This document shows, in pieces, positions 1 through 64,000 of a stretch of DNA of 64,000 nt. This DNA is from an uncultured Rickettsiales bacterium (lineage in GTDB: Bacteria > Pseudomonadota > Alphaproteobacteria > Rickettsiales > RI-342). Every line of letters starts with the position of its first letter. Positions within the stretch are counted from its first letter, which is position 1. The notes under the pieces are model-generated. The model saw only the letters and a program-made list of their open reading frames with translations, had not been told where the DNA came from and searched no databases. The stretch is from assembly GCA_964435165.1 (NCBI GenBank), contig CAYSXY010000004.1, forward strand, positions 14,686 to 78,685, in the 5' to 3' direction. The translations under genes were made by a program, and so were the position numbers.

Positions 1-615
1 GCACAATTACGCATGGCTTATCAACTGGAACGCAAAGCAACCAGCGATCATCGTAACGTCAGCACCGGCACTTATCCGCTGCCCACATGGAAACCGGTCG
101 ATGGCTTTCAGGTCGATCCGGCACTGATTTTTGCCGTCATGCGGCAGGAATCAGGATTCAACCCGCATGCGAAAAGTCATGCCGGGGCTTTAGGCCTGAT
201 GCAGCTCATGCCACGCACCGCTGAGTATATTGCCGAGCATGTCTCCTATACCGGATTGGATATGGATAATCTGCATGACCCGCTGACCAATATCACGCTG
301 GGACAGGCATATCTGGCGTACCTGCTTGATAAGCCCTATATCAATGGCAATATGGTTTTCACCGCCGCTGCTTATAATGCCGGGCCCGGCAATTTGTTGC
401 ACTGGATGAAACGCCCTGGCGCACTGGATGATCCGCTCTTGTTTATGGAAACCATCCCTGTTCAGGAAACGCGTAATTATGTCAGTCAAATTATGACCAA
501 TTACTGGATCTACCGCGAAATGCTCGGCCAGCCCAATCATGGCCTGACGCAGCTAGTCAGCGGTCAATGGCCGGAATATGAAGGCGGCACCGCTACCATC
601 GCCAGCTTGCACTAA
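1..615 (+). CDS. Soluble lytic murein transglycosylase (SLT domain), C-terminal part; the 5' end lies outside the window
   Basis: The frame is open back to base 1. SLT catalytic region MRQESGFNPHAKSHAGALGLMQLMP and AAYNAGPGN are present. Confidence 0.85.
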   Translation, partial: AQLRMAYQLERKATSDHRNVSTGTYPLPTWKPVDGFQVDPALIFAVMRQESGFNPHAKSHAGALGLMQLMPRTAEYIAEHVSYTGLDMDNLHDPLTNITLGQAYLAYLLDKPYINGNMVFTAAAYNAGPGNLLHWMKRPGALDDPLLFMETIPVQETRNYVSQIMTNYWIYREMLGQPNHGLTQLVSGQWPEYEGGTATIASLH

Positions 616-815
616 ATCGCTTCCCTCACAGCCTACCCGCTCACTTCCACACTCTTCTCTGTGTCGTTCGTTTTGCTTTAGTCACCGCATGCACTCTGCT
701 ATCAATAGATATAGTGCATTCGATTCATATTCGAATGCACTAGCAAGGGCGACTGCCTGTCGCGCCTCATGGCGCGTAAGGCTACGTTCATACGGCTATT
801 GGGGGAGGAGTATGG

Positions 816-1481
816 ATGGTGTCGACACCAGACCTATCATTAGAATCGGCCTATCATGGCTTGGTCGCCGGCATTGATGAGGCAGGACGCGGGCCATGGG
901 CCGGGCCGGTCGTCTCAGCCGCGGTGGTGGTGGGGCCTGATGCAATGCTGGACGGCGTCAATGATTCCAAAAAACTCAGTGCCGCCCGTCGGGAGCGGCT
1001 GTTTGACAGTTTGCTCGAAGCGGCGCAACGTCAGCAACTCTGGTATGGCATCGGCAAGACGGATGCGCCCGAGATTGATCGCATCAACATCCTTCAGGCA
1101 ACCATCTGCGCCATGCAGCGTGCTTTCGATGCACTTCAGGCCACCCTGCCGTCACCTGCCTGTCACGCCTTGGTCGATGGCAACCGCCCTGTACCACTGC
1201 CCTGCCCAGTCACGCCCGTGATTAAAGGCGACAGCATCAGCCTGTCTATCGCAGCAGCGTCTATATTCGCAAAGGTGACACGTGACCGGCTGATGCGTGA
1301 ATTAAGCACCGCCTTTCCAGCCTATGGCTGGGAACGCAATAGCGGTTATGGCACCAAAGAGCATCAACATGCATTGGCGCAGTTTGGCGTTACCGAATAT
1401 CACCGACGCAGCTATAAACCGATCCAGCGCTATCTGACTCACCATCATCCCGCAGACAGGCAGGCAATGGCCGATGGCTAA
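816..1481 (+). CDS. rnhB: Ribonuclease HII
   Basis: Signature GIDEAGRGPWAGPVV, DSKKL and a length of 221 aa. RBS gggaggag lies 7 nt upstream. Confidence 0.9.
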   Translation: MVSTPDLSLESAYHGLVAGIDEAGRGPWAGPVVSAAVVVGPDAMLDGVNDSKKLSAARRERLFDSLLEAAQRQQLWYGIGKTDAPEIDRINILQATICAMQRAFDALQATLPSPACHALVDGNRPVPLPCPVTPVIKGDSISLSIAAASIFAKVTRDRLMRELSTAFPAYGWERNSGYGTKEHQHALAQFGVTEYHRRSYKPIQRYLTHHHPADRQAMADG

Positions 1482-2031
1482 GGACAGGGACAATCAGCAC
1501 AGGGAAAAAACGGCCAAACGTCTTTCGCGCCGAGGCTTCAACCGGGCATTGGATGAGTGTTTACAGTCCCATCTGACTCCGGCCATGCAGCGTTTTGGTT
1601 TGGCTGAGGGTCGTATTCTCACGCATTGGGCTGATATTGTCGGCCCGGAACTGGCGCGCGTCACCTTGCCGGAGCGGCTTCGTTTTGCCAAAGGTCAGCG
1701 CACCGACGGCACATTGACCATTCGCGTGGCCACCGGCTGGGCACCCGTTCTGCAACACCAGACACCTCAATTACTCGACCAATTAGCCGCTTATTTCGGT
1801 TATCGCGCCGTCAGCCGCATCAGCATCCGTCAGGACCATCGCCTGCTGGCACATCAGGAGTCGGATCTATCTCTCCAGCCGACAGGCACGCTTGATTCAG
1901 CATCTAAGTCTACTATTTCTGAGATGGTATCCGATTGTGCCGATGAAGGATTGCGCGATAGTCTGACAGCGCTGGGGCGCTCTATACGTCTGCGTGAAGT
2001 AGCACTTGAGAAGCAGCGGCAATCCTCATAA
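1474..2031 (+). CDS. DUF721 (DciA-like) domain protein
   Basis: W-x-x-IVGPELA ... GTLTIRVATGWAPVLQHQTPQLLDQL pattern is typical of DUF721. The start overlaps the rnhB stop by 8 nt (ATGGCTAA), suggesting translational coupling. Confidence 0.6.
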   Translation: MAKDRDNQHREKTAKRLSRRGFNRALDECLQSHLTPAMQRFGLAEGRILTHWADIVGPELARVTLPERLRFAKGQRTDGTLTIRVATGWAPVLQHQTPQLLDQLAAYFGYRAVSRISIRQDHRLLAHQESDLSLQPTGTLDSASKSTISEMVSDCADEGLRDSLTALGRSIRLREVALEKQRQSS

Positions 2032-2032
2032 G

Positions 2033-2749
2033 ATGCCGACTCGCAATAAAGGGAGACTATTGATTGTGTCACGATATCTCATCGCTCTTGGCTTGTCCTT
2101 TTGTACTGCGATCGCCTTTATGGTCATCGCGAGCGGCTCCACCCTGCTGGCGGAGTCTTCCGGCGAAGCAAAAAATAACGGGCAGGAGTCTACCAAAACG
2201 CTGTCGCGCGAGGCGCTGCTAAGGGCGCAACCAACCGATGTGGTGCTCGGAGATAAGGATGCACCAGTGACGGTGGTTGAATATGCCTCTCTGTCGTGCG
2301 GGCATTGCGCCAGTTTCCACAACAATGTGTTCCCTACCCTGCATGAGAATTATATCAAGACCGGCAATATCCAATTTATTTATCGCGATTTTCCCCTGAA
2401 CCCTCCGGCGCTGAGAGCCGCACAACTGGCACGCTGCGCAGGCGATGATAAGTTTCACAGCTATATTAAAGTGATGTTTGATACGCAGCGTGGCTGGGCA
2501 TTTGGACAGGATTTTCTCGCCAGACTGCGGGAAATTGCCATACTGGGAGGGATGAAAGGGGCTGAATTTGACGCCTGTATGCAGAATCAGGCGTTGGAGA
2601 CGCAAATCATCACCTCGCGCCAGCATGCCGAACAATTGCTCGGCGTTAGCTCAACCCCTACGCTTTTTGTCAATGGAGAGAAAGTAGAGGGGGCGGTGAA
2701 TCTTGATCGCATGCGTTCAATCATTGCCAAATATGTGCCTGCTCCTTGA
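2033..2749 (+). CDS. DsbA-family periplasmic thiol:disulfide oxidoreductase
   Basis: Thioredoxin-fold CGHC active site (LSCGHCASFH) and an N-terminal signal/anchor. The start is chosen at the ATG 1 nt after the upstream stop; GTG at 2066 is an alternative. Confidence 0.8.
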   Translation: MPTRNKGRLLIVSRYLIALGLSFCTAIAFMVIASGSTLLAESSGEAKNNGQESTKTLSREALLRAQPTDVVLGDKDAPVTVVEYASLSCGHCASFHNNVFPTLHENYIKTGNIQFIYRDFPLNPPALRAAQLARCAGDDKFHSYIKVMFDTQRGWAFGQDFLARLREIAILGGMKGAEFDACMQNQALETQIITSRQHAEQLLGVSSTPTLFVNGEKVEGAVNLDRMRSIIAKYVPAP

Positions 2750-2761
2750 AGGCTCCTGCCG

Positions 2762-3073
2762 ATGTCTCCGCAGCATATCCAGGATGATGAAAGCTTTGCC
2801 GCCCGATTAGATGAGGCACGCCAGCGCGCCGGGCTTGATCAGCCGGATGAGACGCCATTGCACGGCCCGGCCAACGGCAAACGCGAAGGGCTGGGACTGG
2901 TGATTCGCGTCATCAGCGAGATGATCGGTGGGGTCGTGGTCGGCGTGTTGATCGGCTATTGGCTCGATCAATGGCTCGATACATCGCCACTGCTGCTGAT
3001 TATTTTTTTCTTTCTCGGCAGCGTCACCGGCATGTACACGGTTTACAAATCTGTTTCTGTGGGTAAAAGGTAA
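2762..3073 (+). CDS. atpI: ATP synthase protein I (AtpI/AtpZ family)
   Basis: Small protein with two TM helices immediately upstream of atpB, which is the typical alphaproteobacterial F0 operon layout. Confidence 0.7.
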   Translation: MSPQHIQDDESFAARLDEARQRAGLDQPDETPLHGPANGKREGLGLVIRVISEMIGGVVVGVLIGYWLDQWLDTSPLLLIIFFFLGSVTGMYTVYKSVSVGKR

Positions 3074-3118
3074 CCAACAAACTTATTTCACCCTCTTTTT
3101 CACCTCGAGGTAATCATC

Positions 3119-3859
3119 GTGAGTGCCGATAATAAGAGTCCGCTCCAGCAATTTGAAATCACCCCTCTCATTGAGCTTCCAAGTGTTGGTGGATACGATA
3201 TCAGTTTTACCAACTCATCGCTCTTTATGATCCTGACGGTTGCCGCGATCATTCTCTTCATCGGTGGCGGTATACGTAAACATGCCATGGTGCCCGGGCG
3301 CTGGCAGTCCATGGTAGAGATGACCTATGAATTCATCGCCAATATGGTGAGCGACAATGTCGGGCGCGAAGGACGGCGCTATTTTCCCTTTATTTTCACT
3401 CTCTTCCTCTTTGTGCTGTTTGGTAATTTGTGGGGGATGATGCCCTACAGTTTCACCATCACCAGCCATGTCATCGTGACATTCGCCTTAGCAGCGTTTA
3501 TATTTGTTGGGGTTACGGTCATTGCTCTGGTGAAGCATGGTACTAAATTTTTTGGGTTTTTTCTCCCGGACGGCACTCCCGGTTTATTAATCCCATTGAT
3601 CTATCCGATTGAAGTTATGTCCTATCTGGCGCGCCCCATCAGCCTTTCTGTACGTTTGGCCGCCAATATGATTGTAGGGCATACGCTGTTGAAAGTAATT
3701 GCGGGCTTTGTTGTGATGATGGGCGTGATTTGGGGAACGATACCGTTTGTCTTCCTGATCGGCCTGACTGGTTTTGAATTTTTCATTGCCTTTTTGCACG
3801 CTTACATCTTCACCATTTTGACTTGTATTTACCTGAATGATGCACTACACCTGCACTGA
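3119..3859 (+). CDS. atpB: F0F1 ATP synthase subunit a
   Basis: Polytopic membrane protein with the conserved LSVRLAANMIVGH arginine motif. GTG start. Confidence 0.92.
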   Translation: MSADNKSPLQQFEITPLIELPSVGGYDISFTNSSLFMILTVAAIILFIGGGIRKHAMVPGRWQSMVEMTYEFIANMVSDNVGREGRRYFPFIFTLFLFVLFGNLWGMMPYSFTITSHVIVTFALAAFIFVGVTVIALVKHGTKFFGFFLPDGTPGLLIPLIYPIEVMSYLARPISLSVRLAANMIVGHTLLKVIAGFVVMMGVIWGTIPFVFLIGLTGFEFFIAFLHAYIFTILTCIYLNDALHLH

Positions 3860-3946
3860 TTTTTCGCCCGGCCAGATGTGGCAGCATGTCATGTTTATAC
3901 GGCGCTCTTGCTAGATTTTTCACCCAGCTAATTTAAGAGGATTTAC

Positions 3947-4171
3947 ATGGAACTCGAAGCACTGAAATTTGTTGCTGTTGGTTTGATGGCATTTGGTATG
4001 CTTGGTGCCGCCCTGGGGGTGGGGAACATTTTTGCTGCTATGCTTAATGGTGTTGCCCGCAACCCATCTGCCGAAGGTAAAATGAAGACCTACGCGTTTG
4101 TTGGCGCCGCCCTGTCGGAATTTATGGGTCTTGCCGCGCTTGGTATCGGCCTGATTATACTCTTCGGATAA
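3947..4171 (+). CDS. atpE: F0F1 ATP synthase subunit c
   Basis: 74-aa hairpin proteolipid with loop ARNP and a carboxylate in ALSEFMGL. Confidence 0.92.
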   Translation: MELEALKFVAVGLMAFGMLGAALGVGNIFAAMLNGVARNPSAEGKMKTYAFVGAALSEFMGLAALGIGLIILFG

Positions 4172-4252
4172 TCATTGATGATAGTATGAGGGATATGAGG
4201 CCTGCTTTCCGGTCTCATATCCCCTCAGATTGACGGATATCGCACAAGATCA

Positions 4253-4735
4253 ATGCCTCAGTTAGACCCAACATGGTATGCATCGCAGCTATTCTGGCTG
4301 CTGATTACCTTTTCATTTCTCTATTATGTGGTGCGTCATTCATTGCTGCCGCAAATAGCAGAGGTAATGGAGACGCGCAGTCAGCGTATGGCGTCGGAAC
4401 TGGATCGTGCGAAAGAGCTTAAGTTAGAGGCGGACGGCGCGGAAAAAGCTTATAAAGAGGCGCTGGCTCATGCCAGGCAAAGTGCGAATAGCAGCATGGA
4501 TAAAGTTTCCTCGCGCATCAGCCGCATGCGTGTTGAGCGACATGAGCAACTGGATGAGAAGTTAGCACAGCAATTGGCGGAAGCTGAATCACGCATTGCC
4601 AGCATGCGCGCTGAAGTCATTGAGCAAATGCGAGAGGCCGCGCAAGGGCTGGCCGTAGATATCGTCACGCGCATGACCGGCGGTACACCGACACAATCAA
4701 CCGTTGATAAAGCAATGAAAGCGGCAGGAGAGTGA
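4253..4735 (+). CDS. atpF2: F0F1 ATP synthase subunit b'
   Basis: N-terminal TM helix plus a long charged coiled coil. It is the first of two b-type genes after atpE, as in alphaproteobacteria. Confidence 0.8.
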   Translation: MPQLDPTWYASQLFWLLITFSFLYYVVRHSLLPQIAEVMETRSQRMASELDRAKELKLEADGAEKAYKEALAHARQSANSSMDKVSSRISRMRVERHEQLDEKLAQQLAEAESRIASMRAEVIEQMREAAQGLAVDIVTRMTGGTPTQSTVDKAMKAAGE

Positions 4736-4736
4736 C

Positions 4737-5210
4737 ATGACGGAAAAAGATGTCGTTGCGATTGGCATTGTCGCGTTTATTTTACTCGTATGGAAACCGC
4801 TTAGCCGCGCCATTACACAAGCCTTAGACACGCGGTCGGCTCGTATCGAAAAGGAATTGGCAGAAGCAACAAAACTGCGTGAAGAAGCACAGGCGTTGCT
4901 CGTATCATTTCAACGCAAGCAGCGTGATGCGATGAAAGAAGCAGATGATATCGTGGCTAAGGCCAAAGCGGATGCGTCACGACTTATGGAGGAAGCCGAA
5001 GCAGAGTTGGAGTGTGAGCTGAATAAGCGCATTCAAATGGCCATGGAGAAAATTGAACAATCCGAGCAAAATGCCTTGCAGGATGTGAAATCCTACGCCG
5101 TCGATGTTGCCGTTGCGGCTGCCCATACCATGCTTAAAGAGCAAATGAAGAGTGGTTCGATCGACATTATTGATGATGTCATTAGCGACGCGCGTAAACA
5201 GTTAAATTAA
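4737..5210 (+). CDS. atpF: F0F1 ATP synthase subunit b
   Basis: N-terminal TM helix plus a charged helix. It starts 1 nt after the b' stop. Confidence 0.8.
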   Translation: MTEKDVVAIGIVAFILLVWKPLSRAITQALDTRSARIEKELAEATKLREEAQALLVSFQRKQRDAMKEADDIVAKAKADASRLMEEAEAELECELNKRIQMAMEKIEQSEQNALQDVKSYAVDVAVAAAHTMLKEQMKSGSIDIIDDVISDARKQLN

Positions 5211-5234
5211 CATCACTGGCAGGGGCGTCTGTCG

Positions 5235-6059
5235 ATGCAGCGCTTCATCGTTATTCTCCTTATTGCCTGGATTAGTGCCTCTCCTTATCGAGTGAAAGCA
5301 GGCGCATGGGGTCAACCCACAGGTCAGACCGAGCTGATTACCAGCGCTTTCTTTTATCAAACCGAGGAATATGTCGCACCGGATGGTACGGTACAGCCAC
5401 AACCTACCTTCCGCAAATATAGCTTGTTTTCATATCTCGAGCATGGGTTGACGGAAGACTGGACGATTGGTGCCAATCTGGAATTGGCCCATGCCAGAGA
5501 GCGCCGCCAAAACGGCCAATCGCAACAAAATAGCGGTGTGGGTGTGATGGAATTATTCGGGCGATACCAATTGGCCAGGGAAGAGAACTGGGCCTTGTCG
5601 ATTCAGCCATTAGTGGCCCTGCCCAGCAGCTATGAGACGGATCCGGCGCCTGATATCGGCCATGATCAAACAGATCTTCAAGTCGGCATCCTGTTTGGCG
5701 GCACCTTTTCCCTGCTCGGTCGGCTGCATTATGTCGATACCGCACTTCATTACCGTCACCGGCTTTCCACTCCGTCTGACCAGCTGCGCGGGGAAGTGAC
5801 GCTTGGCCTGCGCATAACGGATGATTGGGAGTTACTCACCCAGCTCTTTCATATTCACAATCTTGGCGATGCAATTGCTGGCCCCCAAGGGGTGCGACTG
5901 ACCCCGGAAGAAGATTACCGCTTGACCAAACTGCAAATTTCCGGACTCTATCATATGACGGAAGATGTCGCGCTGCAATTGGGCGGCTTTGCGCATTTGC
6001 ATGCGCGCAATACCGGGGGTGATGGCGGCGGCATGGCGGCGCTGTGGCTCAACTGGTAG
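5235..6059 (+). CDS. Predicted outer-membrane beta-barrel protein (function unknown)
   Basis: Signal peptide (ILLIAWISASPYRVKA), alternating amphipathic strands and a C-terminal aromatic residue (LWLNW). Confidence 0.55.
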   Translation: MQRFIVILLIAWISASPYRVKAGAWGQPTGQTELITSAFFYQTEEYVAPDGTVQPQPTFRKYSLFSYLEHGLTEDWTIGANLELAHARERRQNGQSQQNSGVGVMELFGRYQLAREENWALSIQPLVALPSSYETDPAPDIGHDQTDLQVGILFGGTFSLLGRLHYVDTALHYRHRLSTPSDQLRGEVTLGLRITDDWELLTQLFHIHNLGDAIAGPQGVRLTPEEDYRLTKLQISGLYHMTEDVALQLGGFAHLHARNTGGDGGGMAALWLNW

Positions 6060-6083
6060 TGATGTTTAATTGGTCGAAGGGGT

Positions 6084-7934
6084 ATGCACATGACAGCATC
6101 GACACCTTCATTACCGCTGGGCGAAATGCTTATTGCCCGCGGCTTGCTGACTCCCAAGCAGCGGGATGATGCGCTGCGACGTCAGCGACGCTCCGGCGCG
6201 CTGATGGGTGATGTGTTGATCGGCATGGGTTATATCCGCCACTTGCCACTCTATCAAACATTGGCTGAACAACAGCGCCTGCCCTTCGTTAATTTACTCA
6301 CCACACCGCCCGATGCATCGCTGCTGCGTCATGAATTACGCCATTATTACCGGCGATTTGGGTTGATGCCCTGGCGCCGGGTTAAGGGCGTGCTGCACAT
6401 TGCGGTTACCCGATTGGATCAGCATGTCACACGCTGGCTGGACCGTCATTATGGTGCCGATCGCTATCGTCTGGTGATGACATCCCCGCTTGATATTCGC
6501 CGCACGCAGGAAATGTGTTTTTATGATCAGGACAGCTTAGATGCCCGTGTTGGCCTCGCATTGCAGCAACCGGCAAAATCAGCACGCCAGCTACTCAGTC
6601 GCCAGCAGCGTATCATGTTGTTCTGGGTGGCCGCGCTTTATCTGACCGGTATTGTCTTATGGCCCTCGATCGTGCCGTCATTGACGTTGATCGGATTGCT
6701 GACGTTATGTGCCGTCACGCTATGTTTTAAGCTGTATTTGTTTGTGTTGGGGCTGGGCAACCATCACTATGTCGCCTTGCCAAATCCACTCACGTCGGAC
6801 AACAAACTACCGGTTTACACTATTCTGGTGCCGCTCTATCAGGAACAAAAAAGCCTGCCGGGATTATTGTGCGCACTGCGCACACTTGATTATCCCAAAG
6901 AAAAACTCGACATTAAACTGATTGTTGAGGCGGATGACCCGTTGACCCGCAACGCCCTTGAATCGCTGAAACCGGAAAGCTACTTTGACATTGTCAGCGT
7001 TCCACCCAGCGAACCGCGCACCAAGCCCAAAGCCTGTAATTATGCTCTGCGCTTTGCCCGTGGTGAGATGGTGACGATTTTTGATGCGGAAGATCGACCG
7101 ACATCCTCCCAATTGCGACATGCCGCGAGCTATTTTCACGCATCGAATGGGAAAACGGTCTGCCTTCAGGCACGACTCAATTACCATAATCGACGGCAAA
7201 ACTGGTTAACCCGCCTTTTTGCCATTGAGTATGCCGCCTGGTTTGATGTAATGCTCAAAGGCCTGCACCGCATGGGTGCGCCCGTGCCGCTCGGTGGTAC
7301 CAGTAATCATATCCCTATCCGTCACTTACAAACAGTGGGAGCCTGGGATGCGTTTAATGTGACGGAAGATGCCGATCTCGGTATTCGCCTGGCATTGGCA
7401 GGCGGCAAGACCGGACTGCTGGATTCCATCACGCTGGAAGAAGCGCCCTCCTCTCTTTCGGTCTGGCTCAAACAACGCACGCGCTGGATCAAAGGATATA
7501 TCCAGACTTATATTGTCCATATGCGCCATCCACGTGTGTTGCGGCGAACGCTTGGCTGGCGGGGTTTTATCGGATTTCAGCTTTTTGTCGGTGCGCCAGC
7601 GCTGGTTTTTTTGCTGACGCCGCTCATGTGGCTGCTGGCCGTGCTTTGGCTGGCCGGCCTGACCGCTCCAACAAATGACCAACTCACCCAGTGGATTTAT
7701 GCGCTTTCCGCGGCGAATCTCATCGGGGCGATTGCTGTGCATTTCATCCAGGCATGGATCGTGCTATGGACCAAACCGTGGGATGGCATGCTCGGGTCAT
7801 TATTTCTTTTTCCCTTTTACTGGCTGCTGCATTCGGCCGCCAGCTTTCGCGCTGTGTGGCAATTATGGCGGCGGCCTTTCTACTGGGATAAAACCCCGCA
7901 CCGGCTGACCGGAATCCTGCCGCATATGTCATAG
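6084..7934 (+). CDS. Membrane-embedded processive family-2 glycosyltransferase with an N-terminal MshEN/T2SSE_N-like domain
   Basis: N-terminus PLGEMLIARGLLTPKQRDDALRRQ plus LMGDVLIGMGYIRHLPLYQTLAEQ gives two MshEN-like motifs. GT2 motifs are FDAEDRP, TEDADLG and QRTRW. There are several TM helices before and after the GT domain. Confidence 0.8.
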   Translation: MHMTASTPSLPLGEMLIARGLLTPKQRDDALRRQRRSGALMGDVLIGMGYIRHLPLYQTLAEQQRLPFVNLLTTPPDASLLRHELRHYYRRFGLMPWRRVKGVLHIAVTRLDQHVTRWLDRHYGADRYRLVMTSPLDIRRTQEMCFYDQDSLDARVGLALQQPAKSARQLLSRQQRIMLFWVAALYLTGIVLWPSIVPSLTLIGLLTLCAVTLCFKLYLFVLGLGNHHYVALPNPLTSDNKLPVYTILVPLYQEQKSLPGLLCALRTLDYPKEKLDIKLIVEADDPLTRNALESLKPESYFDIVSVPPSEPRTKPKACNYALRFARGEMVTIFDAEDRPTSSQLRHAASYFHASNGKTVCLQARLNYHNRRQNWLTRLFAIEYAAWFDVMLKGLHRMGAPVPLGGTSNHIPIRHLQTVGAWDAFNVTEDADLGIRLALAGGKTGLLDSITLEEAPSSLSVWLKQRTRWIKGYIQTYIVHMRHPRVLRRTLGWRGFIGFQLFVGAPALVFLLTPLMWLLAVLWLAGLTAPTNDQLTQWIYALSAANLIGAIAVHFIQAWIVLWTKPWDGMLGSLFLFPFYWLLHSAASFRAVWQLWRRPFYWDKTPHRLTGILPHMS

Positions 7935-7980
7935 CCTCTGTTGAGGCATCATGTAAGGATGTTGCCTCAACAGAGGCTAT
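7931..7980 (+). terminator. Perfect 18-bp stem / 14-nt loop hairpin overlapping the GT2 stop codon
   Basis: atagcctctgttgaggca (7931-7948) pairs perfectly with tgcctcaacagaggctat (7963-7980). No U-tract follows, so intrinsic termination is uncertain. Confidence 0.45.
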
Positions 7981-8079
7981 AGCCATTCACATTAATTTTC
8001 ATACAATCTGAATGGCTATGAGGCCGCGACTGCTGCCCGCGCCATAGTTGGCGCGTAAGCCTTAGTGGCGTCTTAACGC

Positions 8080-8109
8080 CCCACTAATTTCTGTACAGAA
8101 ATTAGTGGG
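8080..8109. promoter_or_regulatory. Perfect 30-bp palindrome upstream of rpmJ (operator or leader hairpin)
   Basis: cccactaatttctgtacagaaattagtggg is self-complementary. An upstream ttagtggcg (8062-8070) can pair instead with cgccccactaa (8077-8087). Confidence 0.3.
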
Positions 8110-8204
8110 AAAAGCTATAAACGCCCGGCTTGACTTCTACAGCAAAAGCCATTATCAACCATCGCTCTGTTATTTTAATTAACGCGAATGACGCGAGATA
8201 AGCC

Positions 8205-8330
8205 ATGAAAGTGCTCAGTTCCCTGAAGTCGGCCAAGAAACGTGATAAAAACTGCCGGGTAATCCGCCGCAAAGGCCGCGTTTATGTGATCAATAAGAAA
8301 AACCCTCGCTTTAAGGCGCGCCAGGGTTAA
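8205..8330 (+). CDS. rpmJ: 50S ribosomal protein L36 (41 aa, non-Cys-rich type)
   Basis: Hand translation gives [41 protein letters not shown]. It falls below the ORF-track length cutoff. Confidence 0.9.
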
Positions 8331-8408
8331 TTGATATCGGCGATGATTGCCGACACGTAAGACAGAATGATTGCCTATTTGCTAGACCTTATCCAGATGG
8401 TGTGAGAG

Positions 8409-8855
8409 TTATTCTTTAGGAGATTGGCTCTGCGTGATGTTGAGCAGCCATTCACCCGATTCAGCACGCTCAAATACATAGAGTGCCGTTTGGTTGCGGC
8501 CATTGCGCAATTTTTCATCTACAGTCACATACGCCGTTTGGTCATCGTGAATTTCGCCTGAGACAAACAGCACATCCCTGACTGCACGGCCAAATGATGC
8601 ATCGGTTCGAAAATGTTGCCGGGAATCGGCAGTCATAATAGATTCAATTAATGGCCGACTATGACGGTTTAGCGCGGTGCGTACAATATCAAACGACGGC
8701 AGTTGGAGGTCTATATCGGTGATTGTGACAATCACCGGCCCCGCCTCTTCCTCCGCTACCGGCTCCGGAGCTGGTTGCTTTGCTGACTGCATCATGACAA
8801 CCATGCCGATGGCACCTATGACAATCAGGAGGATAATCGCTATCCAGGGCTTCAC
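8409..8855 (-). CDS. Hypothetical membrane-anchored/periplasmic protein
   Basis: 148-aa ORF with one N-terminal TM helix (WIAIILLIVIGAIGMVVMM). No recognisable motif. Confidence 0.5.
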   Translation of the reverse strand: MKPWIAIILLIVIGAIGMVVMMQSAKQPAPEPVAEEEAGPVIVTITDIDLQLPSFDIVRTALNRHSRPLIESIMTADSRQHFRTDASFGRAVRDVLFVSGEIHDDQTAYVTVDEKLRNGRNQTALYVFERAESGEWLLNITQSQSPKE

Positions 8856-8885
8856 TTTTTCACCTTTTTGTTAGCACCTTTTTCC

Positions 8886-8913
8886 TAGATAATGTCGTCA
8901 CAAAACGGAGAAT
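8886..8913 (+). promoter_or_regulatory. Copy 1 of a shared upstream motif (TAGWTARTRTCGTCAC...GGAGAAT)
   Basis: tagataatgtcgtcacaaaacggagaat matches 13973-14000 at about 23/28 positions by eye. It lies about 205 nt upstream of the 9118 ORF. Confidence 0.3.
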
Positions 8914-9117
8914 ATGACAGCATTATCTAAGAGCACCCAAGTACAGACATATGTCATCCGGCATGCCCATTACTTTCACTATGTGATTTTAGCATAGCTT
9001 GATCGGGAATGCGACGCTCTTATCCCGTCAGGAATTATTTTCTTTGCTCATGCCGTAGACAGTCATATCTTTGTCATATGCATTTGCTATGATGCACATG
9101 AAATCAAAGGGATTCAC

Positions 9118-10584
9118 ATGGCCACCGACGACGATTCGCAATCGAAAAGATCAGGCAAAGGGGTTGCCCGACGTACGAACACAGCGCGTATCCGCCGTCG
9201 CCAGTTTAATCTGGCAGAAGCGTTGGATTTATTACAATTCTGCCGCAGAAAGGCAGGGCCTGCTGCACGGAAAGCCACATCCTCACCGCCGTCCCGCCCC
9301 ATAATGCAACCACCCTTAGCGGAGCGACAGAAGCAGCCAAGCGCAAAGCAACATGGTGATGCGCAACAGACAAAACCCAAACCGCTCCTCCTGAGAGCCA
9401 GTCATTTGCAGTTGCTTCATGATAAGGGCCTCTTGCCTTATCTGCTGCGACAGGTATCGTCACGTTCGTTATCGATTTCCATGATTGTGATCCAGGGCCC
9501 TGTACCGTTAGCACTCTGGCTACCATTGATGCAGGCGCATCATCTGCCCATTGCTCCTGCGGATGTCGTGGTCACCCCCGATGAATTACAGCAGCTACAG
9601 CGCAATGGTACGTTGGCGAGTATCCTCACTTCGCTTACGAGCAGGCGCACTCTCTCGCGTATTCGTTCCTTCACCGTCAGGGCAGCCGAGCATGGGCATG
9701 CGATCGTACCCATCCGTATCATCAAGCAGCTTTATAGCCATTTTCATGCACATTCGGTCATTCAATTCCATGGGCTTTCCATTGGGTGGGATGATCAACG
9801 GACAAGCGGAGTGGCGGCCGCGATCATCCGATGGGTATTGTCGCACAGTCGTGCAGGCAGTCAGCCTAGCCGCTTCATGCAATTGCATATTATTGGTTCG
9901 GGCACTGTCGCTGATTGTCGGTTGTTTGATGGCATCTCCCACTCGCATCTTGGTGCCCTGCCCGTTCACTTTGACCATTGCCGTTTGAGTGATCTAAAGC
10001 TTGATCTGAAAGAATTGGCGCAAGTACGCTTTTATCAATGTCAGTTGGATAATTTGTCCCTGAGCAACCGATATGGATTGCGCGGCATCAGGCCGCTGTT
10101 TCATGCGCAAAGCTCGCTACATATACTCGCATGCGATGACGCCGTGCCGCTGAATGAACTCTGTGATGCGTCAAGCAGGATGAGTCGTCCCTCGGCCGTC
10201 TATGTCAGTGATCCGATTGAGCGGATGGTGGAAGAATTATTCACACGTGACGGGGCATTGCGTGCACATCGCAGTGGACAGATTGATCCGCATAATGCAG
10301 ACCATGCGATGTTGCACCATAGCACGGCAACGCAGCGCCGTCACGAGCAATCCCGCGTCTCAGATGTGATTCATTCCCTGCTGCGACGTATGGTGCGTCA
10401 AAAAGCTGGCAAAGATACGGCTTCAGAGCGTCATGACGCTCGCCCACGTCCTTCCGACATTCGTATCACACGGCATGATTTGGATTCCTCGCCTGCGAAT
10501 GAGAATAGAAAAAACACTCAACGAGATAAGAAGAAATCGGTTGTGACATCGCGCAATCGCGAAAAACAGCGGATATATCACTAA
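9118..10584 (+). CDS. Hypothetical 488-aa protein with strongly basic termini and a possible leucine-rich-repeat-like core
   Basis: Long ORF with RBS aaggga. Arg/Lys-rich N- and C-termini. Segments of about 20 aa recur with an L..L.F..C.L pattern (e.g. VHFDHCRLSDLKLDL, VRFYQCQLDNLSLSN). Confidence 0.55.
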   Translation: MATDDDSQSKRSGKGVARRTNTARIRRRQFNLAEALDLLQFCRRKAGPAARKATSSPPSRPIMQPPLAERQKQPSAKQHGDAQQTKPKPLLLRASHLQLLHDKGLLPYLLRQVSSRSLSISMIVIQGPVPLALWLPLMQAHHLPIAPADVVVTPDELQQLQRNGTLASILTSLTSRRTLSRIRSFTVRAAEHGHAIVPIRIIKQLYSHFHAHSVIQFHGLSIGWDDQRTSGVAAAIIRWVLSHSRAGSQPSRFMQLHIIGSGTVADCRLFDGISHSHLGALPVHFDHCRLSDLKLDLKELAQVRFYQCQLDNLSLSNRYGLRGIRPLFHAQSSLHILACDDAVPLNELCDASSRMSRPSAVYVSDPIERMVEELFTRDGALRAHRSGQIDPHNADHAMLHHSTATQRRHEQSRVSDVIHSLLRRMVRQKAGKDTASERHDARPRPSDIRITRHDLDSSPANENRKNTQRDKKKSVVTSRNREKQRIYH

Positions 10585-10657
10585 AAAGCATTGCCACGCT
10601 CATTGCAATATAGCAATGAACGCGGCGGAGCTGGAGGGCCACTCTGATTCACCGATT

Positions 10658-11443
10658 CTAGAAGGGCGAGAGGACATCGATGATTTGTGTGCCATAGCGC
10701 GGCTGCTGCAAGTCGCTCAACTGGCCCTGACCTCCATAGACGACCCGTGCTTCCGCCAATTGCGACAGCTCAATTGTATTGTCCGCCTTGATATCTTCCG
10801 GCCGGATCACCCCGGTGACAGCCACCTGGCGCTTTTCATAATTGACGCGCACTTCCTGCTGACCATGAATCACCAGGTTACCATTCGGCAAGCGCTGCAC
10901 GACCAATGCGGCGATTTCCGTTTCAATCCGCTCCCGGCGCTGAATGATGCCCTGCCCAGTCGTGGTACTTTCCTGGTTTAGATCGAACAGATTAGTTTCA
11001 TCCGCATCCCCGGGAAGCAAACCGACAACGCGGCGCTCCAGCCCCCAAAGCGCCGGCACCTGCAGGCCTTCTTCCGACTCGCGCTCACGCTCGGTCAGAT
11101 TATCCAATTGTGCCCGGTCATTAATCTCGATTTTAACCGTGACAATATCCCCCACTCGGTTCGCCCGTTGATCGCGGAAAAACGCGCGACTGCCAGGCTG
11201 CCACAAGGAATTGGGATTACGGCGCACCGGCGTCGCTTTTTCCGGCATCGGCCAGCTCACCGGCTTATAATCCTGTTTTTCAACGGGGTTTTCAATGGTT
11301 GAGAGCGGAGGCTCTTTCCCAACTTTACTGAGCCGATCCATCGTTTCGGCACAGCCGGTCACCGTGAGCAGCATCAGGCTAATGCCCATCACCGTGACCC
11401 ATTGCGACAGGCTCCAGTGCGAATATGTACTTTGTTTTAACAT
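10658..11443 (-). CDS. flgH: Flagellar L-ring lipoprotein FlgH
   Basis: Lipobox LLTVTGC and conserved DQRANRVGDIVTV ... VNYEKRQVAVTGVIRPEDI. Confidence 0.9.
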   Translation of the reverse strand: MLKQSTYSHWSLSQWVTVMGISLMLLTVTGCAETMDRLSKVGKEPPLSTIENPVEKQDYKPVSWPMPEKATPVRRNPNSLWQPGSRAFFRDQRANRVGDIVTVKIEINDRAQLDNLTERERESEEGLQVPALWGLERRVVGLLPGDADETNLFDLNQESTTTGQGIIQRRERIETEIAALVVQRLPNGNLVIHGQQEVRVNYEKRQVAVTGVIRPEDIKADNTIELSQLAEARVVYGGQGQLSDLQQPRYGTQIIDVLSPF

Positions 11444-11464
11444 GTTATTCCCCTTTTCTTATTT

Positions 11465-12289
11465 TTAATGATGCACAGCTGCCAGTTGCGACAGATGATG
11501 CACCGGCACCATCACCACCACGCCAGGAGCCATCACTGTGCCTTTGACCGTTTTACCCGAACTACTGTTGCGCACGCCAATCAGCTGGCCTTCCGCCCCG
11601 TGCGACATTGCCACGCCCACAGTTTTAATTTCCAGATGTGGAGTGCGGTAAATCATTGTCACCAGATCATGCTTTCGAACTACATCCGGTTTTTCAACAT
11701 CACCCAGCCGAATCGGCCGACCCGCTGCCATTGGCCGTTTGGGCGACAGGCCCATCAGCCGTGACGGTTGATAGATCGTATCATCACGCAGCAAGGCACT
11801 GCTGACCAGTTGCCAACTGATATGTGATTCGGTAATCACCTCATCCGGCAACAAGCGCTGCGAGAGCACCGGCACCTCTACCAGCGAGACGAACCGTCCG
11901 GAGATAGTGAAACGTTGCCCTAGCTGCTCGGCGCTGTCTACCGTGCGCAGCACCGCATCCGCCTCAAAGCGTCCCGACTCTTCATCGACGCGATGGATGC
12001 TGATTTCCGGGACAAATACTTCCTGATGCTGATAAATCACCTCCGGATATTCACCAAACAAGGTAATTTCCAGTGGCTGCGCCTCACTGAGTCGCTGCTG
12101 CAACGCCTCACTCATGAACGCTACCAGGTGGGGTTTTTTCATCACCGTGACCGGAGCCGCAGCGTGCACCTCAGCCGCGCGTGCCTGCCCTTGCATGCCC
12201 CCTAGCATGATGACACTACACAGCAGTAACATACATGCAAGCCTCGCGACACTGTGTGCGCTATGATGAGTGTTACGATACATCGTCAC
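11465..12289 (-). CDS. flgA: Flagellar basal-body P-ring formation chaperone FlgA
   Basis: Signal peptide and a C-terminal SAF-like region (VRKHDLVTMIYRTPHLEIKTVGVAMSHGAEGQLIGVRN). It sits between flgH and flgG. Confidence 0.8.
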   Translation of the reverse strand: MTMYRNTHHSAHSVARLACMLLLCSVIMLGGMQGQARAAEVHAAAPVTVMKKPHLVAFMSEALQQRLSEAQPLEITLFGEYPEVIYQHQEVFVPEISIHRVDEESGRFEADAVLRTVDSAEQLGQRFTISGRFVSLVEVPVLSQRLLPDEVITESHISWQLVSSALLRDDTIYQPSRLMGLSPKRPMAAGRPIRLGDVEKPDVVRKHDLVTMIYRTPHLEIKTVGVAMSHGAEGQLIGVRNSSSGKTVKGTVMAPGVVVMVPVHHLSQLAAVHH

Positions 12290-12297
12290 CTCCTCTC

Positions 12298-13086
12298 TTA
12301 GCGTTTGGAGCTATTGGCCGACTGCAACATCTCGTCAGTCGTGGTGATGACTTTGGAATTCATCTCATAGGCCCGCTGCGCCGTAATCAAATTGGTGATT
12401 TCATTGATGGGATTCACATTCGATGTCTCAACGAATCCCTGCATGATTTCGCCAAAATTCTGCTCGGTCGGCACGCCGAGAATCGGCTGGCCGGAGGCAA
12501 TTGTCTCTTTGAACATATTGCCGCCAATAGCCTCCATCCCGGCATCATTAATAAAGGTGGCCAATTCAAATTGCCCCAATTCTTCACTTTCAATCTGGTC
12601 CTGGAATGTCACCTGAATCACGCCGTCACGGCTGATGGTGATGTCTTTCGCATCTTCCGGCACAACAATGCCCGGCAGCACCAGATAGCCTTCCGAGGTA
12701 ACAATTTCACCCTCAGGGCTGAGCTTGAAGCTACCGTCTCGCGTATAGGCAATCTGGCCATCCGGCAGTTCGATTTGCAGCCAGCCATCGCCATTAACGG
12801 CAATATCCAGCGGATTTTCCGTGCGATCCAGTGTGCCCTGTTCAAAGGTGCGGTAGACCGACCCGGGTTTGACGCCAAGGCCCATTTGAATACCTGTTGG
12901 CACGACCGTTCCCACATCCGAGGTTTGTGTGCCGACACGTCGCTGATTTTGATAAATCAAATCCTGAAACTGCGCTTTTTGCCGCTTATAGGCGGATGTC
13001 GTCATATTCGCGATGTTGTTCGAGGTGACCTCGATATTGGTTTGCTGTGCCAGCATTCCGGTGGTGGCGATAAATAGTGAACGCAT
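12298..13086 (-). CDS. flgG: Flagellar basal-body distal rod protein FlgG
   Basis: MRSLFIATTGMLAQQTNIEVTSNNIANMTTSAYK N-terminus and a C-terminal ITAQRAYEMNSKVI rod motif. Confidence 0.93.
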   Translation of the reverse strand: MRSLFIATTGMLAQQTNIEVTSNNIANMTTSAYKRQKAQFQDLIYQNQRRVGTQTSDVGTVVPTGIQMGLGVKPGSVYRTFEQGTLDRTENPLDIAVNGDGWLQIELPDGQIAYTRDGSFKLSPEGEIVTSEGYLVLPGIVVPEDAKDITISRDGVIQVTFQDQIESEELGQFELATFINDAGMEAIGGNMFKETIASGQPILGVPTEQNFGEIMQGFVETSNVNPINEITNLITAQRAYEMNSKVITTTDEMLQSANSSKR

Positions 13087-13107
13087 GATGCTATCCCTTT
13101 CTTGATC

Positions 13108-13839
13108 TTATCTATTGCTTTGCTGAGCCCAGGCATCCATCGCCCGACGCTGTAAATCATAAGCCGTGTCCATAAATTGCGAGGTGCTGCTGACGCGGCG
13201 GCTTGTTTCAATCATTTTGGTCAGTTCCACGATGGACTGCACGTTGGAACGCTCCAAAAACCCCTGTGCGATTTTGAATTCCGTGACATTGGCATTGAGT
13301 GGTGGATCGTCCGTGGCGTAGATGGTCGCACTCAAACGCTGCAAATTTTGTTGATTCGCAAAAGTGACGACATTCATCCGCGCCAGCTCATCACCATCGA
13401 CGATAATGAGGCCATCCTCGGCAAAGGTAATCTCCCGTGCATCTTCAGGAATCAGGATATTCTGACCGCCCAATTGTAATAGCGGAGCTCCGGAATCCGT
13501 CACTAACCGCCCGGTCGGATCGATCTGCAAACTCCCAGCGCGCGTATAGGCCGGCCCATTAGCGGTTTCTACCTGAAGAAATGCGTCACCTTGAATGGCG
13601 ATATCCAACATGCGATTCGTTTGCTCCAGTGCCCCATCCTGTATGTCGCGATACATACGCAAATCCTGAGCAAACGAGATTTTTTGGCCATTCCCGTTCG
13701 GCACGGTCCAATCCGTCAGCATAAAATCATTGCGCTTGTAGGACGTTGTGTTGGCATTGGCGATATTATTGGCCACCGTATTCAGGTTGCGAAATTGCAC
13801 CAATTGCTTCGACAGCGCGATATATATTGAATTATCCAT
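13108..13839 (-). CDS. flgF: Flagellar basal-body rod protein FlgF
   Basis: MDNSIYIALSKQ...ANNIANANTTSYKR and a C-terminal rod motif. The start is set at the internal ATG (13839) rather than the track start. Confidence 0.88.
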   Translation of the reverse strand: MDNSIYIALSKQLVQFRNLNTVANNIANANTTSYKRNDFMLTDWTVPNGNGQKISFAQDLRMYRDIQDGALEQTNRMLDIAIQGDAFLQVETANGPAYTRAGSLQIDPTGRLVTDSGAPLLQLGGQNILIPEDAREITFAEDGLIIVDGDELARMNVVTFANQQNLQRLSATIYATDDPPLNANVTEFKIAQGFLERSNVQSIVELTKMIETSRRVSSTSQFMDTAYDLQRRAMDAWAQQSNR

Positions 13840-13969
13840 AAATCGGTCACTCTTACCTGTGCACATTCATGATGTTTCACCAGATCAATGCATGCATCGT
13901 GCCAACTTTTAGATTTCGGTCAGGAGAGAAGGGTTATCGTGAGCGCACACTAAGGCTTACGGGCCCATT

Positions 13970-14000
13970 TTAGTTAGTGTCGTCACGAGATGGAGAATGC
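13970..14000 (+). promoter_or_regulatory. Copy 2 of the shared upstream motif
   Basis: ttagttagtgtcgtcacgagatg is 21/23 identical to 20210-20232. It lies about 175-200 nt upstream of fliL in the flgF/fliL divergent region. Confidence 0.35.
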
Positions 14001-14173
14001 ACTATCACTTCGCTGCCTGAGCGCTATGATGATGAGAAAAATACAGGCTGGATTATCGCCCATAAACCAATAAATTTAGACGAACTGTAACCTTTCCTAA
14101 AGGTTTGGTAACCAGCTTATGGCATAATTAATGCATCATATGATGTGTATCATGTAAAATCAGCGGTGGAATC

Positions 14174-14770
14174 ATGGCAGACGATAACGAATCAGCAGAT
14201 GGCTCGCAGGAAGAAGGCTCACTTGAGCTGGAGGAAGAGGGCAAAAAAAGCGGTAAGAAAAAAATTATCTTGCTGCTGATTATTGTGCTGGTGCTGGTTG
14301 GTGGCGGTGTTGGTGTCTTTATGAGCGGTATTTTGGGCGGTGGCGAGGCTGAACAGGCAGCGGCCGATGAACAAGGGGGCGCATTGCAAGACGACATGGC
14401 CAGTGAGCCAGGTGGTCCGGATAATACCGGAGCAAAATCGAGTGCGTCGGGAGAGCCGATGCCGAGCCTCTATTTTTATGAATTACCGGAATTTCTGGTA
14501 AATCTGAATAGCGGCGATACGCGCCGCGGATTTCTTAAAATGTCTATTTCCATTGAAGTAGAAAACGAAGATGCCATGGAGAAATTACAGGAATTTCAGC
14601 CTCGTATTCAGGATGCTTTTCAAACCTATTTAAGACAATTGCGCCCAAGCGACCTGCAGGGTTCTGCGGGATTATATCGTCTGCGCGAGGAACTGATGCT
14701 TCGACTGAACAAAGCGGTCTACCCCGTTGAAGTGAATGACATTTTGTTCAAGGAAATTATTGTACAATAA
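14174..14770 (+). CDS. fliL: Flagellar basal-body-associated protein FliL
   Basis: Single TM helix and a conserved C-terminal domain (LPEFLVNLN...FLKMSISIEV...LFKEIIVQ). The N-terminus is acidic. Confidence 0.88.
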   Translation: MADDNESADGSQEEGSLELEEEGKKSGKKKIILLLIIVLVLVGGGVGVFMSGILGGGEAEQAAADEQGGALQDDMASEPGGPDNTGAKSSASGEPMPSLYFYELPEFLVNLNSGDTRRGFLKMSISIEVENEDAMEKLQEFQPRIQDAFQTYLRQLRPSDLQGSAGLYRLREELMLRLNKAVYPVEVNDILFKEIIVQ

Positions 14771-14788
14771 ATATAGTAACCGACACAG

Positions 14789-15958
14789 ATGGCCGAAGAC
14801 GACGATATCGAGAATACGGATGATTCCGGGGCAGAGATGACCGAGGATGACATGGCTGCGGCCATGGCGGCGGAGGCAGAAGGTGATGACAGCGACGCCG
14901 ATGATGTGGCCGCCGAATGGGAGGCCATGCTCGACGAAGATGGAGATGGCGAGGATGAGGATGGTGAAATTGCCGATGAGTTAGGTAGCTCACGCGTTCT
15001 CAACCAGGATGAGATTGACAGCCTGCTCGGTTTTGACAGCGATGAAGATGGCGACGGTAATAACACCGGAATCAACGCCATTTTAGATAAGGCGCTCATG
15101 GCATATGAGCGTCTGCCGATGCTGGAGATCGTGTTTGACCGCCTGGTGCGGATGAACTCTACCAGCCTGCGTAATTTTATGTCCGACAATGTCGATGTCA
15201 GCATTGATTCAATGACCTCGTTGCGCTTTGGAGATTATCTCAACTCCATTCCCCTGCCGGCCATGATTTTTGTGTTCAAAGCGCAGGAATGGGAAAATTA
15301 TGGCCTGATTACCGTCGATAGCTCCCTGATCTACTCGGTCGTCGACGTCTTGCTTGGCGGGCGGCGCACCAATCGCCCGGTACGGATTGAAGGCCGCCCT
15401 TATACCACCATTGAGCAGGAATTATGTCGCAGCATGGTAGATGTATCCTTAGCGGATATGAGTGCATCCTTCGATCCGATCAGCCCGGTCACCTTCCAAC
15501 TGGATCGGTTGGAGACCAATCCGCGTTTCGCAACAATTGCCCGGCCTGGTAATGCGGCCATTCTGGTTCGTTTGCGGATTGATATGGAAGAACGCGGCGG
15601 TAATCTGGAGATTTTGCTACCTCATGCGACACTTGAGCCTATCCGTGATTTACTGCTGCAGATGTTCATGGGCGAAAAATTCGGTCGCGACTCGGTGTGG
15701 GAATCATATCTCGGGCAGGAAGTCCGTAACACGGACATTCAGATTGAAGCGATTTTGAATGAGAAAACCATGAATCTGCAGGATGTCATGAATTTCAAGG
15801 TTGGTAGCACCATTCTGATGAATTCCCGGCCCGAAGAAGATGTGATTCTACGCTGCAAAGGGATTGACTTGCTGGCCGGTACATTGGGGCGTATTAATGA
15901 ACATGTAGCCGTTAAAGTGAAAAAGCACATAAAGCCGGAAACGGGGAGTGACTTATGA
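14789..15958 (+). CDS. fliM: Flagellar motor switch protein FliM
   Basis: CheY-P binding motif LNQDEIDSLL follows an acidic extension of about 65 aa. Conserved FliM middle and C-terminal domains are present. Confidence 0.9.
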   Translation: MAEDDDIENTDDSGAEMTEDDMAAAMAAEAEGDDSDADDVAAEWEAMLDEDGDGEDEDGEIADELGSSRVLNQDEIDSLLGFDSDEDGDGNNTGINAILDKALMAYERLPMLEIVFDRLVRMNSTSLRNFMSDNVDVSIDSMTSLRFGDYLNSIPLPAMIFVFKAQEWENYGLITVDSSLIYSVVDVLLGGRRTNRPVRIEGRPYTTIEQELCRSMVDVSLADMSASFDPISPVTFQLDRLETNPRFATIARPGNAAILVRLRIDMEERGGNLEILLPHATLEPIRDLLLQMFMGEKFGRDSVWESYLGQEVRNTDIQIEAILNEKTMNLQDVMNFKVGSTILMNSRPEEDVILRCKGIDLLAGTLGRINEHVAVKVKKHIKPETGSDL

Positions 15959-16491
15959 GTGAGATTGTGTCCCTAGTCATTGATGGCATTATCACGACGT
16001 TGCTGATTGTCACGATTTACTACTGTGTGAAGCTGAACCGCTACATTGCTGCCATTCGCGACAGCAGAAGTGAACTGGCAGAAGTGATCACTGCGTTTGA
16101 TGAAGCCACCTTGCGTGCGCAAAAGAGTATCACGGAGTTGAAAGCCTCTACCCGTAAAACCGCCGAGCATTTACAAGTACGTATCGAAAAAGCAGAATTC
16201 ATTGCTGATGATCTGGCATATATCCTGGACAAAGCAAATAAGGCTGCGGGCAGACTGGGCAGCCAAACAGAAGCCAATGCAGGTGTCACAAGCGGAAAAC
16301 AAAGTGCGCCTAGCAGCTCATCATCGGCCGCAGCCCCCGCCAGCGGGAATAATGGGTTAGAAAAAATCGCATCCAAATCGGTGAAGCGGCAGGCTGAAGG
16401 ACGAGACACGCCATCGACTTCTGCGAATGCTGACAGTGAGCCCACCCAGGCTGAAAAAGCACTGATGGAAGCACTCAAATCTATTCGATAA
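15955..16491 (+). CDS. Membrane-anchored coiled-coil protein of alpha flagellar clusters (DUF6468-like)
   Basis: The start overlaps the fliM stop (ATGA). It has an N-terminal TM helix, a coiled coil and a Ser/Ala-rich tail. The family assignment is from memory only. Confidence 0.5.
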   Translation: MSEIVSLVIDGIITTLLIVTIYYCVKLNRYIAAIRDSRSELAEVITAFDEATLRAQKSITELKASTRKTAEHLQVRIEKAEFIADDLAYILDKANKAAGRLGSQTEANAGVTSGKQSAPSSSSSAAAPASGNNGLEKIASKSVKRQAEGRDTPSTSANADSEPTQAEKALMEALKSIR

Positions 16492-16507
16492 GGACATCTG
16501 CTGATTC

Positions 16508-17215
16508 ATGCGCATTATTCCCCTCACCATTCTGGCCTTAGTGTTTGCATTGGTCTTTCGGCTTGAAAATCTCGTCTCCGGGGCATTGGAAGTTGCCAGC
16601 GGCCAGACACCGGAATTGGCGGTTGCACAGGCGATTGCTGAGGAAACTGATGGAGAGGAGACAAGCGCGGATGATGAAGTGACTTCCGCTGATGAGGCCT
16701 CGACTCCCGCTCCGGCGGAGATTGATGAGAGCCCCGCCATGGATGCAATGAATACGAGTAATTGTTCTTTTTCTCAGATTGAAATCGACCTGCTGCAGAG
16801 CCTGAGCAAACGTCGCGAGGCGCTGGAAGAACGTGAAAAGGAACTTCGACTCAAGGACAATATTCTGCGCGCTACCGAGATGAAAATCGATGAGAAAATC
16901 GATGAAATGCGCGAATTGAAAAAAACGCTGGATGATTTGCTGTCACTCTATAATGACAAAGAACAACAGAAAATACGCAGTCTGGTGAAGGTGTATGAAA
17001 ATATGAAACCGAAAGATGCGGCGCGTATTTTCGAAGAAATGGATATGGATATCCTGCTGCAAGTCATCGATAAAATGAGTGAACGTAAGATCGCTCCGAT
17101 TCTGGCCAACCTCACGCCCACCCGCGCGCAGGCTGTGACGGCAGAATTGGCCAATCAACGAAAGCTGCCGGATATCGGTCTGGATGAGGATATGCCGCCG
17201 CCGACCCTTAATTAA
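16508..17215 (+). CDS. MotE / MgtE_N-like flagellar protein
   Basis: Signal/anchor, an acidic linker, and a C-terminal MKPKDAARIFEEMDMDILLQVIDKMSERKIAPILANL (MgtE-N/FliG-like repeat typical of MotE/FlbB). Confidence 0.65.
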   Translation: MRIIPLTILALVFALVFRLENLVSGALEVASGQTPELAVAQAIAEETDGEETSADDEVTSADEASTPAPAEIDESPAMDAMNTSNCSFSQIEIDLLQSLSKRREALEEREKELRLKDNILRATEMKIDEKIDEMRELKKTLDDLLSLYNDKEQQKIRSLVKVYENMKPKDAARIFEEMDMDILLQVIDKMSERKIAPILANLTPTRAQAVTAELANQRKLPDIGLDEDMPPPTLN

Positions 17216-17468
17216 ATATTGTCGCCAGCTATTGCACTGCATTAACGTTTTTTTGACCGAGCCTCTTTACAACTTAACTGTGTTTGGAGAATTTCTATCC
17301 GGAAATTCATTGGCGCTTATGCTGCGCCAGACAGACGCATCATCAGGTGCAATGCGTGTTGTGCCGACAAATCGATTCAACCGGTGTGTGAACATTAATT
17401 GAACCGACAGCAAGTGAAACAATTGGGATCAACGCCCACTGAACAGCGTAAAGCATAAGGAGAGTATA

Positions 17469-17855
17469 ATGGCGGTCGATAAGAATATGAATGTGCTTAT
17501 CGTGGATGATTATAAAACCATGCTGCGAATCATTAAAAACCTGCTGAATCAGATTGGCTTTGCCAATGTGGATGAAGCCACAGACGGCACCATGGCGCTG
17601 GAGAAGATATCGCAAAAAGAATATGGCCTGGTCATTTCCGATTGGAATATGGAACCGATGTCTGGCTTTGAACTGCTCAAGCAAGTGCGCGCAGAAGACA
17701 AAACAAAGGAATTACCTTTCATCATGATCACCGCTGAAAGCAAAACGGAAAATGTGATTGAGGCGAAAAAAGCCGGCGTGTCCAACTACATCGTCAAGCC
17801 GTTCAATGCCAATGTGCTTAAAGATAAAATCGCCAGCGTTCTGGGCCCGTTTTAA
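17469..17855 (+). CDS. cheY: Chemotaxis response regulator CheY
   Basis: Single REC domain with VDD acidic pocket, phospho-acceptor in VISDWNMEPMSG and IVKPF lysine. 128 aa. Confidence 0.9.
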   Translation: MAVDKNMNVLIVDDYKTMLRIIKNLLNQIGFANVDEATDGTMALEKISQKEYGLVISDWNMEPMSGFELLKQVRAEDKTKELPFIMITAESKTENVIEAKKAGVSNYIVKPFNANVLKDKIASVLGPF

Positions 17856-17907
17856 GGTGGTTATGACTGCCTGAAACATCATTGAGCGTTGGAATGGAGT
17901 ATCACCG

Positions 17908-18552
17908 ATGAAAAGTTTTGAAGAACTTCATGGCGATTTGCAGCAGCTGTTTCGTCAAATGCGTGACGCCAAGGGCGAGAGCATCGATGTCAAGGATCTG
18001 ACGGACGCGCTGGGTACAATTGTTCAGGATATGGAGCGGACCGTCTCGCATGAGGATGGTTTGCTTACTGAACTAAAAGGTATTCTGGCCTATATTGAAA
18101 AAACCAAAAAAGACCTCAGTTCTCCGCTGAGTGACATTCAGGAAAGTCTACTGGTGTCCGATGCGAGCGAAGAATTGATGGCAGTGGTTAAAACCACGGA
18201 AGAAGCAACCAACCGCATTCTGGATGCGGCTGAGGGCATTCAAAGTAGCCTGGCAGACGTCGATCCGGAAGATGCGCGCGAACGTATCAACACTGCGTCA
18301 ATGGAGATTATTGAGGCCTGTAACTTTCAGGATTTGACCGGGCAGCGACTGCGCAAGGTTATTGATACGATTTCCTACATCGAAGATCGACTTCGTCAAC
18401 TCCTGGGCGAAGCACCGTTATCAGCCGATGCTGCGCAGAAATTCCGTAAAAGCGACCGCCCGGATGAAGATCTGATGAATGGCCCCGGCAAGCTAGATGA
18501 GACGCCAACGCAAGATGATATCGATGCCATTTTCAATAATCCTGATACATGA
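17908..18552 (+). CDS. cheZ: CheZ-family CheY-P phosphatase
   Basis: Active-site motif NFQDLTGQRLRKV (the Asp/Gln pair of CheZ) and an acidic/hydrophobic C-terminal peptide DDIDAIF. 214 aa, directly after cheY. Confidence 0.8.
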   Translation: MKSFEELHGDLQQLFRQMRDAKGESIDVKDLTDALGTIVQDMERTVSHEDGLLTELKGILAYIEKTKKDLSSPLSDIQESLLVSDASEELMAVVKTTEEATNRILDAAEGIQSSLADVDPEDARERINTASMEIIEACNFQDLTGQRLRKVIDTISYIEDRLRQLLGEAPLSADAAQKFRKSDRPDEDLMNGPGKLDETPTQDDIDAIFNNPDT

Positions 18553-18661
18553 TGCTTGCCGCTAAGCTGACGGATAAGTGAGCGCTTAAGAACAATCTTT
18601 ACGAATTCTTTGGCTTTATGCGCCAGTGCTAAGGAAGAATAGTCGAACCTAACTGGCGCGC

Positions 18662-19342
18662 ATGCACGGATTCCTCAAACAAGCGGTGAAATCAAGGCCG
18701 GACTATGCCGCGTTGCTCGTGTCTCTTTACCTTGTGTTGCTGGCATTTTTCATCATGCTGGTAGCCATGTCGGAATTCGACATCACAAAACAAGATAAAG
18801 CGGTGGCGAGTCTGCAAGATACATTTGCCATCTCTCGCCAGATTCAGACATTAGAATACATGCCCAGTCCAGGGCTCGAAGTGCTGGTGCAGGAATTATT
18901 CGCCGAACTGCGCGACACGGTGGCACTGCTGATGCCGTTGAAAAAACTGGAGGTGATCGAGCATCATGATGAACTGATGATTATGGTCCCCATGGAGCAA
19001 CTCTTCGCGCGCGACAGCACGGCTATTCAACCACAGAAACAACCCTATCTGCGGCAGCTCAGTGAGCTCTTAAAGCGCTGGCAGTATGAGCTGATGATTG
19101 ACATGGATATCGTCCTCGGCACAACGAACATTGATCCCGCCCCGACCGCACAGGATGTGAGTGTTGGGCGCGCTGGTGAGATCGCCCGGTTTTTTTTGGA
19201 TAGTGGCCTGCCAAAATCGCAGATCGCCGTTGGTATTGCGGATAGTGAACCGAAGATGATCACATTTTCTTTTTTTGTACGCGGCGCGGCGGAGCCCTTT
19301 CTGCCTCACGGTGTGAGCGGAGCCGGTGATGGCACGCCGTAA
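18662..19342 (+). CDS. MotB-like protein with a degenerate TM segment and OmpA-like domain
   Basis: TM LLVSLYLVLLAFFIMLV resembles the MotB TM, but the Asp sits about 4 residues further from the FF pair than in the next gene. The C-terminal peptidoglycan-binding motifs are weak. Confidence 0.5.
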   Translation: MHGFLKQAVKSRPDYAALLVSLYLVLLAFFIMLVAMSEFDITKQDKAVASLQDTFAISRQIQTLEYMPSPGLEVLVQELFAELRDTVALLMPLKKLEVIEHHDELMIMVPMEQLFARDSTAIQPQKQPYLRQLSELLKRWQYELMIDMDIVLGTTNIDPAPTAQDVSVGRAGEIARFFLDSGLPKSQIAVGIADSEPKMITFSFFVRGAAEPFLPHGVSGAGDGTP

Positions 19343-20213
19343 ACCCTCCAACCAGGACGATCCGCTTGCCGCATTGCTGGAACAGCATGCCGATGATGCA
19401 TTCTTTGATCATATGATGGAACAGACAGATGAACTGTTTGAAGATGACTATCTGGATGAACAAGATGACTATCGCATGCCGGTGGCAACACTGTCAGCCG
19501 AGTCCGCTTTTGTGCTGCCGCATACCGATGCCAGCGGTCACAGCAACCAATGGATGATCACACTGGCTGATTTGCTGGCGCTGGTGCTGACCTTTTTTGT
19601 GTTACTCTATTCCATGTCAACCATTAAGCAGGATGAATGGGTAGAGGTGGTGACTTCACTATCGCAGCGCCTGAACCCTCAGCGCATTATTGGAGAGCCA
19701 GTGCCAACTGAAACGCTCAATACGCCCGGGCGGCAACTCACGCCCGGCCTGAACCTGGATTATCTTTATGCGGTAGTGAACGAAAAGATTCGACGCAATG
19801 CCAAGCTGGAAGCAACGTTGAGACAGGCTGACGACCGGCTGATTCTGTCACTGAGCAGTGATGTTTATTTCGGCAGCGGCACGGCGACGCTTCGAGCAGA
19901 CACCCGATCCGTACTGCTCGACCTGGCTGACAGTCTTCGTAACATACCTAACCAGATTGATGTCTATGGACATACTGACCCGAACCCGATCACTACGACG
20001 GCCTACCCTTCAAACTGGGAACTTTCCCTTTCCCGGGCTTCAACGATTGCGGCCTTGTTGACGGCAGGTGGCTACACAAGCCCTATTCGCTGTTATGGCA
20101 TGGCAGATGCCGCCTATCGTGAAATTCCACAAGACTTGAATCCACAAGAACGATATAGATTATCTCGCCGGGTTGATATCGTTATTCGCTATCATACACC
20201 GGCACAGCCTTAG
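19326..20213 (+). CDS. MotB/OmpA-family flagellar stator-like protein
   Basis: WMITLADLLALVLTFFVLL carries the canonical MotB Asp-containing TM. C-terminal OmpA-like region VYGHTD...NWELSLSRASTIAALL...RRVDIVI. Confidence 0.75.
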   Translation: MMARRKPSNQDDPLAALLEQHADDAFFDHMMEQTDELFEDDYLDEQDDYRMPVATLSAESAFVLPHTDASGHSNQWMITLADLLALVLTFFVLLYSMSTIKQDEWVEVVTSLSQRLNPQRIIGEPVPTETLNTPGRQLTPGLNLDYLYAVVNEKIRRNAKLEATLRQADDRLILSLSSDVYFGSGTATLRADTRSVLLDLADSLRNIPNQIDVYGHTDPNPITTTAYPSNWELSLSRASTIAALLTAGGYTSPIRCYGMADAAYREIPQDLNPQERYRLSRRVDIVIRYHTPAQP

Positions 20214-20232
20214 ATAGTATCGTCACGAGATG
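20210..20232 (+). promoter_or_regulatory. Copy 3 of the shared upstream motif
   Basis: ttagatagtatcgtcacgagatg is 21/23 identical to 13970-13992. It spans the motB-like stop codon and ends 5 nt before the 20237 start. Confidence 0.3.
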
Positions 20233-20236
20233 CGAT

Positions 20237-23200
20237 ATGAAGCGGGGGAGAATGATCGCAGGCATACGGGCCGTGACAATCGGATGGCTGGTAGCAGCTA
20301 TATGCCTGCTTGCCAGCACTGCTTATGCCATGGTGACGCCAGGCATCAACGCCAGCATGGTCGGGAATTACGGGCGCATTATGTTTCAATGGCCCCAGCC
20401 CGTACAATTACAAACCAGCACGAATGGTAACCGGCTGACCGTCCAGTTCAGCGAGCCCGTTGCGATCAATCCATCCGTTATCACAGAGCCGTTAGAGAGC
20501 CTCATTACCGCTGCGTCGCTATCCGATGACGGGCGCGAGCTCATCCTTACCATGACCGGCAACTATCGCGTGCGTAGCTTTATCAGCAACCGCACGGCAG
20601 GGATTGATATTATGCGCCCTGCCAGCGCCAGCCTGACGCCGATTCGCGACCGACAACAGCCATCCACGGCGAGAGTCAATGAGGTTGAAAGTGCCGATCT
20701 GACACCACCAGGTGGTGCCGGTGCCCGCACAGTGATTAATGACATCTATGCCTCGACCGCTCAGCAGGCGGAAAATGTCGTGGTACGATCTACTGTGATG
20801 GGTAATACAGCCAAACTGATTTTTGAATGGCCCTCTAGCGTCAGTTATCGCGCATTTCAGCGCTCCGACCGCTTATTGATTGAATTCAACCGCTCGGCCC
20901 CCTCCCTGCCACCAACCATGGACAGCGAATTGCGCCGTTTTATCACCACACTTTCCAGCCGCACCCTGGGTGGTCACTTAATCTACACCCTCACCTTTCC
21001 GGAATCGGTGAATGTGTCGCATCGAAAGGAAGGGACGTTTGTGGTGGTTGATCTGGTTCGAAGCGATGCCGCAGTATCACGAAAAGCTGAAGTTACACCA
21101 ATAGCTCGCCCGCCCCAATCACCTTCCGTGCCTCCTGCACCAGCGACACCAGCAGAGCGTCGAGCGCCACCCGCTTCCGCCCCATCATCTCAACCTGTTG
21201 TCGCCGGGCGTGACGCGCGTTTTCCCATCCCCGCCGCTAAACCGAATGTGCCGGATCGGCGTTTTCAATCCGCTGAACAGGAACTCGCCGCGCCGGTGGC
21301 TGACGTAGCCGTTGCCGACCAGCGGGCACCGACGATTGTCAGCAGTAATAATAAAGTGGCACTCAGGCCAAGCCTTAACGTGAGCGAAGATGGGGTTGAA
21401 CTGGTCTTTGACTGGCCGGTGCCCGTCAACGCGGTTGCCTTTTCACGCAATGGTACAGGCTGGATCGCGTTTGATCGACCAAGCCGCCTGAGCCTGCTTG
21501 ATCTTAACCGGGCAAATGATCTTGTGGGACAGTTTCAATCCATCCCACATGAGCAATATACGATTCTACGTTTTTCCAACCCTGAGAATATGGCCATGCA
21601 GGCGCGCCGCAGCGAAAATGAATGGCGATTTTTGCTGCGCGAACAGCCACAAACACGCCCGATTCGTGTGGAATTACGATCCGAATCCTCAGCGGCAACG
21701 CACCTATTCATTCCGATGACACATTATGGTGATCCCGTCATTGTCACTGATCCTGATATTGGTGACCGGCTGGTTATGGTGCCGGTTGGCAAAGCCGGCT
21801 TTGGCATGCGCCCTCGCCGCCAGTTTATTGAAGCAACCCTACCCCAAACAGACCAGGGGGTCGTAGTGATTCCGGCCTCTGATGAAATCACCGTCCAGCC
21901 CTTACGCTCCGGAGTACGCATCATCAGCCCTTACGGGTTACAGATCAGCCCCAATCTTCCCATGCCTGAAGCTGTTATCTTTGATGATTACCTGGAGACA
22001 GGAACATTCTTCCCGGCGGATCGATGGAAAACCTCGGAGGATAGTGACTTTTTCACGTTACGCTCCGCCCTGCTGCAGGATATGGCGGCGCAACTGCGCG
22101 AAGACCCACCCAGCGCGGAGCAGATTCGTGCGGCGAATGCGTTTCGTTTGCGACTGGCCCAGCTTTACATGGCCGAAGATTTATATATGGAAGCACTGTC
22201 ACAATTAGAACGGATTGAGCAGACCGATCCGGTTTTCGCCCTGCAGCGCCGTGTTCCGGCGCTGCGCGGTATGGCATTGTTTATGCGTGATCGCTATCAG
22301 GAAGCGCATGATGCCTTCAATCACACTGAGTTATCGGACTTTGCCGAGACGGCCTTATGGCAAAAACTGATGCGTATTGCCAAAGGCGAATGGAAACCTC
22401 GCTTGAAGCTGGATAAGGCTGAATCCGGCTTTATCCAGCGCTATTCACCCGCCATGCGGCGCAAGCTGGCATTTCTGCTGGCTGAAAAATATATTGAAGA
22501 CCGCAACCATACGCGCGCCATCAGCACGATTGATCGCCTGCGCACGGATGGTCTGCTCGACGGACATGAAGAGCTGGCGCAATATTATTTCGGGCTCATC
22601 GGTGAGAAAAACAGACGCATCCGGCAGGCTGTGGAAATGTGGGTGCCACTGATGACCCGGTTTGATAATCCGTATGTTCGGGCGCGCGCGACCCTTGACC
22701 TGACCGAGATGCAGTTTCAGCAGGAAATGATCGACGAAGAGGAGGCTATCAGCCGTCTGGAGCGCATTCGCTATGCCTGGCGCGGGGATGGGCTGGAACA
22801 GGATATTTTGCGGGTGCTCGGCCAGCTTTATGTTGACGCAGGCCGCACCGTTGACGGGCTACGTACCTGGCGCGAGTTGGTGACCCTGTTCCCGGAATCA
22901 GAGGCCGGACAAAAAGTGGCCCGGCTGATGACGGATGTTTTTATTGATTTATTTAATCGTGGCGGAGCCGACAACCTTTCTCCTTTAGAAGCACTGACGC
23001 TCTATTATGAATTTCGCGAATTGACACCGCTCGGTGACGAAGGAGATATTATGATTCAGGGGCTGGCCGACCGGCTGGTCGAGGTGGATTTGCTGCAGCG
23101 TGCCGCCGGCCTGTTGACGCACCAGGTGCGCTATCGCCTTGCCGGTGAAGATCAATCGCGTGTCGGTGCCAGATTGGCGACCATTCATCTGATGAATCTG

Positions 23201-23737
23201 CGGCCTGATCTAGCAATCGAAGTGCTTCAAAATACCTATGCGCGCGATATTTCACCCACATTGCGGCAAACGCGGCTCCATTTGCTGGCGCAGGGCCTGC
23301 AACAGGTGGGAGAATATGACAAGGCGCTTGCAGTGCTGGAAGGAGATGCCACCCCTGAGGGCAGACAGCTAACGCTCGAGACCTTGTGGCAAAAACAGGG
23401 CTGGCCGCAAACAGTCAATTATCTTACCCGTTTGCTGCAAGGAACAGACACCTCGCAAGCCGTGACGGATCAGCAGGCGGAATATATCTTAAAGCTGGCA
23501 CTCGCCCAGCAATTTGACGGTGACTCATCTGCGCTACAGGCGACGAGAATGCGTTTTCTACCCATGATGCAGGACTCGGAGTATGCAGAAAGCTTTGATT
23601 TTCTCACCACAGCATTTAATGACATTAATCATACAACCTTGAGCCGGGTTGAAAGTGTCATCGCTCGTTTTGACGGCTTCATGGATACATTCCGCCAGCA
23701 GATAAAAGAGGAAGGGCTGAGTACCGCCATTGAATAA
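20237..23737 (+). CDS. Large (1166 aa) secreted protein: three repeated N-terminal beta modules, a Pro-rich linker and a helical/TPR-like C-terminal half
   Basis: Signal peptide. Recurring modules GRIMFQWPQPVQL..RLTVQF, AKLIFEWPSSVSY..RLLIEF and VELVFDWPVPVNA..GWIAF. PPAPATPAERRAPPASAPS linker. Long alpha-helical repeat region. Confidence 0.6.
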   Translation: MKRGRMIAGIRAVTIGWLVAAICLLASTAYAMVTPGINASMVGNYGRIMFQWPQPVQLQTSTNGNRLTVQFSEPVAINPSVITEPLESLITAASLSDDGRELILTMTGNYRVRSFISNRTAGIDIMRPASASLTPIRDRQQPSTARVNEVESADLTPPGGAGARTVINDIYASTAQQAENVVVRSTVMGNTAKLIFEWPSSVSYRAFQRSDRLLIEFNRSAPSLPPTMDSELRRFITTLSSRTLGGHLIYTLTFPESVNVSHRKEGTFVVVDLVRSDAAVSRKAEVTPIARPPQSPSVPPAPATPAERRAPPASAPSSQPVVAGRDARFPIPAAKPNVPDRRFQSAEQELAAPVADVAVADQRAPTIVSSNNKVALRPSLNVSEDGVELVFDWPVPVNAVAFSRNGTGWIAFDRPSRLSLLDLNRANDLVGQFQSIPHEQYTILRFSNPENMAMQARRSENEWRFLLREQPQTRPIRVELRSESSAATHLFIPMTHYGDPVIVTDPDIGDRLVMVPVGKAGFGMRPRRQFIEATLPQTDQGVVVIPASDEITVQPLRSGVRIISPYGLQISPNLPMPEAVIFDDYLETGTFFPADRWKTSEDSDFFTLRSALLQDMAAQLREDPPSAEQIRAANAFRLRLAQLYMAEDLYMEALSQLERIEQTDPVFALQRRVPALRGMALFMRDRYQEAHDAFNHTELSDFAETALWQKLMRIAKGEWKPRLKLDKAESGFIQRYSPAMRRKLAFLLAEKYIEDRNHTRAISTIDRLRTDGLLDGHEELAQYYFGLIGEKNRRIRQAVEMWVPLMTRFDNPYVRARATLDLTEMQFQQEMIDEEEAISRLERIRYAWRGDGLEQDILRVLGQLYVDAGRTVDGLRTWRELVTLFPESEAGQKVARLMTDVFIDLFNRGGADNLSPLEALTLYYEFRELTPLGDEGDIMIQGLADRLVEVDLLQRAAGLLTHQVRYRLAGEDQSRVGARLATIHLMNLRPDLAIEVLQNTYARDISPTLRQTRLHLLAQGLQQVGEYDKALAVLEGDATPEGRQLTLETLWQKQGWPQTVNYLTRLLQGTDTSQAVTDQQAEYILKLALAQQFDGDSSALQATRMRFLPMMQDSEYAESFDFLTTAFNDINHTTLSRVESVIARFDGFMDTFRQQIKEEGLSTAIE

Positions 23738-23855
23738 ACTGCCCTGGCTGGCGATATTTGCCATATGCATGTGCCTATTTCTTATTGTCACCTCTCAGAA
23801 TATGGGTAATAGTGCGCGTTACATAATTATATTCTAAAAGCTGAGGGGTAGCATT

Positions 23856-24476
23856 ATGAAAACATTTCGTATTAAATCCGGCGTCTGCGCGCTGGCACTT
23901 ATGGCTCTGGCCATGCCGACCGGCAGTTATGCCGATGGTGTCTCGCAACGCGATGCCGTCGTCGATCATATGAACCGCCCTGTGATGGATGCGCGAGGCA
24001 ATTGCGTACGCACACAGTGGATTCGTGGCCATAATGCCTGCAGCAATCCTGCGCCGGCACCAGTTAGCTCTTCGGTCAAACCAAATATGCCTTCCGCACG
24101 CTACCTGCAACGTGAAGACCGTACCGTTCTGTTTGAATTTGGCAGCGCCCGCCTGACATCTGATGCAAAACAACGGCTTGATGAATTAGCCCGGAAGCTC
24201 AAAAAATCAGATGATGTGATTCGTGCAAATATTGTTGGCTTCGCTGACCCAATCGGCTCGCGTCAGGCTAATCACCGTCTGTCCGAGCGCCGTGCCAACG
24301 CGGTGAAAGACTATCTCGCCTCCAAAGGATACGTCAATACGCGCGTCGCCAAGGTACGTGGCATGGGCGAAAGCAAGCCGGTGAGCCAGTGCAGCATGCA
24401 AAAGCCACGCAGTGAACTGATTCAATGCCTGGCCAATGATCGCCGCGTTGAAGTAGAGCTCGACTTTTACAAATAA
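23856..24476 (+). CDS. OmpA-family peptidoglycan-associated protein
   Basis: Signal peptide plus OmpA_C motifs FEFGSARL, VGFADPIGSRQANHRLSERRANAV and RRVEVEL. Confidence 0.85.
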   Translation: MKTFRIKSGVCALALMALAMPTGSYADGVSQRDAVVDHMNRPVMDARGNCVRTQWIRGHNACSNPAPAPVSSSVKPNMPSARYLQREDRTVLFEFGSARLTSDAKQRLDELARKLKKSDDVIRANIVGFADPIGSRQANHRLSERRANAVKDYLASKGYVNTRVAKVRGMGESKPVSQCSMQKPRSELIQCLANDRRVEVELDFYK

Positions 24477-24502
24477 GCGCAATCATTATTGACGGATTGC
24501 CA

Positions 24503-24536
24503 AGCCGCCCGGATTCATCTCCGGGCGGCTTTTTTG
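24503..24536 (+). terminator. Rho-independent terminator between convergent genes
   Basis: agccgcccgga / tccgggcggct is an 11-bp GC-rich stem, followed by TTTTTTG. Confidence 0.8.
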
Positions 24537-25898
24537 TTATTTCACGCCTTTTTCAACAGCCTCAATCATCGCTCCGGCAATATCGATGCCGGTAATGGCT
24601 TCAATCCCTTCCAATCCGGGAGATGAATTAATTTCCAGAATTTTGGGCCCGTTAGACGAACGGATAATATCAACACCCGCCACATGCAGCCCCAGCAATT
24701 TTGTTGCTTGCAGCGCCATACGGCGTTCTTCCGCTGTAATTTTAATGCTTGAAGCAGACCCGCCTAAATGCAGATTGGCGCGAAATTCTCCTTCCATCGC
24801 CTGTCGCTGGATCGCACCAACCACCTTGTTGCCAATGACAAAGCAGCGAATATCCATACCTTTCGCTTCTTTGATAAACTCCTGAACGAGAATATCCGCT
24901 TGCAGGCTTTTGAAGGCATTAATCACACTCTCTGCCGCTTTTTGCGTCTCCGCCAACACCACGCCGCGCCCCTGGGCTCCTTCCAAAAGCTTGACCACGA
25001 GCGGCGCCCCGCCCACCATCTCGATCAGATCTTTGGTATCGAGCGGCGATTGCGCAAAACCGGTGACCGGCATGTTCACGCCTTTTTTTGCTAACATCTG
25101 CAAGGTACGCAGCTTGTCGCGCGAGCGTTGGATGGCGATGGAATCGTTCAGGCAAAATGCCCCGGTGGTATGAAACTGGCGGGTGACGGCGCAGCCATAA
25201 AAGGTTTGAGATGGGCGAATGCGCGGAATAACGGCATCGATATTTTCCAGCACTTCACCGCCACGATAATGCACTTCAGGATTACTGGCGCTGATATTCA
25301 TGTAGCAGTGACGCAGATTAACAAAACGCATTTTGTGGCCGCGCTGCTCGCCCGCTTCAATCAAGCGGCGATTGGAGTATAAATCCGGGTTGCTGGCCAA
25401 CACGATGATATTCAGTTTATGAACCGTGGTTTTTTTCACATCGTAATACTGACGTAGTTCCTGATCCGAGACATTGCCCTGGCATAATGCGGCTTCAGGA
25501 TCAATCAGCACCCGGCCTTCCATGGCCTGCCGCCCAAGCAGCATGCGGTATCCCATCGCATCGCGATTGGTGAGCGTCACTTCAATATCCCACTGATGCT
25601 CACCCAGCTTCATGCGCGTCATAATGACCGGGCGTTGTTCACTATGCCCGCTCGAACTACGCACTTCGCGGTGATCAACCAGCGGCGCTTCGCAACTAAT
25701 TGATATTTTTCGGTTCTTTTGAATTGGGTGCAGGTTAAAGATCGCGTAATCCCGGCCGTCGCGCTCAGCATAGCGGATATTAAAGGCATGAAGTGAGGAG
25801 GTTTTCGCTCCCGAATCCACACGCATTTTGATGGCTGCAATGCCAAGTTCCGGCAATGCGGCCCATTCCTCACGTCCGAGAATGATCTTATCCTGCAT
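24537..25898 (-). CDS. rimK: RimK-type ATP-grasp alpha-L-glutamate ligase fused to an N-terminal retropepsin-like (RimB/COG4067) domain
   Basis: N-terminus [32 protein letters not shown] carries the D-S-G-A aspartic protease motif. The C-terminal 300 aa are an ATP-grasp with the RimK pattern ([25 protein letters not shown]). The start is set at the ATG preceded by GGAGGA. Confidence 0.85.
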
Positions 25899-25968
25899 GA
25901 TATCCTCCACTGTATCGTTTTGCGGCGGATAAATCAGTTTCGCGTCTCATGCAATGACAAAACCAGAG

Positions 25969-26712
25969 CTATAATGAAACGTTGAAACTCTCCACCAGCG
26001 ATCCGGCCAGCATATACCAGCCATCGACCATCACGAAAAAGATGAGCTTAAAGGGTAGCGAAATGAGGACGGGTGGCAGCATCATCATCCCCATCGACAT
26101 CAGCATGGAGGCAATGAACATATCAATGACCAAAAAGGGGATATAGACGAGGAAGCCGATCTCAAAGGCGCGTTTCAACTCGCTGATCATAAAGGCCGGA
26201 ATGAGAATACGAAACGGCGTATCTTCCGGTGCTTCCAGCTGCGGCACCGCTGCCATATCCATGAAAAGCTGCAAGTCACGTTCGCGCACATGGGCCAGCA
26301 TAAAGGTGTGGAAGGGTTTGCTCACCCGCTCCATCGCCTGCTGTTCGGTAATCTCCTCTTCGATCAGAGGAACTATTCCTTCGTAATAGGCCTTCTCGAA
26401 GGTCGGCATCATAATGAACAGGGTCAGAAACAAGGCAAGGCTGATCAGCACCATATTGGGTGGGGTCTGCTGCAGGCCGAGCGCGGTACGCAAAATTGCC
26501 AGCACCACAATAATGCGCACAAAGGACGTCACCATAATCAAAATGGATGGTGCCAGGCTGATGACGGTGATCAAGGCAATAATCTGAAAAATACGCGCTG
26601 TCGAGGAACCGCCATCACCCAAATCCAAAGACAGCGTTTGTGCCCCTGCTTCCATAGGCAGCAGCATTAAGCACAGAAGCCACACACCACCTTGCAACAG
26701 GCGCGAGATCAT
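25969..26712 (-). CDS. fliP: Flagellar type III export apparatus protein FliP
   Basis: Highly conserved FliP sequence (TSFVRIIVVLAILRTALGLQQTPPN, GFLVYIPFLVIDMFIASMLMSMGMMMLPP). Confidence 0.95.
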   Translation of the reverse strand: MISRLLQGGVWLLCLMLLPMEAGAQTLSLDLGDGGSSTARIFQIIALITVISLAPSILIMVTSFVRIIVVLAILRTALGLQQTPPNMVLISLALFLTLFIMMPTFEKAYYEGIVPLIEEEITEQQAMERVSKPFHTFMLAHVRERDLQLFMDMAAVPQLEAPEDTPFRILIPAFMISELKRAFEIGFLVYIPFLVIDMFIASMLMSMGMMMLPPVLISLPFKLIFFVMVDGWYMLAGSLVESFNVSL

Positions 26713-27020
26713 GTCTCCACCTTCATGGGCGGTGCCAGCTTAACAGACGTGCCTTTGGCTGACGGTGGAATATTCGATTCCACCAGGAGAGATTGCTGCG
26801 GCCCAATCAGAATCAGATGGCGCACCTCGCCACGCTGAATGAGGCATAAGCGATGTTTGGCATCGACCGGCAGGACTTCTTCAATGCTGAGTTCTTTGTC
26901 TTTGCGCACAGCAGCCAGGCCTCCCGGCATAAAGCGCCGGGCAATGATTGATACCACCCAGATCAATGCCAGAACAAACAGGAGCGCACCGGCAAAACGG
27001 TAGTAGTTGAGCAACTCCAT
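26709..27020 (-). CDS. fliO: Flagellar biosynthesis protein FliO
   Basis: 103 aa with a single TM helix and a C-terminal LCLIQRGEVRHLILIG motif. It overlaps the fliP start. Confidence 0.7.
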   Translation of the reverse strand: MELLNYYRFAGALLFVLALIWVVSIIARRFMPGGLAAVRKDKELSIEEVLPVDAKHRLCLIQRGEVRHLILIGPQQSLLVESNIPPSAKGTSVKLAPPMKVET

Positions 27021-27025
27021 CGGTG

Positions 27026-27400
27026 TCAGGCCTCATCAGTGGGCTTTTTGTCTTTTGACAAATGGCCTGCGGCCATATAGGCACGTGCAGCCTGTTTCTG
27101 GCGATTAAGACCCTCTATTTGCGTATGCAGACTGCCATGCTTCGAGACCAGCAGCTCCTGCAAGCCGCTTAACGCCGATAGCAATGCTTCCAGCCGCTCA
27201 ATGTAGGTTTGGGCGTCGCTGACGGGCATGGACGCAATGGCATGACAGAGTTGCGCCACCTGCTCGTCCAACCCGTCCAGATCAATCTCTTCCCCGGTCT
27301 GCAGATTCGACTGGCGTGCTTTCAGCAACTGTTCCAGCGCCACAAAACGGGCATCAATGTCTTTGGCCGTTAGTTGTGGCGGGTGCGGCGTGTCATTCAT
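27026..27400 (-). CDS. Hypothetical coiled-coil protein in the flagellar export operon
   Basis: The internal ATG (MNDTPHPP...) overlaps the upstream stop as ATGAATGA. The sequence is helical with no recognisable family. Confidence 0.5.
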   Translation of the reverse strand: MNDTPHPPQLTAKDIDARFVALEQLLKARQSNLQTGEEIDLDGLDEQVAQLCHAIASMPVSDAQTYIERLEALLSALSGLQELLVSKHGSLHTQIEGLNRQKQAARAYMAAGHLSKDKKPTDEA

Positions 27401-27818
27401 CGCCTGTCTCTCCTGCGCTCTCCCAATCTCCCCGGTCTGCCGAGGCGGCATGCCGGTTTTGCATCATGGTGGCGTTGCGTTGGCACGCCGATGCATTGGC
27501 ACGGTACACGTAAGAGAGGATTTCGGCAACGGCTACATAAGCTTCAACCGGGATCGGTATATCAATTTCCAGCGCAGAGAGCAGTTCGGCCAGATCGGCA
27601 TCCTCACGCACCTTAATGCCATGCATAAAGGCCAGTTCCACAATCTGCTCGGCAATGGCGCCTTTGCCTGCCGCCACCACACGAGGCACCTCCTTGGCCA
27701 TCTCATCGCGCGAGAGGGCCACGGCCACAGGGCGTGCCTTCACCTCTCCGGAGGAGGTGCTGCTATCCAGCATATTCAGCGGATTGTCTCCGCTGAGACT
27801 ATCCTCACCCATGATCAT
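27393..27818 (-). CDS. Stand-alone FlhB C-terminal-domain-like protein (EscU/YscU/HrcU family fragment paralog)
   Basis: AVALSRDEMAKEVPRVVAAGKGAIAEQIVELAFMHGIKVREDADLAELLSALEIDIPIPVEAYVAVAEILSYVY aligns with the post-cleavage part of FlhB (compare 32651-33775). It lacks the NPTH site. The start is uncertain (27818, 27812 or 27773). Confidence 0.7.
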   Translation of the reverse strand: MIMGEDSLSGDNPLNMLDSSTSSGEVKARPVAVALSRDEMAKEVPRVVAAGKGAIAEQIVELAFMHGIKVREDADLAELLSALEIDIPIPVEAYVAVAEILSYVYRANASACQRNATMMQNRHAASADRGDWESAGETGDE

Positions 27819-28098
27819 GGTCGGTATCGCCCAAGCCGAACGGGTCGCTTGCGTCGGCTTCATCTGCGCTTTCATCAAGGCTTAAGAAAGCCGCGAGATC
27901 ATCCTCGCCACTGCCGCCGACTGCCGCTGATATATTCTCATCTTTAATGGTGTCGTAGAGTTCTTTGCGCAGAATGCTGGCATCTTGTGGAAAGGTGAAG
28001 CCAAGCTTGGCCGTTTTGCCTTTGACTTCCACCAGCGTGACTTCAATCGTGTCGTTAATAATAATGGATTCGCCGATTTTGCGAGACAGGTAGAGCAT
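27805..28098 (-). CDS. csrA: CsrA-family RNA-binding translational regulator with an acidic C-terminal tail of about 40 aa
   Basis: MLYLSRKIGESIIINDTIEVTLVEVKGKTAKLGFTFPQDASILRKELY matches the CsrA fold signature (MLxLxRkxGEsixI...V..v.g..vrlG..aP....i.R.E.y). The tail is rich in D/E. Confidence 0.8.
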   Translation of the reverse strand: MLYLSRKIGESIIINDTIEVTLVEVKGKTAKLGFTFPQDASILRKELYDTIKDENISAAVGGSGEDDLAAFLSLDESADEADASDPFGLGDTDHDHG

Positions 28099-28305
28099 AT
28101 CTTATCTTTCGCATTTCAATGGATTGAAATGCTATGTGCGTTCAGGCGCCACGCATGCTGCGCTCCCCCTTGGTCGCTAGTCGTCACTTCGTTCCTCCAC
28201 ATTGCCTAACCTTTGGACAGATTGCCTGTTGGATACAAAGCATACTCTATCCCGCGCACTCGTTTTGTCTATGGTAAAATGGGTGGAGGTAAAATGGGTA
28301 AGGAT

Positions 28306-28641
28306 TTACGACTCTCCGGTGAGCATATTCTCATGGTCGAAGCCGTATTCATCTTTCATCTGCTGCTTCACCTCGTCCGATGGTGTGCCGCGCCCGGTTT
28401 TGAGTACCTTGGCGATGCGCCCCATCTCCTCCAGTGAGGCGCCACTCGGCTTCTCCATCAGGGTTTTATAGCGTTCCAGATCGCCGCCATTGACGGCAAT
28501 GTAGGCATAGCACGGGCCGCCATTCTCATCCTCGCCTTCCTGAAAAAAGACGAAGGTCATGGCTTCCAGCAATGTCTGATCGTCAGGGATATTTTCGGTC
28601 ACAGGCAACTCAATACTATACGAACATACCCTCACAGGCAT
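28306..28641 (-). CDS. Hypothetical 111-aa protein
   Basis: ORF only; no recognisable motif. It lies 66 nt downstream of the 307-aa ORF on the same strand. Confidence 0.4.
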   Translation of the reverse strand: MPVRVCSYSIELPVTENIPDDQTLLEAMTFVFFQEGEDENGGPCYAYIAVNGGDLERYKTLMEKPSGASLEEMGRIAKVLKTGRGTPSDEVKQQMKDEYGFDHENMLTGES

Positions 28642-28707
28642 GGCATTACCGTACCGTTATACCAGAAAATAATGATGAATCATTAAGATCGTTGGATGAA
28701 AAACCTG

Positions 28708-29631
28708 TTAGCTCGGCGATTGATCTGCCGCATCTTTGAACAACATATTGTGTAACGTGTTTTGCGCTAGTTCAATGATGCCGAGCTTTTGATCTGGATC
28801 AGCAATTTTTTCACGCATCTGGTCGGTCATCAGCATATCTTCCACCCGTTCTCTACCGCCTTCGCTGAATGACATGTATGTCACCGTGGCACTGAGTGCT
28901 GCCAAGGCAACATTGACCGCGCGGCCAAACAATCCTTTTGATTCTTCACCTTCACCACCCGGGCTAAACGCCGCCCAGAGGTTTCCAAGAGTGTTGAGTG
29001 CGCCCACAGCGCCGACACCACGGAACACCCATTTGCGGGCTTCGTGTTCTTGAGGTTCTTGTACCCTGCCTTCGTCTTCGATGGAAACTCGATAATTATC
29101 CCATGCATAAATTGCGTCTATGGCCTCATCTCTGCTTGCGACCGTTTCCCACTTAACGCTATCCAGCTCTAGCCTCGGAACACCATTAGAGTCAACCTCA
29201 ATAGGGACTTCCTCCTCATCTGAGGTACGGACACGCTGTAGTTGCCCTGCCTTTATCCGGTATAAAAGGCTTTCTGGCCCCATAAATGCCTGACCTTCCT
29301 GCAATCCATAAGCATCTAAAAAATCCCGAGATATATCTTCAACATTCAACTCTGGCGCTTCTGATATTGTAACAGTTTTCTTATTGTCACCGTTAATGGC
29401 ATCTTGAACGTCAGTGATTGCAATAGGAGCATCCTCAATGTCTTCAAACTTCACCCAGCTAGGCTCTACAACCGTCAAACTATGAAATGCTGTATTATCA
29501 GTAGAATATACGTAACTATGCTCACCATCACGGCTTGTCATAAGCACTTCGATTTCACCAGCATCATTCTTGCGGGCGATGATTTCCTGCTCTGGCAAAA
29601 TATAAGCTTGATTTGTTATTGGTTCAGCCAT
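28708..29631 (-). CDS. Hypothetical 307-aa protein with an acidic N-terminal part and C-terminal Gly/Ala-rich hydrophobic helices
   Basis: Long ORF whose GC content looks lower than its neighbours. C-terminus has GVGAVGALNTLGNLWAAF and AVNVALAALSATVTYMSF. No recognisable family. Confidence 0.5.
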   Translation of the reverse strand: MAEPITNQAYILPEQEIIARKNDAGEIEVLMTSRDGEHSYVYSTDNTAFHSLTVVEPSWVKFEDIEDAPIAITDVQDAINGDNKKTVTISEAPELNVEDISRDFLDAYGLQEGQAFMGPESLLYRIKAGQLQRVRTSDEEEVPIEVDSNGVPRLELDSVKWETVASRDEAIDAIYAWDNYRVSIEDEGRVQEPQEHEARKWVFRGVGAVGALNTLGNLWAAFSPGGEGEESKGLFGRAVNVALAALSATVTYMSFSEGGRERVEDMLMTDQMREKIADPDQKLGIIELAQNTLHNMLFKDAADQSPS

Positions 29632-29730
29632 GGAACTTCCCTTATTTCTAATGGTACGAATATACGTTAACCTATTTTTATGACAGAATCATGACAAAAG
29701 CGCGGATAAGGGGCAGAAAATCGTGATTTT

Positions 29731-30107
29731 TCATGGATTCTTCGGCTACGCAGCCACGCTTCTCGCCCAGGATGACGATATTGACGTCAGCTCTATCATT
29801 CCCTCCCCCGCAGGCGGGGGAGGGTCAGGGCGGGGGAATTATAGAGAAAAAGATGACCTGATTATTCTTCCCCCCTTCCCAACCTCCCCCCGCAAGCGGG
29901 GGGGGAATGGCATGGTGTCATGCTCCCGGCCTGTCATTGTGATTACAGTCTGGATTCGTCGGCTAAACCGGCGAATGACAACAATCTTTTTCACGCGTCA
30001 TCCTGAGCGGAGCGGCGATAGCCGTGTAGTCGAAGGATCTATTGCTTATCTGGCTTTTGCCACAAGGCGCCATGGATGTTTCGACTCGCGATGCTCGCGG
30101 GGCATGA
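29731..30107. repeat. Composite cluster 1 of dispersed intergenic repeats (REP/MITE-like)
   Basis: It contains:
- GC palindromes ccctcccccgcaggcgggggaggg (29801-29824) and ctccccccgcaagcgggggg (about 29884-29905).
- ggattcgtcggctaaaccggcgaatgacaa (29951-29980), 28/30 identical to 42028-42057.
- A palindromic element of about 112 nt at 29996-30107, homologous to 39423-39540. Confidence 0.85.
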
Positions 30108-30228
30108 CGTATTGTTCTCATGCACAGTAATGACAAATTTATTGGCCTCGCGCACAAGTAAAGTTGGCACAATCATTGCATCGCTTATTTCAGCATACAG
30201 ATGAGAAAAAACGACGTAAGGATGTGTC

Positions 30229-30633
30229 ATGGATTATGGCAATCTACAAATCATGGCGATGATGAAGGCGAAGATGGCCTATCACAGCAAGCGCCAGGAC
30301 GTGCTGGCACAAAATGTCGCCAACACGGACACGCCGGGTTATCGGCCAAAAGATTTGCCGCCGCTGACCTTCGACGACATGCTGGGCAAACAAAAACGCC
30401 TGAAAATGGTGCAAACCTCGCCGGAACATCTGGGTGGGGCACATACGCAAATCGCCGCCTTTTCGCCAGAAGTGATGCAGCAATATTATGAGAAAAAGCC
30501 GGTGAACAATGCCGTCACCGCCGAGCAGCAGATGATGATGATGAATGAAAATGCGTTGGAACTGCAAACCACCACACAACTTTATAATAAAACCGCCGGG
30601 CTGTTCCGCACCGCTATTGGCAACCGGCAATAA
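30229..30633 (+). CDS. flgB: Flagellar basal-body rod protein FlgB
   Basis: LAQNVANTDTPGYRPKDL rod N-terminal motif. It is the first gene of a flgB-flgC-fliE series. Confidence 0.88.
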   Translation: MDYGNLQIMAMMKAKMAYHSKRQDVLAQNVANTDTPGYRPKDLPPLTFDDMLGKQKRLKMVQTSPEHLGGAHTQIAAFSPEVMQQYYEKKPVNNAVTAEQQMMMMNENALELQTTTQLYNKTAGLFRTAIGNRQ

Positions 30634-30658
30634 GAGCAATTGATAAGGGGATAGCATT

Positions 30659-31072
30659 ATGGCTTCTGATCTGGTCAACTCACTGTTCATTGCCTCCGCC
30701 GGGATGGGAGCGCAATCGGAGCGGCTGAAAATCATCGCACAGAACATCGCCAATGCCGATAATGTGCCGCAATATCCTGAGGATCAGCCGTATCGACGCA
30801 AAGTGATTTCGTTCCGCAATGTGATGGATGAGCAACTAGGTGTGCCGACGGTTCAGGTCTATAAAATCGGCACGGATAAAGCACCTTATCGTTTGAAATA
30901 TGACCCGTTTCACCCTGCGGCTAATGTGCAGGGCTATGTGCAGTTGCCCAATGTCAATACCACGGTGGAAATGGCCGATATGCGTGAGGCGCAGCGCACC
31001 TATGAAGCCAATGTGAAAACGGTGGAGATCACCAAGTCGATGATTCAGAATACGTTAAGCCTGCTGCGGTAA
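30659..31072 (+). CDS. flgC: Flagellar basal-body rod protein FlgC
   Basis: ASAGMGAQSERLKIIAQNIANADN and C-terminal MREAQRTYEANVK. Confidence 0.92.
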   Translation: MASDLVNSLFIASAGMGAQSERLKIIAQNIANADNVPQYPEDQPYRRKVISFRNVMDEQLGVPTVQVYKIGTDKAPYRLKYDPFHPAANVQGYVQLPNVNTTVEMADMREAQRTYEANVKTVEITKSMIQNTLSLLR

Positions 31073-31102
31073 GATAGGGTTTAGTGGGAAGGAGGCATCA
31101 TC

Positions 31103-31513
31103 ATGGCCGATAACGTCTACAGCACTGCCATCCGCGCCTATGGTCAGGCAGCGCAGATGAACCGCAAAGGCGGCACACCAAACGAAGATAGCGTGACGAC
31201 AGGCCAGCAGGCGCGCATCAGCACGCCGCAAGGCCCGTCATTTGAAAGCCGGCTGGAGATGAGTCAGCCGTCAGAGGCGCCGATTACTACCGGTAAACCA
31301 AGCTTTCCTGAATTGCTTGATCATGCCGTTAACCGGGCACTTGATGTGAATTATAAGGGTGAAGAAACCAGCATCAACACGCTGGCCAAGCGCGCCGAAC
31401 TGCATGAAATGGTCACCGCCGTCAGCAATGCCGAGCTAACCCTCAACACCGTGGTTGCTGTACGCGACCGGGTGATTTCAGCCTATCAGGACATTATCAA
31501 AATGCCTATTTAA
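31103..31513 (+). CDS. fliE: Flagellar hook-basal body complex protein FliE (long N-terminus)
   Basis: C-terminal AVSNAELTLNTVVAVRDRVISAYQDIIKMPI is the FliE signature. Its position after flgC fits. Confidence 0.8.
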   Translation: MADNVYSTAIRAYGQAAQMNRKGGTPNEDSVTTGQQARISTPQGPSFESRLEMSQPSEAPITTGKPSFPELLDHAVNRALDVNYKGEETSINTLAKRAELHEMVTAVSNAELTLNTVVAVRDRVISAYQDIIKMPI

Positions 31514-31550
31514 TCATTGCCTTACGCGGCTTTTTTTATACAGTAGCCTT

Positions 31551-31817
31551 ATGAATACGTTAGAGATTATCGAGATTGGCCGCGAGGGCATTTACGTCCT
31601 TCTGAAGATGAGTCTGCCATTGATGTTGGTGGCGATGGGGGTGGGACTTGCCATCTCACTTTTTCAGGCCTTGACGCAAATTCAGGAAATGACGCTGGCC
31701 TTTGTGCCGAAAATTATCGCCGTCTTTTTCTCCATGCTTATTCTCATGCCTTATCTGGCTGAAGAAATGACTGTGTTTCATGAAAGTATGACTAAGCGCA
31801 TTGCCAATATTGAGTAA
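31551..31817 (+). CDS. fliQ: Flagellar export apparatus protein FliQ
   Basis: 88 aa with two TM helices and the conserved ISLFQALTQIQEMTLAFVPKI. Confidence 0.92.
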   Translation: MNTLEIIEIGREGIYVLLKMSLPLMLVAMGVGLAISLFQALTQIQEMTLAFVPKIIAVFFSMLILMPYLAEEMTVFHESMTKRIANIE

Positions 31818-31852
31818 ATCGATCATGCTTAGCTGCGCATAATAAGCGTCGC

Positions 31853-32629
31853 GTGATGATTTACAGCCCTATCGAAATTTTTCTGGTTCGCGAAATTTTC
31901 GCCATCCTGCTCGTCTTCTGCCGAGTGGGGACAGCGATCATGTTGATTCCCGGCATTGGCGACACGTTTGTACCCATGCGTATTCGGTTGATTCTGGCCA
32001 TAATGATCAGCTATGTGCTGGCGCAGACGATTCACGATCTGCTGCCGCCGCCCCCAGGCGATGCGCTCACCTTGTTTTTATTGCTAGGAACGGAAATTCT
32101 GTTTGGGGTGTTTATGGGAACCATCACGCGCATCCTGATCTCCACCATGCACACGGCAGGCATGGTCATGGCATCGCAATCCAGCCTGGCGGCCGCGATG
32201 CTATTTGACCCGGCCCAGGGCGGGCAAAGCTCCACGATCGGTATTTTTCTCACCATCATGGCGATTACGATCATGTTCAGCCTTGATCTGCACTATCTGA
32301 TGCTTAGTGCATTTGTTGATAGCTATGGTCTGCTGCCTGCCGGCGATGCGCCAATTACGCATGATATGGCCGTGTATATTGCTCATATTGTGATGCGCTC
32401 TTTTGTCATTGGCTTCCAATTAGGTGCACCGGTTGTAGCAATGTCGCTACTTATTTATCTCGGCTCTGGTGTGCTCTCGCGCCTGATGCCTCAAATGCAG
32501 GTGTTTTTTGTCATCATCCCGGCACAGATTATGCTTAGTTTCTTTGTTATTATGGTCGTATTAACGGCTGTGATGCTACGCTATACTCAATATGTGGAAG
32601 AGGTGATGGGGAATTTCCTCACCCCTTAA
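31853..32629 (+). CDS. fliR: Flagellar export apparatus protein FliR
   Basis: 258-aa polytopic membrane protein between fliQ and flhB. Confidence 0.85.
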   Translation: MMIYSPIEIFLVREIFAILLVFCRVGTAIMLIPGIGDTFVPMRIRLILAIMISYVLAQTIHDLLPPPPGDALTLFLLLGTEILFGVFMGTITRILISTMHTAGMVMASQSSLAAAMLFDPAQGGQSSTIGIFLTIMAITIMFSLDLHYLMLSAFVDSYGLLPAGDAPITHDMAVYIAHIVMRSFVIGFQLGAPVVAMSLLIYLGSGVLSRLMPQMQVFFVIIPAQIMLSFFVIMVVLTAVMLRYTQYVEEVMGNFLTP

Positions 32630-32650
32630 GAGAGAAAGAGGCCGCACCCG

Positions 32651-33775
32651 ATGGCTGATGGTGGCCAGGACGAATCACAAAAAACCGAAGAACCGACGCA
32701 TAAACGGCTGCAGGATGCGCTGAAACGGGGTCAGGTGGTCAACTCGCGTGAAGTGACCAGCTTTTTGATGCTGCTGGTGCTCACCGCCACGCTGGCATGG
32801 ATTCTCCCTTATGCCATGGGCCTGACCCATGAATGGTTTGGCCGCTTTATTACCACCCCGCATGATTTCACTCTTGATGTCGGCAATCTGCATCAACTAA
32901 TGGCTGATATATTCTTAGATATGCTGCTGATTTTTTTGTTGATTGTCAGCGCAGGCTTTATTGCGGCGCTGGTCGGCAGTTTTATCCAGCACGGGCTGGT
33001 GATTTCCGGTGAGCCGATGAAGCCGAAAGCGGAGAAAATCTCTCCTCTTAAGGGCCTGAAGCGCATGTTTTCACTCAAATCCGTGATGGAATTTGTCAAA
33101 GGTGTCTTCAAAATCACGATCATCGGCACCGTTGCCTATATCGCGGCTGCGCCTTATCTGGGATTTCTCAAGCAACTTCCCAATTATGATATTGCCGATT
33201 TGATGGTCTATCTCGACCATGTGGCGCTGCGCATGATGATTGGCGTGTGCATTGTCATGGCCTTTATCGCCGGGCTGGACTACCTCTATCAGCGCTATGA
33301 ATATCTCAAAAGCCTGCGCATGTCACATCAGGAAATAAAGGACGAATTCAAACAGATGGAGGGTGACCCTCAAGTCAAGGCGAAGATTCGTCAAATTCGG
33401 ATGGAACGGGCACAGAACCGGATGATGGCTAATGTGCCCGAAGCGGATGTCGTCATTACCAACCCGACGCATTATGCGGTTGCCCTTGCCTATCAAACCG
33501 GTGCGATGGGTGCGCCAAAAGTGGTTGCCAAAGGGCAAGATCATATCGCTATGGTCATCCGCGAGATTGCCACCGAGCATGACATACCGATCGTCGAGAA
33601 CCCACCCCTGGCCCGCGGCATTTTCAATGCCGTCGAGTTAGAGGATGAAATCCCCACCGCCTATTATCAGGCAGTGGCGGAAATTATCAGCTATGTCTAT
33701 CGCCTGAAGGGCAAATTGCCGGGCCCGGCAGGCACACCGCCGCCGGTGACGGATTTGCCAGAACTTGATGGGTAA
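32651..33775 (+). CDS. flhB: Flagellar export switch protein FlhB
   Basis: SQKTEEPTHKRLQDALKRGQV N-terminus, NPTH autocleavage site (VVITNPTHYAVAL) and PPLARGIF. Confidence 0.95.
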   Translation: MADGGQDESQKTEEPTHKRLQDALKRGQVVNSREVTSFLMLLVLTATLAWILPYAMGLTHEWFGRFITTPHDFTLDVGNLHQLMADIFLDMLLIFLLIVSAGFIAALVGSFIQHGLVISGEPMKPKAEKISPLKGLKRMFSLKSVMEFVKGVFKITIIGTVAYIAAAPYLGFLKQLPNYDIADLMVYLDHVALRMMIGVCIVMAFIAGLDYLYQRYEYLKSLRMSHQEIKDEFKQMEGDPQVKAKIRQIRMERAQNRMMANVPEADVVITNPTHYAVALAYQTGAMGAPKVVAKGQDHIAMVIREIATEHDIPIVENPPLARGIFNAVELEDEIPTAYYQAVAEIISYVYRLKGKLPGPAGTPPPVTDLPELDG

Positions 33776-33969
33776 AGATGGCGCCACCTTGATGCCCGCC
33801 CGTTTTGGTAAATCTTTTTTTACATATCCCCCGTAAGAGCATAGATGGGGTGATCTGCCATCACCTCACACAGTGTGTTACTCTATGACAAACGGGGCTC
33901 ATCCTGCATGGCGTTTTTCTCGACTGACTTCACCAGTATCACTCTTCGCTTGAGAAGGAGCATTCTCCT

Positions 33970-36579
33970 ATGATTATGCGCCGTTATCTGGACATTAGTG
34001 AAGTCGACACCAATGATTTCAAGGTGCGACAGCATAAACCGCTGCTATCAGTCGTACTTGGTGCATATTTGCTGGCATTTGTGATTATTATCGGCACCGC
34101 ATCGATCAGCAACGAGATTGGCGGCATGCCTGTCTTCACCATCGTCACGCTGGTAATGCTCGGCTTTTCTGCCTGGGTCACCTATTTCAATACGCAGCGA
34201 AGTCGCGACCTGGTGACAGCCACGGAATTTCAAAACGCACTCTTTTCATCCATTGCCCACTTGCACAGCAGTTTTATTGTGATTGTGCGTAATACGGGCG
34301 GGATCATGTATTACAGCAGTAATTACCCGGCCATGTTCAGCGGCACACGTCGCCGTGGATTGACCACCATCGATGCAATTTTTGAGACAGACGGCATCAG
34401 TGCCGAAGATGCCGCACGTATTCGCAGCGCACTGGCAGACGGCAAACCGGAACAGTTGATTTGTGAAGTCAAAGATGTGGATGGCAACAGCCAGCCCATT
34501 CGTCTGACCATTCAGCCTATTCCCCGCCCCTCCGGGTTTTTTGTGATTAGCGGCTCCCCATTACGGCGGCGTGTCAGTGACAATGCGCCCAGCCAGGGGC
34601 GCGACGGTCGCGGCGGCGAAAGCGGTTTTTTCCGCGATGGTCTTAATGCCGTCCCTATTGGTAGCTGCCTATTCGATAAGGACGGAGATCCTTCCTATAT
34701 CCACCCGGATATCGAACTATGGCTTGGCTATCAACGCTATGAAATTCAACGCCAGCATTTGACACTGGATGCGCTGATATCCGATGAAACCCCGGGCGAT
34801 CTGAAATCAACATTCCTGACAGATAAACTGTTTGATGGTCATGTGTATTTTGCCCATAAATCCGGGCGCTCGCTGCGTGCGACAGTGACCAAGCGGGCTG
34901 TTGTTGACGAGAAAGCGGATTTCAACGGCACGATTTTAATCGTTCAACCATTCGATCAATCCTTTGCCCACCTCTCCAGCTTTAGTGCCAGTACCGGCGG
35001 TGCTTATGCTGGCACGCCCCCCAACCAGGAATCCATCGATGATGCGTCGACAACCGGCCTCAGCCGTGTGATGCAGGAAGCTCCCATCGGTATTGTGGTC
35101 ATCGACAAGGACGGAAACATTATTCAGAATAATCGCTTTTTCAACCAGATGGTAGAATCCGTCACCGCTAACCCGCGCAATCTGATGCGGTTGATTAAAA
35201 ACGACTTTCATGACGATCTCAAACGCCGGATTCAGTCATGTATGACGCAGGGTTTTTCCGAAGACGAGCCGCTTTCGGTTGAAATTGCGACCTCCGATCA
35301 TATGGCCGCCTCGATTTACGTGACCTGTCATAACCAGGCAGAGGGTCATGTCGCCGCTTATCTCATCGAAACGACCGAACAAAAGTCGTTGGAAATGAAA
35401 TATGCACATTCACAGAAAATGCAGGCTGTGGGCCAGCTTGCCGGAGGCATCGCGCATGATTTCAATAATTTGCTGACCGCAATGATCGGGTTTTGCGATT
35501 TGCTGCTGATGCGTCATCCGGCTGGCGATCAATCCTTCGCCGATATTATGCAAATCAAGCAGAATGCCAACCGCGCCGCCAACCTTGTGCGGCAGTTGCT
35601 GGCCTTCTCGCGCCGTCAGACCCTGCAACCAACGCTACTCGATATCACCGATGTGCTGGCTGAATTGTCGAATCTCATCCGTCGCCTGATTGGAGAGAAT
35701 ATCGAACTCAACATGGTGCATGGGCGTGATTTAGGCATGATCAAGGTGGATCAGGGTCAGCTTGAGCAGGTGATTATCAACCTGGCCGTTAATGCGCGTG
35801 ATGCCATGGCTGATGGCGGTGAATTGACGATTCGCTCGGCAAATATTGTTGTCAATAATCAGCATCCTTTAGATGCTGCCCTTATTTCACCCGGTGACGA
35901 TGACCCGGTCGCGGCCGGGGATTATGTGATGGTCGAAGTGATCGATAATGGCTGCGGTATCGCCCGTGAGAATGTCAGCAAGATTTTTGAGCCATTTTTC
36001 TCGACCAAGGAAGTTGGCTCCGGCACCGGCCTTGGCCTGGCGACCGTCTATGGGATTATCAAGCAAACCGGCGGATATATTCTCGTCGACAGCAAAGAAA
36101 ATGAGGGGACACGCTTTGTGTTGCTCTTCACCTTGCACCAGCCAAGTGAAAGCCAGCAAAAAGAGGCCACGCAAATTCAGGGCGAACCGCCTGCCTCCAA
36201 AGACTTGACCGGACGCGGCACTATCTTACTGGTGGAAGATGAAACGCCGGTGCGTTCTTTCAGTGCCCGGGCGCTACGTAATAAAGGCTACACCGTTATT
36301 GAAGCTGACTGCGCCGAAGCTGCCCTGGAGCTTATGGAGACACAGGGCAGTGAGATTGAGGTGATTATCAGCGATGTGATTATGCCCGGTATGGACGGGC
36401 CAAGCATGGTGCAACAAATCTGGGAGAGCCGCCCGGATATCAAGGTGATTTTTATCTCCGGCTATGCCGAAGATGCGCTGGTGAAAATGGAAAACAGCAC
36501 CCGCCCCTATGACTTTTTGCCGAAGCCATTTACGCTCAAGCAACTGGCGCAGAAGGTGAAAGAGGTAGTGAGTAAATAG
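33970..36579 (+). CDS. cckA: Hybrid sensor histidine kinase/response regulator, CckA-like
   Basis: Two N-terminal TM helices and PAS-like regions. H-box [22 protein letters not shown], HATPase DNGCGI...[22 protein letters not shown] and C-terminal REC (ILLVEDE...[12 protein letters not shown]...LPKPF). There is close recalled similarity to Caulobacter CckA around the DHp/CA domains. Confidence 0.7.
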
Positions 36580-36596
36580 GGTTATATGTATACCCA

Positions 36597-36868
36597 CGTG
36601 CTCGCCTACTGACTCGCACATGGGGTGAAGCTCAAGGCTGCTCGGAGTTGTTTATGTTCGCCTCCGATGATGCTTTGCATCCCCATGAGGCTAGCTCAGG
36701 GCTGCTGACCTCGTAGAAATTCATTCATTATGCCATCTGAATGAATGGATACATATCTTCTACGCCGCAATAAGCGGCGACGCGCTTGCCTTACGGATTC
36801 ATATCCACCAATCTATTTATATAAGTACATGCGCCAATTCCCGACTCGTGATGCTCGCGGTGCATGAC
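36597..36868. repeat. Composite cluster 2 of dispersed intergenic repeats
   Basis: cgtgctcgcctactgactcgcacatggggtgaagctcaaggctgctcgg (36597-36645) is homologous to 52165-52210. A second half-unit catgaggctagctcagggctgct is present. ttcccgactcgtgatgctcgcggtgcatgac (36838-36868) is a half copy of the element of about 112 nt. Confidence 0.8.
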
Positions 36869-36959
36869 AATCCATCGCATATCTCCACTTGCGAAGCGGG
36901 TGGAAGCGTGTAGGTTGTTTATATATATTTAACGTTCTTACTAGGGGATCAGGAACACC

Positions 36960-38021
36960 ATGGATAAGCAAAAAGCGCTGGAAACCGCACTCAGCCAGAT
37001 TGAACGCACCTTCGGCAAAGGCTCGGTGATGAAGCTTGGGCAGCAGCAGGCAATTGATGTTGACGTGGTTCCCACCGGCTCCATTGGGCTGGATATTGCG
37101 CTGGGCGTGGGCGGCTTGCCACGTGGTCGTATTATCGAGATTTTTGGGCCGGAAAGCTCCGGTAAAACCACCCTTACCCTGCATGCGGTTGCAGAGGCGC
37201 AGAAAAAGGGTGGCACCTGTGCCTTTGTTGATGCCGAGCATGCGCTGGACCCGGCCTATGCCGCCAAGCTGGGGGTGAACATTGATGATCTCATTATTTC
37301 CCAGCCTGATACGGGTGAGCAGGCGTTGGAAATTGCCGACACACTGGTGCGCTCCGGCGCCATCGACGTGGTGGTGATTGACTCCGTAGCCGCGCTGGTG
37401 CCCAAAGCCGAGTTGGAAGGTGATATGGGCGATGCACATGTGGGCCTGCAGGCCCGCCTGATGAGCCAGGCATTGCGCAAGCTCACCGCTTCGATCAACC
37501 GTTCCAAATGTATGGTGATTTTCATCAACCAGATTCGCATGAAAATCGGTGTGATGTTCGGTAGCCCGGAGACCACCACCGGTGGTAACGCGTTGAAATT
37601 CTACTCATCCGTGCGGATTGATATTCGCCGTATCGGTTCCATTAAAGATAAGGATGAGGTAGTCGGCAACCAGACGCGCTGTAAAATCGTGAAAAATAAG
37701 GTCGCTCCGCCATTTCGCACCGTCGAGTTTGACATTATGTATGGCGAAGGCATTTCCTATATGGGTGAGCTGATTGACCTGGGCGTCAAGGCCGGGATTG
37801 TTGAAAAATCCGGTTCATGGTTCTCGTACGACTCCACTCGCATTGGTCAGGGCCGTGAAAATGCCAAGCAATTCCTGCGCGACAATCCGGAGATGGCTGA
37901 TCAGATTTCCAATGCTATCCGCAAGGAAGCCGGGCTGCTGGGTGAAGCCTTGAAGGATCACAATATTGCGAATGACGGTGCAGACGCGCCAGAAGATGCA
38001 CTGGAAACCGAAGCTGCCTGA
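36960..38021 (+). CDS. recA: Recombinase RecA
   Basis: Walker [11 protein letters not shown], and L1/L2 loops and the overall sequence are unmistakable. Confidence 0.98.
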
Positions 38022-38029
38022 TGTAAGGA

Positions 38030-39325
38030 TTGACGCGCACCCGTTCTTCAACACCCCATGCCTCCGACTCTCCGGCACAATGGCTGTATCTTGACCTGAA
38101 CAGCTATTTTGCCAGTGTTGAGCAACAGCTGGTGCCTGAGTTGCGTGGCAAGCCCGTGGCCGTGGTGCCGGTGATGACCGATAGCACCTGCGCTATTGCC
38201 GCGAGTTATGAGGCCAAAGCTTACGGCGTGAAAACCGGCACGATGATTTATGAGGCCAAGCGACGATGCCCGGGGCTTATCTGCGTGCAGGCGCGACATG
38301 ATGCGTATGTTGACTTTCATCATAAGATCTTAGCCTCGATCGAGCATCACTATCCGATTAGCCAGATTCTATCGATTGACGAGGTAGCGTGCAAATTGGA
38401 TGCCCACCGCCAAGTGCCCGAGCGAGCCATTGCGCTGGCCAAGGCTATGAAAGCCGGCATCACGCGTGATATTGGCCCCTATGTGCGCTGCTCCATTGGC
38501 ATCGCGCCCAATCGCTTTCTGGCCAAAGTCGCCAGCAATCTGCAAAAGCCGGATGGCCTGACCCTGCTCGGCATGGATGAGTTGCCGGAGCGATTGCTGC
38601 CCCTTGCCCTCACCGACTTACCGGGCATTGGCCGGGGCATGAAACGACGGCTGGAACGTTGTGGCATCACCACCATGGCGCAGCTATGGGCCTTGCCCCC
38701 CAAACAGATGCGCGCCATTTGGGGCGGTGTGGGTGGTGAGCGCTTTTGGCGGATGTTGCACGGGCTGGAAGTGGATGACATTCCCACTCGCCGCCGCACG
38801 ATTGGCCACAGCCACGTGCTGTCACCGGAATGGCGGCCGCAACCACAGGCGCGATTGGTCACCCGTCGCTTGCTAAGTAAAACAGCCAGCCGTCTGCGGC
38901 GCATGGAATATCATGCCACCAAAATGGAGCTGTCGCTACGCGTTGAGCACGGGCCACGGCTTCATGCCATACGCTCTTTTCATCGCGCTTGCGACACGCA
39001 TAGCCTGCTGCATGTGGTGGAAAGTATGTGGGAGGAACTGACGCACCCGCTGGAATCCAGCATTCGCATTAAAAAGGCCAGTGTCACCTTACACGGACTC
39101 ATTGCCAACCGGCAGGTGCAGCCAGATTTGTTCGATGACCCCTCGACACAAGAAGATGGTTCAGCTCAGCGCTCCGAAGCACTTTCCCACGCGATTGATG
39201 CCCTCAACAGCAAATTTGGCCGCGACACCGTGACCATCGGCAGCCTGCCGAAACAGCTGAATAGCTTCTCCGGCACCAAAATTGCCTTCACCCGTATTCC
39301 GGATAAGCAGGAATTTCATGAGTGA
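38030..39325 (+). CDS. Y-family (UmuC/DinB-like) translesion DNA polymerase
   Basis: WLYLDLNSYFASVEQ (first catalytic Asp) and SIDEVACKLD (the catalytic D-E pair). TTG start 9 nt after the recA stop. Confidence 0.8.
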   Translation: MTRTRSSTPHASDSPAQWLYLDLNSYFASVEQQLVPELRGKPVAVVPVMTDSTCAIAASYEAKAYGVKTGTMIYEAKRRCPGLICVQARHDAYVDFHHKILASIEHHYPISQILSIDEVACKLDAHRQVPERAIALAKAMKAGITRDIGPYVRCSIGIAPNRFLAKVASNLQKPDGLTLLGMDELPERLLPLALTDLPGIGRGMKRRLERCGITTMAQLWALPPKQMRAIWGGVGGERFWRMLHGLEVDDIPTRRRTIGHSHVLSPEWRPQPQARLVTRRLLSKTASRLRRMEYHATKMELSLRVEHGPRLHAIRSFHRACDTHSLLHVVESMWEELTHPLESSIRIKKASVTLHGLIANRQVQPDLFDDPSTQEDGSAQRSEALSHAIDALNSKFGRDTVTIGSLPKQLNSFSGTKIAFTRIPDKQEFHE

Positions 39326-39344
39326 TGCTGCGCTATGTTTATTT

Positions 39345-39690
39345 GCCTCCCGCCTCGCCTTCTGACTCGGCGTTAAGGCGCAGCTCAGGGCTGCCGGCCT
39401 CGTTGACTTATCTTAATCACATGTCATCCCGAGCGTAGAGCCTATGGCTCGGAGTCGAAGGATCTATTTCGTCACACTCTTTGGCATCTAGCTATGAGGC
39501 ACCGTGGATGTTTCGACTCGCGATGCTCGCTTAACATGACATAAAAACCTTATTATACCGCTGCGCTCAGGATAATGTATTCACTTACTTGTCATCCCAG
39601 AATGCGGGCAAGCAGGCGAGCATATCTGGGATCCATCCCTCACAAGGACGAAACCCACCAGTAGCCGGGCAAGCAGGCCCGGCGTGTCAT
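39345..39690. repeat. Composite cluster 3 of dispersed intergenic repeats
   Basis: Diverged copy of the ctgactcg...gctcagggctgc unit (about 39351-39400). The palindromic element at 39423-39540 is homologous to 29996-30107. The element of about 100 nt at 39591-39690 is homologous to 41802-41958. Confidence 0.85.
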
Positions 39691-39806
39691 TGCAATTGCC
39701 ATCCGGACATTTGCCATCTGGGTTGCCCGCCGACAATGACACATCTGCCAGATTAGTATATAGCTGCTTTTTCAGAACACTCACTCCTCTAGACAAAGGA
39801 TTTTTC

Positions 39807-40121
39807 ATGCAGTTTCTTGTGATTGCCAAAGACGGTGCCGATGCTGACGCGCTCAAGCGCCGCCTGGCCGCCCGGGATGAACATTTGCAGCATACGGATG
39901 AGATGATCGCCAATGGCAATGCGCATATGGCGGCAGCGCTGCTCGATGATGACGGGCAGATGAACGGCTCGGTGATGATTGTGGAGTTTGAGTCGGAAGA
40001 TGCCTTTCGCAGCTGGCTGGACAAAGAGCCGTATGTCACCGGCAAAGTGTGGGATAAAATTTCCGTTACGCCCTGCAAGATTGGCCCCAGCTTTCTTGAT
40101 GCATCGCGCAAGGCGGCATAA
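39807..40121 (+). CDS. YciI-family protein
   Basis: MQFLVIAKDG...RLAARDEHLQH...GSVMIVEFESEDAFRSWLDKEPY shows the typical YciI pattern. The track ORF is extended upstream into a repeat, so the start is set at the ATG at 39807. Confidence 0.75.
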   Translation: MQFLVIAKDGADADALKRRLAARDEHLQHTDEMIANGNAHMAAALLDDDGQMNGSVMIVEFESEDAFRSWLDKEPYVTGKVWDKISVTPCKIGPSFLDASRKAA

Positions 40122-40257
40122 CTGGCGAGTGGGACGCTAACGCGGCCTGTGTCATCTTTCCTTTACATTTTCGTGCTATATTCCACCACTTAGGGAATCT
40201 GCCACCAATCGTATGAATGAACGGCAGTAGCGGTTTAACCACATTGTGAACCGAGGC

Positions 40258-41076
40258 ATGAGTGTTATGGCACAACAAAAACAAGTTGCGATTATATCCA
40301 ACCCGACCATTGAAGCGGTCTGTTATCAACTGTTCAAATTTCCAACCGAGGCTGAGGCCGTTGAACGGCTGGAGACCATCAAAGATTATTTCATTGTCTC
40401 TAAAGAGCAGGATAATGAGACGGAGAACCTCTCCGTTAAAATATGGATCAAAGGATTTATGGTCACCGAAGGCGAAGAAAAGCTGGGTTATCTCGGTAAT
40501 TTCGCCCTCATGCAATATGCGCTGACCGAAGACGGCAAATACACGCTTTATGCCGAAAAGCTGGAAGTTCCACTACGCACCCATCCACAAAAACGCTATC
40601 CCAAGCATAAACACCCCAATTGGGGTCACCCGGTGCTGCGTAAAATCAAAAAGGGGCATGTTTATCCTACCATTGAGGACGCCCAGGCCGACTTGCAGCG
40701 TCTGCATGAAGAATTCCCGCAAGTGTCCATCCCCACCAATGCCAAGATGTATATCATCATCTACAGCAAGGATGGGCCGGAAGACAAGCGACCGGTAAAG
40801 AAGTTTATTCTTGAAATTCAATTGGTTGATGGCGGCGGCTTCACTATTGAGATTAAAGAGAACACCTATCGCAAAGAGGATAACCCGAAAAAAAGCGAAG
40901 CGACAGTTGAGCAAAGCGAGGAAGATAAAGAAGCGCAGGGCTACTTTGCCTCCATGGTTGATCTCAAACGCGCCAAGAAAAACAAGCGCAACATTCTGGA
41001 TGAGGTGGCCGAAGCCCGCAAGGCAGAGGAAGAAGATGGCGAGGACGCCCCTCCAGCGGAGTCTTCAGAGCAGTAG
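40258..41076 (+). CDS. Hypothetical protein with a Lys/Glu-rich C-terminal tail
   Basis: Long ORF with no recognisable motif. The start is ambiguous (40246 GTG, 40258 or 40267 ATG). Confidence 0.5.
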   Translation: MSVMAQQKQVAIISNPTIEAVCYQLFKFPTEAEAVERLETIKDYFIVSKEQDNETENLSVKIWIKGFMVTEGEEKLGYLGNFALMQYALTEDGKYTLYAEKLEVPLRTHPQKRYPKHKHPNWGHPVLRKIKKGHVYPTIEDAQADLQRLHEEFPQVSIPTNAKMYIIIYSKDGPEDKRPVKKFILEIQLVDGGGFTIEIKENTYRKEDNPKKSEATVEQSEEDKEAQGYFASMVDLKRAKKNKRNILDEVAEARKAEEEDGEDAPPAESSEQ

Positions 41077-41231
41077 GTCGCTCCAACCAGCCCTTGATAA
41101 ATAACGCTTTTCAGCGCCCTGTCATGATGGCGTCATGATTTTTCTGTATCATTGGCAATGAGTCTTTGGTTTTGTGTATGCAAACCATGAGACGCTTAGT
41201 CCAAATAGGTTGAAAAGTTTATATATGCTCA

Positions 41232-41642
41232 ATGTCTGGTAAAATTGTACTTGGACCCGAATTCTGGCAAGCGATGCAACTCGAGAATGCCTTGAAGCGG
41301 ATGCACGATATCGTGCTGAACCATCCGCTCAAGGACGGTAAGGCCGTGTTGGAGTTCCGGCGCGGCGAGGACAATCAAGAGTCAGTGCGTTTGCTGAACG
41401 TGATTCTCGGTTGCACGGGCTTATCGATCACGTTGGATGCTATTATGGCATTCCAGCCCGGGGAGAGCATCACGGTTCCCGTGAACAGCTCCCCTTTGAT
41501 CGATCAGTGGCCCGTGCCGCTGGAATTCGATGATAGCCTGATTTTCGCCGTAGCAGCAGAAGAGAACGAAACACTCGTTCTCGAATTCTACGGCGACGAA
41601 GAATCGGTGACCGTTATCGCCTACGGCGTAACAGTCAGTTAA
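41232..41642 (+). CDS. Hypothetical 136-aa protein
   Basis: ORF only; no recognisable motif. Confidence 0.4.
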   Translation: MSGKIVLGPEFWQAMQLENALKRMHDIVLNHPLKDGKAVLEFRRGEDNQESVRLLNVILGCTGLSITLDAIMAFQPGESITVPVNSSPLIDQWPVPLEFDDSLIFAVAAEENETLVLEFYGDEESVTVIAYGVTVS

Positions 41643-41653
41643 CCTAATTCTGG

Positions 41654-41695
41654 GAGGTGGTGTGAACGTTTTGTTCATGCCTCCTCATCGTTTTT
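41654..41695 (+). terminator. Possible intrinsic terminator after the 136-aa ORF
   Basis: Imperfect hairpin gaggtggtgtgaac / gttcatgcctc, followed within 7 nt by TTTTT. Confidence 0.35.
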
Positions 41696-41744
41696 CTCTC
41701 TACTTATTCAGCCATCACTTGTTGCTATCATGATTGCTCGCTAA

Positions 41745-42123
41745 TGGATCCTTGCCTGTGCGGCTGCGCCGCTGCGCTCGGGATGACGATTTATTCTTGG
41801 TGTCATCCCGGAATGCGAGTTAACAGCCCTGAGCCGCGCCTCATGGAATTGTGAATACAATTCCGGAGGCAATCAAACAATCATGAGCATATCCGGGAAT
41901 CCATCCCTCACCACGACGAAACCCATCAGTAGCCGGGCAAGCAGGCCCGGCGTGTCATCATACCTGATATCTGGATTCCGGCATTCGCCGGAATGACAAT
42001 ATTTCTATCATTTTGCGCGATAAGGTTGGATTCGCCGGTTAAACCGGCGAATGACAATAACAACGTTCGCCGGAATGGCATTGAGGTAGACATGGTCGAC
42101 TACGCAGCAGCGCTTGTCTGGCC
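41745..42123. repeat. Composite cluster 4 of dispersed intergenic repeats, including a nested insertion
   Basis: - The element at 41802-41958 matches 39591-39690 but is interrupted after gaatgcgag by about 66 nt carrying cagccctgagccgcgcctcatgg plus the palindrome ggaattgtgaatacaattcc.
- ggattcgccggttaaaccggcgaatgacaa lies at 42028-42057.
- tcgactacgcagcagcgcttgtctggcc (42096-42123) resembles 29741-29770. Confidence 0.85.
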
Positions 42124-42178
42124 TTGCACAATCGATTAGAAGAAGGGTTGACTAACATTTTGCTTTGAGCCACACCCG

Positions 42179-44989
42179 ATGACTACGACCGTCAATGACA
42201 TTCGCCGCAACTTCCTCTCCTATTTTGAGTGCAAAGACCACCGAGTGCAGCCATCCAGCCCCTTGGTGCCGCAGAATGACCCGACGTTGATGTTCACCAA
42301 TGCCGGGATGGTGCCGTTTAAGCATATCTTCACCGGCGCAGAGACACCGCCTGCCCCACGCGCCACCACCAGCCAGAAATGCGTGCGCGCCGGGGGCAAG
42401 CATAATGATCTGGACAATGTCGGTTACACGGCGCGGCATCACACATTTTTTGAGATGCTCGGCAATTTCTCTTTCGGTGATTATTTTAAGGAAAGCGCCA
42501 TTGCCTTTGCCTGGGAATTGCTGACCAAGGATTTTGGCCTGCCGCAGGACAAGCTGTTTGTTACTGTCTATCACACCGATGACGAAGCCTTTGAGCTGTG
42601 GCGCAAGATTAGCCGCTTGCCGGAGAGCAAAATTCTGCGGGTGCCGACCAATGATAATTTCTGGAGCATGGGCGATACTGGCCCGTGCGGGCCATGTTCG
42701 GAAGTGTTTTATGACCATGGCGAAGGCATCGAAGGCAAGTGGGCGCTGGATAAAGACGGGAGCGACCTGTTTGAAGACCGCTTTATTGAGATATGGAATC
42801 TCGTCTTCATGCAATATGAGCAGGTGGATAGCGAGACGCGTATTGACCTGCCCAAGCCATCCATCGACACCGGCATGGGGCTGGAGCGCATCGCCGCTGT
42901 GCTGCAGGGGGTGCATGATAATTATGACACGGATTTGTTCGTCAGCCTGATTGATGCGGCTGAGGACGCGGTGAAAGCAACAGTGACGCCGACAAATCAT
43001 GCCTCCTTCAAAGTAATTGCCGACCATTTGCGCTCCTCCTGCTTTTTGATGGCCGACGGCGTCACGCCCTCCAATGAAGGGCGCGGCTATGTGCTGCGAC
43101 GGATTATGCGCCGGGCCATGCGCCACGCCCATATTCTGGGTAGCAAAGACCCGCTGATGCACCGGCTGGTGCCGTCGCTGATTCATGAGATGGGTGCCGC
43201 CTACCCTGAACTGGGCCGGGCCGAGGCGCTGATGACCGAGACATTGAAAAATGAAGAGACGCGCTTTCGCGAGACATTGGCGCGGGGGTTGCATTTGCTG
43301 GAAGAAGAAACCGGCACGCTAGCCTCCGGCAAAGCACTGCCGGGTGATGTCGCCTTCAAACTATATGACACCTATGGATTTCCAGTTGATCTGACCGCTG
43401 ATATTCTGCGAGGCCAAGGGCGAGAGGTGGATATGGCAGGCTTTGATGCCGCCATGGCCGAGCAGAAAGCCCGCGCCCGCGCCGCCTGGAGTGGGTCGGG
43501 GGGCAAATTTGTTGAGCAACTCTGGTACGAAATATCTAACCAGCATGGAAAGACTAATTTTACTGGTTATGAAGAATTGGAAACCATAGGTAAAATTCTT
43601 ACTTTTGGTGACCCAAGAGATTTTCGTGCAGAGACTGATGAGGAACAAGTTGTTGGGCAATTTACAGCCGCAGGAGGCGTTCGTCTCGAAGCAGGTGAAC
43701 CCATATTGATTATAACTGATAGAACCCCATTTTATGGCGAATCAGGCGGACAGATTGGCGATCAAGGTGTGATCTCAGTGCGCGACGAGAATGGAGCCGT
43801 TATAAAGATTACAGATACCCAGAAACCAATTGAAGACATTATTGTTCACTACGGCACGGTAGTACAATCCGGGTTAATTTATACTAATGTAGAAGTTACG
43901 CTTTCTGTTGAGGTGTCACGACGCAATCGCCTGCGAGCGAATCATTCAGCCACACACCTGCTGCATAAGGCACTGCGCGATGTGCTGGGCGAGCATGTGA
44001 CGCAGCAAGGCTCATTGGTGGCAGAAGATAAGCTGCGCTTTGACATCTCGCACGCCAAGCCGCTAACCGCAGAAAAAATCCAGCAGGTAGAACGCAGAGT
44101 GAATCATATGATCTGGTCGAATAGCGAGGTGAACACACGCATCAGCACGCCGGAAGAGGCGCAGAAAGCGGGCGCTCTGGCGTTGTTTGGCGAGAAATAT
44201 GGCGATGAAGTGCGCGTGGTGAGCATGGGTGTTCAAGGCAATGGAGACAACAAAGAAGGAGGCCAGCAGGCCGATCCAGCCTTGAGCTCCGCCTCATGTG
44301 CGAGTCAGCAGACGAGCACGGAGGCATATTCAATAGAACTTTGCGGTGGTACGCATGTGGCGCGCACGGGCGATATTGGCCTGTTCAAAATTACCGAGCA
44401 ATCCGCCGTGGCCGCTGGTGTGCGACGGCTCGAAGCGGTGACGGGCGATGCCGCCTTTATCCACCTCACCGGGCAGGAAGCACGACTCAGGCAAGCTGCC
44501 GATGCACTCAAAACCTCCCCTGCCGAACTGCCAGAGCGGGTCCGTGCACTGGTGGCTGAGCGCAAGCAGTTGGAACGCCAGCTGGCGGATGTGAAAAAGC
44601 AATTGGCACTGGGCGGCAGTCAACAGGCTGCCAATGGAGCAGACAATGCGGTGGAGACCATCGGCAACACAAAATTTATGGGCAAAATTGTCGCGGACAT
44701 TCCGGCAAAGGAACTGAAAGGGATGGCAGACAGCCTGAAGAAGCAACTCGGCTCCGGCGTTGTCGCGCTGCTTGCAACTGATTCAGACAAAGGGAAGCTA
44801 TCGATTGTGGTTGGGGTGACCGATGATTTGACTGGCAGCACCAGTGCGGTGGAGTTAGTCAAGGCTGCCTCGGAGGCGGCAGGTGGCAAGGGCGGCGGCG
44901 GCCGGCCAGACATGGCTCAGGCCGGCAGCCCGGATGCCGGAAAAGCCGCCGATGCTTTGGCTGCGGTAAGACAACGATTGGCTTCTTAA
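42179..44989 (+). CDS. alaS: Alanine--tRNA ligase
   Basis: Class II motifs, FSFGDYFK, editing-domain HSATHLL and ELCGGTHV, and a C-terminal DHHA1-like region. At 936 aa it is longer than usual (see findings). Confidence 0.97.
44256..44320 (-). repeat. Copy of the dispersed ctgactcgcaca...gctcaaggctg repeat lying in frame inside alaS
   Basis: The reverse complement of 44277-44320 is cgtgctcgtctgctgactcgcacatgaggcggagctcaaggctg. The intergenic copy at 52165-52210 reads cgtgctcgtcctgctgactcgcacattgagcgcagctcaaggctgc. By eye about 40/46 positions match. Confidence 0.75.
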
Positions 44990-45054
44990 CTCAATTAACT
45001 TTTTGTTAGCGCTACCCTAGCATAGCTAAGGTAGAAAAATGTGAGGTAACTACC

Positions 45055-46506
45055 ATGACTGAGAATACTCCCATCACTGTGGCATTTGGCGATGGTATCG
45101 GCCCGGAAATTATGGATGCCACGCTGCATGTGCTGCGTGAAGCCGAAGCGAAAGTGCATTTCGATACGATTGAGGTTGGTGCGAAGGTTTATGAAAAAGG
45201 CCACACATCCGGCATTAGTGATGAAGGGTGGCAGTCAATCTTTGCGAATAAGATTATCCTCAAAGCGCCGATCACCACCCCACAGGGTGGCGGCTATAAG
45301 AGCCTGAATGTGACCATGCGAAAAACACTCGGCCTGTTTGCCAATGTGCGCCCTTGCGTGTCTTATCATCCTTATGTCAACACGCCCCACCCGGAGATGA
45401 ATCTGGTCATCGTGCGTGAGAATGAAGAAGACCTCTATGCCGGTATTGAACATCGTCAGACGGATGACGTGTTCCAGAGCCTCAAGCTCATCACCCGCCC
45501 CGGCTCTGAGCGCATTATGCGCTACGCGTTTGATTATGCGGTGCGAAACGGACGCAAAAAAGTCACCTGCATGTCAAAAGACAACATCATGAAGCTGACG
45601 GATGGGGCATTCCACGCCATTTTTGACGAGGTGGCCAAGGAATATCCGGACATCGAGAATGAGCATTATATTATTGATATCGGCACGGCGCGCGTGGCCA
45701 GCAAGCCGCAAATTTTTGACGTGATTGTGACGGAAAATCTCTATGGCGATATTATTTCCGATGTGGCGGCAGAAATTTCCGGCTCGGTTGGGCTGGCAGG
45801 CTCGGCCAATATTGGCCGGGAGTATGCGATGTTTGAAGCAATTCACGGCTCCGCCCCGGATATTGCCGGGCAGCAGCTAGCAAACCCCTCAGGGCTGCTC
45901 AATGCTGCGGTGATGATGCTGGTGCATATCGGCCAGCCGGAAGTGGCCACGACCATTCACAATGCCTGGCTGCGCACCATTGAAGATGGCGAACATACGG
46001 CCGATATTTATTCTGACGATAAAAGCCAGAATAAGCTAGCGACTCAGGCATTTGCCGAAGCCGTGGTGGCGCGCTTAGGCCAGATGCCGCAGCAATTTGA
46101 TGTGGTGAAATATGAGCATTCGCCCAGCAATGATAATTCCATTCGCATTACCGAGCGCCCACCGGCGAAGAAAGAGCTGGTTGGGGTGGATATGTTCCTC
46201 CATGCGCGGGGGAGAACCGCGCAGGATATTGGCCCGGTGATTGAAAAGCTGGCGCCGCAAGGCATGCGCCTGCGCCTGATGACGAATCGCGGCCTTAAAG
46301 TCTGGCCGGACCCGGTGGCGGGTTTGGAATATGCCGACCATTGGCGCTGCCGGTTTGTGGCAGCCAATGATGGTCAGTCTGTTGATCATGGGCAGATCAT
46401 CAGCCTGCTCACCCGTGCGAAAGAAGAAGGCTTTGATTTCATCAAAACGGAAAATTTATACACGTTTGATGGCGAGTTGGGATATTCGCTAGCGCAGGGA
46501 GAGTAG
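45055..46506 (+). CDS. icd: Isocitrate dehydrogenase, 483-aa isocitrate/isopropylmalate-dehydrogenase-family type with a C-terminal extension
   Basis: GDGIGPEIM, NVRP, NLYGDIISD and GSAPDIAG motifs. The length and extension resemble the Rickettsia-type enzyme (from memory). Confidence 0.85.
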   Translation: MTENTPITVAFGDGIGPEIMDATLHVLREAEAKVHFDTIEVGAKVYEKGHTSGISDEGWQSIFANKIILKAPITTPQGGGYKSLNVTMRKTLGLFANVRPCVSYHPYVNTPHPEMNLVIVRENEEDLYAGIEHRQTDDVFQSLKLITRPGSERIMRYAFDYAVRNGRKKVTCMSKDNIMKLTDGAFHAIFDEVAKEYPDIENEHYIIDIGTARVASKPQIFDVIVTENLYGDIISDVAAEISGSVGLAGSANIGREYAMFEAIHGSAPDIAGQQLANPSGLLNAAVMMLVHIGQPEVATTIHNAWLRTIEDGEHTADIYSDDKSQNKLATQAFAEAVVARLGQMPQQFDVVKYEHSPSNDNSIRITERPPAKKELVGVDMFLHARGRTAQDIGPVIEKLAPQGMRLRLMTNRGLKVWPDPVAGLEYADHWRCRFVAANDGQSVDHGQIISLLTRAKEEGFDFIKTENLYTFDGELGYSLAQGE

Positions 46507-46517
46507 TTTTTCACGCT

Positions 46518-47180
46518 ATGGCGTTACGTCGGCTGTTTCGCTGGATACGTCATGCAGTTATTGCCTATTGCACCATTGTGATTGGCCTGACGATTCTCTA
46601 TCTCATGGTGCCGCCGGTCTCCACCCTCATGGCATGGCGATGGGTCACAGGCAGCGAGGTGTCACGCCAGTTCGTACCTTTGGAGGAGACGAGCATTCAT
46701 GTGGTATCCTCTGTCATCGTGGCGGAGGATAGCCGGTTCTGTGAGCATCATGGGGTCGACTGGCAGGCAATGGGCGATGTCATAGACGGTATGGCAGATG
46801 GAGAGCGGCCGCGTGGCGCCTCTACCCTGTCCATGCAGGTAGTGAAGAACCTGTTTCTCTGGCCGCAGCGCTCCTACATCCGCAAAGTTATCGAACTACC
46901 GCTGGCATTGATGCTCGACCTTGTCTGGTCTAAACGCCAGATGCTCGAGGTGTATCTCAATATTGCAGAGCTGGGCGACGGGATATTCGGCATTGACGCC
47001 GCGGCGATGCATTATTTCGGCAAAAGTGCCACCACGCTCACTCGGCGGGAAGCGGCGATGCTGGCAGCCTCCCTGCCCGGCCCGCTTATTCGCAACCCGG
47101 ATAAACAGACTAGCTTCTTCCGTGAGCAGACGAACCGTATCCTCACACGCTCACGCATGGCCGATACGAATTGCCTTTAA
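46518..47180 (+). CDS. mtgA: Monofunctional biosynthetic peptidoglycan transglycosylase
   Basis: GT51 motifs VIVAEDSRFCEHHGVDW, GASTLSMQVVKNLFL and a single N-terminal TM helix. Confidence 0.9.
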   Translation: MALRRLFRWIRHAVIAYCTIVIGLTILYLMVPPVSTLMAWRWVTGSEVSRQFVPLEETSIHVVSSVIVAEDSRFCEHHGVDWQAMGDVIDGMADGERPRGASTLSMQVVKNLFLWPQRSYIRKVIELPLALMLDLVWSKRQMLEVYLNIAELGDGIFGIDAAAMHYFGKSATTLTRREAAMLAASLPGPLIRNPDKQTSFFREQTNRILTRSRMADTNCL

Positions 47181-47183
47181 GTG

Positions 47184-48950
47184 TTACCCTGCTAAACGGT
47201 CGTTTTCAGCACCATTGGCCGGGCTATGCTGCATCTCCCACACTTGCTGCGCTTGGGGCAACAACTCATCATAGCGCGAAGAGGTGGTGATGCGCTGCTG
47301 GCTGGTCTGTTCAATGGTGTCCAACACATCCATCACTTTTTGCAACTCACTGGCACTGTTGACGCGATAGCGATAATCCTGATCGGCATGGGAAGAGCCC
47401 GGCGCATAGCACAACTGGTTCGGCACGGCATTAAACTGGCCGGACTCAATGAGCACTGCTCGCGTGTCATGTGCATCACGTATGAGGCGTGGCTGACCAT
47501 CAAGCATCAATTCGCCCGGGAAGATGCTGTCTTTCCAGCCGCTGAAATCGAGCTCAAAATACAGCGTGCCATCCGGCTGAATCATCTTCACCCCATCAAT
47601 GCGCGCGACTCGCTCTGCGACTGCCTGCACATTGTCGCGCAGCGTTTGGCGCAGCCATTCCAGATAGCGATCACCAAAGAGAATTTGTGCCTGGGCACGA
47701 GCCAGATTGTTGAGGAAGATATCTGTGCCTTCCACCATGTTATAATCGGCGGTCACATGCCCGCCATTGGTCGACATGTAATTGCGTGCCTGCTGCAGCA
47801 CACGATCGTTCATGCACGCGACCCAGCCGACACGAATGCCCGGCGCACCAAACTCTTTAGATTGCGAACGGGTTGAGGCCAGAAATCCCTCACGCATCAG
47901 TTGCGCTTCATTACTCTCACGTTGTTGGTCTGGTGCGCCTTCCTGCAACTGCAATTTGCCGTACGGGTCATCGTCAATCAGCAAAAAGTCAAGGCGTTGA
48001 TAATCGGGAAAGCGCTCCTCATCACCGGTTTCAGCAATACGCGCTTCTTTCAATTGACGGGCATGTTCTAAAAAACGCCCCATCACCACGTCGCGCTCTT
48101 CTGCGCTCGGGAATTGCTTGGTGCTTGGGTTGTTACCCATAATCGCCCCGCGTGCCTGCGGGTAGGCGTTCAAGGCTGCATCCACCATCTCAAGAGAGGG
48201 ATACCCTGCATCACCCATCGGCACTTCCACAACCTCGACTCCTTCGGGTATGGCATCAAACACGGTCGGCCATGCCGGCACAAACACCAGCACGACATCA
48301 CCGGGGTAGATTTCTTCTGCCACGGTTGCATTGCGTGCAGCCTCCGGCAATTGTGCCAGTTGATCTTCACCCACTAACTCCGAGATTGGCTGGTGACGCT
48401 CGATACGCGGCGTAAAGCTGGAGCCTAATTGGTGAATGATGGGTTTGACGCCGCCAGCCACATGAATATGGTCCGCATCGACAATGCCTTGCATGCCGGT
48501 ATCTTCTGCAAAGCGCCAGGCGGCAGCTTCGCGAAAATATTCTGTGACATTGCCCTTGATATATTGGTCGCTGCCTGCCGTTTTGTAGCGTTTATCTTCC
48601 GGCTGCGCTGCGTGAGCCTCTTTCAACTGATGGCGCAGCAACTGGCTCCAGGTCCAGCCCTGTTGTTCGGCAATGACCGCATCCTCATAGGCCAGTTCCG
48701 CAAACAGATCTTCCGCCGGAACAATCGCTTCACCCGGCGTAAAGCCTTTGGGCCACTGCCCGGCACCATAATCCTTTACCTCAATACCAGCCACCCTGGC
48801 ATAATCCGCTTCCTTGCCGACATTCATGGTCGGTGAGCCGCGATCGGCATGCTGGCCAGTCCAGGTAGAATAGCCATTATCCTGCATCACGGCCGATGAT
48901 TCATACGGAGCTGTCACCACATGGTGGTTGGCGTTTAATAGCTGACTCAT
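47184..48950 (-). CDS. Large (588 aa) PLP-dependent aminotransferase class I/II-fold protein
   Basis: PLP-lysine motif SQSKEFGAPGIRVGWV and NNPS. It has an unusually long N-terminal region and insertions. Confidence 0.65.
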   Translation of the reverse strand: MSQLLNANHHVVTAPYESSAVMQDNGYSTWTGQHADRGSPTMNVGKEADYARVAGIEVKDYGAGQWPKGFTPGEAIVPAEDLFAELAYEDAVIAEQQGWTWSQLLRHQLKEAHAAQPEDKRYKTAGSDQYIKGNVTEYFREAAAWRFAEDTGMQGIVDADHIHVAGGVKPIIHQLGSSFTPRIERHQPISELVGEDQLAQLPEAARNATVAEEIYPGDVVLVFVPAWPTVFDAIPEGVEVVEVPMGDAGYPSLEMVDAALNAYPQARGAIMGNNPSTKQFPSAEERDVVMGRFLEHARQLKEARIAETGDEERFPDYQRLDFLLIDDDPYGKLQLQEGAPDQQRESNEAQLMREGFLASTRSQSKEFGAPGIRVGWVACMNDRVLQQARNYMSTNGGHVTADYNMVEGTDIFLNNLARAQAQILFGDRYLEWLRQTLRDNVQAVAERVARIDGVKMIQPDGTLYFELDFSGWKDSIFPGELMLDGQPRLIRDAHDTRAVLIESGQFNAVPNQLCYAPGSSHADQDYRYRVNSASELQKVMDVLDTIEQTSQQRITTSSRYDELLPQAQQVWEMQHSPANGAENDRLAG

Positions 48951-49140
48951 GGCAGCGCCTCTCTTTTTTGTTTATTTATTAACTAATTCATCTGTTAACC
49001 AAAAGCCATTAGCGGATGGCCAGAGAGGCGTCAAGTCGTTTACCCAGCACTGTATTTCATGATTCAACCATTGTGTTGCTTTAGCCAATCGCGTATCTCT
49101 GTGATTCTTTGACTCTAATGCGGTGAAACGAGGGCGGCAG

Positions 49141-50367
49141 ATGACCAAAATAGTAGTGCAACATCCGGTGGTGGAAATCGATGGCGATGAGATGGCCCGC
49201 ATCATGTGGGCGATGATCAAGGAAAAGCTGATTCTGCCTTATGTCGATGTTGATATTAAATATTTTGATCTGTCGGTCACCGAACGTGACAAAACCAACG
49301 ATCAAATCACCATTGATGCCGCTCATGCTATTAAAGAACACGGGGTGGGTATCAAATGCGCCACTATCACGCCCGATGAAGGCCGTGTGGAAGAATTTGG
49401 CCTCAAAGAGATGTGGAGATCACCGAATGGGACGATCCGTAATATTCTTGGCGGTACCGTGTTTCGTGAGCCGATTATCTGCAAGAATGTGCCCCGCCTC
49501 GTCACGACGTGGGAGCGCCCTATTGTCATTGGCCGTCACGCTTTTGGCGACCAGTACCGGGCGACGAATATTCGCATTCCCGGCAAAGGCAAACTCACCC
49601 TCACCTTCACGCCTGAGAATGGCGAGCCGGAAGTGCATGAAGTGTTTGACTTTCCGGATAGTGGTGTGGCCATGGGCATGTATAACCTCGATGAATCCAT
49701 TCGTGGATTTGCCAGAGCCTGTATGAATTATGGACTCCAGCGCGGCTGGCCGGTCTATCTCTCCACCAAGAATACCATTTTGAAAGTCTATGACGGTCGC
49801 TTCAAGGATCTGTTTCAGGAAGTGTATGAACAGGAATTTGAAGATAAATTCAAAGCGAAGAATATTGTCTATGAACATCGGCTGATTGATGATCTGGTAG
49901 CCAGTGCGCTCAAATGGGATGGCGGGTTTATATGGGCTTGCAAAAATTATGATGGGGATGTGCAGTCCGACATGGTCGCACAGGGTTTTGGCTCACTTGG
50001 GCTGATGACATCCGTGCTCATGACACCGGATGGCAAGACGGTGGAAGCGGAGGCTGCCCATGGCACCGTGACCCGGCATTATCGCCAGCATCAGCAAGGC
50101 AAGGACACCTCCACCAACCCGATCGCCTCGATTTTCGCCTGGACGCGTGGTCTTGGCTTCCGTGCCAAGTTTGATGGCAATAGCGCCCTGGCGGCTTTTG
50201 CTGAGACGTTAGAACAGGTCTGTATCGACACCGTGGAATCCGGCCAGATGACCAAAGACCTTGCGCTGCTCATCGATAAAAATCAACCATGGCTGACGAC
50301 GCAGCAGTTTTTAGAGGCAATCGACGCTAATTTGCGTAGCCGGATGCAATCACAAGCCGCCGCATAA
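49141..50367 (+). CDS. NADP-dependent isocitrate dehydrogenase, eukaryote-like (IDH1/2) homodimeric type
   Basis: [31 protein letters not shown] and [19 protein letters not shown]. The start is set at the ATG at 49141. Confidence 0.9.
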
Positions 50368-50379
50368 GGAGCCTACCGT

Positions 50380-51081
50380 ATGTCGCATAGTGGGAGTATT
50401 ACCTCCGTATTGGTTCCCATCCATAAGGAAGGGCACAAGTTCATCGCTATCTTTGGCGGTGTGGCCCTATTGCTGTTTTTGTTATCGGACACGCTTGGCT
50501 TTCTGGGAATGCTGGCGACCTTATGGTGCATCTATTTTTTTCGCGATCCTGCACGGACGACACCATCGCGCGAAGGGTTGATTATCAGCCCGGCCGATGG
50601 GCTGGTGCAGGCCATTAGCTCAGTATCGCCGCCTGCAGAATTGGAGATGGGTGATAACCCGCTTACGCGCATCAGCATTTTCATGAATGTGTTTGACGTC
50701 CATGTAAATCGCAGCCCTGTCAGTGCAACCATCAGCAAGATGCATTATTATGCCGGAGCTTTCCTCAACGCGTCGCTGGATAAGGCGAGCGAGAAAAATG
50801 AGCGGCAGGCGTTTCGGCTGACCCTGGACAATGGACAGGACATCGCTGTTGTGCAAATTGCCGGACTGGTGGCACGTCGTATCATTGCCTTTAAATCGGT
50901 GGAGGATAAGGTTGAGGCCGGTGAGCGCATCGGCATGATTCGCTTTGGCAGCCGGGTCGATGTCTATCTGCCCAAAGGGGTTAACCCGCAGGTAATCGAG
51001 GGCCAACGTGCATTAGCTGGTGAGACCGTGCTGGCCGACATGAACGCTGCTGAACCGGCCCGGCAGGGCAAGGCGGCATAA
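50380..51081 (+). CDS. psd: Phosphatidylserine decarboxylase proenzyme (short alpha-type)
   Basis: FFRDPAR, ISPADG and the self-cleavage region [12 protein letters not shown]. Confidence 0.88.
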
Positions 51082-51082
51082 G

Positions 51083-51871
51083 ATGCGCAGGCCCCGCTTG
51101 CGTCCGGCCATACGCCGCAAACGCCGCGTGGTGTCCATCAGTCGGCTGGTGCCGAATTTTGTTACGCTGATCGGCCTGTGTGTAGGCTTAAGTTCAATTC
51201 GCTTTGCGCTGGATGAACGCTGGCATCATGCGGTAGCGGCGATTTTGCTTGCGGGAATCATTGACGGCATGGATGGCCGACTTGCACGGCTACTCAAAGC
51301 CACCAGCGAATTTGGTGCTCAGCTTGATTCGCTCTCTGATTTCGTCAATTTTGGCGTGGCACCAGGGTTATTGATTTATCTGTGGTCGACCTATGAATTA
51401 CGCGGATTTGGTTGGGCAATCGTTCTACTGTTCGCGGTGTGCTGTGTCATACGCCTCGCACGGTTTAATATCAGCATCCTGGATGATGATGAGGATGAGC
51501 GCCCAGCCTGGCGGGAGCGCTTTTTCGTCGGCGTGCCCTCACCGGCCGGAGCCATGCTGGCGCTCGCCCCCATCATGATCTGGCTGGAGTGGGAGATGGA
51601 ACTGTTGCGCGAACCTTATGTCATGGCAGCCTGGTTAACATTGGTCGCCATGCTGATGGCCAGCCGGTTGCCCACCTATTCGCTCAAAAAGATCGTCATT
51701 CGACATGACCTTGCCCTGCCTATCATGCTGTTGGCGGCATTGTTTATCATATCACTGGTCACCGAGCCCTGGCTTACTCTGGCGGCCATTTCCATCCTCT
51801 ATGGGCTGAGTATTATCGTCAGCGTCTTACATTACAAGCGCCTCTACCATCATGTGCCGGACACGCTTTAG
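51083..51871 (+). CDS. pssA: CDP-diacylglycerol--serine O-phosphatidyltransferase
   Basis: Exact CDP-alcohol phosphatidyltransferase motif DGRLAR-x8-G-x3-D-x3-D (DGRLARLLKATSEFGAQLDSLSD). It follows psd by 1 nt. Confidence 0.88.
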   Translation: MRRPRLRPAIRRKRRVVSISRLVPNFVTLIGLCVGLSSIRFALDERWHHAVAAILLAGIIDGMDGRLARLLKATSEFGAQLDSLSDFVNFGVAPGLLIYLWSTYELRGFGWAIVLLFAVCCVIRLARFNISILDDDEDERPAWRERFFVGVPSPAGAMLALAPIMIWLEWEMELLREPYVMAAWLTLVAMLMASRLPTYSLKKIVIRHDLALPIMLLAALFIISLVTEPWLTLAAISILYGLSIIVSVLHYKRLYHHVPDTL

Positions 51872-51880
51872 ATAGTGTTG

Positions 51881-52141
51881 TCAGCCATGCCGTATTTTGA
51901 GAATCAGAATGGTGCATGCCAGCCCCAGCGTCACAATGTTGGCGATGATCATGGGCGGGCGTTCCAGCATGATGCCATAAATCAACCAGAATAAGACGCC
52001 CGTTGTAAACATGGCATACATCCAGAGCGAAATGTCGCGCGTATGTTTGGTGCGGATCACCATCACCGCCTGGGGAACAAAACACAGGGTGGTGAGAATT
52101 GCGGCAATGGTGCCAAAAATGTCAGCGCTGGTAAATTCCAT
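51881..52141 (-). CDS. SemiSWEET / PQ-loop family transporter (86 aa, 3 TM)
   Basis: LCFVPQAVMVIRTKHTRDISLWMY...FWLIYG is the PQ-loop signature. Confidence 0.8.
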   Translation of the reverse strand: MEFTSADIFGTIAAILTTLCFVPQAVMVIRTKHTRDISLWMYAMFTTGVLFWLIYGIMLERPPMIIANIVTLGLACTILILKIRHG

Positions 52142-52164
52142 TATCTCAACTTTTTATTTGCTCC

Positions 52165-52210
52165 CGTGCTCGTCCTGCTGACTCGCACATTGAGCGCAGC
52201 TCAAGGCTGC
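52165..52210 (+). repeat. Solitary copy (cluster 5) of the ctgactcgcaca...gctcaaggctgc repeat
   Basis: cgtgctcgtcctgctgactcgcacattgagcgcagctcaaggctgc is homologous to 36597-36645 and, in inverse orientation, to 44277-44320. Confidence 0.8.
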
Positions 52211-52305
52211 GCCTAGCCTACAGGCCTCTGTTTCACTTTATAATTGATAGTTATTGTCAGTCATAGAAATTGATTATTGTGTATCACAAAAAATATGTTT
52301 CATCT

Positions 52306-52335
52306 CTTGAAATCCCATATTTCACACCCAATGTA
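52306..52335 (+). promoter_or_regulatory. Candidate RpoH (sigma-32) heat-shock promoter for hsp20
   Basis: CTTGAAA-N14-CCCAATGTA compared with the consensus CTTGAAA-N13-15-CCCCATNT. It lies about 90 nt upstream of the hsp20 ATG. Confidence 0.4.
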
Positions 52336-52423
52336 TGTAATTACAGGATGCCTGTATGGGTCCTGTCCATCATAAATCGCGCGATGGATGGTATGTACTT
52401 GCTTAATCAAGGAGATCAATACC

Positions 52424-52903
52424 ATGAATACGTTATCTTTATCCCCTCTTTTTCGTCAATCCGTCGGGTTTGACCGGTATAATGACTTGTTCAATTCGCT
52501 GCTTGGCAGTGAAGAGAGCGCCCCTTCCTACCCACCTTATAATATTGAGCGGAAGGATGAAAATCATTACCGAATCGTCATGGCCGTTGCCGGGTTTGCC
52601 CCGGAAGAGGTCGATGTGGTTGCTACCGCCAATACATTGGAGATCAGCGGCCAGGTTGTGGAGAACTCCGGCGATGATGCACCTCAGATAGAGTATCTGC
52701 ATAAGGGCATTGCCACGCGCGCCTTCAAGCGCAGCTTCAGCCTTGCCGATCATGTGCAGGTGCAGGCAGCGCGGATGGAAAATGGCCTGCTTGTGATCGA
52801 GCTGGAGCGCGTCATTCCTGAAGAGAAACAGCCGCGCAGTATTCCGATTCTGACGGATGAATCATCCAAGCCGCGCCTGCGTGACAAACGCCAATCCAAC
52901 TGA
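52424..52903 (+). CDS. Small heat-shock protein (Hsp20/IbpA family)
   Basis: PPYNIERKDENHYRIVMAVAGFAPEEVDV...LEISG...GIATRAFKRSFSLAD...NGLLVIEL forms an alpha-crystallin domain. RBS aaggag lies 9 nt upstream of the ATG at 52424. Confidence 0.9.
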   Translation: MNTLSLSPLFRQSVGFDRYNDLFNSLLGSEESAPSYPPYNIERKDENHYRIVMAVAGFAPEEVDVVATANTLEISGQVVENSGDDAPQIEYLHKGIATRAFKRSFSLADHVQVQAARMENGLLVIELERVIPEEKQPRSIPILTDESSKPRLRDKRQSN

Positions 52904-52936
52904 TTGATAGAATTGTTTCAACACTCCCCTCAGCTA

Positions 52937-52969
52937 CCCCGCTGCCACGATGGCAGCGGGGATTTTTTT
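52937..52969 (+). terminator. Rho-independent terminator after hsp20
   Basis: ccccgctgcc-acgat-ggcagcgggg is a 10-bp stem, followed by ATTTTTTTA. It abuts the stop of the convergent RND gene. Confidence 0.8.
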
Positions 52970-55900
52970 ATGCTGCAGCCGTTCGTTTGTGTAGGTGATC
53001 ACGCCAATTGCCCAGTTTTTCAGCAATCACATGCCACAGCAAAAGCAGTGCAGGCGTAAAGAACAAGGTGAGAATCGTGGCAAACGCCAATCCCCCGGCG
53101 ATCGAGGTGGAGAGTTGTTGCCACCACTGGCTGGAGGGTGCGCCGAAGGTAATATCGCGCGCGGCAAAATCGATATTCATGCCGACCACCATCGGCAAAA
53201 GGCCAAGCACGGTTGTTCCTGCCGTCAGGAGAATTGGCCGCAGACGCTGCGCGCCAGTGCGAATGAGCGCTTCCTTCACAGCCACGCCCTGTGCCAATAA
53301 TTTGCTGTAGGTATCGATAAAGATAATGTTGTTGTTCACCACAATTCCGGCAAGCGAGATCACGCCGACACCACACATGACGATGCCGAACGGTTGATCG
53401 GTAATCAACAGCCCCAACAAGACGCCACCGGTGGAAAAGAACACGGCACTCATCACTACAATCGTGTAATAAATGCTGTTAAATTGCGTCACCATAATCA
53501 GGAACATACCAAACAGCGCCAGAACGAATGCCCCCATCAAAAACTGGCCGGCTTCTCGTTGCTCTTCATCTTCGCCTTTAAAGCTCACCTGAACGCGTGG
53601 GTCCCATTCCTGCTGCCCCAGCCAGTCAGTCAACTCGCTGACTTTTTGATCGGGCAGAATATCCGGCACCACATCAGCTTTAATGGTCATCACCCGCATC
53701 TGATCGACCCGGTCAATGGTGTTGATGGTTGGCTGTGCCTCACGCTGGACAAAATTACCGAGTGGCACCCGTTCGCCGGAGGCGGTGGTAATGCGCAGGC
53801 GCTCCAACTGACTGATAGTGCGTTCCGACTCCGGAAAGCGCACCACTACATCGAGTTCTTCATCTGCATCATCTGGTCGGTAGGTATCGGCAATCAACCC
53901 GTTACTGACCAGTTTCATAAAACTTCCTGCCAATAACACATCCGCCCCAAAGCGGCTCGCCAGTTCGCGGTTGATCCGATACTGCCACTCAATTTCCGGA
54001 ATGGGCCGACTATCTTCCAGATCACGAAACCCGCCTATCTCTTCCATCCCCTGGCGAAAAGTGGCGATGGCGGTCGGCAATAATTCCGGAAAACGGCTGC
54101 GAAATTCAATCTGCACCGGCTTACCCACCGGTGGGCCAGCTTCCTGCTCGCGAATCTCGACAATAATGCCGGGCATGTCTTCCGTGCGCTGCAAGATATC
54201 CTCTTTCAATTCACTGGCCGGGCGGCGCGTGCGCCAATGCGCCAATTCCATGGTAATCTGCCCAATCACATCTTCAGCCAGTTCCTGCTGATTGTTACGG
54301 CCGGTGCGTGTGTAGAACATGCGAATTTCGTCACTGAGCGGTGCGATGCGACCATAGACCTGCTGCATGACGCTATCGCGTTCGTCAATGGAAAGATTAC
54401 CGCGCGCATGCACCAGCAGACTCATATTCTCCGGTTCAACATCCGGGAAGAACTCTACCCCTTTGCCAAAATTGGCATAGAGAATAAACAGCACAATCAT
54501 CACACCAATCAGTCCCATCACCGCCCGGCCCGGCATAGACAGCATCAAAGTCAGCAGCCTGAGATAGCGTAGGGTGAAAGGATGGAGCGATGTCATGGAC
54601 GCATCCCACGGCTCGTCATCATCCGCCTGTGTTGCTTCGCGTCTTTTCGTATCTTGAGACGGCTGGCGACGATTAAGCCATTCACCGACGGTTGCGCCAA
54701 TTGTCGGCAGGAAAATCAATGCCATCATGAGAGAGCCGGTTAGCGTGACCATCAATGTGACCGGCATGTATTTCATGAACTCGCCCACCGTCCCCGGCCA
54801 GAACAAGAGTGGCAGGAAGACGATCAAGGTTGTCACGGTAGATGAAATGACCGGCCAGGCCATGCGCTTTGCCGCCCCTCCATAGGCTGCATGTATGTTC
54901 CAGCCTTCGCCACGCTTGCGGTCCGCATATTCGGAGACAACAATGGCGGCGTCCACCAGCATGCCGATTGACAGAATCAGGCTGAACAGCACCACGATAT
55001 TCAGCGTCATGCCCATCAATTGCAAAAAGAGAATGCCGGTCAAAAATGCTCCCGGTACGGCCAGTGCCACCAAGGCCGCTGAACGTAGGCCCATGAAGGC
55101 GATAATGACGACCATCACCAGAAACACGGCAAAAATGATGTTATTTTGCAAATTCGCCAGCATCTCCCGGATGGTGCCGGAGCGATCCTGTGCAAACGCA
55201 ACCTGCAAGGCGCCTGGCCAGTATTTCTGCTCTTCCCCGACGACCTCGCGCACTGCCTCGACCGTTTCGATAATATTCTCACCGGTGCGCTTGCTTACTT
55301 CCAGCGTGATCGAGCGCTGGCCATTGGCTGAGGCATAGCCCGTCGCGTCCTTGAAGCCGCGACGGACGGTGGCCACATCAATGAGACGTACCTCGGCGTT
55401 ATCTCCCGTCACCACCGGCAGATTTAGAAAATCTTTCGCCTCTTCTAACAATCCAGGAATTTTAATGGCAAAGCTACCATCGCCCGTATCCATGGCGCCT
55501 GCCGCCACCAACACGTTGTTATTGCTAAAAATTTGCAGTGTATCGCCCGGTGTCAGGCCATAACTTTCAAGCAAGAGAGGGTCGATAATCACCTCCAGCG
55601 CTTCTTCTCTGTCACCGGCAATGTTAGCAGTGAGTACCTGCGGCAAAGCTTCAATCTTATCGCGCAGTTCTCTTGCAATTCGTACCATCTGGCGTTCGGA
55701 AACGCGTCCACTCAAAATAACATTCAGGACAGGAAACAGGCTGAGATTGATTTCATGAACCGTCGGCTCATCTATATCATCCGGCAGTTCAGGACGTGCT
55801 TCATCGACCTTCTCGCGCACATCAATCAAGGCATTGTCGCTGTCAAATCCGGCATAAAATTCCAGGATGACATTACCGCCTCCTTCATAGGCCTTGCTGC

Positions 55901-56144
55901 GCAATTCCTTAATACCGTCAATGGCGCTGAGTTTTTTCTCTAAGGGCCGTAGCAGGAGCCGCTCGCTATCTTCCGGCGAAATACCTTCATAATGCATAGC
56001 GACATAAATGATGGGAATCTGCACATCCGGCTCGGACTCCTTAGGAATCGCATTGTACGCGGCAATGCCGGTCACCAGAATGAGGACAAAGACCAGCATC
56101 ACCGTACGGGCGCGATTCATCGCGCTGTCAATGATGGTGTTCAT
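52968..56144 (-). CDS. RND-family efflux transporter permease (AcrB/AcrD/AcrF type)
   Basis: 1058 aa with 12-TM/2-loop architecture and conserved RND sequence blocks (e.g. SLILSIGMLVDAAIVV). Confidence 0.9.
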   Translation of the reverse strand: MNTIIDSAMNRARTVMLVFVLILVTGIAAYNAIPKESEPDVQIPIIYVAMHYEGISPEDSERLLLRPLEKKLSAIDGIKELRSKAYEGGGNVILEFYAGFDSDNALIDVREKVDEARPELPDDIDEPTVHEINLSLFPVLNVILSGRVSERQMVRIARELRDKIEALPQVLTANIAGDREEALEVIIDPLLLESYGLTPGDTLQIFSNNNVLVAAGAMDTGDGSFAIKIPGLLEEAKDFLNLPVVTGDNAEVRLIDVATVRRGFKDATGYASANGQRSITLEVSKRTGENIIETVEAVREVVGEEQKYWPGALQVAFAQDRSGTIREMLANLQNNIIFAVFLVMVVIIAFMGLRSAALVALAVPGAFLTGILFLQLMGMTLNIVVLFSLILSIGMLVDAAIVVSEYADRKRGEGWNIHAAYGGAAKRMAWPVISSTVTTLIVFLPLLFWPGTVGEFMKYMPVTLMVTLTGSLMMALIFLPTIGATVGEWLNRRQPSQDTKRREATQADDDEPWDASMTSLHPFTLRYLRLLTLMLSMPGRAVMGLIGVMIVLFILYANFGKGVEFFPDVEPENMSLLVHARGNLSIDERDSVMQQVYGRIAPLSDEIRMFYTRTGRNNQQELAEDVIGQITMELAHWRTRRPASELKEDILQRTEDMPGIIVEIREQEAGPPVGKPVQIEFRSRFPELLPTAIATFRQGMEEIGGFRDLEDSRPIPEIEWQYRINRELASRFGADVLLAGSFMKLVSNGLIADTYRPDDADEELDVVVRFPESERTISQLERLRITTASGERVPLGNFVQREAQPTINTIDRVDQMRVMTIKADVVPDILPDQKVSELTDWLGQQEWDPRVQVSFKGEDEEQREAGQFLMGAFVLALFGMFLIMVTQFNSIYYTIVVMSAVFFSTGGVLLGLLITDQPFGIVMCGVGVISLAGIVVNNNIIFIDTYSKLLAQGVAVKEALIRTGAQRLRPILLTAGTTVLGLLPMVVGMNIDFAARDITFGAPSSQWWQQLSTSIAGGLAFATILTLFFTPALLLLWHVIAEKLGNWRDHLHKRTAAA

Positions 56145-57289
56145 GGTGCCGTCTCTTCCTGCTGTCCATTGTCGGCACTCATTTCTTCTTCAGATGGCAA
56201 GCGTGCTGCATCGATGTCACTGAGCGTCAATGCAACCTTTTCGCCATCGCTGACATAAGGCCCTCCAAGCGTAATCACGGTGGCCTGCTCTGGCAGCCCG
56301 GTCAGCCAGATGCCGTTGCCCGTGTCGCGAATAATCTCCACCGGGTAGAAAACGACGATGCTTGCTGCATCCACCGTTTTAATACCAAGCTGGCCTTTTT
56401 CATCAAGCACCAGGCTGGATTTGGGCAGGAGATGCGCCCGCATCCGCTCCACCGGTATGCGCAGCTCCGCCGTCACCCCTACGGGCACGGTGCGATCCGG
56501 ATTCGGCACCTCCACTTCAATGCGAAAGGTATGGGTGGCCGGTTCTGCCACCACGCTGACATAGCGCACTTCACCGGTGAGTGAACGCCCATCGGCCAGC
56601 TGAATATCAGCCGGAAGTCCGGCCCTGATATCGGAAAAATCAAATTCCGTCACCTGACCGTGAATCACAATCGGATGGTTATCCACCACGCGCGCCACCA
56701 GCGTCTGATTGGCTTTCACCAATTCACCCAGCTCGACCTCAATACGGTCTACCGTCCCATCGAAAGGGGCGCGTACGCTCAGTTGCGAGACCAAGGTGCG
56801 TGCCAGTTCCAGATCGGCATTGGCTTCTTCCAACAGCGCTTTTTTCTCTGCCAGTTGAATATTACTGATAAACCCCTGTTTTGCCAGCTTCTGCGCCGCC
56901 TGATAATCGATGCGGCGCTGCTTGACCCGGGCATCCGCCTTGTTGAGGCGTGCCTCCCGGTCTTTCACTTCCAATGTGACAATCGGGGCGCTCCGTTCAA
57001 TCACCTCGCCTTCCGTGGCGTTGACCTCTGTGACCCTGCCTTCCAGCTCCGAATACAGCTCTACCATACGATTGGCTTCCGACCGGCCATATAGCACGAT
57101 ATAGCGACTCACATCCTGTGCAGCCGTCACCATGCCACGCACTGCAAAAGGTTCTGTTTCCTGAGTTTGCGTATCTTCTTCCGATCGATCCGAGGGAAAA
57201 ATGAGTCCGGATAACAACCACAGCGCCATGAGCCCGGCCAGCAGCCATGCCAGTTGCACGCGCGACAGTGAACGCAACCATGTTATCAC
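56141..57289 (-). CDS. RND efflux periplasmic adaptor (membrane fusion protein, HlyD/AcrA family)
   Basis: N-terminal anchor, coiled-coil hairpin and beta-barrel regions. It overlaps the RND start by 4 nt. Confidence 0.85.
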   Translation of the reverse strand: MITWLRSLSRVQLAWLLAGLMALWLLSGLIFPSDRSEEDTQTQETEPFAVRGMVTAAQDVSRYIVLYGRSEANRMVELYSELEGRVTEVNATEGEVIERSAPIVTLEVKDREARLNKADARVKQRRIDYQAAQKLAKQGFISNIQLAEKKALLEEANADLELARTLVSQLSVRAPFDGTVDRIEVELGELVKANQTLVARVVDNHPIVIHGQVTEFDFSDIRAGLPADIQLADGRSLTGEVRYVSVVAEPATHTFRIEVEVPNPDRTVPVGVTAELRIPVERMRAHLLPKSSLVLDEKGQLGIKTVDAASIVVFYPVEIIRDTGNGIWLTGLPEQATVITLGGPYVSDGEKVALTLSDIDAARLPSEEEMSADNGQQEETAP

Positions 57290-57422
57290 TCTTAGTTCCT
57301 TTCTCAGAAACGGGTTAACGCGTCACACCTGTCATAACACGCATGGCATTTGTGCATCGATTGACCCGGGCGTCTTTATAAATTAAACGTCACGCCAGAC
57401 CAACCTTTATTCTGAGCCGTTT

Positions 57423-58583
57423 ATGTCCACGCCGTCACGCGCATTACTGCCAACGGGCTTTTATGACCTTCTCTATCCTGATGCGGGCTTCGAGGCATTG
57501 CTCCAGGGACAGATCATGCAGGCATTCCAGGGATTTGGCTATGAACGCGTCAAGCCGCCCCTGGTTGAGTTTGAAGAAAATCTGCTGTTAGCCGGCAGCA
57601 ACAAGATGGATAAAGACACGTTTCGCCTGATGGACCCTGCCTCGCAGCGTATGATGGGCATCCGCACAGATATTACCATGCAAATCGGACGCATCGCTCT
57701 GTCGCGGCTCAAACGCGCCCCACGGCCGTTACGCTTGTGTTATAGCGGCACCACGCTTTCGACCAATGCGCAGGCGATTAACCCGGCACGGCAATTCACT
57801 CAAGCCGGCGCGGAACTGATTGGTGTGACCTCACGCGCATCCGATGTTGAGGCGATTGTCGTCGCCGTCGAGGGGATGACACGCATTGGCGTGCGCGATA
57901 TTTCCGTGGACTTAAATCTCCCTACCCTGGCACCGCAATTGCTTGAAGATGCCGGGCTGCCAGTGGAAGAACGGCGCAATATTCTCAGTGCGCTGGCACA
58001 AAAAGATTTAGGAGCACTGGATCATATCGATGCACCTATTGCCACGTTGCTGCGTGCCCTCACCCAACATTGCGGCCCGGCGGATTCCGCTCTGGCCGCA
58101 CTCGAAAGCCTGGATTTTCCAGCCGATATCGCACCGCTCATTGATCGCCTGCGCTACATCGCGCATCGTGTCAGGCAGAATTGCCCGGGCTGTGAGATTA
58201 CCATTGACGCTGCCGAGCATCGCGGTTTTGACTATCACACCGGTATCAGTTTCGCGTTATTTGCGAAAGGTATTGATGGCGAAATCGGGCGCGGCGGGCG
58301 CTATTGCATTGCGTTTGACAACAAAACGCCTGCCATTGGATTTACGATTTATCTCAGTCGTTTACTCCCAATTCTTCAAATGAAAAAACCAAAGCCACGT
58401 GTTTATATACCGGCCGGCATCCTGCACCTGGATATTCGGGAAGCGATTGGTGAGGAGTATGTGACGGTCCATGGGCTGGAAGACACACCGCTGAGCGATA
58501 CGGACGCTATGATACGTGAGGCTAAACGGCTTGGCTGCCAGTATCTCTGGCTGGATGACACGCTCACACCAACACCCAAATAA
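57423..58583 (+). CDS. hisZ: ATP phosphoribosyltransferase regulatory subunit HisZ (HisRS paralog)
   Basis: Class II aaRS-like core (LPTGFYDLL, FRLMDP, RTDITMQIGRIA, RPLRLCYSG) without an anticodon-binding domain. 386 aa. Confidence 0.7.
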   Translation: MSTPSRALLPTGFYDLLYPDAGFEALLQGQIMQAFQGFGYERVKPPLVEFEENLLLAGSNKMDKDTFRLMDPASQRMMGIRTDITMQIGRIALSRLKRAPRPLRLCYSGTTLSTNAQAINPARQFTQAGAELIGVTSRASDVEAIVVAVEGMTRIGVRDISVDLNLPTLAPQLLEDAGLPVEERRNILSALAQKDLGALDHIDAPIATLLRALTQHCGPADSALAALESLDFPADIAPLIDRLRYIAHRVRQNCPGCEITIDAAEHRGFDYHTGISFALFAKGIDGEIGRGGRYCIAFDNKTPAIGFTIYLSRLLPILQMKKPKPRVYIPAGILHLDIREAIGEEYVTVHGLEDTPLSDTDAMIREAKRLGCQYLWLDDTLTPTPK

Positions 58584-58616
58584 ACGAAACAACACACTGA
58601 ATACACAGGATTGATA

Positions 58617-59909
58617 ATGACTAATGTTGCAGTGATAGGCTCTCAATGGGGCGATGAAGGTAAGGGTAAAGTAGTGGACTGGCTCTCTGAACGCGCCGAT
58701 GTGATTGTGCGCTTTCAGGGTGGCCATAATGCCGGACACACGTTGGTTATTGACGGCACAACCTATAAACTCAGCCTGCTTCCTTCAGGCGTGGTACGGC
58801 AAAATAAATTGTCCATCATCGGCAATGGGGTGGTTGTTGATCCCTGGGAATTGCTGAAGGAAATCGACCGTATTGCCGATCAGGGCGTCTCCATTACACC
58901 TGAAAACCTGCGCATTGCCGAAAATTGTCCGTTGATTCTCCCCATTCACCCGATGCTGGATAATGCGGCAGAGGAAGCTCGGGGACAGGAAAAAATCGGC
59001 ACCACCGGTCGCGGCATTGGCCCGGCCTATGAAGATAAAATCGCACGGCGGGCCATTCGTATTTGTGACCTGGCGCATGAACAACTGCTCAAAGACAAGC
59101 TCGACAATATGTTGTTTCATCATAATGCGCTGCTGAAAGGATTTGGCCGCGAGCCAATGACGCGTGAGAGCCTGTATGACCCCTTGATGGAGATTGCCGA
59201 GCGCCTGCTGGGATTCGCAGAACCCATCTGGAGGCGATTGGAGCTCTGTCGCAAGCAGGGTAAGCGAGTATTATTTGAAGGAGCGCAAGGCTCAATGCTG
59301 GATGTCGATCACGGCACATATCCTTATGTTACATCATCCAACACCGTAGCAGGACTAGCGTCCGTCGGTTCTGGGTGCGGCATTGATATGATCGGTTATG
59401 TGCTCGGCATTACCAAAGCATACACCACACGGGTAGGCAGCGGCCCCTTCCCTACCGAGCAGGAAAATGATATCGGGCAGCGTCTTGGTGAGCGTGGGCG
59501 TGAATTTGGCACGGTAACCGGGCGTCAGCGGCGATGCGGCTGGTTTGATGCGGTAATGGTTCGCCAGGCCATGAAAATTTCAGGCGTCCACGGCATTTGC
59601 CTCACCAAACTCGATGTGCTGGATGGGTTTGATAGCTTGCAGATTTGCGTCGGCTATCGATATCAGGATGTCATGTATGATTACTACCCTGCCTCTCCGG
59701 TAATCCAGGCGGAAGTAGAGCCTGTATATGAAACGATGGAAGGCTGGCAGGAAAGTACCCAGCATGCGCGCAGTTGGGCCGATTTACCGGCACAAGCCAT
59801 CAAATACGTCAAACGTATTGAAGAGCTGATCGATACACCGATCGCGCTGTTATCCACCAGCCCTGAACGTGATGACACCATTCTCGTGAAAGACCCGTTT
59901 GCCGATTAA
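58617..59909 (+). CDS. purA: Adenylosuccinate synthetase
   Basis: [12 protein letters not shown]-loop, [21 protein letters not shown] and [12 protein letters not shown]. The ATG at 58617 is preferred over the TTG at 58611. Confidence 0.95.
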
Positions 59910-60147
59910 GCACTCTGTTTGTTTGTGATGAGTGAGGCACCATTTATTACAAGGATATAAGGCACGGATTCTTTACTATTTTTTCGTGATCGTGCCGTAA
60001 GATATTTCCTGTGGCGTTTTTGCCTGGCCTTGAACGCAACACATCGCTTTAGTGGTGGCAAGCCGCCACGTGCGAAGCGCCCATGGACTATCATCAAAGG
60101 ATACGACATCGGCATATATTTTGGATAACGACAAGTAGTCACAGCGC

Positions 60148-62280
60148 ATGACGGATAGTGATGTATCCGACCAAGTTGAGGCAGATGATGGTATTGGTGA
60201 TGCACAAAGCGAGCAGGACGCTTTAGAGGCCAACGCACAACATCGGGCCGTTGAATCGATTGAGGAAGCAGCGTTCCGGCGAACGGAAAACACGCTGACC
60301 GGTCGCTTTACCCTGCTGCCTGAGCATGACATTCCCGATCTTGACACCAAAACCGCCAAAGCGTGCGTGGTGAAAGATCATCGCACTGATGCTGATGATT
60401 GCTATGCGCTGATTTGTGACCAAGGCCTGCCGAGTCGCATTCAAGCAGCGATTGATGCCAAAAAAGCCGAGCATAAGCACATGCTCCCTGTGCTGGCGCA
60501 TGGAGCGGTGAATATCTCAACACTGAATGAATGTCGCTATGTCTATATCTTTCCTCGTCCCAAAGGCGTCAAACTCGTTGATCTGATTGCGCCTAAAAGT
60601 GCAATCAGCGAAAAATTTATTATTAAAGAGATTATCCTTCCTTTCACCCAAATCATCCATGCTTTAAGCGAGCAGGATGTCTGTCATGGCAAAATTCACC
60701 CGGATAATGTTTTTTACGACGAGGGCGCCAAGCACAAGGTGACCCTCGGCGAGTGTTTCTCCGAGCCGGCAGGCTATGCCCAGAGTTTTTATTATGAGCC
60801 CATTGAGCGGATGATTGCGCATCCACTCGGGAAGGGTGAAAGCGATGAGAAGGTCGATTACTTCGCGCTCGGCATTCTGGTCATGCATACCTTGCTTGGG
60901 TTCAATCCCATGCAACATCTCTCTCGTGAAGAATATATTGAAAAATGCCTGACAAACGGCATGTACAATACCATTGTCGGCAACCGCGAATTTTCTGGCA
61001 TGACCGAAGATTTACTCAAAGGATTGCTGGCTGATGATCCTGATGAGCGCTGGGGCTACGCCCATCTCGTGAAATGGCTGGGCGGTAAAAAATATAATCT
61101 ATTGCGCCCGACACCGCCGCGTGAGGCCCCCCGGCCCTATACCTTCCTCGATAAGCCCTATTTCAATCGCAAGCATCTCTGTCATCAGTTTCATCAGCAT
61201 TGGGGCAAAGCAAAATCCGAGTTACGTGACAAGAAAGTACAGCGCTGGGTAGAGCTCAGCGTCCAGGAACCGGATATCGCCAAAACGCTCACGCGTATCG
61301 TTGAATTGACGGGCGGCGAGACCGGGCGACTGCCGACCGATGATGATGATTTGGTGACAAAATCGATTACCTTGCTTGATCCGACAGGACCGTTTCGCCT
61401 GCATACGCTGTCCACGCATTTATCGGGTATCGGGCCGGTGTTAGCCAGTGCCTTCCGGGATAATAATAAAGCATTGCAACATCTGGTGCTTCGTATCATC
61501 GAGAGTGACGTGATTGGCACCTGGTCCGAGCTCAACAAAACACTGCCGGGATTTCACAATGCCGATATTGTCTGGCGCATTGAAAAACGCCGCCACACCT
61601 TTCAACTCACCACGCTTGGCTATGGGCTGGAACGTATTTTATACGATTTCAATCTGAGCATGCCGTGCATGAGCCCTATTGTCTCCCGTCATTATGTGAC
61701 CACTATGAAAGAGCTCATGTACAGCCTGGACTCACAGCCCGCGGATGTGATGAAAAACCAGGATCCGGTGGATCGGCATATTGCCGCCTTCATCTGCAGT
61801 CGGCTGAATGTGTTCAAAGAAATCAAATCCGATCTGGATATTTTCCCACACTATAAGGGTAAAATGATTCTGAAATACCTGGTTCTATTGGCCGCCACCC
61901 ATCGCAAAATTGGCGAACCTCCTCTGCCCAATCTCTGCGGCTGGATTGCGGAGCGCTGCAAACCGCTGATCGATCAACTCAATAGCCGAAGCCTGCAAAA
62001 AGATGTACGGATCGAACTCGATAAACTGGCAGCTAAAGGTAATATCACCGACATTATGAAGCTGATTATCAATAAAGATGTCATCAGCAAAGATCAGGAA
62101 GGGTTGTTGCAGGCGACAGGTCGCTACCTGAAAAATGCAAAAAAAATAAAAGAATTAAATATACGCGGCACGCAGGAGGAACGTGCCCGGAATATTGGCT
62201 ATAAATTGGCGCAAACCATCAGCTTTGGCATTCTGACTATCGCCATTCTGTCGCTGGTGCGCGATTATGTAAGGTTGTGA
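60148..62280 (+). CDS. Membrane-anchored protein-kinase-fold protein lacking the catalytic residues (predicted pseudokinase), with a helical region of about 380 aa and a C-terminal TM helix
   Basis: Kinase C-lobe pattern HGKIHPDNVFYDE...VTLGECF...YYEPIE...DYFALGILVMHTLLGFNP...DDPDERW. The HRD Asp is replaced by Lys and the DFG Asp by Glu. There is no Gly-rich loop or VAIK Lys. C-terminal TM FGILTIAILSLV. Confidence 0.65.
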   Translation: MTDSDVSDQVEADDGIGDAQSEQDALEANAQHRAVESIEEAAFRRTENTLTGRFTLLPEHDIPDLDTKTAKACVVKDHRTDADDCYALICDQGLPSRIQAAIDAKKAEHKHMLPVLAHGAVNISTLNECRYVYIFPRPKGVKLVDLIAPKSAISEKFIIKEIILPFTQIIHALSEQDVCHGKIHPDNVFYDEGAKHKVTLGECFSEPAGYAQSFYYEPIERMIAHPLGKGESDEKVDYFALGILVMHTLLGFNPMQHLSREEYIEKCLTNGMYNTIVGNREFSGMTEDLLKGLLADDPDERWGYAHLVKWLGGKKYNLLRPTPPREAPRPYTFLDKPYFNRKHLCHQFHQHWGKAKSELRDKKVQRWVELSVQEPDIAKTLTRIVELTGGETGRLPTDDDDLVTKSITLLDPTGPFRLHTLSTHLSGIGPVLASAFRDNNKALQHLVLRIIESDVIGTWSELNKTLPGFHNADIVWRIEKRRHTFQLTTLGYGLERILYDFNLSMPCMSPIVSRHYVTTMKELMYSLDSQPADVMKNQDPVDRHIAAFICSRLNVFKEIKSDLDIFPHYKGKMILKYLVLLAATHRKIGEPPLPNLCGWIAERCKPLIDQLNSRSLQKDVRIELDKLAAKGNITDIMKLIINKDVISKDQEGLLQATGRYLKNAKKIKELNIRGTQEERARNIGYKLAQTISFGILTIAILSLVRDYVRL

Positions 62281-62288
62281 GGCACGGA

Positions 62289-62753
62289 ATGGGTAAGACT
62301 GTCAAACGCGTGAAAAAGACGACCGGCACCGGCTTTGCCATCCGCCTGCTTGTGCTCATTCTCATTTTATTCATCCTGATTAAACATAGTATCATTTTCC
62401 TGATCGCAGGTATGCTGCCGGCAATTGTCGCCTCCATCGTGGATCAATCGGACGGCCGTATTTTATTTCGCACGGTGTTGGCAACGAATACGGCGGGTAT
62501 TGCCCGCTATATGGCCGAGCTCATCAGTCAGAATAATTCACGTGAGGCCGTGCATTATGTCATGAGTGACCCGGGTATTTGGCTGGTTGTCTACACCTCC
62601 GCAGCCATTGGGTGGATTTTGTTTCTGGGCTGCCCCAAAGGCGTGGAAATGGCCATGGATATGTTCTCCGACAATAAGGTAAAGGCGCTCGAGCAGGAAC
62701 AACAAAAGCTGGAAGCGGAATGGGGGCCGAAAGTGACAGGCCACGACATGTAA
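62289..62753 (+). CDS. Small integral membrane protein (about 154 aa, 3-4 TM), partner of the pseudokinase gene
   Basis: It starts 9 nt after the upstream stop. Hydrophobic segments and a C-terminal charged helix. No recognisable family. Confidence 0.5.
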   Translation: MGKTVKRVKKTTGTGFAIRLLVLILILFILIKHSIIFLIAGMLPAIVASIVDQSDGRILFRTVLATNTAGIARYMAELISQNNSREAVHYVMSDPGIWLVVYTSAAIGWILFLGCPKGVEMAMDMFSDNKVKALEQEQQKLEAEWGPKVTGHDM

Positions 62754-63019
62754 TGACGAGCCGCTACCTTGTGCGACATTATCGCCACCATTGAGCATTA
62801 TTTTCTTCTTATCCCTTCTTTTCTGTGCTTCGTCGATACGCTAATCGTCCATAGTTTTTGCTGTCTTTTGATAGGCTTGGCTGAGATAGATCGCATTTTA
62901 ATAAAATAGTAAATTTTAACCCCTTAGATAAGGAGGTTAGGGGAGCCTTGACAGCATTACGCCCTGCGCATATTGCTGTCATGTTTCGTGGTTCAAAGTG
63001 ATCGATAATGGGCATATTT

Positions 63020-64000
63020 ATGCAATATTTAAGATCTCACATGCCAAGTCTGCGTCACTGCCGCGATCACTTGAGAGGTAGAGCCCACACGCCTTCATCC
63101 TGTGCTGTTGCGCTTGTCATTTCCCTGTGGCTTATGCCGTTATCGATGCATTCATCCGCTCTGGCTGATGATGTTACGACACCAAAATCTACTGTTCAAA
63201 CACCCGCCTCTAAGCAGCATCACACCGCTGATGGCACTCCCGCCGTTACGAAAAACAAACACGAATCTTCTGTGAGTTCACGTGCTACCACTTCGGCTGA
63301 TGTAAAAGCAGATGACAATGCCATGTCTAATACGCCGACGAGCCTGCCATTGCTGGAGCCCAAGCCGTCAGTCGATACATCCGCAAAAACCCTGTCATCG
63401 CCCAGTTCTGAGGCAACGCTCGAGCCTGCAGCGATCAATGAGTCAGAAACAGAAGCAGGTCTCGATACAGGCGATGAAGCGGGTGAGCCTGCAACTAACG
63501 TGGTTGAACAGGATGAGCCGGAGGCAAGGCGCACCACGAATGAACGAAATGAGTCAGGCAAACAACATATTCTTAGAGCCGGTGATACGGTGATGATGCG
63601 TGTGTTCGGACACGCCGATATGACCAGTGAGATGGTGATTGCAGAGGATGGATTTATTACCGTACCACTGCTCGGTGCGTTAGAAGCGGAAGGCAAGAGC
63701 GTGCATGCACTCAAGCAGGAAATTCGCCAGCTGCTTGACCGTGATTTTATCGTCGAACCGCGTGTAACGCTTGAGGTCATCGGCTATGAACCGTTTTTTA
63801 TTTTGGGCCAAGTGATGAATCCCGGCAGTTATGAATATGAGCCGGGAATGGATATTCGTAAAGCCGTTGCCCTTGCCGGTGGCTTTACGTCCCGCGCCCG
63901 CACCAGCAACATGACCATCATTCGGAAAGAAGCCGGTGAGCGCATGCAAGTGGAAGGGAACATGGACGCACCAATTTTTCCCGGCGATACCATAGAAATA
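63020..64000 (+). CDS. Wza-like polysaccharide export protein (Poly_export + SLBB), 5' part; it continues beyond the window
   Basis: Hand translation shows an open frame from the ATG at 63020 to base 64000. It has a signal peptide (AVALVISLWLMPLSMHSSALA) and a low-complexity linker of about 150 aa. The Poly_export and SLBB regions follow: LRAGDTVMMRVFGHADMTSEMVIAEDGFITVPLLGALEAEGKSVHALKQEI...PRVTLEVIGYEPFFILGQVMNPGSYEY...AVALAGGFT. It is not in the ORF track because no stop lies inside the window. Confidence 0.8.
   Translation, partial: MQYLRSHMPSLRHCRDHLRGRAHTPSSCAVALVISLWLMPLSMHSSALADDVTTPKSTVQTPASKQHHTADGTPAVTKNKHESSVSSRATTSADVKADDNAMSNTPTSLPLLEPKPSVDTSAKTLSSPSSEATLEPAAINESETEAGLDTGDEAGEPATNVVEQDEPEARRTTNERNESGKQHILRAGDTVMMRVFGHADMTSEMVIAEDGFITVPLLGALEAEGKSVHALKQEIRQLLDRDFIVEPRVTLEVIGYEPFFILGQVMNPGSYEYEPGMDIRKAVALAGGFTSRARTSNMTIIRKEAGERMQVEGNMDAPIFPGDTIEI

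Follow-up and report, generated by a model that had tools for sequence, protein, structure and literature searches.

Mosaic intergenic arrays of hairpin repeats, probably of the NTS/SRM class, in an alphaproteobacterial genome

NIMEs of Neisseria consist of dRS3 hairpins flanking RS elements, and in the 2007 paper they were not seen outside this genus (PMC1797815). The frame 5'-(T/C)GTC-A(T/C)..stem-loop..(A/G)T-C-3' is the signature of NTS/SRM hairpins, which belong to the Neisseria dRS3/NIME class (Chenal et al. 2025, PMC11893778). As single-stranded DNA, it is bound in Neisseria and Wolbachia by Ssn, a single-domain GIY-YIG protein of about 94 amino acids, which nicks a few nucleotides upstream of it; recognition is DNA-specific, and the role shown for the Neisseria protein is restriction of transforming single-stranded DNA (PMC11893778). 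An analogy between Ssn-SRM and REP/RAYT was also made by Chenal et al. (PMC11893778).

For the window, that is, the 64,000-nt stretch of DNA analysed here, a preliminary description had listed five intergenic loci sharing four types of repeats. All four types were confirmed at these positions, and the loci proved to be true mosaics of short hairpin-forming DNA repeats. Pfam searches bore out the gene context that had been given: the loci are situated upstream of flgB, following the gene for a CckA-like kinase and preceding recA, behind the gene for a Y-family polymerase, upstream of alaS and, for the fifth, between the genes for a PQ-loop protein and Hsp20. In the whole genome (2.3 Mb, 97.8% complete), repeat modules were detected at 55 loci on 33 of 111 contigs. 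Since flanking genes and module orders differ, the repeats are neither confined to the window nor copies of one segmental duplication, two outcomes that had been named as counter-evidence. Their dispersed, palindromic, combinatorial, nested and intergenic character is supported. Of 103 module copies, 100 lie between genes, although 89% of the genome is coding. As in NIMEs, hairpins of 20-30 nt are separated by families of repeat segments of about 20-150 nt, number and order vary, and arrays differ between related genomes. Unlike NIMEs, the arrays are short (at least three elements at 18 loci; the largest, on contig C28, about 2.7 kb), exact dRS3 (ATTCCCN8GGGAAT) occurs in only three copies, and the host is an alphaproteobacterium.

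The NTS/SRM frame was found as the unifying element of these repeats. When flanks of 248 perfect intergenic hairpins were analysed (two read-outs each, 496 in total), TGTC was present 35 times and CGTC 11 times at the 5' side, and every GTC-A.. hairpin was followed by C; coding hairpins showed no enrichment of these flanks. The canonical SRM, GTCAYNCCNGCGNNNGCNGGNRTC, has 28 copies, 27 of them intergenic, and none in the reversed control. Each of its three unconstrained pairs is complementary in all 28 copies, all four pair types occur, and the covariation score of 0.425 (0.086 when shuffled) was reached in 0 of 500 shuffles. The published SRM regular expression yielded 27 matches in the genome versus 7.2 +/- 3.2 in simulations, and 48 were obtained with a covariance model trained on the canonical copies. 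Several properties are shared with the NTS/SRM-SsnA system (PMC11893778): the succession of CGTC/TGTC, AT.. palindrome and C(Y)(R)(G), two copies matching the Neisseria NTS with at most one mismatch, a nearly exclusive intergenic location, covarying stems, and an apparently host-associated host with a small genome. Within the span of the preliminary description, only one element passes the published expression, a hairpin at 41970-42001 (minus strand; CM R1 45.8 bits, E 1.6e-9) with the sequence TGTC ATTCCGGC gaat GCCGGAAT CCAG.

The remaining modules are more diverse. B, with 13 copies genome-wide, is an SRM-like hairpin, TGTC-ATTCGYCGG..CCGGCGAAT-CCAG, with a stem of 9-10 bp. It is located at 29949-29983 (minus strand; CM R1 E 0.097, the match running through flanks and outer stem) and at 42025-42059 (minus strand; CM R1 E 0.043; fold z -6.05); the identity of 28 of 30 residues noted before for 29951-29980 and 42028-42057 was reproduced. 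A has a sharp 5' edge at TGTCAT, and 17 complete copies and 18 matches for each half were found. In its short form (39590-39686, plus strand; fold z -3.1; CM R1 E 0.06 genome-wide), the first hairpin is SRM-like, TGTC-ATCCCAGA..TCTGGGAT-CCAT with a 31-nt loop, and the second, GCCGGGC-aagcag-GCCCGGC, is devoid of the SRM frame. The long form (41801-41954, plus strand; fold z -3.5) is 93% identical to it over 74 nt and contains, as had been claimed, about 58-66 additional nucleotides within the first hairpin. Nested in this loop is D' (41824-41873, minus strand; nhmmer match to D, E 1e-7), a variant of the D family described below, with an 8-bp/4-nt hairpin, GGAATTGTgaatACAATTCC. The supposed perfect palindrome ggaattgtgaatacaattcc is a perfect 8-bp inverted repeat, but its 4-nt loop makes it no strict palindrome. 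As the long form constitutes a family of its own with at least five copies (C4, C5, C17, C21, and C28; 77-83% over 160-211 nt), the nesting was one old event that spread afterwards.

U1 is composed of C-left (plus), a spacer, and C-right (minus), which form two long-loop SRM-like hairpins in mutually inverted orientation. The copies at 29996-30108 (plus strand; fold z -1.99) and 39423-39540 (plus strand) are 73% identical over 135 nt (E 5e-11), and pairing is preserved in spite of different inner stems, CGGC/GCCG in the first and GAGCC/GGCTC in the second. The inverted halves described before are present, but the unit as a whole folds back only modestly (z about -1.8 to -2.0). Upstream of recA, the half copy at 36842-36868 (plus strand; nhmmer E 9e-5) comprises the C-right arm only and is 93% identical to 30082-30108; additional copies of U1 are found on C17 (three), C90, and C94. 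C-left also occurs outside U1, at 29733-29777 (minus strand; nhmmer C4:44418-44462, E 3e-8), where the minus strand reads as an SRM-like long-loop hairpin, GTCATCCYGAGCG..GTCGAAGGATC, and at 41744-41788 (minus strand; nhmmer E 2e-7), back to back with the next A copy. This C-left(-)/A(+) junction was seen at six of 17 A copies. C-left and C-right have an internal-loop design missed by the published expression.

Compared with NTS/SRM-SsnA, most units therefore escape the regular expression, B by its 9-10 bp stems, A by loops of 31-95 nt, and the C modules by their internal loops. With the canonical model, B and the first hairpin of A gave E values of 0.04-0.1, and the C modules were weaker still. 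Because the published expression failed for them, we infer the SRM status of B, the first hairpin of A, and the C modules from shared flanks, geometry, and linkage. B, the A hairpin and both U1 arms would then be longer-stem or long-loop variants of the frame and, together with the canonical 24-mers, would make up the SRM-class modules.

No mobilising gene was found in the window, in agreement with the preliminary description. Elsewhere, the genome carries four Ssn-like GIY-YIG loci (Pfam 40.7-71 bits; best PDB match a UPF0213 protein, E 3.6e-5), which retain the catalytic Tyr, Tyr, Arg, and Glu. Two are apparently intact, one is tandemly duplicated and C-terminally shortened, and one is frameshifted. 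SRM-like hairpins are located within 150 nt of all four, versus 2.7% of all genes, and on C33 the ssn gene lies between C-left modules, 84% identical to a U1 arm. Small single-domain GIY-YIG genes with hairpins on both sides are typical of NTS/SRM-SsnA as well, but here four diverged paralogues (41-48% identical), each with its own hairpin type, share one 2.3-Mb genome. Among 40 relatives, two or more canonical SRMs were detected in 13 of 18 with a strong ssn match versus three of 22 without; the sister genus G003, however, has 56 SRMs yet no strong ssn match. A unit of about 375 nt, SRM+ - ssn - SRM-, is present in seven genera, and in three of these ssn is flanked by hairpins with the 9-bp stem and 5-nt loop of B. 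In the present genome this unit fills the tatC-serS junction; G002 has a gene-less pair of inverted hairpins there, and in the sister genera G001 and G003 the junction is empty and 5-12 nt long. Such differences in the occupancy of orthologous intergenic sites, together with two sister genera whose alaS is without D, support insertion.

Given the signature in the sequence, the covariation, the distribution over the genome, the proximity of ssn genes to hairpins, and the filled versus empty orthologous sites, it appears probable that these loci represent NIME-like arrays in which NTS/SRM-class hairpins are mixed with members of two further hairpin families, D and E, and shuffled via nicking by Ssn. 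The trans-acting partners are likely the Ssn-type GIY-YIG nucleases encoded elsewhere in the genome. Alternatively, only the few canonical hairpins could be Ssn sites, and A, U1, D, and E would be unrelated hairpin repeats that accumulate at the same permissive intergenic spots, their shuffling needing no dedicated enzyme but only slippage and ordinary recombination, homologous or illegitimate. SRM models are failed or barely passed by A, C, D, and E, tandem duplications are frequent (122-nt period on C72, five D copies with a 57-nt period on C5, also C69 and C33), and modules have sub-segments in common, such as the A loop and the D core, which are reverse complements of each other. This explanation is nevertheless considered unlikely. 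The GTC..C frame and the sharp TGTCAT edge are kept across families otherwise unrelated in sequence, an ssn gene is flanked by C-left, and 13 of 28 canonical SRMs are located within 400 nt of the previously described modules versus 6.6% expected, an approximately 7-fold excess.

D, the fourth repeat type, is a separate insertable hairpin family without the SRM frame and has 19 copies genome-wide. In the window, it was found at 36591-36640 (plus strand; nhmmer E 4e-12), 12 nt past the CckA-like kinase stop codon, at 39342-39393 (plus strand; nhmmer), 17 nt past the Y-family polymerase stop codon, and at 52157-52209 (plus strand; nhmmer E 1e-13), in the gap that separates the PQ-loop gene (minus) from the Hsp20 gene (plus). 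A diverged second D-like copy at 36655-36704 (plus strand; nhmmer 'Ains' minus-strand C4:51340-51389, E 4e-8) shows 86% identity to C2:33705-33786. Outside the span described before, D is located in frame in alaS (44256-44329, minus strand), adding 23-26 amino acids in the tRNA_SAD domain. Residues 678-752 of AlaS match the Pfam tRNA_SAD profile of 44 positions, indicating extra residues there, and AlaS of G001 and G002 is without the insertion. Another copy is in frame in a 1281-aa gene on C55. Occurrence in essential genes as well as between genes resembles the Rickettsia palindromic elements, but D is about 75 nt long, often lies just past stop codons, and has no evident sequence relation to them, and the other units are strictly intergenic. 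The E element at 29797-29909 (nhmmer matches on both strands; DNA fold z -4.25) is a palindrome of about 105 nt with two inverted CCCTCCCCCGC..GCGGGGGAGGG hairpins and about five copies genome-wide; it also lacks the SRM frame.

The placement of D after stop codons makes an effect at the RNA level possible, and the repeats, D above all, could be 3'-end hairpins acting in mRNA stability or processing or in ribosome stalling near stops. In E. coli, translation is attenuated by REPs that lie no more than 15 nt from a stop codon. According to the position table, eight of 19 D copies begin 5-17 nt past a stop codon in sense orientation; the D hairpin covaries (fold z -3.65), and D is about 83% conserved in another genus. 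We regard this explanation as somewhat less likely still than unrelated hairpins. The A, B, and C modules have no orientation bias relative to flanking genes, T-runs or terminator-like matches were found at no module, and no Rfam family matched, so that consensus scans and Rfam do not support the terminator or processing role proposed before. Recognition of SRMs by Ssn, moreover, is DNA-specific (PMC11893778).

The label MITE was not sustained. With inverted repeats at their ends, a length of 80-155 nt, and long as well as short variants (internally deleted or inserted), the units are reminiscent of Correia/CREE and other bacterial MITEs, and multi-copy IS elements may be lost from a draft assembly. 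However, A, U1, and B are not flanked by target-site duplications, TA or other, and rve, DDE_Tnp_1, IS110, and TnpB genes were not found in the genome. No multi-copy repeat of more than 400 nt is an IS that could serve as parent, and the unit ends are themselves hairpins. Movement by a DDE or IS110-type transposase acting in trans is thus very improbable. Least probable of all, and contradicted by the data, are REP/BIME elements moved by a RAYT (Y1) transposase, as in E. coli, Pseudomonas, and Stenotrophomonas: common to both are short extragenic palindromes with a conserved 5' tetranucleotide in mosaic clusters and a nuclease gene of single-copy type that lies between repeats of its own, but the flank is (T/C)GTC instead of GTAG, PF01797 (RAYT/Y1/HUH) is unmatched in the 97.8% complete genome, and the likely partner is a GIY-YIG nuclease, which is not known to promote transposition. 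NTS/SRM-type hairpins in NIME-like arrays therefore appears to be the better designation on present sequence data than REP or MITE.

For the preferred NTS/SRM reading, the following course may be envisaged. Hairpins would extrude from DNA that becomes single-stranded in replication, uptake, or conjugation, and the cognate Ssn would nick beside them. Repair or recombination at the nicks could then copy, duplicate, and shuffle hairpins together with intervening sequences, so that modules would be piled side by side in varying order and orientation. We know of no experiment showing that Ssn spreads repeats; cutting of these hairpins by these Ssn proteins, and spread driven by it, are presumed here. 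U1-type inverted pairs share their architecture with the SRM+ - ssn - SRM- unit, and gene-less pairs of the type SRM+ - spacer - SRM- may represent the non-autonomous counterparts of that unit.

Five intergenic loci had been described preliminarily as nested, non-autonomous repeats of the REP/MITE type. Each sub-element was compared by BLAST with the whole assembly, a draft of 2.32 Mb in 111 contigs, repeat finding was carried out within 29-43 kb, and copy numbers were taken from iterated nhmmer searches of the genome. All four repeat units named in that description were recovered. The palindromic unit U1, composed of the arms C-left and C-right, is located at 29996-30108 and 39423-39540 (73% identity over 135 nt), with a half copy at 36842-36868. 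Unit A was found at 39590-39686 and 41801-41954, unit B at 29951-29980 and 42028-42057 (28 of 30 positions identical), and unit D at 36591-36640, 39342-39393, and 52157-52209. A further palindrome, E, lies at 29797-29909. Genome-wide, A gave 18 matches per half and 17 complete copies, while 13 copies of B, 20 of C-left, 10 of C-right, 19 of D, and five of E were detected. According to the gene call made for this analysis (2045 genes, 89% coding), all but three of the 103 module copies are intergenic. When the canonical hairpins introduced below are included, 55 loci are obtained, distributed over 33 contigs; 18 of these loci contain at least three elements, in varying order and orientation. 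Since the copies are dispersed over the genome and intergenic, they are neither restricted to the window nor the result of a segmental duplication, which is ruled out by the spread over 33 contigs with differing neighbours. The gene context reported for the loci was correct as judged by Pfam.

To characterize the hairpins, a census of perfect stems of at least 8 bp with loops of 3-10 nt was taken, with two flank read-outs per hairpin. Among the 496 read-outs of 248 intergenic hairpins, the 5' flank of the stem was TGTC in 35 and CGTC in 11 cases; no comparable enrichment was seen for coding hairpins in the same census. In the intergenic set, every GTC-A.. hairpin has a C directly 3' of the palindrome, and the consensus reads (T/C)GTC-A(T/C)NCCNGC-GNNN-GCNGGN(A/G)T-C(C/T). 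A search with this canonical pattern, in which three base pairs were left free, revealed 28 copies, 27 of them intergenic, and none in the reversed control. Each of the three free pairs is complementary in all 28 copies and all four pair types occur; the selection pattern did not force these covarying pairs. The covariation score of 0.425 compares with 0.086 in shuffles, none of 500 reaching it, and it collapses once partner columns are slid. All cells of the canonical alignment are paired, with double changes in 34 cells versus 10.3 in shuffles, a value again reached by none of 500. The hexamer ATGACA alone is weakly enriched (376 observed, 303 expected).

The same frame, a GTC flank, a stem starting with AT.., and a 3' C, is common to B, the first hairpin of A, and both arms of U1, all of which differ in their interiors. 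It reads TGTC-ATTCGCCGG..CCGGCGAAT-CCAG in B, TGTC-ATYCCRGA..31-nt loop..TCYGGRAT-CCAT in the first hairpin of A, CGTC-ATCCT-GAGCG..inner hairpin..GTCGA-AGGAT-C in C-left, and GTC-ATGTT-..-AACAT-CCA in C-right. The differences between the closing stems of C-right and C-left are compensatory.

The dRS3 repeat of Neisseria is part of NTS, a 28-nt oriented hairpin (CGTCATTCCCGCGMAVGCGGGAATCYRG), variants of which have been named Ssn-related motifs (SRMs) across phyla (Chenal et al. 2025, PMC11893778). SsnA, a single-domain GIY-YIG nuclease of 94 aa, binds SRM/NTS only as ssDNA and cuts a few nucleotides upstream; the nucleotide triplet preceding the palindrome on its 5' side is important for cutting and the C directly 3' of it for binding, and ssn genes usually have SRMs on their flanks (PMC11893778). 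At the level of sequence, the hairpin frame of this genome is the published NTS/SRM signature. Two copies deviate from the Neisseria NTS at no more than one position, and exact dRS3 (ATTCCCN8GGGAAT) occurs three times. The published motif HGTCWYN(0-2)YYVSBRHN(0-5)WNVSBRGN(0-2)RNCYNB has 27 matches in the genome, 16 of them intergenic, compared to 7.2 +/- 3.2 in first-order Markov simulations. Within the window it is matched by 41971-41998 only; B, the first hairpin of A, C-left, and C-right do not match this expression. A covariance model derived from the canonical set detected 48 matches genome-wide, with E values of 1.6e-9 for the hairpin at 41970-42001, 0.043 and 0.097 for B at 42025-42059 and 29949-29983, and 0.06 for the first hairpin of A at 39587-39637 (genome-wide search), while C-right at 36846-36872 (0.7) and 39503-39544 (7.4) was not significant. 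By these scores, the span described contains strictly one canonical SRM, at 41970-42001. From frame, geometry, and linkage we infer that B, the first hairpin of A, and the C modules are SRM variants. Canonical SRMs lie within 400 nt of modules of the preliminary description in 13 of 28 cases against 6.6% expected, copies within one cluster not being independent.

In their array grammar, the 18 loci with three or more elements are similar to the NIME of Neisseria, in which dRS3 inverted repeats flank RS elements of 50-150 bp; they differ in that exact dRS3 is limited to three copies and the hairpins are variants. The largest array, about 2.7 kb on contig C28 (5050-7780), is nearly free of ORFs and harbors four A, several C-left, B, E, and four canonical SRMs. 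Other repeats are also present in the window. One structured repeat of about 145 nt (7976-8122) has about 23 copies with 89-100% identity on many contigs, does not show the GTC..C frame, and seems to be of much more recent origin than the A, B, U1, D, and E families. Two more small intergenic families, at 28103-28199 and 724-783, have three and five other copies (82-89% identity) and are unrelated to A, B, U1, and D.

The designation as REP/MITE-like could not be maintained. REP/BIME elements mobilized by RAYT are excluded, as no match to Y1_Tnp (PF01797) exists in the genome and the flank is (T/C)GTC instead of GTAG. Mobilization as MITEs by a DDE transposase is made improbable by three negative results: the borders of A, U1, and B show no target-site duplications, the genome contains no rve, DDE_Tnp_1, IS110, or TnpB genes, and the long repeats that might have represented a parent IS turned out to be RTX-like and other paralogous protein repeats.

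Small GIY-YIG genes were detected at four loci of the genome, with 41-48% mutual identity. They are located at C74:4377-4682 (101 aa), C69:7372-7680 (98 aa), C33:5009-5245 with a tandem duplicate at 5575-5811 (78 aa, the C-terminus probably shortened), and C32:10694-10992, the latter being a frameshifted pseudogene. All of them, including both C33 copies, score 40.7-71 bits with PF01541 and have retained the GIY/YIG tyrosines, the arginine, and the glutamate. NCBIfam yielded only a sub-threshold match to a GIY-YIG intron endonuclease, and the PDB match was UPF0213 BH0048 (E 3.6e-5). The C74 gene is bracketed by a TGTC-ATACCGGC hairpin and an inverted TGTC-ATCCCGGC hairpin, the C69 gene by ATTCCTGC hairpins, and the C33 gene by C-left-type modules 84% identical to the U1 arm; the C32 gene lies amid hairpins with a 9-bp stem and others with a long loop. 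Inspection by eye placed SRM-type hairpins on both sides of the genes at all four loci. In an automated search requiring at least one match, an SRM-like element was within 150 nt of all Ssn-like genes, compared to 2.7% of all genes. Relics of GIY-YIG genes were not found inside the repeat clusters of the window by tblastn (E up to 10). At C33:4960-6091, 566 nt are duplicated in tandem, either genuinely or through an assembly artefact; the duplicated part includes the small GIY-YIG gene, a C-left hairpin, and the 3' terminal portion of a gene resembling homogentisate dioxygenase. A small GIY-YIG gene of a different kind (C71:7155-7406, 83 aa) adjoins a tRNA gene without SRM hairpins nearby, and similar genes are present in the relatives G003 and G027.

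The genome under study is the sole representative of its genus in the collection, and the search was extended to forty other members of the order. A and U1 were not found at the DNA level in any of the forty. One sister genus has eight copies of D with about 83% identity, and parts of D occur in three or four other families. Ssn-like genes were detected in 21 of these relatives. The canonical 24-mer occurs in 17 relatives, the highest count being 91 copies, and the reversed control was negative in every genome. Of the 18 relatives in which ssn matched strongly, 13 have two or more SRMs, as do three of the 22 lacking such a match, a comparison among kin that is not a formal test. A compact unit of SRM+, ssn, and SRM- is found in seven genera, each with its particular stem sequence; the ORF-regex pass recovered only about half of the relatives' ssn loci. 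In three relatives, ssn is flanked by hairpins with the geometry of B (9-bp stem, 5-nt loop). Gene-less inverted SRM pairs spaced by 57-98 nt, the same architecture as U1, are common in several relatives. In G039, nearly all of the 91 canonical SRMs form plus/minus inverted pairs 84-98 nt apart (e.g. C1:48406-48527), and these pairs are a MITE-like family of about 45 copies with ends made of SRMs. G009 also contains 91 SRMs. G003 has 56 canonical SRMs and eight D copies; a search for Ssn there gave no strong match, only weak ones to another GIY-YIG subtype. Either the repeats have persisted after loss of their nuclease, or its gene is missing from the assembly.

The gene order cckA-recA-(YCII)-alaS is kept across the family, the intergenic content is not. 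The cckA-recA spacer measures 380 nt here, including two D and half a U1. In three sister genera it amounts to about 110-230 nt, and in one of these it carries a different, long-loop SRM. Between recA and YCII, G003 has no NTS inverted pair. The corresponding spacer of G002 (L046, G002:C186, 4980-5070) is occupied almost entirely, from the recA stop to the next start codon, by an inverted pair whose first hairpin, CGTCATTCCCGCGAAAGCGGGAATCCAGG, is the exact Neisseria NTS consensus and whose partner is an SRM variant with a ATCCCAGC stem. The tatC-serS junction comprises 5-12 nt in G001 and G003, an inverted hairpin pair of about 85 nt in G002, and a 390-nt SRM-ssn-SRM unit in the genome under study. 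Compared to the sister genera, the region between recA and alaS contains extra genes (38030-41642), one for a Y-family polymerase and two ORFs that match no Pfam family, which are bracketed by repeat arrays.

The preliminary description had also proposed insertion of one element into another within unit A, and this was corroborated. In the first hairpin of A, the 31-nt loop corresponds to the core of D in reverse complement, D being an element with its own covarying hairpin; in a long form of A, the loop contains a nearly complete D variant whose distal stem is replaced by GGAATTGTgaatACAATTCC. Because at least five copies of the long form exist in the genome, the nesting is an old event that was later propagated. 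Cutting by Ssn is not prevented by loop identity or even loop extensions (PMC11893778), and insertions into loops are therefore plausible. An insertion of 23-26 aa in AlaS coincides with a D copy and is absent in G001 and G002. D alone is biased towards stop codons: by our own reading of the position table, eight of 19 copies start 5-17 nt past a stop codon in sense orientation; the two intragenic copies have antisense orientation. One of the latter lies in a gene for 1281 aa (C55:3188-3239); a copy of E is located inside a gene for 406 aa (C15:37316-37400). For the A, B, and C modules, neither an orientation bias relative to genes nor a bias to convergent genes was observed.

DNA folding gave z values of -3.1 to -6.05 for A, B, D, E, and the canonical SRM, which speaks for hairpins in all five. 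The hairpin potential ascribed to U1 stands less firmly, fold-back of the whole unit being weakly supported (z about -2). A function as terminators, raised earlier as a question, was not borne out, as no terminator-like site (GC-rich stem plus T-run) overlaps any module. Rfam searches gave no family match apart from a spurious sub-threshold miRNA match on the E palindrome.

From these analyses it appears probable that the loci are hairpin arrays of the Ssn/SRM class. Putative Ssn would nick at ssDNA hairpins, and subsequent repair would cause the modules to cluster and shuffle. Inverted hairpin pairs without a gene, such as U1, would be the non-autonomous counterparts of the ssn cassette, and D and E would be co-resident families, D possibly with an effect at the RNA level at stop codons. 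Since homologues of ComEC and DprA are encoded in the genome, incoming ssDNA is a conceivable substrate, as in Neisseria; its use by Ssn here is a speculation by analogy. A reading of Ssn units as genuine mobile elements accompanied by MITE-like derivatives is conceivable, but rather doubtful. The SRM+, ssn, SRM- cassette of about 375 nt would then be autonomous and gene-less inverted pairs (U1, an 83-nt family, and the approximately 45 in G039) non-autonomous, each diverged Ssn paralogue might maintain its own hairpin dialect in one small genome, and SRM loops might act as landing pads for D, which would also enter coding sequence in frame.

The Ssn/SRM system itself is not new in kind, as it was published in 2025, and the novelty here is modest. 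It consists of the occurrence of NIME-like arrays in an alphaproteobacterium, of hairpin variants with long loops or long stems that escape the published motif, of several diverged paralogue/hairpin pairs within one small genome, and of one junction in empty, miniature, and gene-bearing states. How SRM repeats spread is a question left open by the 2025 Ssn paper (PMC11893778). Natural material for it is provided by four Ssn paralogues that have diverged and differ in hairpin type, by long-loop and nested hairpin variants, and by a junction that among sister genera is empty, holds a gene-less hairpin pair, or holds an ssn cassette. New Ssn/hairpin specificities may also be of practical value as ssDNA-cutting tools. 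For this poorly sampled alphaproteobacterial lineage, the label REP/MITE-like is replaced by a specific and testable pairing of hairpins with nuclease genes, and NIME-like mosaic arrays exist outside Neisseria.

Follow-up and report, generated by a model that had tools for sequence, protein, structure and literature searches.

An in-frame two-hairpin repeat, probably acquired by insertion, in alaS of an uncultured Rickettsiales bacterium

RESULTS

AlaS carries an extra loop beside its zinc-binding motif

A dispersed two-hairpin repeat has very likely inserted into the alaS gene of an uncultured Rickettsiales bacterium, where it is probably translated as a tolerated loop of the enzyme. The gene lies in a 64-kb stretch of metagenome contig, referred to here as the window, and forms an intact ORF that includes the insert (alanine--tRNA ligase; 42179 to 44989, + strand, 936 amino acids in the ORF list). 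As the original prediction had quoted, the ORF contains an in-frame, stop-free segment of 96 nt, or 32 codons (44231 to 44326, + strand), after VRVVSMG. This segment leads from the strand VRVVSM to the strand SIEL and adjoins the zinc-binding ELCGGTH motif on its N-terminal side. Comparison with other AlaS proteins bore out the claim that it is extra: EKYG and ELCGG are 48 residues apart in the window protein versus a mode of 22, seen in 73 of the 120 closest AlaS sequences, so that the window loop exceeds the modal one by a net 25 to 26 codons, and the AlaRS of Archaeoglobus fulgidus (3WQY) has only two residues, a 2-residue turn, between VG and VQACGGTH. In a HMMER alignment, the insert stays unaligned.

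The rest of the protein is that of an ordinary AlaS. Its Pfam domains are tRNA-synt_2c, tRNA_SAD, and DHHA1, its homologues all have PF01411, PF07973, and PF02272, and it keeps the residues that are invariant across 117 AlaS sequences, including H589, H593, C722, and H726. An AlphaFold2 model places strands at residues 678 to 683 and 718 to 721 and coil at residues 684 to 717, with pLDDT below 50 at residues 688 to 712. In agreement with the surface loop originally proposed, the insert is thus predicted to form a disordered, solvent-exposed loop between two strands that is compatible with the fold. The protein has a second extra segment, at about residues 478 to 510, and we found no repeat of that segment within the window.

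The extra segment contains a full-length member of a repeat family

We made a covariance model, R2, from 19 copies of the repeat in other genomes, with no window sequence used. R2 matched the whole of its length (model positions 1 to 88 of 88) to the strand antisense to alaS at 44245 to 44333 (− strand), with 72.2 bits and an E value of 5.6e-20; this was the top R2 match within the window and confirmed that the segment belongs to a dispersed family. Model R1 gave the same copy 81.3 bits. The likely inserted unit is ~75 nt, or 25 codons (44252 to 44326, − strand, antisense to alaS), and because it is free of stop codons in the alaS frame, the ORF remains intact. Of the 96 nt flagged originally, some 75 (25 of the 32 codons) thus belong to the element; VQGNGDN is probably a native part of the loop.

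When the copy is read on the − strand in the covariance model alignment, hairpin 1 (44291 to 44325) comes first, with an outer stem GCCTC/GAGGC and a TGCT loop. There follow the core GCTCAAGGCTG (CAGCCTTGAGC on the + strand; 44277 to 44287), which is invariant in the family as judged from the columns of alignments A2 and A3, and hairpin 2, GATCGGCC-TGCT-GGCCTCCT (44257 to 44276), which reads GGCC-TGCT-GGCC and is followed by a T-rich tail (44245 to 44256). The weaker similarity that had seemed to continue down to about 44256 is real and corresponds to hairpin 2. The inner stem of hairpin 1, GTGCTCGTC...GACTCGCAC, is specific to the window genome, in that GTGCTCG...CTCGCAC is common to the alaS copy and the copies at 36589 and 52156 of the same genome but is not found in the alaS copy of another lineage (locus L069) described below. 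The folding energy of the insert is −33.1 kcal/mol (z = −3.6) for the + strand and −35.3 kcal/mol (z = −2.9) for the − strand.

Within the window, blastn aligned 44277 to 44329 with the reverse complements of 36589 to 36640 (85% over 52 nt, E 1.6e-11), 52156 to 52209 (85% over 54 nt, E 1.6e-11), and 39341 to 39393 (75%, E 5e-5), the first two of which are the repeats near 36597 to 36645 and 52165 to 52210 to which the prediction had pointed. The Smith-Waterman comparison that it called for, which we evaluated with 1,000 dinucleotide shuffles, gave the insert a score of 69 against 52140 to 52250 (shuffle mean 16.2, maximum 27, z = 21), 63 against 36575 to 36665 (z = 20.6), and 42 against 39330 to 39420 (z = 10), placing the match to the window copies far above chance.

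The family is structured and tends to follow stop codons

The window holds six copies, one in alaS and five intergenic, four of the latter detected with R2 and the fifth with R1 with filters off; RGCTCARGGCTG occurs six times within the window versus 0.04 times expected. The copy at 36584 to 36659 (+ strand; R1 with filters off, 39.9 bits, E 9e-10; blastn, 85% to the alaS copy) has a degenerate hairpin 2 and begins 5 nt past the stop codon of a hybrid histidine kinase gene (33970 to 36579) that has the same orientation. In tandem with it, upstream of recA, lies the copy at 36652 to 36731 (+ strand; R2, 41.4 bits, E 1e-10). The copy at 39337 to 39414 (+ strand; R2, 31.8 bits, E 9e-8) begins 12 nt past the stop codon of a co-oriented Y-family polymerase gene (38030 to 39325). 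Another, about 300 nt upstream of alaS (41808 to 41878, − strand; R2, 43.8 bits, E 2e-11), has hairpin 1 and the core without hairpin 2, and the last (52152 to 52242, + strand; R2, 39.4 bits, E 4.5e-10; blastn, 85% to the alaS copy) lies between a pssA-like gene (51083 to 51871) and hsp20 (52388 to 52903).

Across copies from differently labelled lineages, the family consists of two covarying hairpins around an invariant 11-nt core, GCTCARGGCTG, with the layout TTGCCTCCG-stem-CTGCTG-stem-CATGAGGC-nn-GCTCARGGCTG-stem-CTGCTG-stem, a length of ~75 to 90 nt, and a G+C content of 0.57 to 0.63. The helices are well supported: 78.7% of cells are paired versus 64.6% in shuffles, both sides have changed in 17 of 22 pairs (11 of 14 in helix 1 and 6 of 8 in helix 2), and the covariation score is 0.371 versus 0.135 in shuffles, none of 500 of which reached it, and 0.05 to 0.12 in slid controls. 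The hosts are several alphaproteobacterial metagenome-assembled genomes (MAGs), some labelled Rickettsiales or Hyphomonadaceae, and related genomes have several copies in each 8-kb locus. A copy may stand alone, be in tandem with another, or form an inverted pair with another between convergent genes, as at 3535 to 3624 (+) and 3653 to 3742 (−) of locus L035.

The prediction had described the repeat as intergenic. This holds for five of the window copies, and the description can be refined: intergenic copies typically follow a stop codon in the sense orientation, and intragenic copies are mostly antisense. When co-oriented ORFs of at least 100 codons were considered, 16 of 29 intergenic copies had a stop codon 2 to 19 nt before GCCTCC; the antisense control gave 3. 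A simple terminator scan called none of the window copies and so lent no support there to the idea of an intrinsic terminator, although hairpin 2 is followed by a T-rich tail in some copies from other genomes.

Rfam had no match at gathering score in the window and nothing meaningful for a canonical copy and the alaS copy at E values up to 5; blastn against plasmids gave no match, and a literature search on the core motif returned unrelated papers only. A metagenome scan matched seven loci, of which six were real, all intergenic. Another scan, for the core plus ELCGGT codons (CAGCCYTGAGC N{35,65} GARYTNTGYGGNGGNAC) gave no matches, and since L069 fits this pattern and was not returned either, the scanned metagenome collection is smaller than assumed. 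At the protein level, phmmer found no match to the 32-residue insert among 1.84 billion representative proteins, which evidently do not include the window AlaS, and a padded profile of the element-encoded peptides gave 65 candidates, none with an E value up to 10. A local AlaS profile that includes both inserts (A6) returned short AlaS fragments only, not including the window and L069 proteins; these fragments are useful for loop length variation only.

Other housekeeping genes contain the element in frame

In a count of copies spanned by an ORF, we found seven further in-frame copies in other genomes, which with the window alaS makes eight intragenic copies. They lie in xseA (L024), recJ (L042), glyQ (L049), recO (L015), and hemF (two copies, L005), with the host gene confirmed by Pfam in each case, and in the equivalent loop of alaS in L069, which represents an unrelated lineage (58 bits, E 1e-15). 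Seven of the eight are antisense to the host gene and one is sense, and this orientation bias relative to intergenic copies was significant in a Fisher test on the first seven intragenic copies (p = 0.002). Stop codons were ruled out as its cause, because the element has as many open frames in the sense as in the antisense orientation (17 and 17).

The AlaS loop appears to be a recurrently used site

The two AlaS proteins that carry the element are 61% identical, with ranks of 90/116 and 101/116 (the window protein, P0001, being 90th for the L069 protein, P0007), and the loop is short in the AlaS sequences closest to that of L069 (76%, 72%, and 70% identity). Both net inserts are 25 codons long and in the same orientation, and they are translated in different frames (PALSSASC versus PSPEPRPIGS). 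On this sequence evidence, the two alaS insertions arose independently.

Other sequences occupy the equivalent loop elsewhere: a (GTCGCAA)4 palindrome in L067 and L080, a GC-rich hairpin in L068, and a tandem 15-nt repeat in L081. A palindrome of this kind in the loop is retained between two AlaS proteins of 86% identity and shows one compensatory change (GCACG/CGTGC). Because unrelated palindromes and a tandem repeat are present in other AlaS lineages, the loop looks like a permissive, recurrently used site.

Insertion is the favored origin of the alaS copy

As we reconstruct it, a family member would have inserted, antisense to alaS, into the DNA that encodes a β-hairpin turn of the AlaS editing domain. 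Most probably, transcription and translation of the element yield a hydrophilic, disordered surface loop of 25 residues, tolerated by the enzyme. Survivors of insertion within genes would be rare and confined to places with an intact frame and a permissive protein site, and the AlaS loop would qualify on both counts. Arrival by insertion, translation, and harmlessness are all inferred, translation from the intact frame. The alaS copy may instead have come from another copy by recombination or gene conversion.

Judged by sequence, the filled site is the derived state. The next-nearest AlaS proteins in the databases searched are ~61 to 64% identical to that of the window. The comparison with orthologs that the prediction had proposed went the same way: the nearest relatives sampled are short-looped, and their loci, together with two other loci, had no family copies in 93.6 kb searched with filters off. 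With no close relative of the window lineage in these databases, and hence no empty site to compare, the age and direction of the insertion rest on parsimony.

We looked for marks of the insertion itself. By eye, the consensus has no terminal inverted repeats, and its ends, TTGCCTCCG... and ...CTGGCCTCnC, are direct repeats. TAA or TGA, often the host stop codon, is common at the left flank of copies, and TAA is common at the right flank in one genome. The intragenic copies revealed no consistent target-site duplication. A TTCAA repeat around the alaS insert was rejected as a target duplication, its members being 97 nt apart and out of frame and probably due to chance, as was a TACTCCG-TACTCCG duplication in L069 that lies on one side only; the filled (L069) and empty (L082) alaS genes compared in the same search are highly diverged.

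Passive tolerance has to be weighed against co-option, in which the hairpins act on alaS expression or the loop alters editing or tRNA handling, an explanation we regard as unlikely. The hairpins might then, though none of this is probable, influence mRNA stability, cause translation to pause before the zinc motif has folded, or be bound by AlaRS or some other factor. Co-option could account for the alaS copy being the best preserved in the window (72 bits versus at most 44 elsewhere), but this preservation could also reflect a recent arrival or protection by the reading frame rather than selection on the element. It could likewise account for the family being found in the equivalent loop, in identical orientation, in the unrelated L069 lineage, for the different palindrome kept with a compensatory change in the 86%-identical pair, and for the compensated stems of intragenic copies. 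However, the frames of the two alaS copies differ, so that they have no conserved common peptide; most AlaS proteins, among them those closest to each of the two carriers, have no insert; disorder is predicted for the loop; and the presence of the family in unrelated genes fits passive tolerance. Wobble pairs (9 G-U versus 15 A-C) lack strand asymmetry, so nothing here points to a sense-strand RNA function.

The match in family, loop, orientation, and net size between the window and L069 could also be explained by a single ancient insertion in alaS, inherited by both lineages and lost elsewhere. We consider this very unlikely. The two carriers are not mutual relatives by the identity and ranks given above and are scattered, nested among insert-free relatives, and the short loops of L069's closest AlaS proteins (70 to 76%) would require many precise losses. 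The inner stem of the window copy, moreover, is of the variant found in intergenic copies of that genome, and the two genes read their copies in different frames.

There is even less to be said for an assembly artefact, in which a repeat-induced chimera in the metagenome contig would have placed the element in alaS. Repeats are a frequent cause of misassembly, and the source is an uncultured lineage, but the element, at ~75 nt, is taken to be below typical read length, it sits exactly in frame and stop-free with contiguous alaS on both sides, and independent assemblies show in-gene copies in alaS and five other genes. Derivation of the intergenic copies from the alaS loop, or a chance, low-complexity, or GC-rich match, for which bare similarity is the one argument, is refuted by the window-free model that finds the alaS copy (E 6e-20), the many copies in other genomes in contexts unrelated to alaS, the shuffle z-scores of 20 to 21, and the absence of the segment from most AlaS proteins.

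DISCUSSION

Rickettsia palindromic elements (RPEs; RPE-1 to RPE-10) and Wolbachia elements are dispersed hairpin repeats, many of them in frame in housekeeping genes (PMC3767692; PMC10969869), including the aminoacyl-tRNA synthetase genes pheT and ileS of R. japonica (PMC3767692). RPE-encoded peptides are located at solvent-exposed sites. Different genera can have elements in one gene region, with a hot spot among the explanations still considered (PMC3767692; reviewed in PMC10969869). Our family is likewise a short dispersed hairpin repeat (six copies in the 64-kb window; 17 of 22 pairs compensated; folding z-scores of −3.6 and −2.9), with in-frame copies that keep the ORF of pre-existing housekeeping genes, aminoacyl-tRNA synthetase genes among them (alaS twice, xseA, recJ, glyQ, recO, and hemF twice), and its site in AlaS is exposed by prediction, given the AlphaFold2 coil and the 2-residue turn of 3WQY. 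Since other housekeeping genes carry in-frame copies, the RPE-like behaviour originally proposed is an accurate description.

The likeness is one of behaviour, and whether or not our family belongs to the Rickettsia RPE families, it differs from their published descriptions in several features. At ~75 to 90 nt and a G+C content of 0.57 to 0.63, it departs in both size and composition from RPEs, which are roughly 100 to 150 bp (PMC10969869; PMC3767692). It has two hairpins around the invariant GCTCARGGCTG core, and its host is not Rickettsia, with a window G+C content of 0.52 and an AlaS that shares no more than 64% identity with any other in the databases searched. It also strongly prefers the position just past stop codons, a preference that to our knowledge has not been reported for RPEs.

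REPs are extragenic by name and habit, and our family resembles them and BIMEs in being G+C-rich, in its covarying stems, in its position at gene 3′ ends (16 of 29 copies versus 3 in the control), and in its single, tandem, and inverted copies, but eight of its copies are intragenic. Whereas REPs are single imperfect palindromes of 20 to 40 nt with a GTAG or CGTC head (PMC3733652), this element is 75 to 90 nt long, begins with TTGCCTCCG, and has two hairpins and a conserved unpaired core. Like intragenic MITEs, the family comprises small non-autonomous repeats that form in-frame fusions. Terminal inverted repeats and target-site duplications are the defining marks of MITEs; in this family we found none of the former and no convincing case of the latter. 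Occasional in-frame fusions with host ORFs are described for Coxiella QMITEs, intragenic ERIC, and Anabaena MITEs (PMC5896051; PMC10969869).

The invariant 11-nt core between covarying hairpins, the sense position 2 to 19 nt past stop codons, and the reversed intragenic orientation lead us to suggest, tentatively and against our own expectation, that the family is more than selfish DNA and represents a structured element of gene 3′ ends, undescribed so far, in several alphaproteobacterial lineages, acting at the RNA or DNA level. It could then be a terminator, an mRNA stabiliser, a ribosome release signal, or a protein-binding site. If so, the AlaS loop and the sites in recJ, recO, glyQ, and hemF would be places of repeated capture, and the alaS copy might stay active, either through the antisense strand or as DNA. 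More generally, the position past stop codons and the opposite orientation within genes suggest sense-strand activity in transcripts, which is testable.

The β-turn of the AlaS editing domain beside the zinc-binding Cys has been occupied independently by this family twice and, in other lineages, by two unrelated hairpin-forming sequences, of which one is kept in two related genomes, and by one tandem repeat, which makes the loop a test case for insertion hot spots versus permissive sites. For annotation, such inserts lengthen the loops of essential enzymes and may be mistaken for lineage-specific domains. In-frame protein-coding palindromes have been discussed mainly for Rickettsia (reviewed in PMC10969869). 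Here, a different, G+C-rich repeat family does likewise in other alphaproteobacteria, some of them environmental MAGs with a Rickettsiales label, which widens the phenomenon and offers comparative material on the origin and movement of such elements.

A family repeat lies in frame within alaS

The alaS gene (42179-44989, plus strand) is an uninterrupted ORF of 936 amino acids, and tRNA-synt_2c, tRNA_SAD, and DHHA1 domains were present in all 120 AlaS homologues among the matches listed. The original prediction was that AlaS here contains 96 extra nucleotides, and the reading frame of that segment (44231-44326, plus strand), which is in frame and without stop codons, confirms this. The EKYG and ELCGG motifs are 48 residues apart in this protein; among the 120 closest AlaS sequences the modal distance is 22 residues (73 of 120) and only 7 reach at least 33, so that the loop is abnormally long. 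Because the excess over the modal length is 25 to 26 codons, the inserted unit is most likely the 75 nt at 44252-44326. The VQGNGDN of the loop is similar to native loops, e.g., IDEGDNDKD in P0003, an AlaS relative. In the solved structure of Archaeoglobus fulgidus AlaRS (3WQY), 2 residues separate VG from VQACGGTH, and the HMMER alignment of the window AlaS with 3WQY breaks exactly at the insert.

The segment was also predicted to match intergenic repeats of the window, and this match is real: the reverse complement of 44277-44329 matches 36589-36640 and 52156-52209 (blastn, 85% identity, E 1.6e-11 each), as well as 39341-39393 (75%), and formal Smith-Waterman alignment gave scores 20 to 21 SD over 1,000 dinucleotide shuffles, i.e., above chance. 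To avoid circularity, we built a covariance model of the family, R2, from 19 copies, all of other genomes. Its top match in the window was the alaS copy (44245-44333, minus strand; 72.2 bits, E 5.6e-20, 88 of 88 model positions), and it also found intergenic copies at 41808-41878 (minus strand) and at 36652-36731, 52152-52242, and 39337-39414 (plus strand). A second model, R1, run with filters off, added 36584-36659 (plus strand). Every module of the element is present in the alaS copy, on the minus strand: hairpin 1 (44291-44325), the invariant core (44277-44287), hairpin 2 (44257-44276), and a T-rich tail down to 44245. Hairpin 2 corresponds to the weaker similarity previously noticed to about 44256.

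The window AlaS has a second lineage-specific extra segment of ~17 residues (amino acids ~478-510; window ~43610-43710), which is missing in 16 of 16 aligned relatives. A small hairpin was called within it (43602-43619), residues 488-490 were modelled by AlphaFold with low confidence, and no repeat of it was found elsewhere in the window.

The element is modular and has a conserved two-helix structure

Alignment of the window copies showed that the element is modular. It opens with TTGCCTCCG and an inner stem that varies between copies; a loop resembling CTGCTG, the return stem, and CATGAGGC follow. After 2 to 3 bases that also vary come the invariant GCTCARGGCTG and a further hairpin, again with a loop resembling CTGCTG. 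A covariation test on 22 copies (alignment A2) found changes on both sides in 17 of 22 pairs, with 78.7% of cells paired (64.6% in shuffles) and a covariation score of 0.371 (0.135 in shuffles), which none of 500 shuffles reached and which fell to 0.05 to 0.12 when partners were slid. The two-helix structure is therefore strongly supported. G-U pairs (9) were no commoner than A-C pairs (15) in the stems, so the hairpins could matter at the DNA level or on either of the two strands.

Scanning 185,579 species genomes, the source genome not among them, with a structured pattern returned 66 loci, of which ~28 are clearly the same element; the others look like chance or coding matches. By submitters' labels, the carriers are several "uncultured Rickettsiales" metagenome-assembled genomes (MAGs), "Alphaproteobacteria bacterium" MAGs (one of which, isolate bins.82, has six matches), one Rhodobacteraceae MAG, and Hyphomonas/Hyphomonadaceae genomes, in which Hyphomonas-type copies are without the second hairpin. 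No Rfam family and nothing in the plasmid collection matched the element, and the core motif was absent, in a relevant context, from the searchable literature.

Copies follow stop codons between genes and are mostly antisense within them

A co-oriented stop codon (ORFs of at least 100 codons) precedes GCCTCC by 2 to 19 nt in 16 of 29 intergenic copies, compared with 3 in the antisense control. In several of the 16, the stop codon lies inside the A/T-rich leader of the element (TTTAAGTT, TTATGATT). One copy in the window begins 5 nt after a histidine kinase stop codon and another 12 nt after that of a Y-family polymerase. Intragenic copies show the opposite bias, with 7 antisense and 1 sense (Fisher's exact P = 0.002 against gene-adjacent intergenic copies, calculated with the first seven intragenic copies only). 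Stop codons do not explain this bias, because open frames number 17 in each orientation. The sense strand may have an activity in transcripts, one that is tolerated past a stop codon and not within an ORF; a simple terminator scan called no terminator at the window copies, and so this activity is something that we infer.

No terminal inverted repeats and no consistent target-site duplication were found across element copies, the ends of which carry direct GCCTC repeats. At locus L035, an inverted pair of copies (3535-3624, plus strand; 3653-3742, minus strand) lies between convergent genes, each copy following its gene's stop codon by 2 to 4 nt, in a layout resembling a REPIN doublet.

Intergenic regions of the window (29880-30130, 36740-36900, 39400-39720, and 41760-42070) are dense with several further short repeat families, including CGACTCGYGATGCTCGC...CATGAC (30082, 36842, and 39514), GGATTCGCCGGTTAAACCGGCGAATGACAA (29951 and 42027, 91% identical), and GTCATCCYGAGCG...GTCGAAGGATCTAT (near 29998 and 39427). 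Many of these repeats contain ATGAC/GTCAT, a motif reported to be enriched in RPE-4, RPE-6, RPE-7, and Wolbachia elements (PMC3767692). Direct repeats (39558-39615 and 41769-41826, 71%; 39628-39707 and 41896-41975, 85%) bracket a ~2.2-kb segment (39558-41975) that lies downstream of the Y-family polymerase gene and upstream of alaS. The two ORFs of this segment (40246-41076 and 41232-41642) had no Pfam match, and the segment is possibly an inserted cassette in the otherwise conserved neighborhood of recA and alaS.

In-frame copies occur in other genes and probably arose twice in alaS

Behavior like that of Rickettsia palindromic elements (RPEs) had been proposed for the repeat, and it extends to other genes. 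Searching fetched loci for ORFs that span family copies, with host proteins confirmed by Pfam, revealed in-frame copies in xseA (L024, sense) and, antisense, in recJ (L042), glyQ (L049), recO (L015), and a single hemF with two copies (L005, 1071-1169 and 1422-1510). The hemF gene is from a MAG labelled Rickettsiales, and in the weaker of its two copies the stems are fully compensated and 10 nt are inserted internally. A second alaS, encoding P0007 (L069, a JGI metagenome), carries a copy in the same loop and orientation (R2, 58 bits, E 1e-15), with a compensated outer stem (GCCCC/GGGGC) and a different reading frame (PSPEPRPIGS versus PALSSASC in the window). At L069 ~3028-3050, a 7-nt tandem duplication, TACTCCG-TACTCCG, sits exactly at the junction of the element with the YSVE codons; it is present on one side only, unlike a classical target-site duplication.

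Sequence comparisons favor two independent insertions in these alaS genes. The two proteins are 61% identical, and when the relatives of either are ranked, the other comes at about place 90 to 100. Loops are short in the nearest relatives of P0007 (76%, 72%, and 70% identity); that of the 76% relative, L082, reads VDAATRKP, and its 22.6-kb locus contains no family copy. In its inner stem, the window copy agrees with the copies at 36589 and 52156 of the same genome and not with L069. With filters off, we found no copy in 93.6 kb comprising the loci of the nearest AlaS relatives of the window (L070, L071, and L072) and two others (L067 and L068). Two observations would have contradicted the original prediction, repeat-free relatives with the same loop in similar DNA and a nucleotide match no better than chance; neither was made, and the prediction therefore stands on both counts.

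The AlaS loop has several occupants

AlphaFold2 modelling with 117 AlaS sequences (mean pLDDT 83.3) placed a coil (684-717; pLDDT <50 at 688-712) between strands 678-683 (VRVVSM) and 718-721 (SIEL). On this prediction the insert, expected to be a surface loop, would leave a beta-hairpin turn as a disordered stretch, adjoining the Cys residue in the zinc motif CxxxH. The same loop is enlarged in further lineages by different sequences: a near-perfect (GTCGCAA)4...(TTGCGAC)4 palindrome of 117 to 120 nt in L067 (8786-8905; RNA folding energy, ~-65 to -66 kcal/mol) and L080 (4975-5091), whose AlaS proteins are 86% identical and which both retain the palindrome, with one compensatory arm change; a GC-rich hairpin, CCCCTCTCCCGCTCGCGGGAGAGGG, encoding SPLPLAGEGQGEG (L068, 11981-12037); and a tandem 15-nt repeat encoding ATAAG-ATAAG (L081, 11981-12058). 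The L067/L080 lineage has recA-alaS-IDH synteny as in the window, and its locus also encodes ankyrin-repeat proteins. The loop might be an insertion hot spot, a caveat likewise raised for Rickettsia and Wolbachia elements (PMC3767692). Insert junctions vary by a few codons among lineages, which favors a permissive site plus selection rather than a sequence-specific target.

The element shares its position after stop codons with REP elements but has neither the GTAG or CGTC head nor the 20- to 40-nt length by which these are defined (PMC3733652), and it lacks the terminal inverted repeats of MITEs. Like RPEs (PMC3767692, PMC10969869), it is a dispersed hairpin repeat with in-frame copies in housekeeping genes, those for aminoacyl-tRNA synthetases included, and with insertion sites that are, here by prediction, exposed; it departs from RPEs as published in its length and base composition, in its architecture and host, and in its post-stop-codon position. 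In-frame repeats are an established phenomenon, to which the present work adds a new family, a new lineage, repeated occupation of a single AlaS loop, and rules of orientation.

What the first reader, a model, noticed from the sequence alone, without database searches (positions are those of the whole stretch)
60148..62753. Membrane-anchored bacterial pseudokinase with a small membrane partner, next to a Wza-type export gene
The 710-aa product has an unmistakable eukaryotic-like protein-kinase C-lobe: DYFALGILVMHTLLGFNP, DDPDERW and YYEPIE in place of APE. Every catalytic element is nonetheless changed.
- The catalytic loop is HGKIHPDN, so the HRD / HGD Asp is replaced by Lys.
- DFG is replaced by GEC(F).
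- There is no GxGxxG loop (PDLDTKTA in its place).
- The VAIK Lys position reads ALIC.
The kinase fold is followed by an uncharacterised helical region of about 380 aa and a C-terminal TM helix. A 154-aa polytopic membrane protein gene starts 9 nt downstream. About 270 nt further on, a Wza-like polysaccharide export gene begins. A dead kinase tethered to the membrane suggests a scaffold or sensor role, possibly in envelope or polysaccharide control, rather than phosphotransfer.
Basis: partly seen in the sequence, partly recalled or inferred. Interest (0 to 1): 0.6.

Follow-up and report, generated by a model that had tools for sequence, protein, structure and literature searches.

The report
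Membrane-tethered dead kinase with partner
Two adjacent genes encode a kinase-shaped protein that has lost its catalytic residues and is tethered to the inner membrane by its last helix, plus a small membrane protein that always accompanies it; the pair occurs in about 38% of sampled alphaproteobacterial genomes, I found no study of it, and its link to the neighbouring Wza export gene is accidental.

Summary
ORF 60148-62280 encodes a 710-aa protein with a confident kinase fold. Across 183 diverse relatives, none has the beta3 Lys or the HRD Asp, and 1 of 183 has an Asp at the DFG positions. There is no Gly-rich loop.

- **Architecture:** after the kinase fold comes a confidently modelled ~330-aa helical domain (pLDDT 89.5). 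It has no Pfam match and no structural relative in the PDB. A stalk helix and a C-terminal tail-anchor follow.
- **Partner:** the 154-aa membrane protein lies directly downstream in 33/33 loci. It was found in the same 152 of 401 alphaproteobacterial genomes as the pseudokinase and is duplicated together with it.
- **Members:** named members include Rhodospirillum rubrum and Magnetospirillum.
- **No active kinase nearby:** this genome has no other Pkinase match, so the protein is not a regulator of an active paralogue.
- **Wza link not supported:** wza-wzc sits beside the pair only in this genome, as a two-gene insertion.
- **Caveat:** an acidic residue (E/D202, 97%) and Asn187 (85%) are conserved, so residual metal binding is not excluded.
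- **Most likely role:** a non-catalytic membrane scaffold or signal-relay complex. This is inferred, not shown.

It fits none of the seven described bacterial pseudokinase families. This scan had already flagged the same gene pair seven times in other genomes.

The parts
59910..60147 (+). Intergenic region between purA and the pseudokinase gene (238 nt), presumed to hold the promoter
   Evidence: The gap is seen. The sigma-70 consensus scan found no promoter-like site in it and no terminator after purA. A gap of comparable size separates purA from the pseudokinase gene in most other loci.
60148..62280 (+). Gene for the 710-aa tail-anchored pseudokinase
   Evidence: ORF. An identical 710-aa protein is present in the public collection (P0001). 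Full-length homologues were found in 152/401 alphaproteobacterial genomes.
60289..61083 (+). Pseudokinase domain (residues ~48-312)
   Evidence: Pfam Pkinase scores 36.2 bits. The AF2 model shows a bilobal fold, and Foldseek matches PknB, Stk1 and ULK1. The C-lobe scaffold residues are kept: D237 in 182/183, R301 in 181/183, E217 in 173/183, H180 in 170/183.
60685..60708 (+). Degenerate catalytic loop HGKIHPDN (residues 180-187). Lys182 sits at the HRD-Asp position.
   Evidence: Alignment to GRK1. In the family, position 182 is A93/R22/G19/N15 and so on, with Asp in 0/183. N187 is kept in 156/183.
60745..60762 (+). LGECFS (residues 200-205) in place of the DFG motif
   Evidence: One search puts a gap or T199 at the DFG Asp. 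Positions 199-201 hold 1 Asp in 183 members. G201 is kept in 176/183 and C203 in 145/183. Position 202 is acidic in 177/183.
61084..62076 (+). C-terminal helical domain (residues ~313-643) of unknown fold, with invariant polar residues
   Evidence: Modelled alone it gives pLDDT 89.5 and pTM 0.83. The best Foldseek hit in the PDB has E 0.78 and TM <=0.21. There is no Pfam family and no meaningful PDB sequence match. Residues kept in at least 96% of members: W367, P415, G491, G493, E495, R496, Y499, C507, S509, D542, H544, Q585 (His in the window) and G631.
62074..62202 (+). Juxtamembrane stalk helix (residues ~643-685)
   Evidence: The AF2 model shows one continuous helix over residues 643-709. 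D649 and A656 are kept in 98-99% of members.
62203..62262 (+). Tail-anchor transmembrane helix (residues ~686-705), followed by 5 residues
   Evidence: Hydropathy windows 686-704 and 687-705 score 1.7. The N-terminus is acidic and has no signal peptide or TM.
62289..62753 (+). Gene for the 154-aa polytopic membrane partner (alternative GTG start at 62277 overlapping the stop)
   Evidence: A GAGG lies 6 nt before the ATG. An independent annotation calls a 154-aa product (P0309). The gene is directly downstream in 33/33 loci and is homologous across loci, with P44 invariant and N67, G70, G108, P116, W145 and G146 in at least 90%. It was found in the same 152/401 genomes as the pseudokinase. Hydrophobic segments lie at 12-54 (a two-helix hairpin) and 95-123, with an amphipathic helix at 58-80.

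Best explanation
The two genes encode an obligate inner-membrane pair found in Rhodospirillales-type and related Alphaproteobacteria.

**Shown**
- The large protein is a true pseudokinase. It keeps the kinase fold and the C-lobe scaffold: the alphaF Asp, the APE-Glu/Arg salt-bridge pair, and a highly conserved short activation segment.
- It lacks the Gly-rich loop, the beta3 Lys, the HRD Asp and the DFG Asp.
- The kinase fold is joined to a ~330-aa helical domain of unknown fold.
- A long stalk helix ending in a tail-anchor TM holds the protein on the cytoplasmic face of the membrane.
- The small polytopic protein is translationally coupled to it and shares its phyletic distribution.

**Inferred**
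- The partner's TM helices, and perhaps its conserved C-terminal helix (..EEWG), pack against the tail-anchor and stalk.
- The cytoplasmic pseudokinase plus helical domain then acts without phosphotransfer. It would be a binding platform or conformational switch that recruits or releases a cytoplasmic client at the membrane, possibly in response to what the partner senses.
- The client and the pathway are unknown.
- The pair is not part of the Wza/Wzc export locus next to it.
For: **Fold and dead catalytic positions**
- Pfam Pkinase, PDB kinase alignments, the AF2 model and Foldseek agree on the fold.
- Catalytic positions in 183 members: 0 Lys at beta3, 0 Asp at the HRD position, 1 Asp at the DFG positions.
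- C-lobe scaffold residues are near-invariant.

**Membrane tethering**
- A single TM lies at the extreme C-terminus and the N-terminus is acidic.

**Obligate pairing**
- The partner is directly downstream in 33/33 loci, usually overlapping or within 20 nt.
- The pseudokinase and partner profiles hit the same 152 of 401 genomes.
- Second copies of the pseudokinase each have their own partner next door.
- The partial distance correlation between pseudokinase and partner, given PurA, is 0.44. Only 1/2000 permutations reached it.

**Not an accessory to an active kinase**
- It is the only PF00069 match in this 97.8%-complete genome.
- Full-length Hanks kinases were found in only 1-2 of 41 related genomes, while the pseudokinase is in 28.

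**Vertically inherited core-region gene**
- hisZ-purA lies upstream in most loci.
- There is one copy in most genomes.
- Genomes of the same order without it are mostly the smallest, 1.0-1.9 Mb, and G014 holds a decayed copy.

**Wza is incidental**.
Against: - There is no experimental or interaction evidence. Complex formation and the scaffold role are inferred from gene order, co-occurrence and architecture.
- E/D202 (97%) and N187 (85%) correspond roughly to the two canonical Mg-binding positions, and R97 is 98% conserved at the start of alphaC. Cation or nucleotide binding, or an unorthodox activity, is therefore not excluded.
- The helical domain has more invariant polar residues (E495, R496, Y499, C507, S509, D542, H544, Q585) than a plain scaffold would need.
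- I had no model coordinates, so I could not test whether these residues cluster.
- The topology of the partner (3 or 4 membrane passes) is unresolved.
Confidence: 0.6

Rival explanations
1. The functional centre is the C-terminal helical domain, not the kinase fold. Its invariant Cys507, Ser509, Asp542, His544, Glu495, Arg496 and Tyr499 would form a ligand- or metal-binding pocket, or an enzyme active site of a new fold. The pseudokinase domain would act as its regulatory or docking module.
For: - The domain is confidently modelled (pLDDT 89.5) yet has no PDB relative and no Pfam family.
- It carries most of the protein's invariant polar residues, and these sit in loops between helices.
- The domain always occurs in this one architecture, in about 1071 clusters at E<=1e-30.
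Against: - No recognisable catalytic motif was found, and there is no similarity to any enzyme.
- Spatial clustering of the invariant residues could not be checked.
- Invariant residues can equally mark a protein-protein interface or the contact with the kinase domain.
- The window's own protein has His where 97% of the family has Gln585.
Confidence: 0.2
2. It is still an enzyme that uses the kinase fold in an unorthodox way. Examples are SelO (AMPylation), SidJ (glutamylation) and WNK-type kinases, which use a relocated Lys.
For: - Asn187 is kept in 85% of members and an acidic residue at 202 in 97%. R97 is 98% conserved near the start of alphaC.
- Bacterial pseudokinases with new activities are documented (PMC12599244).
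Against: - SelO and SidJ keep their ATP- and metal-binding Lys and Asp (PMC12599244). This family has 0/183 Lys at positions 88-90, no Gly-rich loop and 0/183 Asp at the HRD position.
- No alternative Lys is conserved in beta2. Position 71 is K or R in only 35/64 members.
Confidence: 0.08
3. The pair would regulate or scaffold the adjacent Wza/Wzc polysaccharide export machinery.
For: In this genome a Wza-like gene starts about 255 nt after the partner gene. It is followed by a Wzc-type BY-kinase gene.
Against: - A Wza-like gene is near the pair in 1 of 31 genomes examined.
- A same-family relative has identical flanks (fur, RDD, AAA_26) without wza-wzc.
- Downstream genes in other loci are fur, rpoH, ferritin, fmt or mnmA.
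Confidence: 0.04
4. The pair is a mobile defence or toxin-antitoxin-like module, with a kinase-like effector and a small membrane protein.
For: There are weak PADLOC matches to kinase-type defence proteins (PD-T4-6, mad6, MkoA; E 7e-6 to 1e-2).
Against: - Those matches cover only generic kinase C-lobe sequence.
- The partner has no PADLOC hit.
- The pair is mostly single-copy, sits in a conserved housekeeping neighbourhood (hisZ-purA), and its divergence tracks PurA (r = 0.58). This is unlike defence islands.
Confidence: 0.03

Closest known systems
EssB/YukC, the membrane pseudokinase of the Firmicute type VIIb secretion system (PDB 6Z0F; reviewed in PMC12599244)
   Same: [quoted passage not shown]
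- It is anchored in the cytoplasmic membrane by a single TM.
- It works without catalysis, as a scaffold together with polytopic membrane proteins.
   Different: - EssB has a TM in the middle and an extracellular C-terminal domain. This protein is tail-anchored, with everything in the cytoplasm.
- There was no Pfam YukC/EssB match.
- No type VII genes lie nearby.
- The phylum differs (Firmicutes versus Alphaproteobacteria).
- This protein has an extra ~330-aa helical domain of unknown fold.
GLW pseudokinases (bacterial Ser/Thr kinase atlas, bioRxiv 10.1101/2025.01.12.632604; review PMC12599244)
   Same: - Both are mainly proteobacterial.
- Both lack the VAIK Lys, HRD Asp and DFG Asp.
[quoted passage not shown]
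- Neither has a known function.
   Different: - GLW is defined by a Gly-Leu-Trp motif in place of HRD and a poly-Leu (LLLL/W) beta3.
- This family has H-[G/R]-x (His in 170/183) and Y-A-L-[V/I]-C.
- I could not obtain the GLW representative sequence for a direct comparison.
MviN/MurJ-linked pseudokinase of Mycobacterium tuberculosis (ActPs3; PDB 3UQC; PMC12599244)
   Same: It is a membrane-associated, ATP-non-binding pseudokinase domain that serves as a docking platform in envelope biogenesis.
   Different: - That pseudokinase is fused to a 14-TM flippase and is regulated by the active kinase PknB.
- It has a deleted activation loop.
- Here the activation segment is intact and highly conserved.
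- Here there is no fused transporter.
- This genome has no active Hanks kinase.
Hanks-type bacterial Ser/Thr kinases such as PknB and Stk1
   Same: They are the best structural matches for residues ~48-312 (Foldseek TM up to 0.76-0.80). They share the layout of a kinase domain followed by a TM.
   Different: - PknB-type kinases are active.
- They have an extracellular PASTA sensor after the TM.
- They carry all the catalytic motifs.

Membership tests
Protein kinase fold (Pfam PF00069, Hanks type) | Profile match above the curated cut-off | tested here: met
   36.2 bits vs 31.7, covering only profile positions 76-258 (C-lobe).
Protein kinase fold (Pfam PF00069, Hanks type) | Bilobal kinase structure | tested here: met
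   AF2 model with pLDDT 88.1. Foldseek matches PknB, Stk1 and ULK1 with target TM 0.76-0.80 over ~285 columns.
Catalytically competent Hanks kinase | Beta3 (VAIK) Lys | tested here: not met
   The window reads ALIC. There is no Lys at positions 88-90 in 183 family members.
Catalytically competent Hanks kinase | HRD catalytic Asp | tested here: not met
   K182 aligns with the Asp. No Asp at this position in 183 members.
Catalytically competent Hanks kinase | DFG metal-binding Asp | tested here: inconclusive
   HMMER places a gap or T199 at the Asp. Positions 199-201 hold 1 Asp in 183 members. The adjacent position 202 is Glu or Asp in 177/183. Its position relative to the metal site could not be checked without coordinates.
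Catalytically competent Hanks kinase | Gly-rich (GxGxxG) loop | tested here: not met
   The window has PDLDTKTA at residues 63-70. The family consensus is P-x-L-[DNS]-x-x-x-A, without the Gly pattern.
GLW pseudokinases | GLW motif replacing HRD | tested here: not met
   Positions 180-182 read H (170/183), G or R, then A/R/G/N. The definition is taken from PMC12599244.
GLW pseudokinases | Poly-Leu LLLL/W at beta3 | tested here: not met
   The family has Y-A-L-[V/I]-C at positions 86-90.
GLW pseudokinases | [quoted passage not shown] | tested here: met
   TM at 686-705. Members are Alphaproteobacteria.
EssB/YukC (type VIIb secretion) | Sequence-family match and type VII gene neighbourhood | tested here: not met
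   No YukC/EssB family appears among the Pfam hits at E<=1. Neighbours are hisZ, purA, fur, rpoH and others.
EssB/YukC (type VIIb secretion) | Bitopic topology with an extracellular C-terminal domain | tested here: not met
   Only 5 residues follow the TM.
Wza/Wzc polysaccharide export locus | Conserved linkage of the pair with wza/wzc | tested here: not met
   A Wza-like gene is near the pair in 1 of 31 genomes. It is a two-gene insertion relative to L001.
Known anti-phage defence systems (PADLOC) | Specific match of both proteins to a defence-system model | tested here: not met
   The large protein has only weak generic kinase matches (best E 7e-6). The partner has none.

The most novel reading that the evidence does not exclude
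The pair is a previously unrecognised membrane signalling or enzymatic machine of Alphaproteobacteria, including Rhodospirillum and Magnetospirillum. A new-fold helical domain would carry an invariant Cys/Ser/Asp/His/Glu/Arg/Tyr site that binds a ligand or metal, or catalyses a reaction. A dead kinase domain would gate it and a 4-TM partner would couple it to the membrane. It would work independently of any active Hanks kinase.
Probability: 0.2. Interest if true: 0.8.

Novelty: new variant of a known kind. Interest (0 to 1): 0.58.

Why it matters
- Bacterial pseudokinases are barely studied. The current atlas lists seven families, and this one does not meet the defining motifs described for the GLW family, the proteobacterial one with a C-terminal TM.
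- The pair is found in about 38% of sampled alphaproteobacterial genomes. The helical-domain profile alone matches more than 1000 clusters at 50% identity, with a fixed architecture.
- It always comes with the same small membrane partner.
- It occurs in genomes that have no active Hanks-type kinase. Its role therefore cannot be to modulate an active paralogue, which is the textbook role of pseudokinases.
- Its C-terminal domain appears to be a new fold.
- Genetically tractable laboratory organisms (Rhodospirillum rubrum, Magnetospirillum) carry it, so its function can be tested directly.

Tried and rejected
- **Named genome contigs:** The search for related loci on genome contigs, using the helical-domain alignment and an 8-member alignment, failed because no stretch was conserved enough. 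Organism names came from the search for homologous proteins instead.
- **Helical domain:**
  - Pfam gave only scattered single-member noise.
  - A PDB profile search gave only short matches to designed armadillo repeats, with no stretch passing on its own.
  - The best Foldseek hit in the PDB had E 0.78 (ALPK1 N-terminal domain, TM 0.15), which is not meaningful.
- **Gene fusions:** large 'open frame' values suggested pseudokinase-partner fusions. On inspection, either a stop codon separates the two genes or the frames differ. There is no Rosetta-stone evidence.
- **Promoter and terminator scan:** nothing above shuffled expectation in the upstream gap.
- **Regulatory motifs upstream in 31 loci:**
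  - No EcfG, RpoH or Fur enrichment was seen.
  - Full CtrA-like boxes occur in 3/31 loci against 0.44 in shuffles. The window has none, and this is too weak to build on.
- **Defence system:** only generic kinase similarity in PADLOC.
- **Literature:** searches for pseudokinase with Alphaproteobacteria, Magnetospirillum, Rhodospirillum or Azospirillum found no paper on this family.
- **Earlier scan notes by sequence:** none found. By words, seven earlier notes on the same gene pair in other genomes turned up.
Full report
**1. Observation**

The + strand ORF 60148-62280 encodes 710 aa.
- HGKIHPDN at residues 180-187
- LGECFS at residues 200-205
- YYEPIE, DYFALGILVMHTLLGFNP and DDPDERW
- PDLDTKTA where a Gly-rich loop would be
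- ALIC where VAIK would be

Pfam's Pkinase model matches above its gathering score (36.2 vs 31.7 bits), but only over the C-lobe (residues 134-308, profile 76-258). phmmer against PDB sequences finds GRK1, phosphorylase kinase, RSK2 and others at E 2e-5 to 4e-3. The alignment puts K182 under the catalytic Asp and a gap or T199 under the DFG/DLG Asp.

An AlphaFold2 model built on a 41-member family alignment is confident (pLDDT 88.1, pTM 0.82). Its residues ~48-312 match PknB, Stk1, ULK1 and many other kinases in Foldseek (target TM up to 0.80, ~285 aligned columns). The fold is therefore a complete bilobal kinase.

**2. The degeneracy is a family property, not a local accident**

I aligned 183 family members of under 60% mutual identity, taken. 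The counts at the catalytic positions are:

| Position | What the family has |
|---|---|
| 88-90 (any plausible register of the beta3 Lys) | No Lys |
| 182 (HRD Asp) | A93, R22, G19, N15 and others; no Asp |
| 199-201 (DFG Asp) | One Asp in total |

The C-lobe scaffold is almost invariant:
- H180 in 170/183
- D237 (alphaF Asp) in 182/183
- E217 (APE Glu) in 173/183, and its partner R301 in 181/183
- W302

The short activation segment LG[E/D]CFS-P-G--Q---YEP[I/V]E is conserved too.

Two points temper the phrase 'every catalytic element is changed'. Position 202 is acidic in 177/183 members (E 106, D 71), and the catalytic-loop Asn187 is kept in 156/183. In active kinases, the residues at roughly these positions hold Mg2+. 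R97, at the start of alphaC, is 98% conserved. Canonical phosphotransfer is very unlikely, but cation or ligand binding is not excluded.

**3. Rest of the protein**

- Residues 1-47 are acidic and modelled with low confidence.
- Residues ~313-643 form a helical domain with two small hairpins.
- A single helix runs from 643 to 709. Its last part (686-705) is the only hydrophobic TM-length segment, and 5 residues follow it.

The protein is therefore tail-anchored, with about 685 residues in the cytoplasm.

Modelled alone with 30 sequences, the helical domain gives pLDDT 89.5 and pTM 0.83. Three searches found nothing:
- The best Foldseek hit in the PDB has E 0.78 and TM 0.15.
- No Pfam family matches.
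- A profile search of PDB sequences gives only short, non-significant matches to designed repeat proteins.

The domain holds most of the invariant polar residues of the protein: W367, P415, G491, G493, E495, R496, Y499, C507, S509, D542, H544, Q585 (His in the window), G631 and D649.

A profile of this domain finds 1071 clusters (at 50% identity) at E<=1e-30 in 1.84 billion representatives. In the full-length proteins among the 150 best, the domain always sits at about residues 280-650 of a 660-740-aa protein. The architecture is fixed.

**4. The partner**

The downstream ORF is best read from ATG 62289 (154 aa), because a GAGG lies 6 nt upstream. A GTG at 62277 overlaps the stop codon. An independent annotation also has the 154-aa product.

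In 33 of 33 loci from different genomes, a homologous small gene lies directly after the pseudokinase gene on the same strand, usually overlapping or within 20 nt. P44 is invariant, and N67, G70, G108, P116, W145 and G146 are conserved in at least 90%.

Its features are:
- a basic N-terminus
- a hydrophobic hairpin at 12-54
- an amphipathic helix at 58-80
- a TM at ~95-115
- a C-terminal helix ending in a conserved EEWG

It has no Pfam, NCBIfam or PADLOC match.

**5. Distribution and linkage**

- A six-frame HMM search of 401 evenly drawn alphaproteobacterial genomes finds the pseudokinase full-length in 152 (113 of 295 genera).
- The partner profile has identical totals and identical family and genus tallies. 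As far as I could compare the two lists by eye, the hit genomes are the same 152.
- Genomes with two pseudokinase copies have a partner beside each copy (G438, G240, G346, G190).
- Among 41 genomes of the window's own order, 28 carry it. The 13 without it are mostly the smallest (1.0-1.9 Mb), and G014 holds a remnant with stop codons.
- Named carriers include Rhodospirillum rubrum, Pararhodospirillum photometricum, Magnetospirillum, Phaeospirillum, Caenispirillum, Insolitispirillum, Roseospira, Pelagibius, Tistlia, Kiloniellaceae and Rhodothalassiaceae. They are annotated only as 'hypothetical' or 'protein kinase domain-containing'.
- purA lies immediately upstream in most loci, usually preceded by hisZ.

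Pairwise distances give these correlations:

| Comparison | Correlation |
|---|---|
| Pseudokinase vs partner | r = 0.63 |
| Pseudokinase vs partner, given PurA | partial r = 0.44 (reached by 1 of 2000 permutations) |
| Pseudokinase vs PurA | r = 0.58 |

Both proteins evolve about three times faster than PurA. The correlation is modest, and related genomes are not independent, so I treat it as supporting evidence only.

**6. Context that argues against other readings**

*Wza.* The next gene is a genuine Wza-like exporter (Poly_export + SLBB). Beyond the window it is followed by a Wzc-type BY-kinase, then fur, an unknown gene, RDD and an AAA_26 gene. A same-family relative has pseudokinase-partner-fur-unknown-RDD-AAA_26 with no wza-wzc. 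None of the other 30 loci has a Wza-like gene nearby. The adjacency is therefore a lineage-specific insertion.

*Active kinase partner.* This 97.8%-complete genome has no other PF00069 match. Among 41 related genomes, clear full-length Hanks kinases appear only in G023 and perhaps G030.

*Defence system.* There are only weak generic kinase matches in PADLOC, and the pair sits in a housekeeping neighbourhood.

**7. Mechanism**

*Shown:*
- a dead kinase fold with an intact C-lobe scaffold
- a tail anchor
- a domain that appears to be a new fold
- strict genomic pairing and co-occurrence with a small polytopic membrane protein

*Inferred:*
- The two proteins form a complex through their membrane and juxtamembrane helices.
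- The cytoplasmic unit works as a non-catalytic binding platform or switch at the membrane.

The client and signal are unknown. The main rival is that the helical domain's invariant Cys/Ser/Asp/His/Glu/Arg/Tyr residues form a ligand-binding or catalytic site.

**8. Comparison with known families**

The Kannan-lab atlas and review (bioRxiv 10.1101/2025.01.12.632604; PMC12599244) describe seven bacterial pseudokinase families.

- **GLW** is the nearest in outline: proteobacterial, lacking all three catalytic residues, with a C-terminal TM. It is defined by GLW in place of HRD and LLLL/W at beta3. This family has H-[G/R]-x and YAL[V/I]C, so those defining features are not met.
- **EssB/YukC** is the best functional analogue, as a membrane pseudokinase scaffold. 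It differs in topology, phylum, neighbourhood and sequence family.

Many members do not reach the Pfam Pkinase threshold. That may be why a PF00069-based atlas did not define this family.

I found no paper on the family.

**9. Earlier notes of this scan**

A word search showed that the same gene pair had been flagged and followed up seven times in other genomes, with the same conclusions. I found these notes only after completing my own analysis, and my results agree with them.

This report adds:
- the Wza insertion analysis
- the matching 152/401 co-occurrence of the two genes
- the absence of active Hanks kinases in this genome and its order
- the conserved acidic residue at position 202
- the list of invariant residues in the helical domain

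**10. Verdict**

This is a real, conserved and uncharacterised pseudokinase-partner module. Its pseudokinase/scaffold reading is supported, and its polysaccharide link is not. I class it as a new variant of a known kind (bacterial membrane pseudokinases), of moderate to good interest.

Noticed in passing
window 63008-64000 and beyond (L034 94-3423 = G000:C4:77693-81022): The Wza-like gene (336 aa, with a ~170-aa Ser/Thr/Ala/Glu/Pro-rich region before the Poly_export domain) is followed by a 752-aa Wzc-type BY-kinase (Wzz + GNVR + AAA_31). Compared with relative L001, the two genes look like an insertion between the partner gene and fur.
   Followed up: partly
L009, L011, L031 (30-80 nt upstream of the pseudokinase start): Full CtrA-like boxes (TTAA-N7-TTAA) lie upstream of the pseudokinase gene in 3 of 31 loci (0.44 expected from shuffles). 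Near-matches occur in L001, L020 and L027, and none in the window. This is a weak hint of cell-cycle control in some lineages.
   Followed up: partly
G054:C1 (1300422-1300898, 1773320-1773760, 2762097-2762489) and G321 (C4, C86, C137): Two genomes of one genus each carry three extra partner-like genes away from the single pseudokinase gene. These may be lone paralogues of the small membrane protein.
   Followed up: no
G014:C16:2101-3376: A related genome (1.5 Mb) holds only fragments of the pseudokinase gene, interrupted by several stop codons, so the gene is decaying. Genomes of the order that lack the pair are mostly the smallest (1.0-1.9 Mb).
   Followed up: partly
41 genomes of the window's order: Nearly every genome has a short partial PF00069 match (profile positions ~68-153 only) in a 430-550-aa frame. 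This is probably an atypical kinase-like protein such as UbiB/ABC1. Canonical full-length Hanks kinases are almost absent from the order.
   Followed up: no
window 61900-61902 (residue 585): The window's protein has His where 97% of the family has Gln, at one of the near-invariant positions of the helical domain.
   Followed up: no
window 57423-59909: hisZ (386 aa) and purA (432 aa) lie directly upstream. The hisZ-purA-pseudokinase-partner order recurs in most loci examined across the class.
   Followed up: yes
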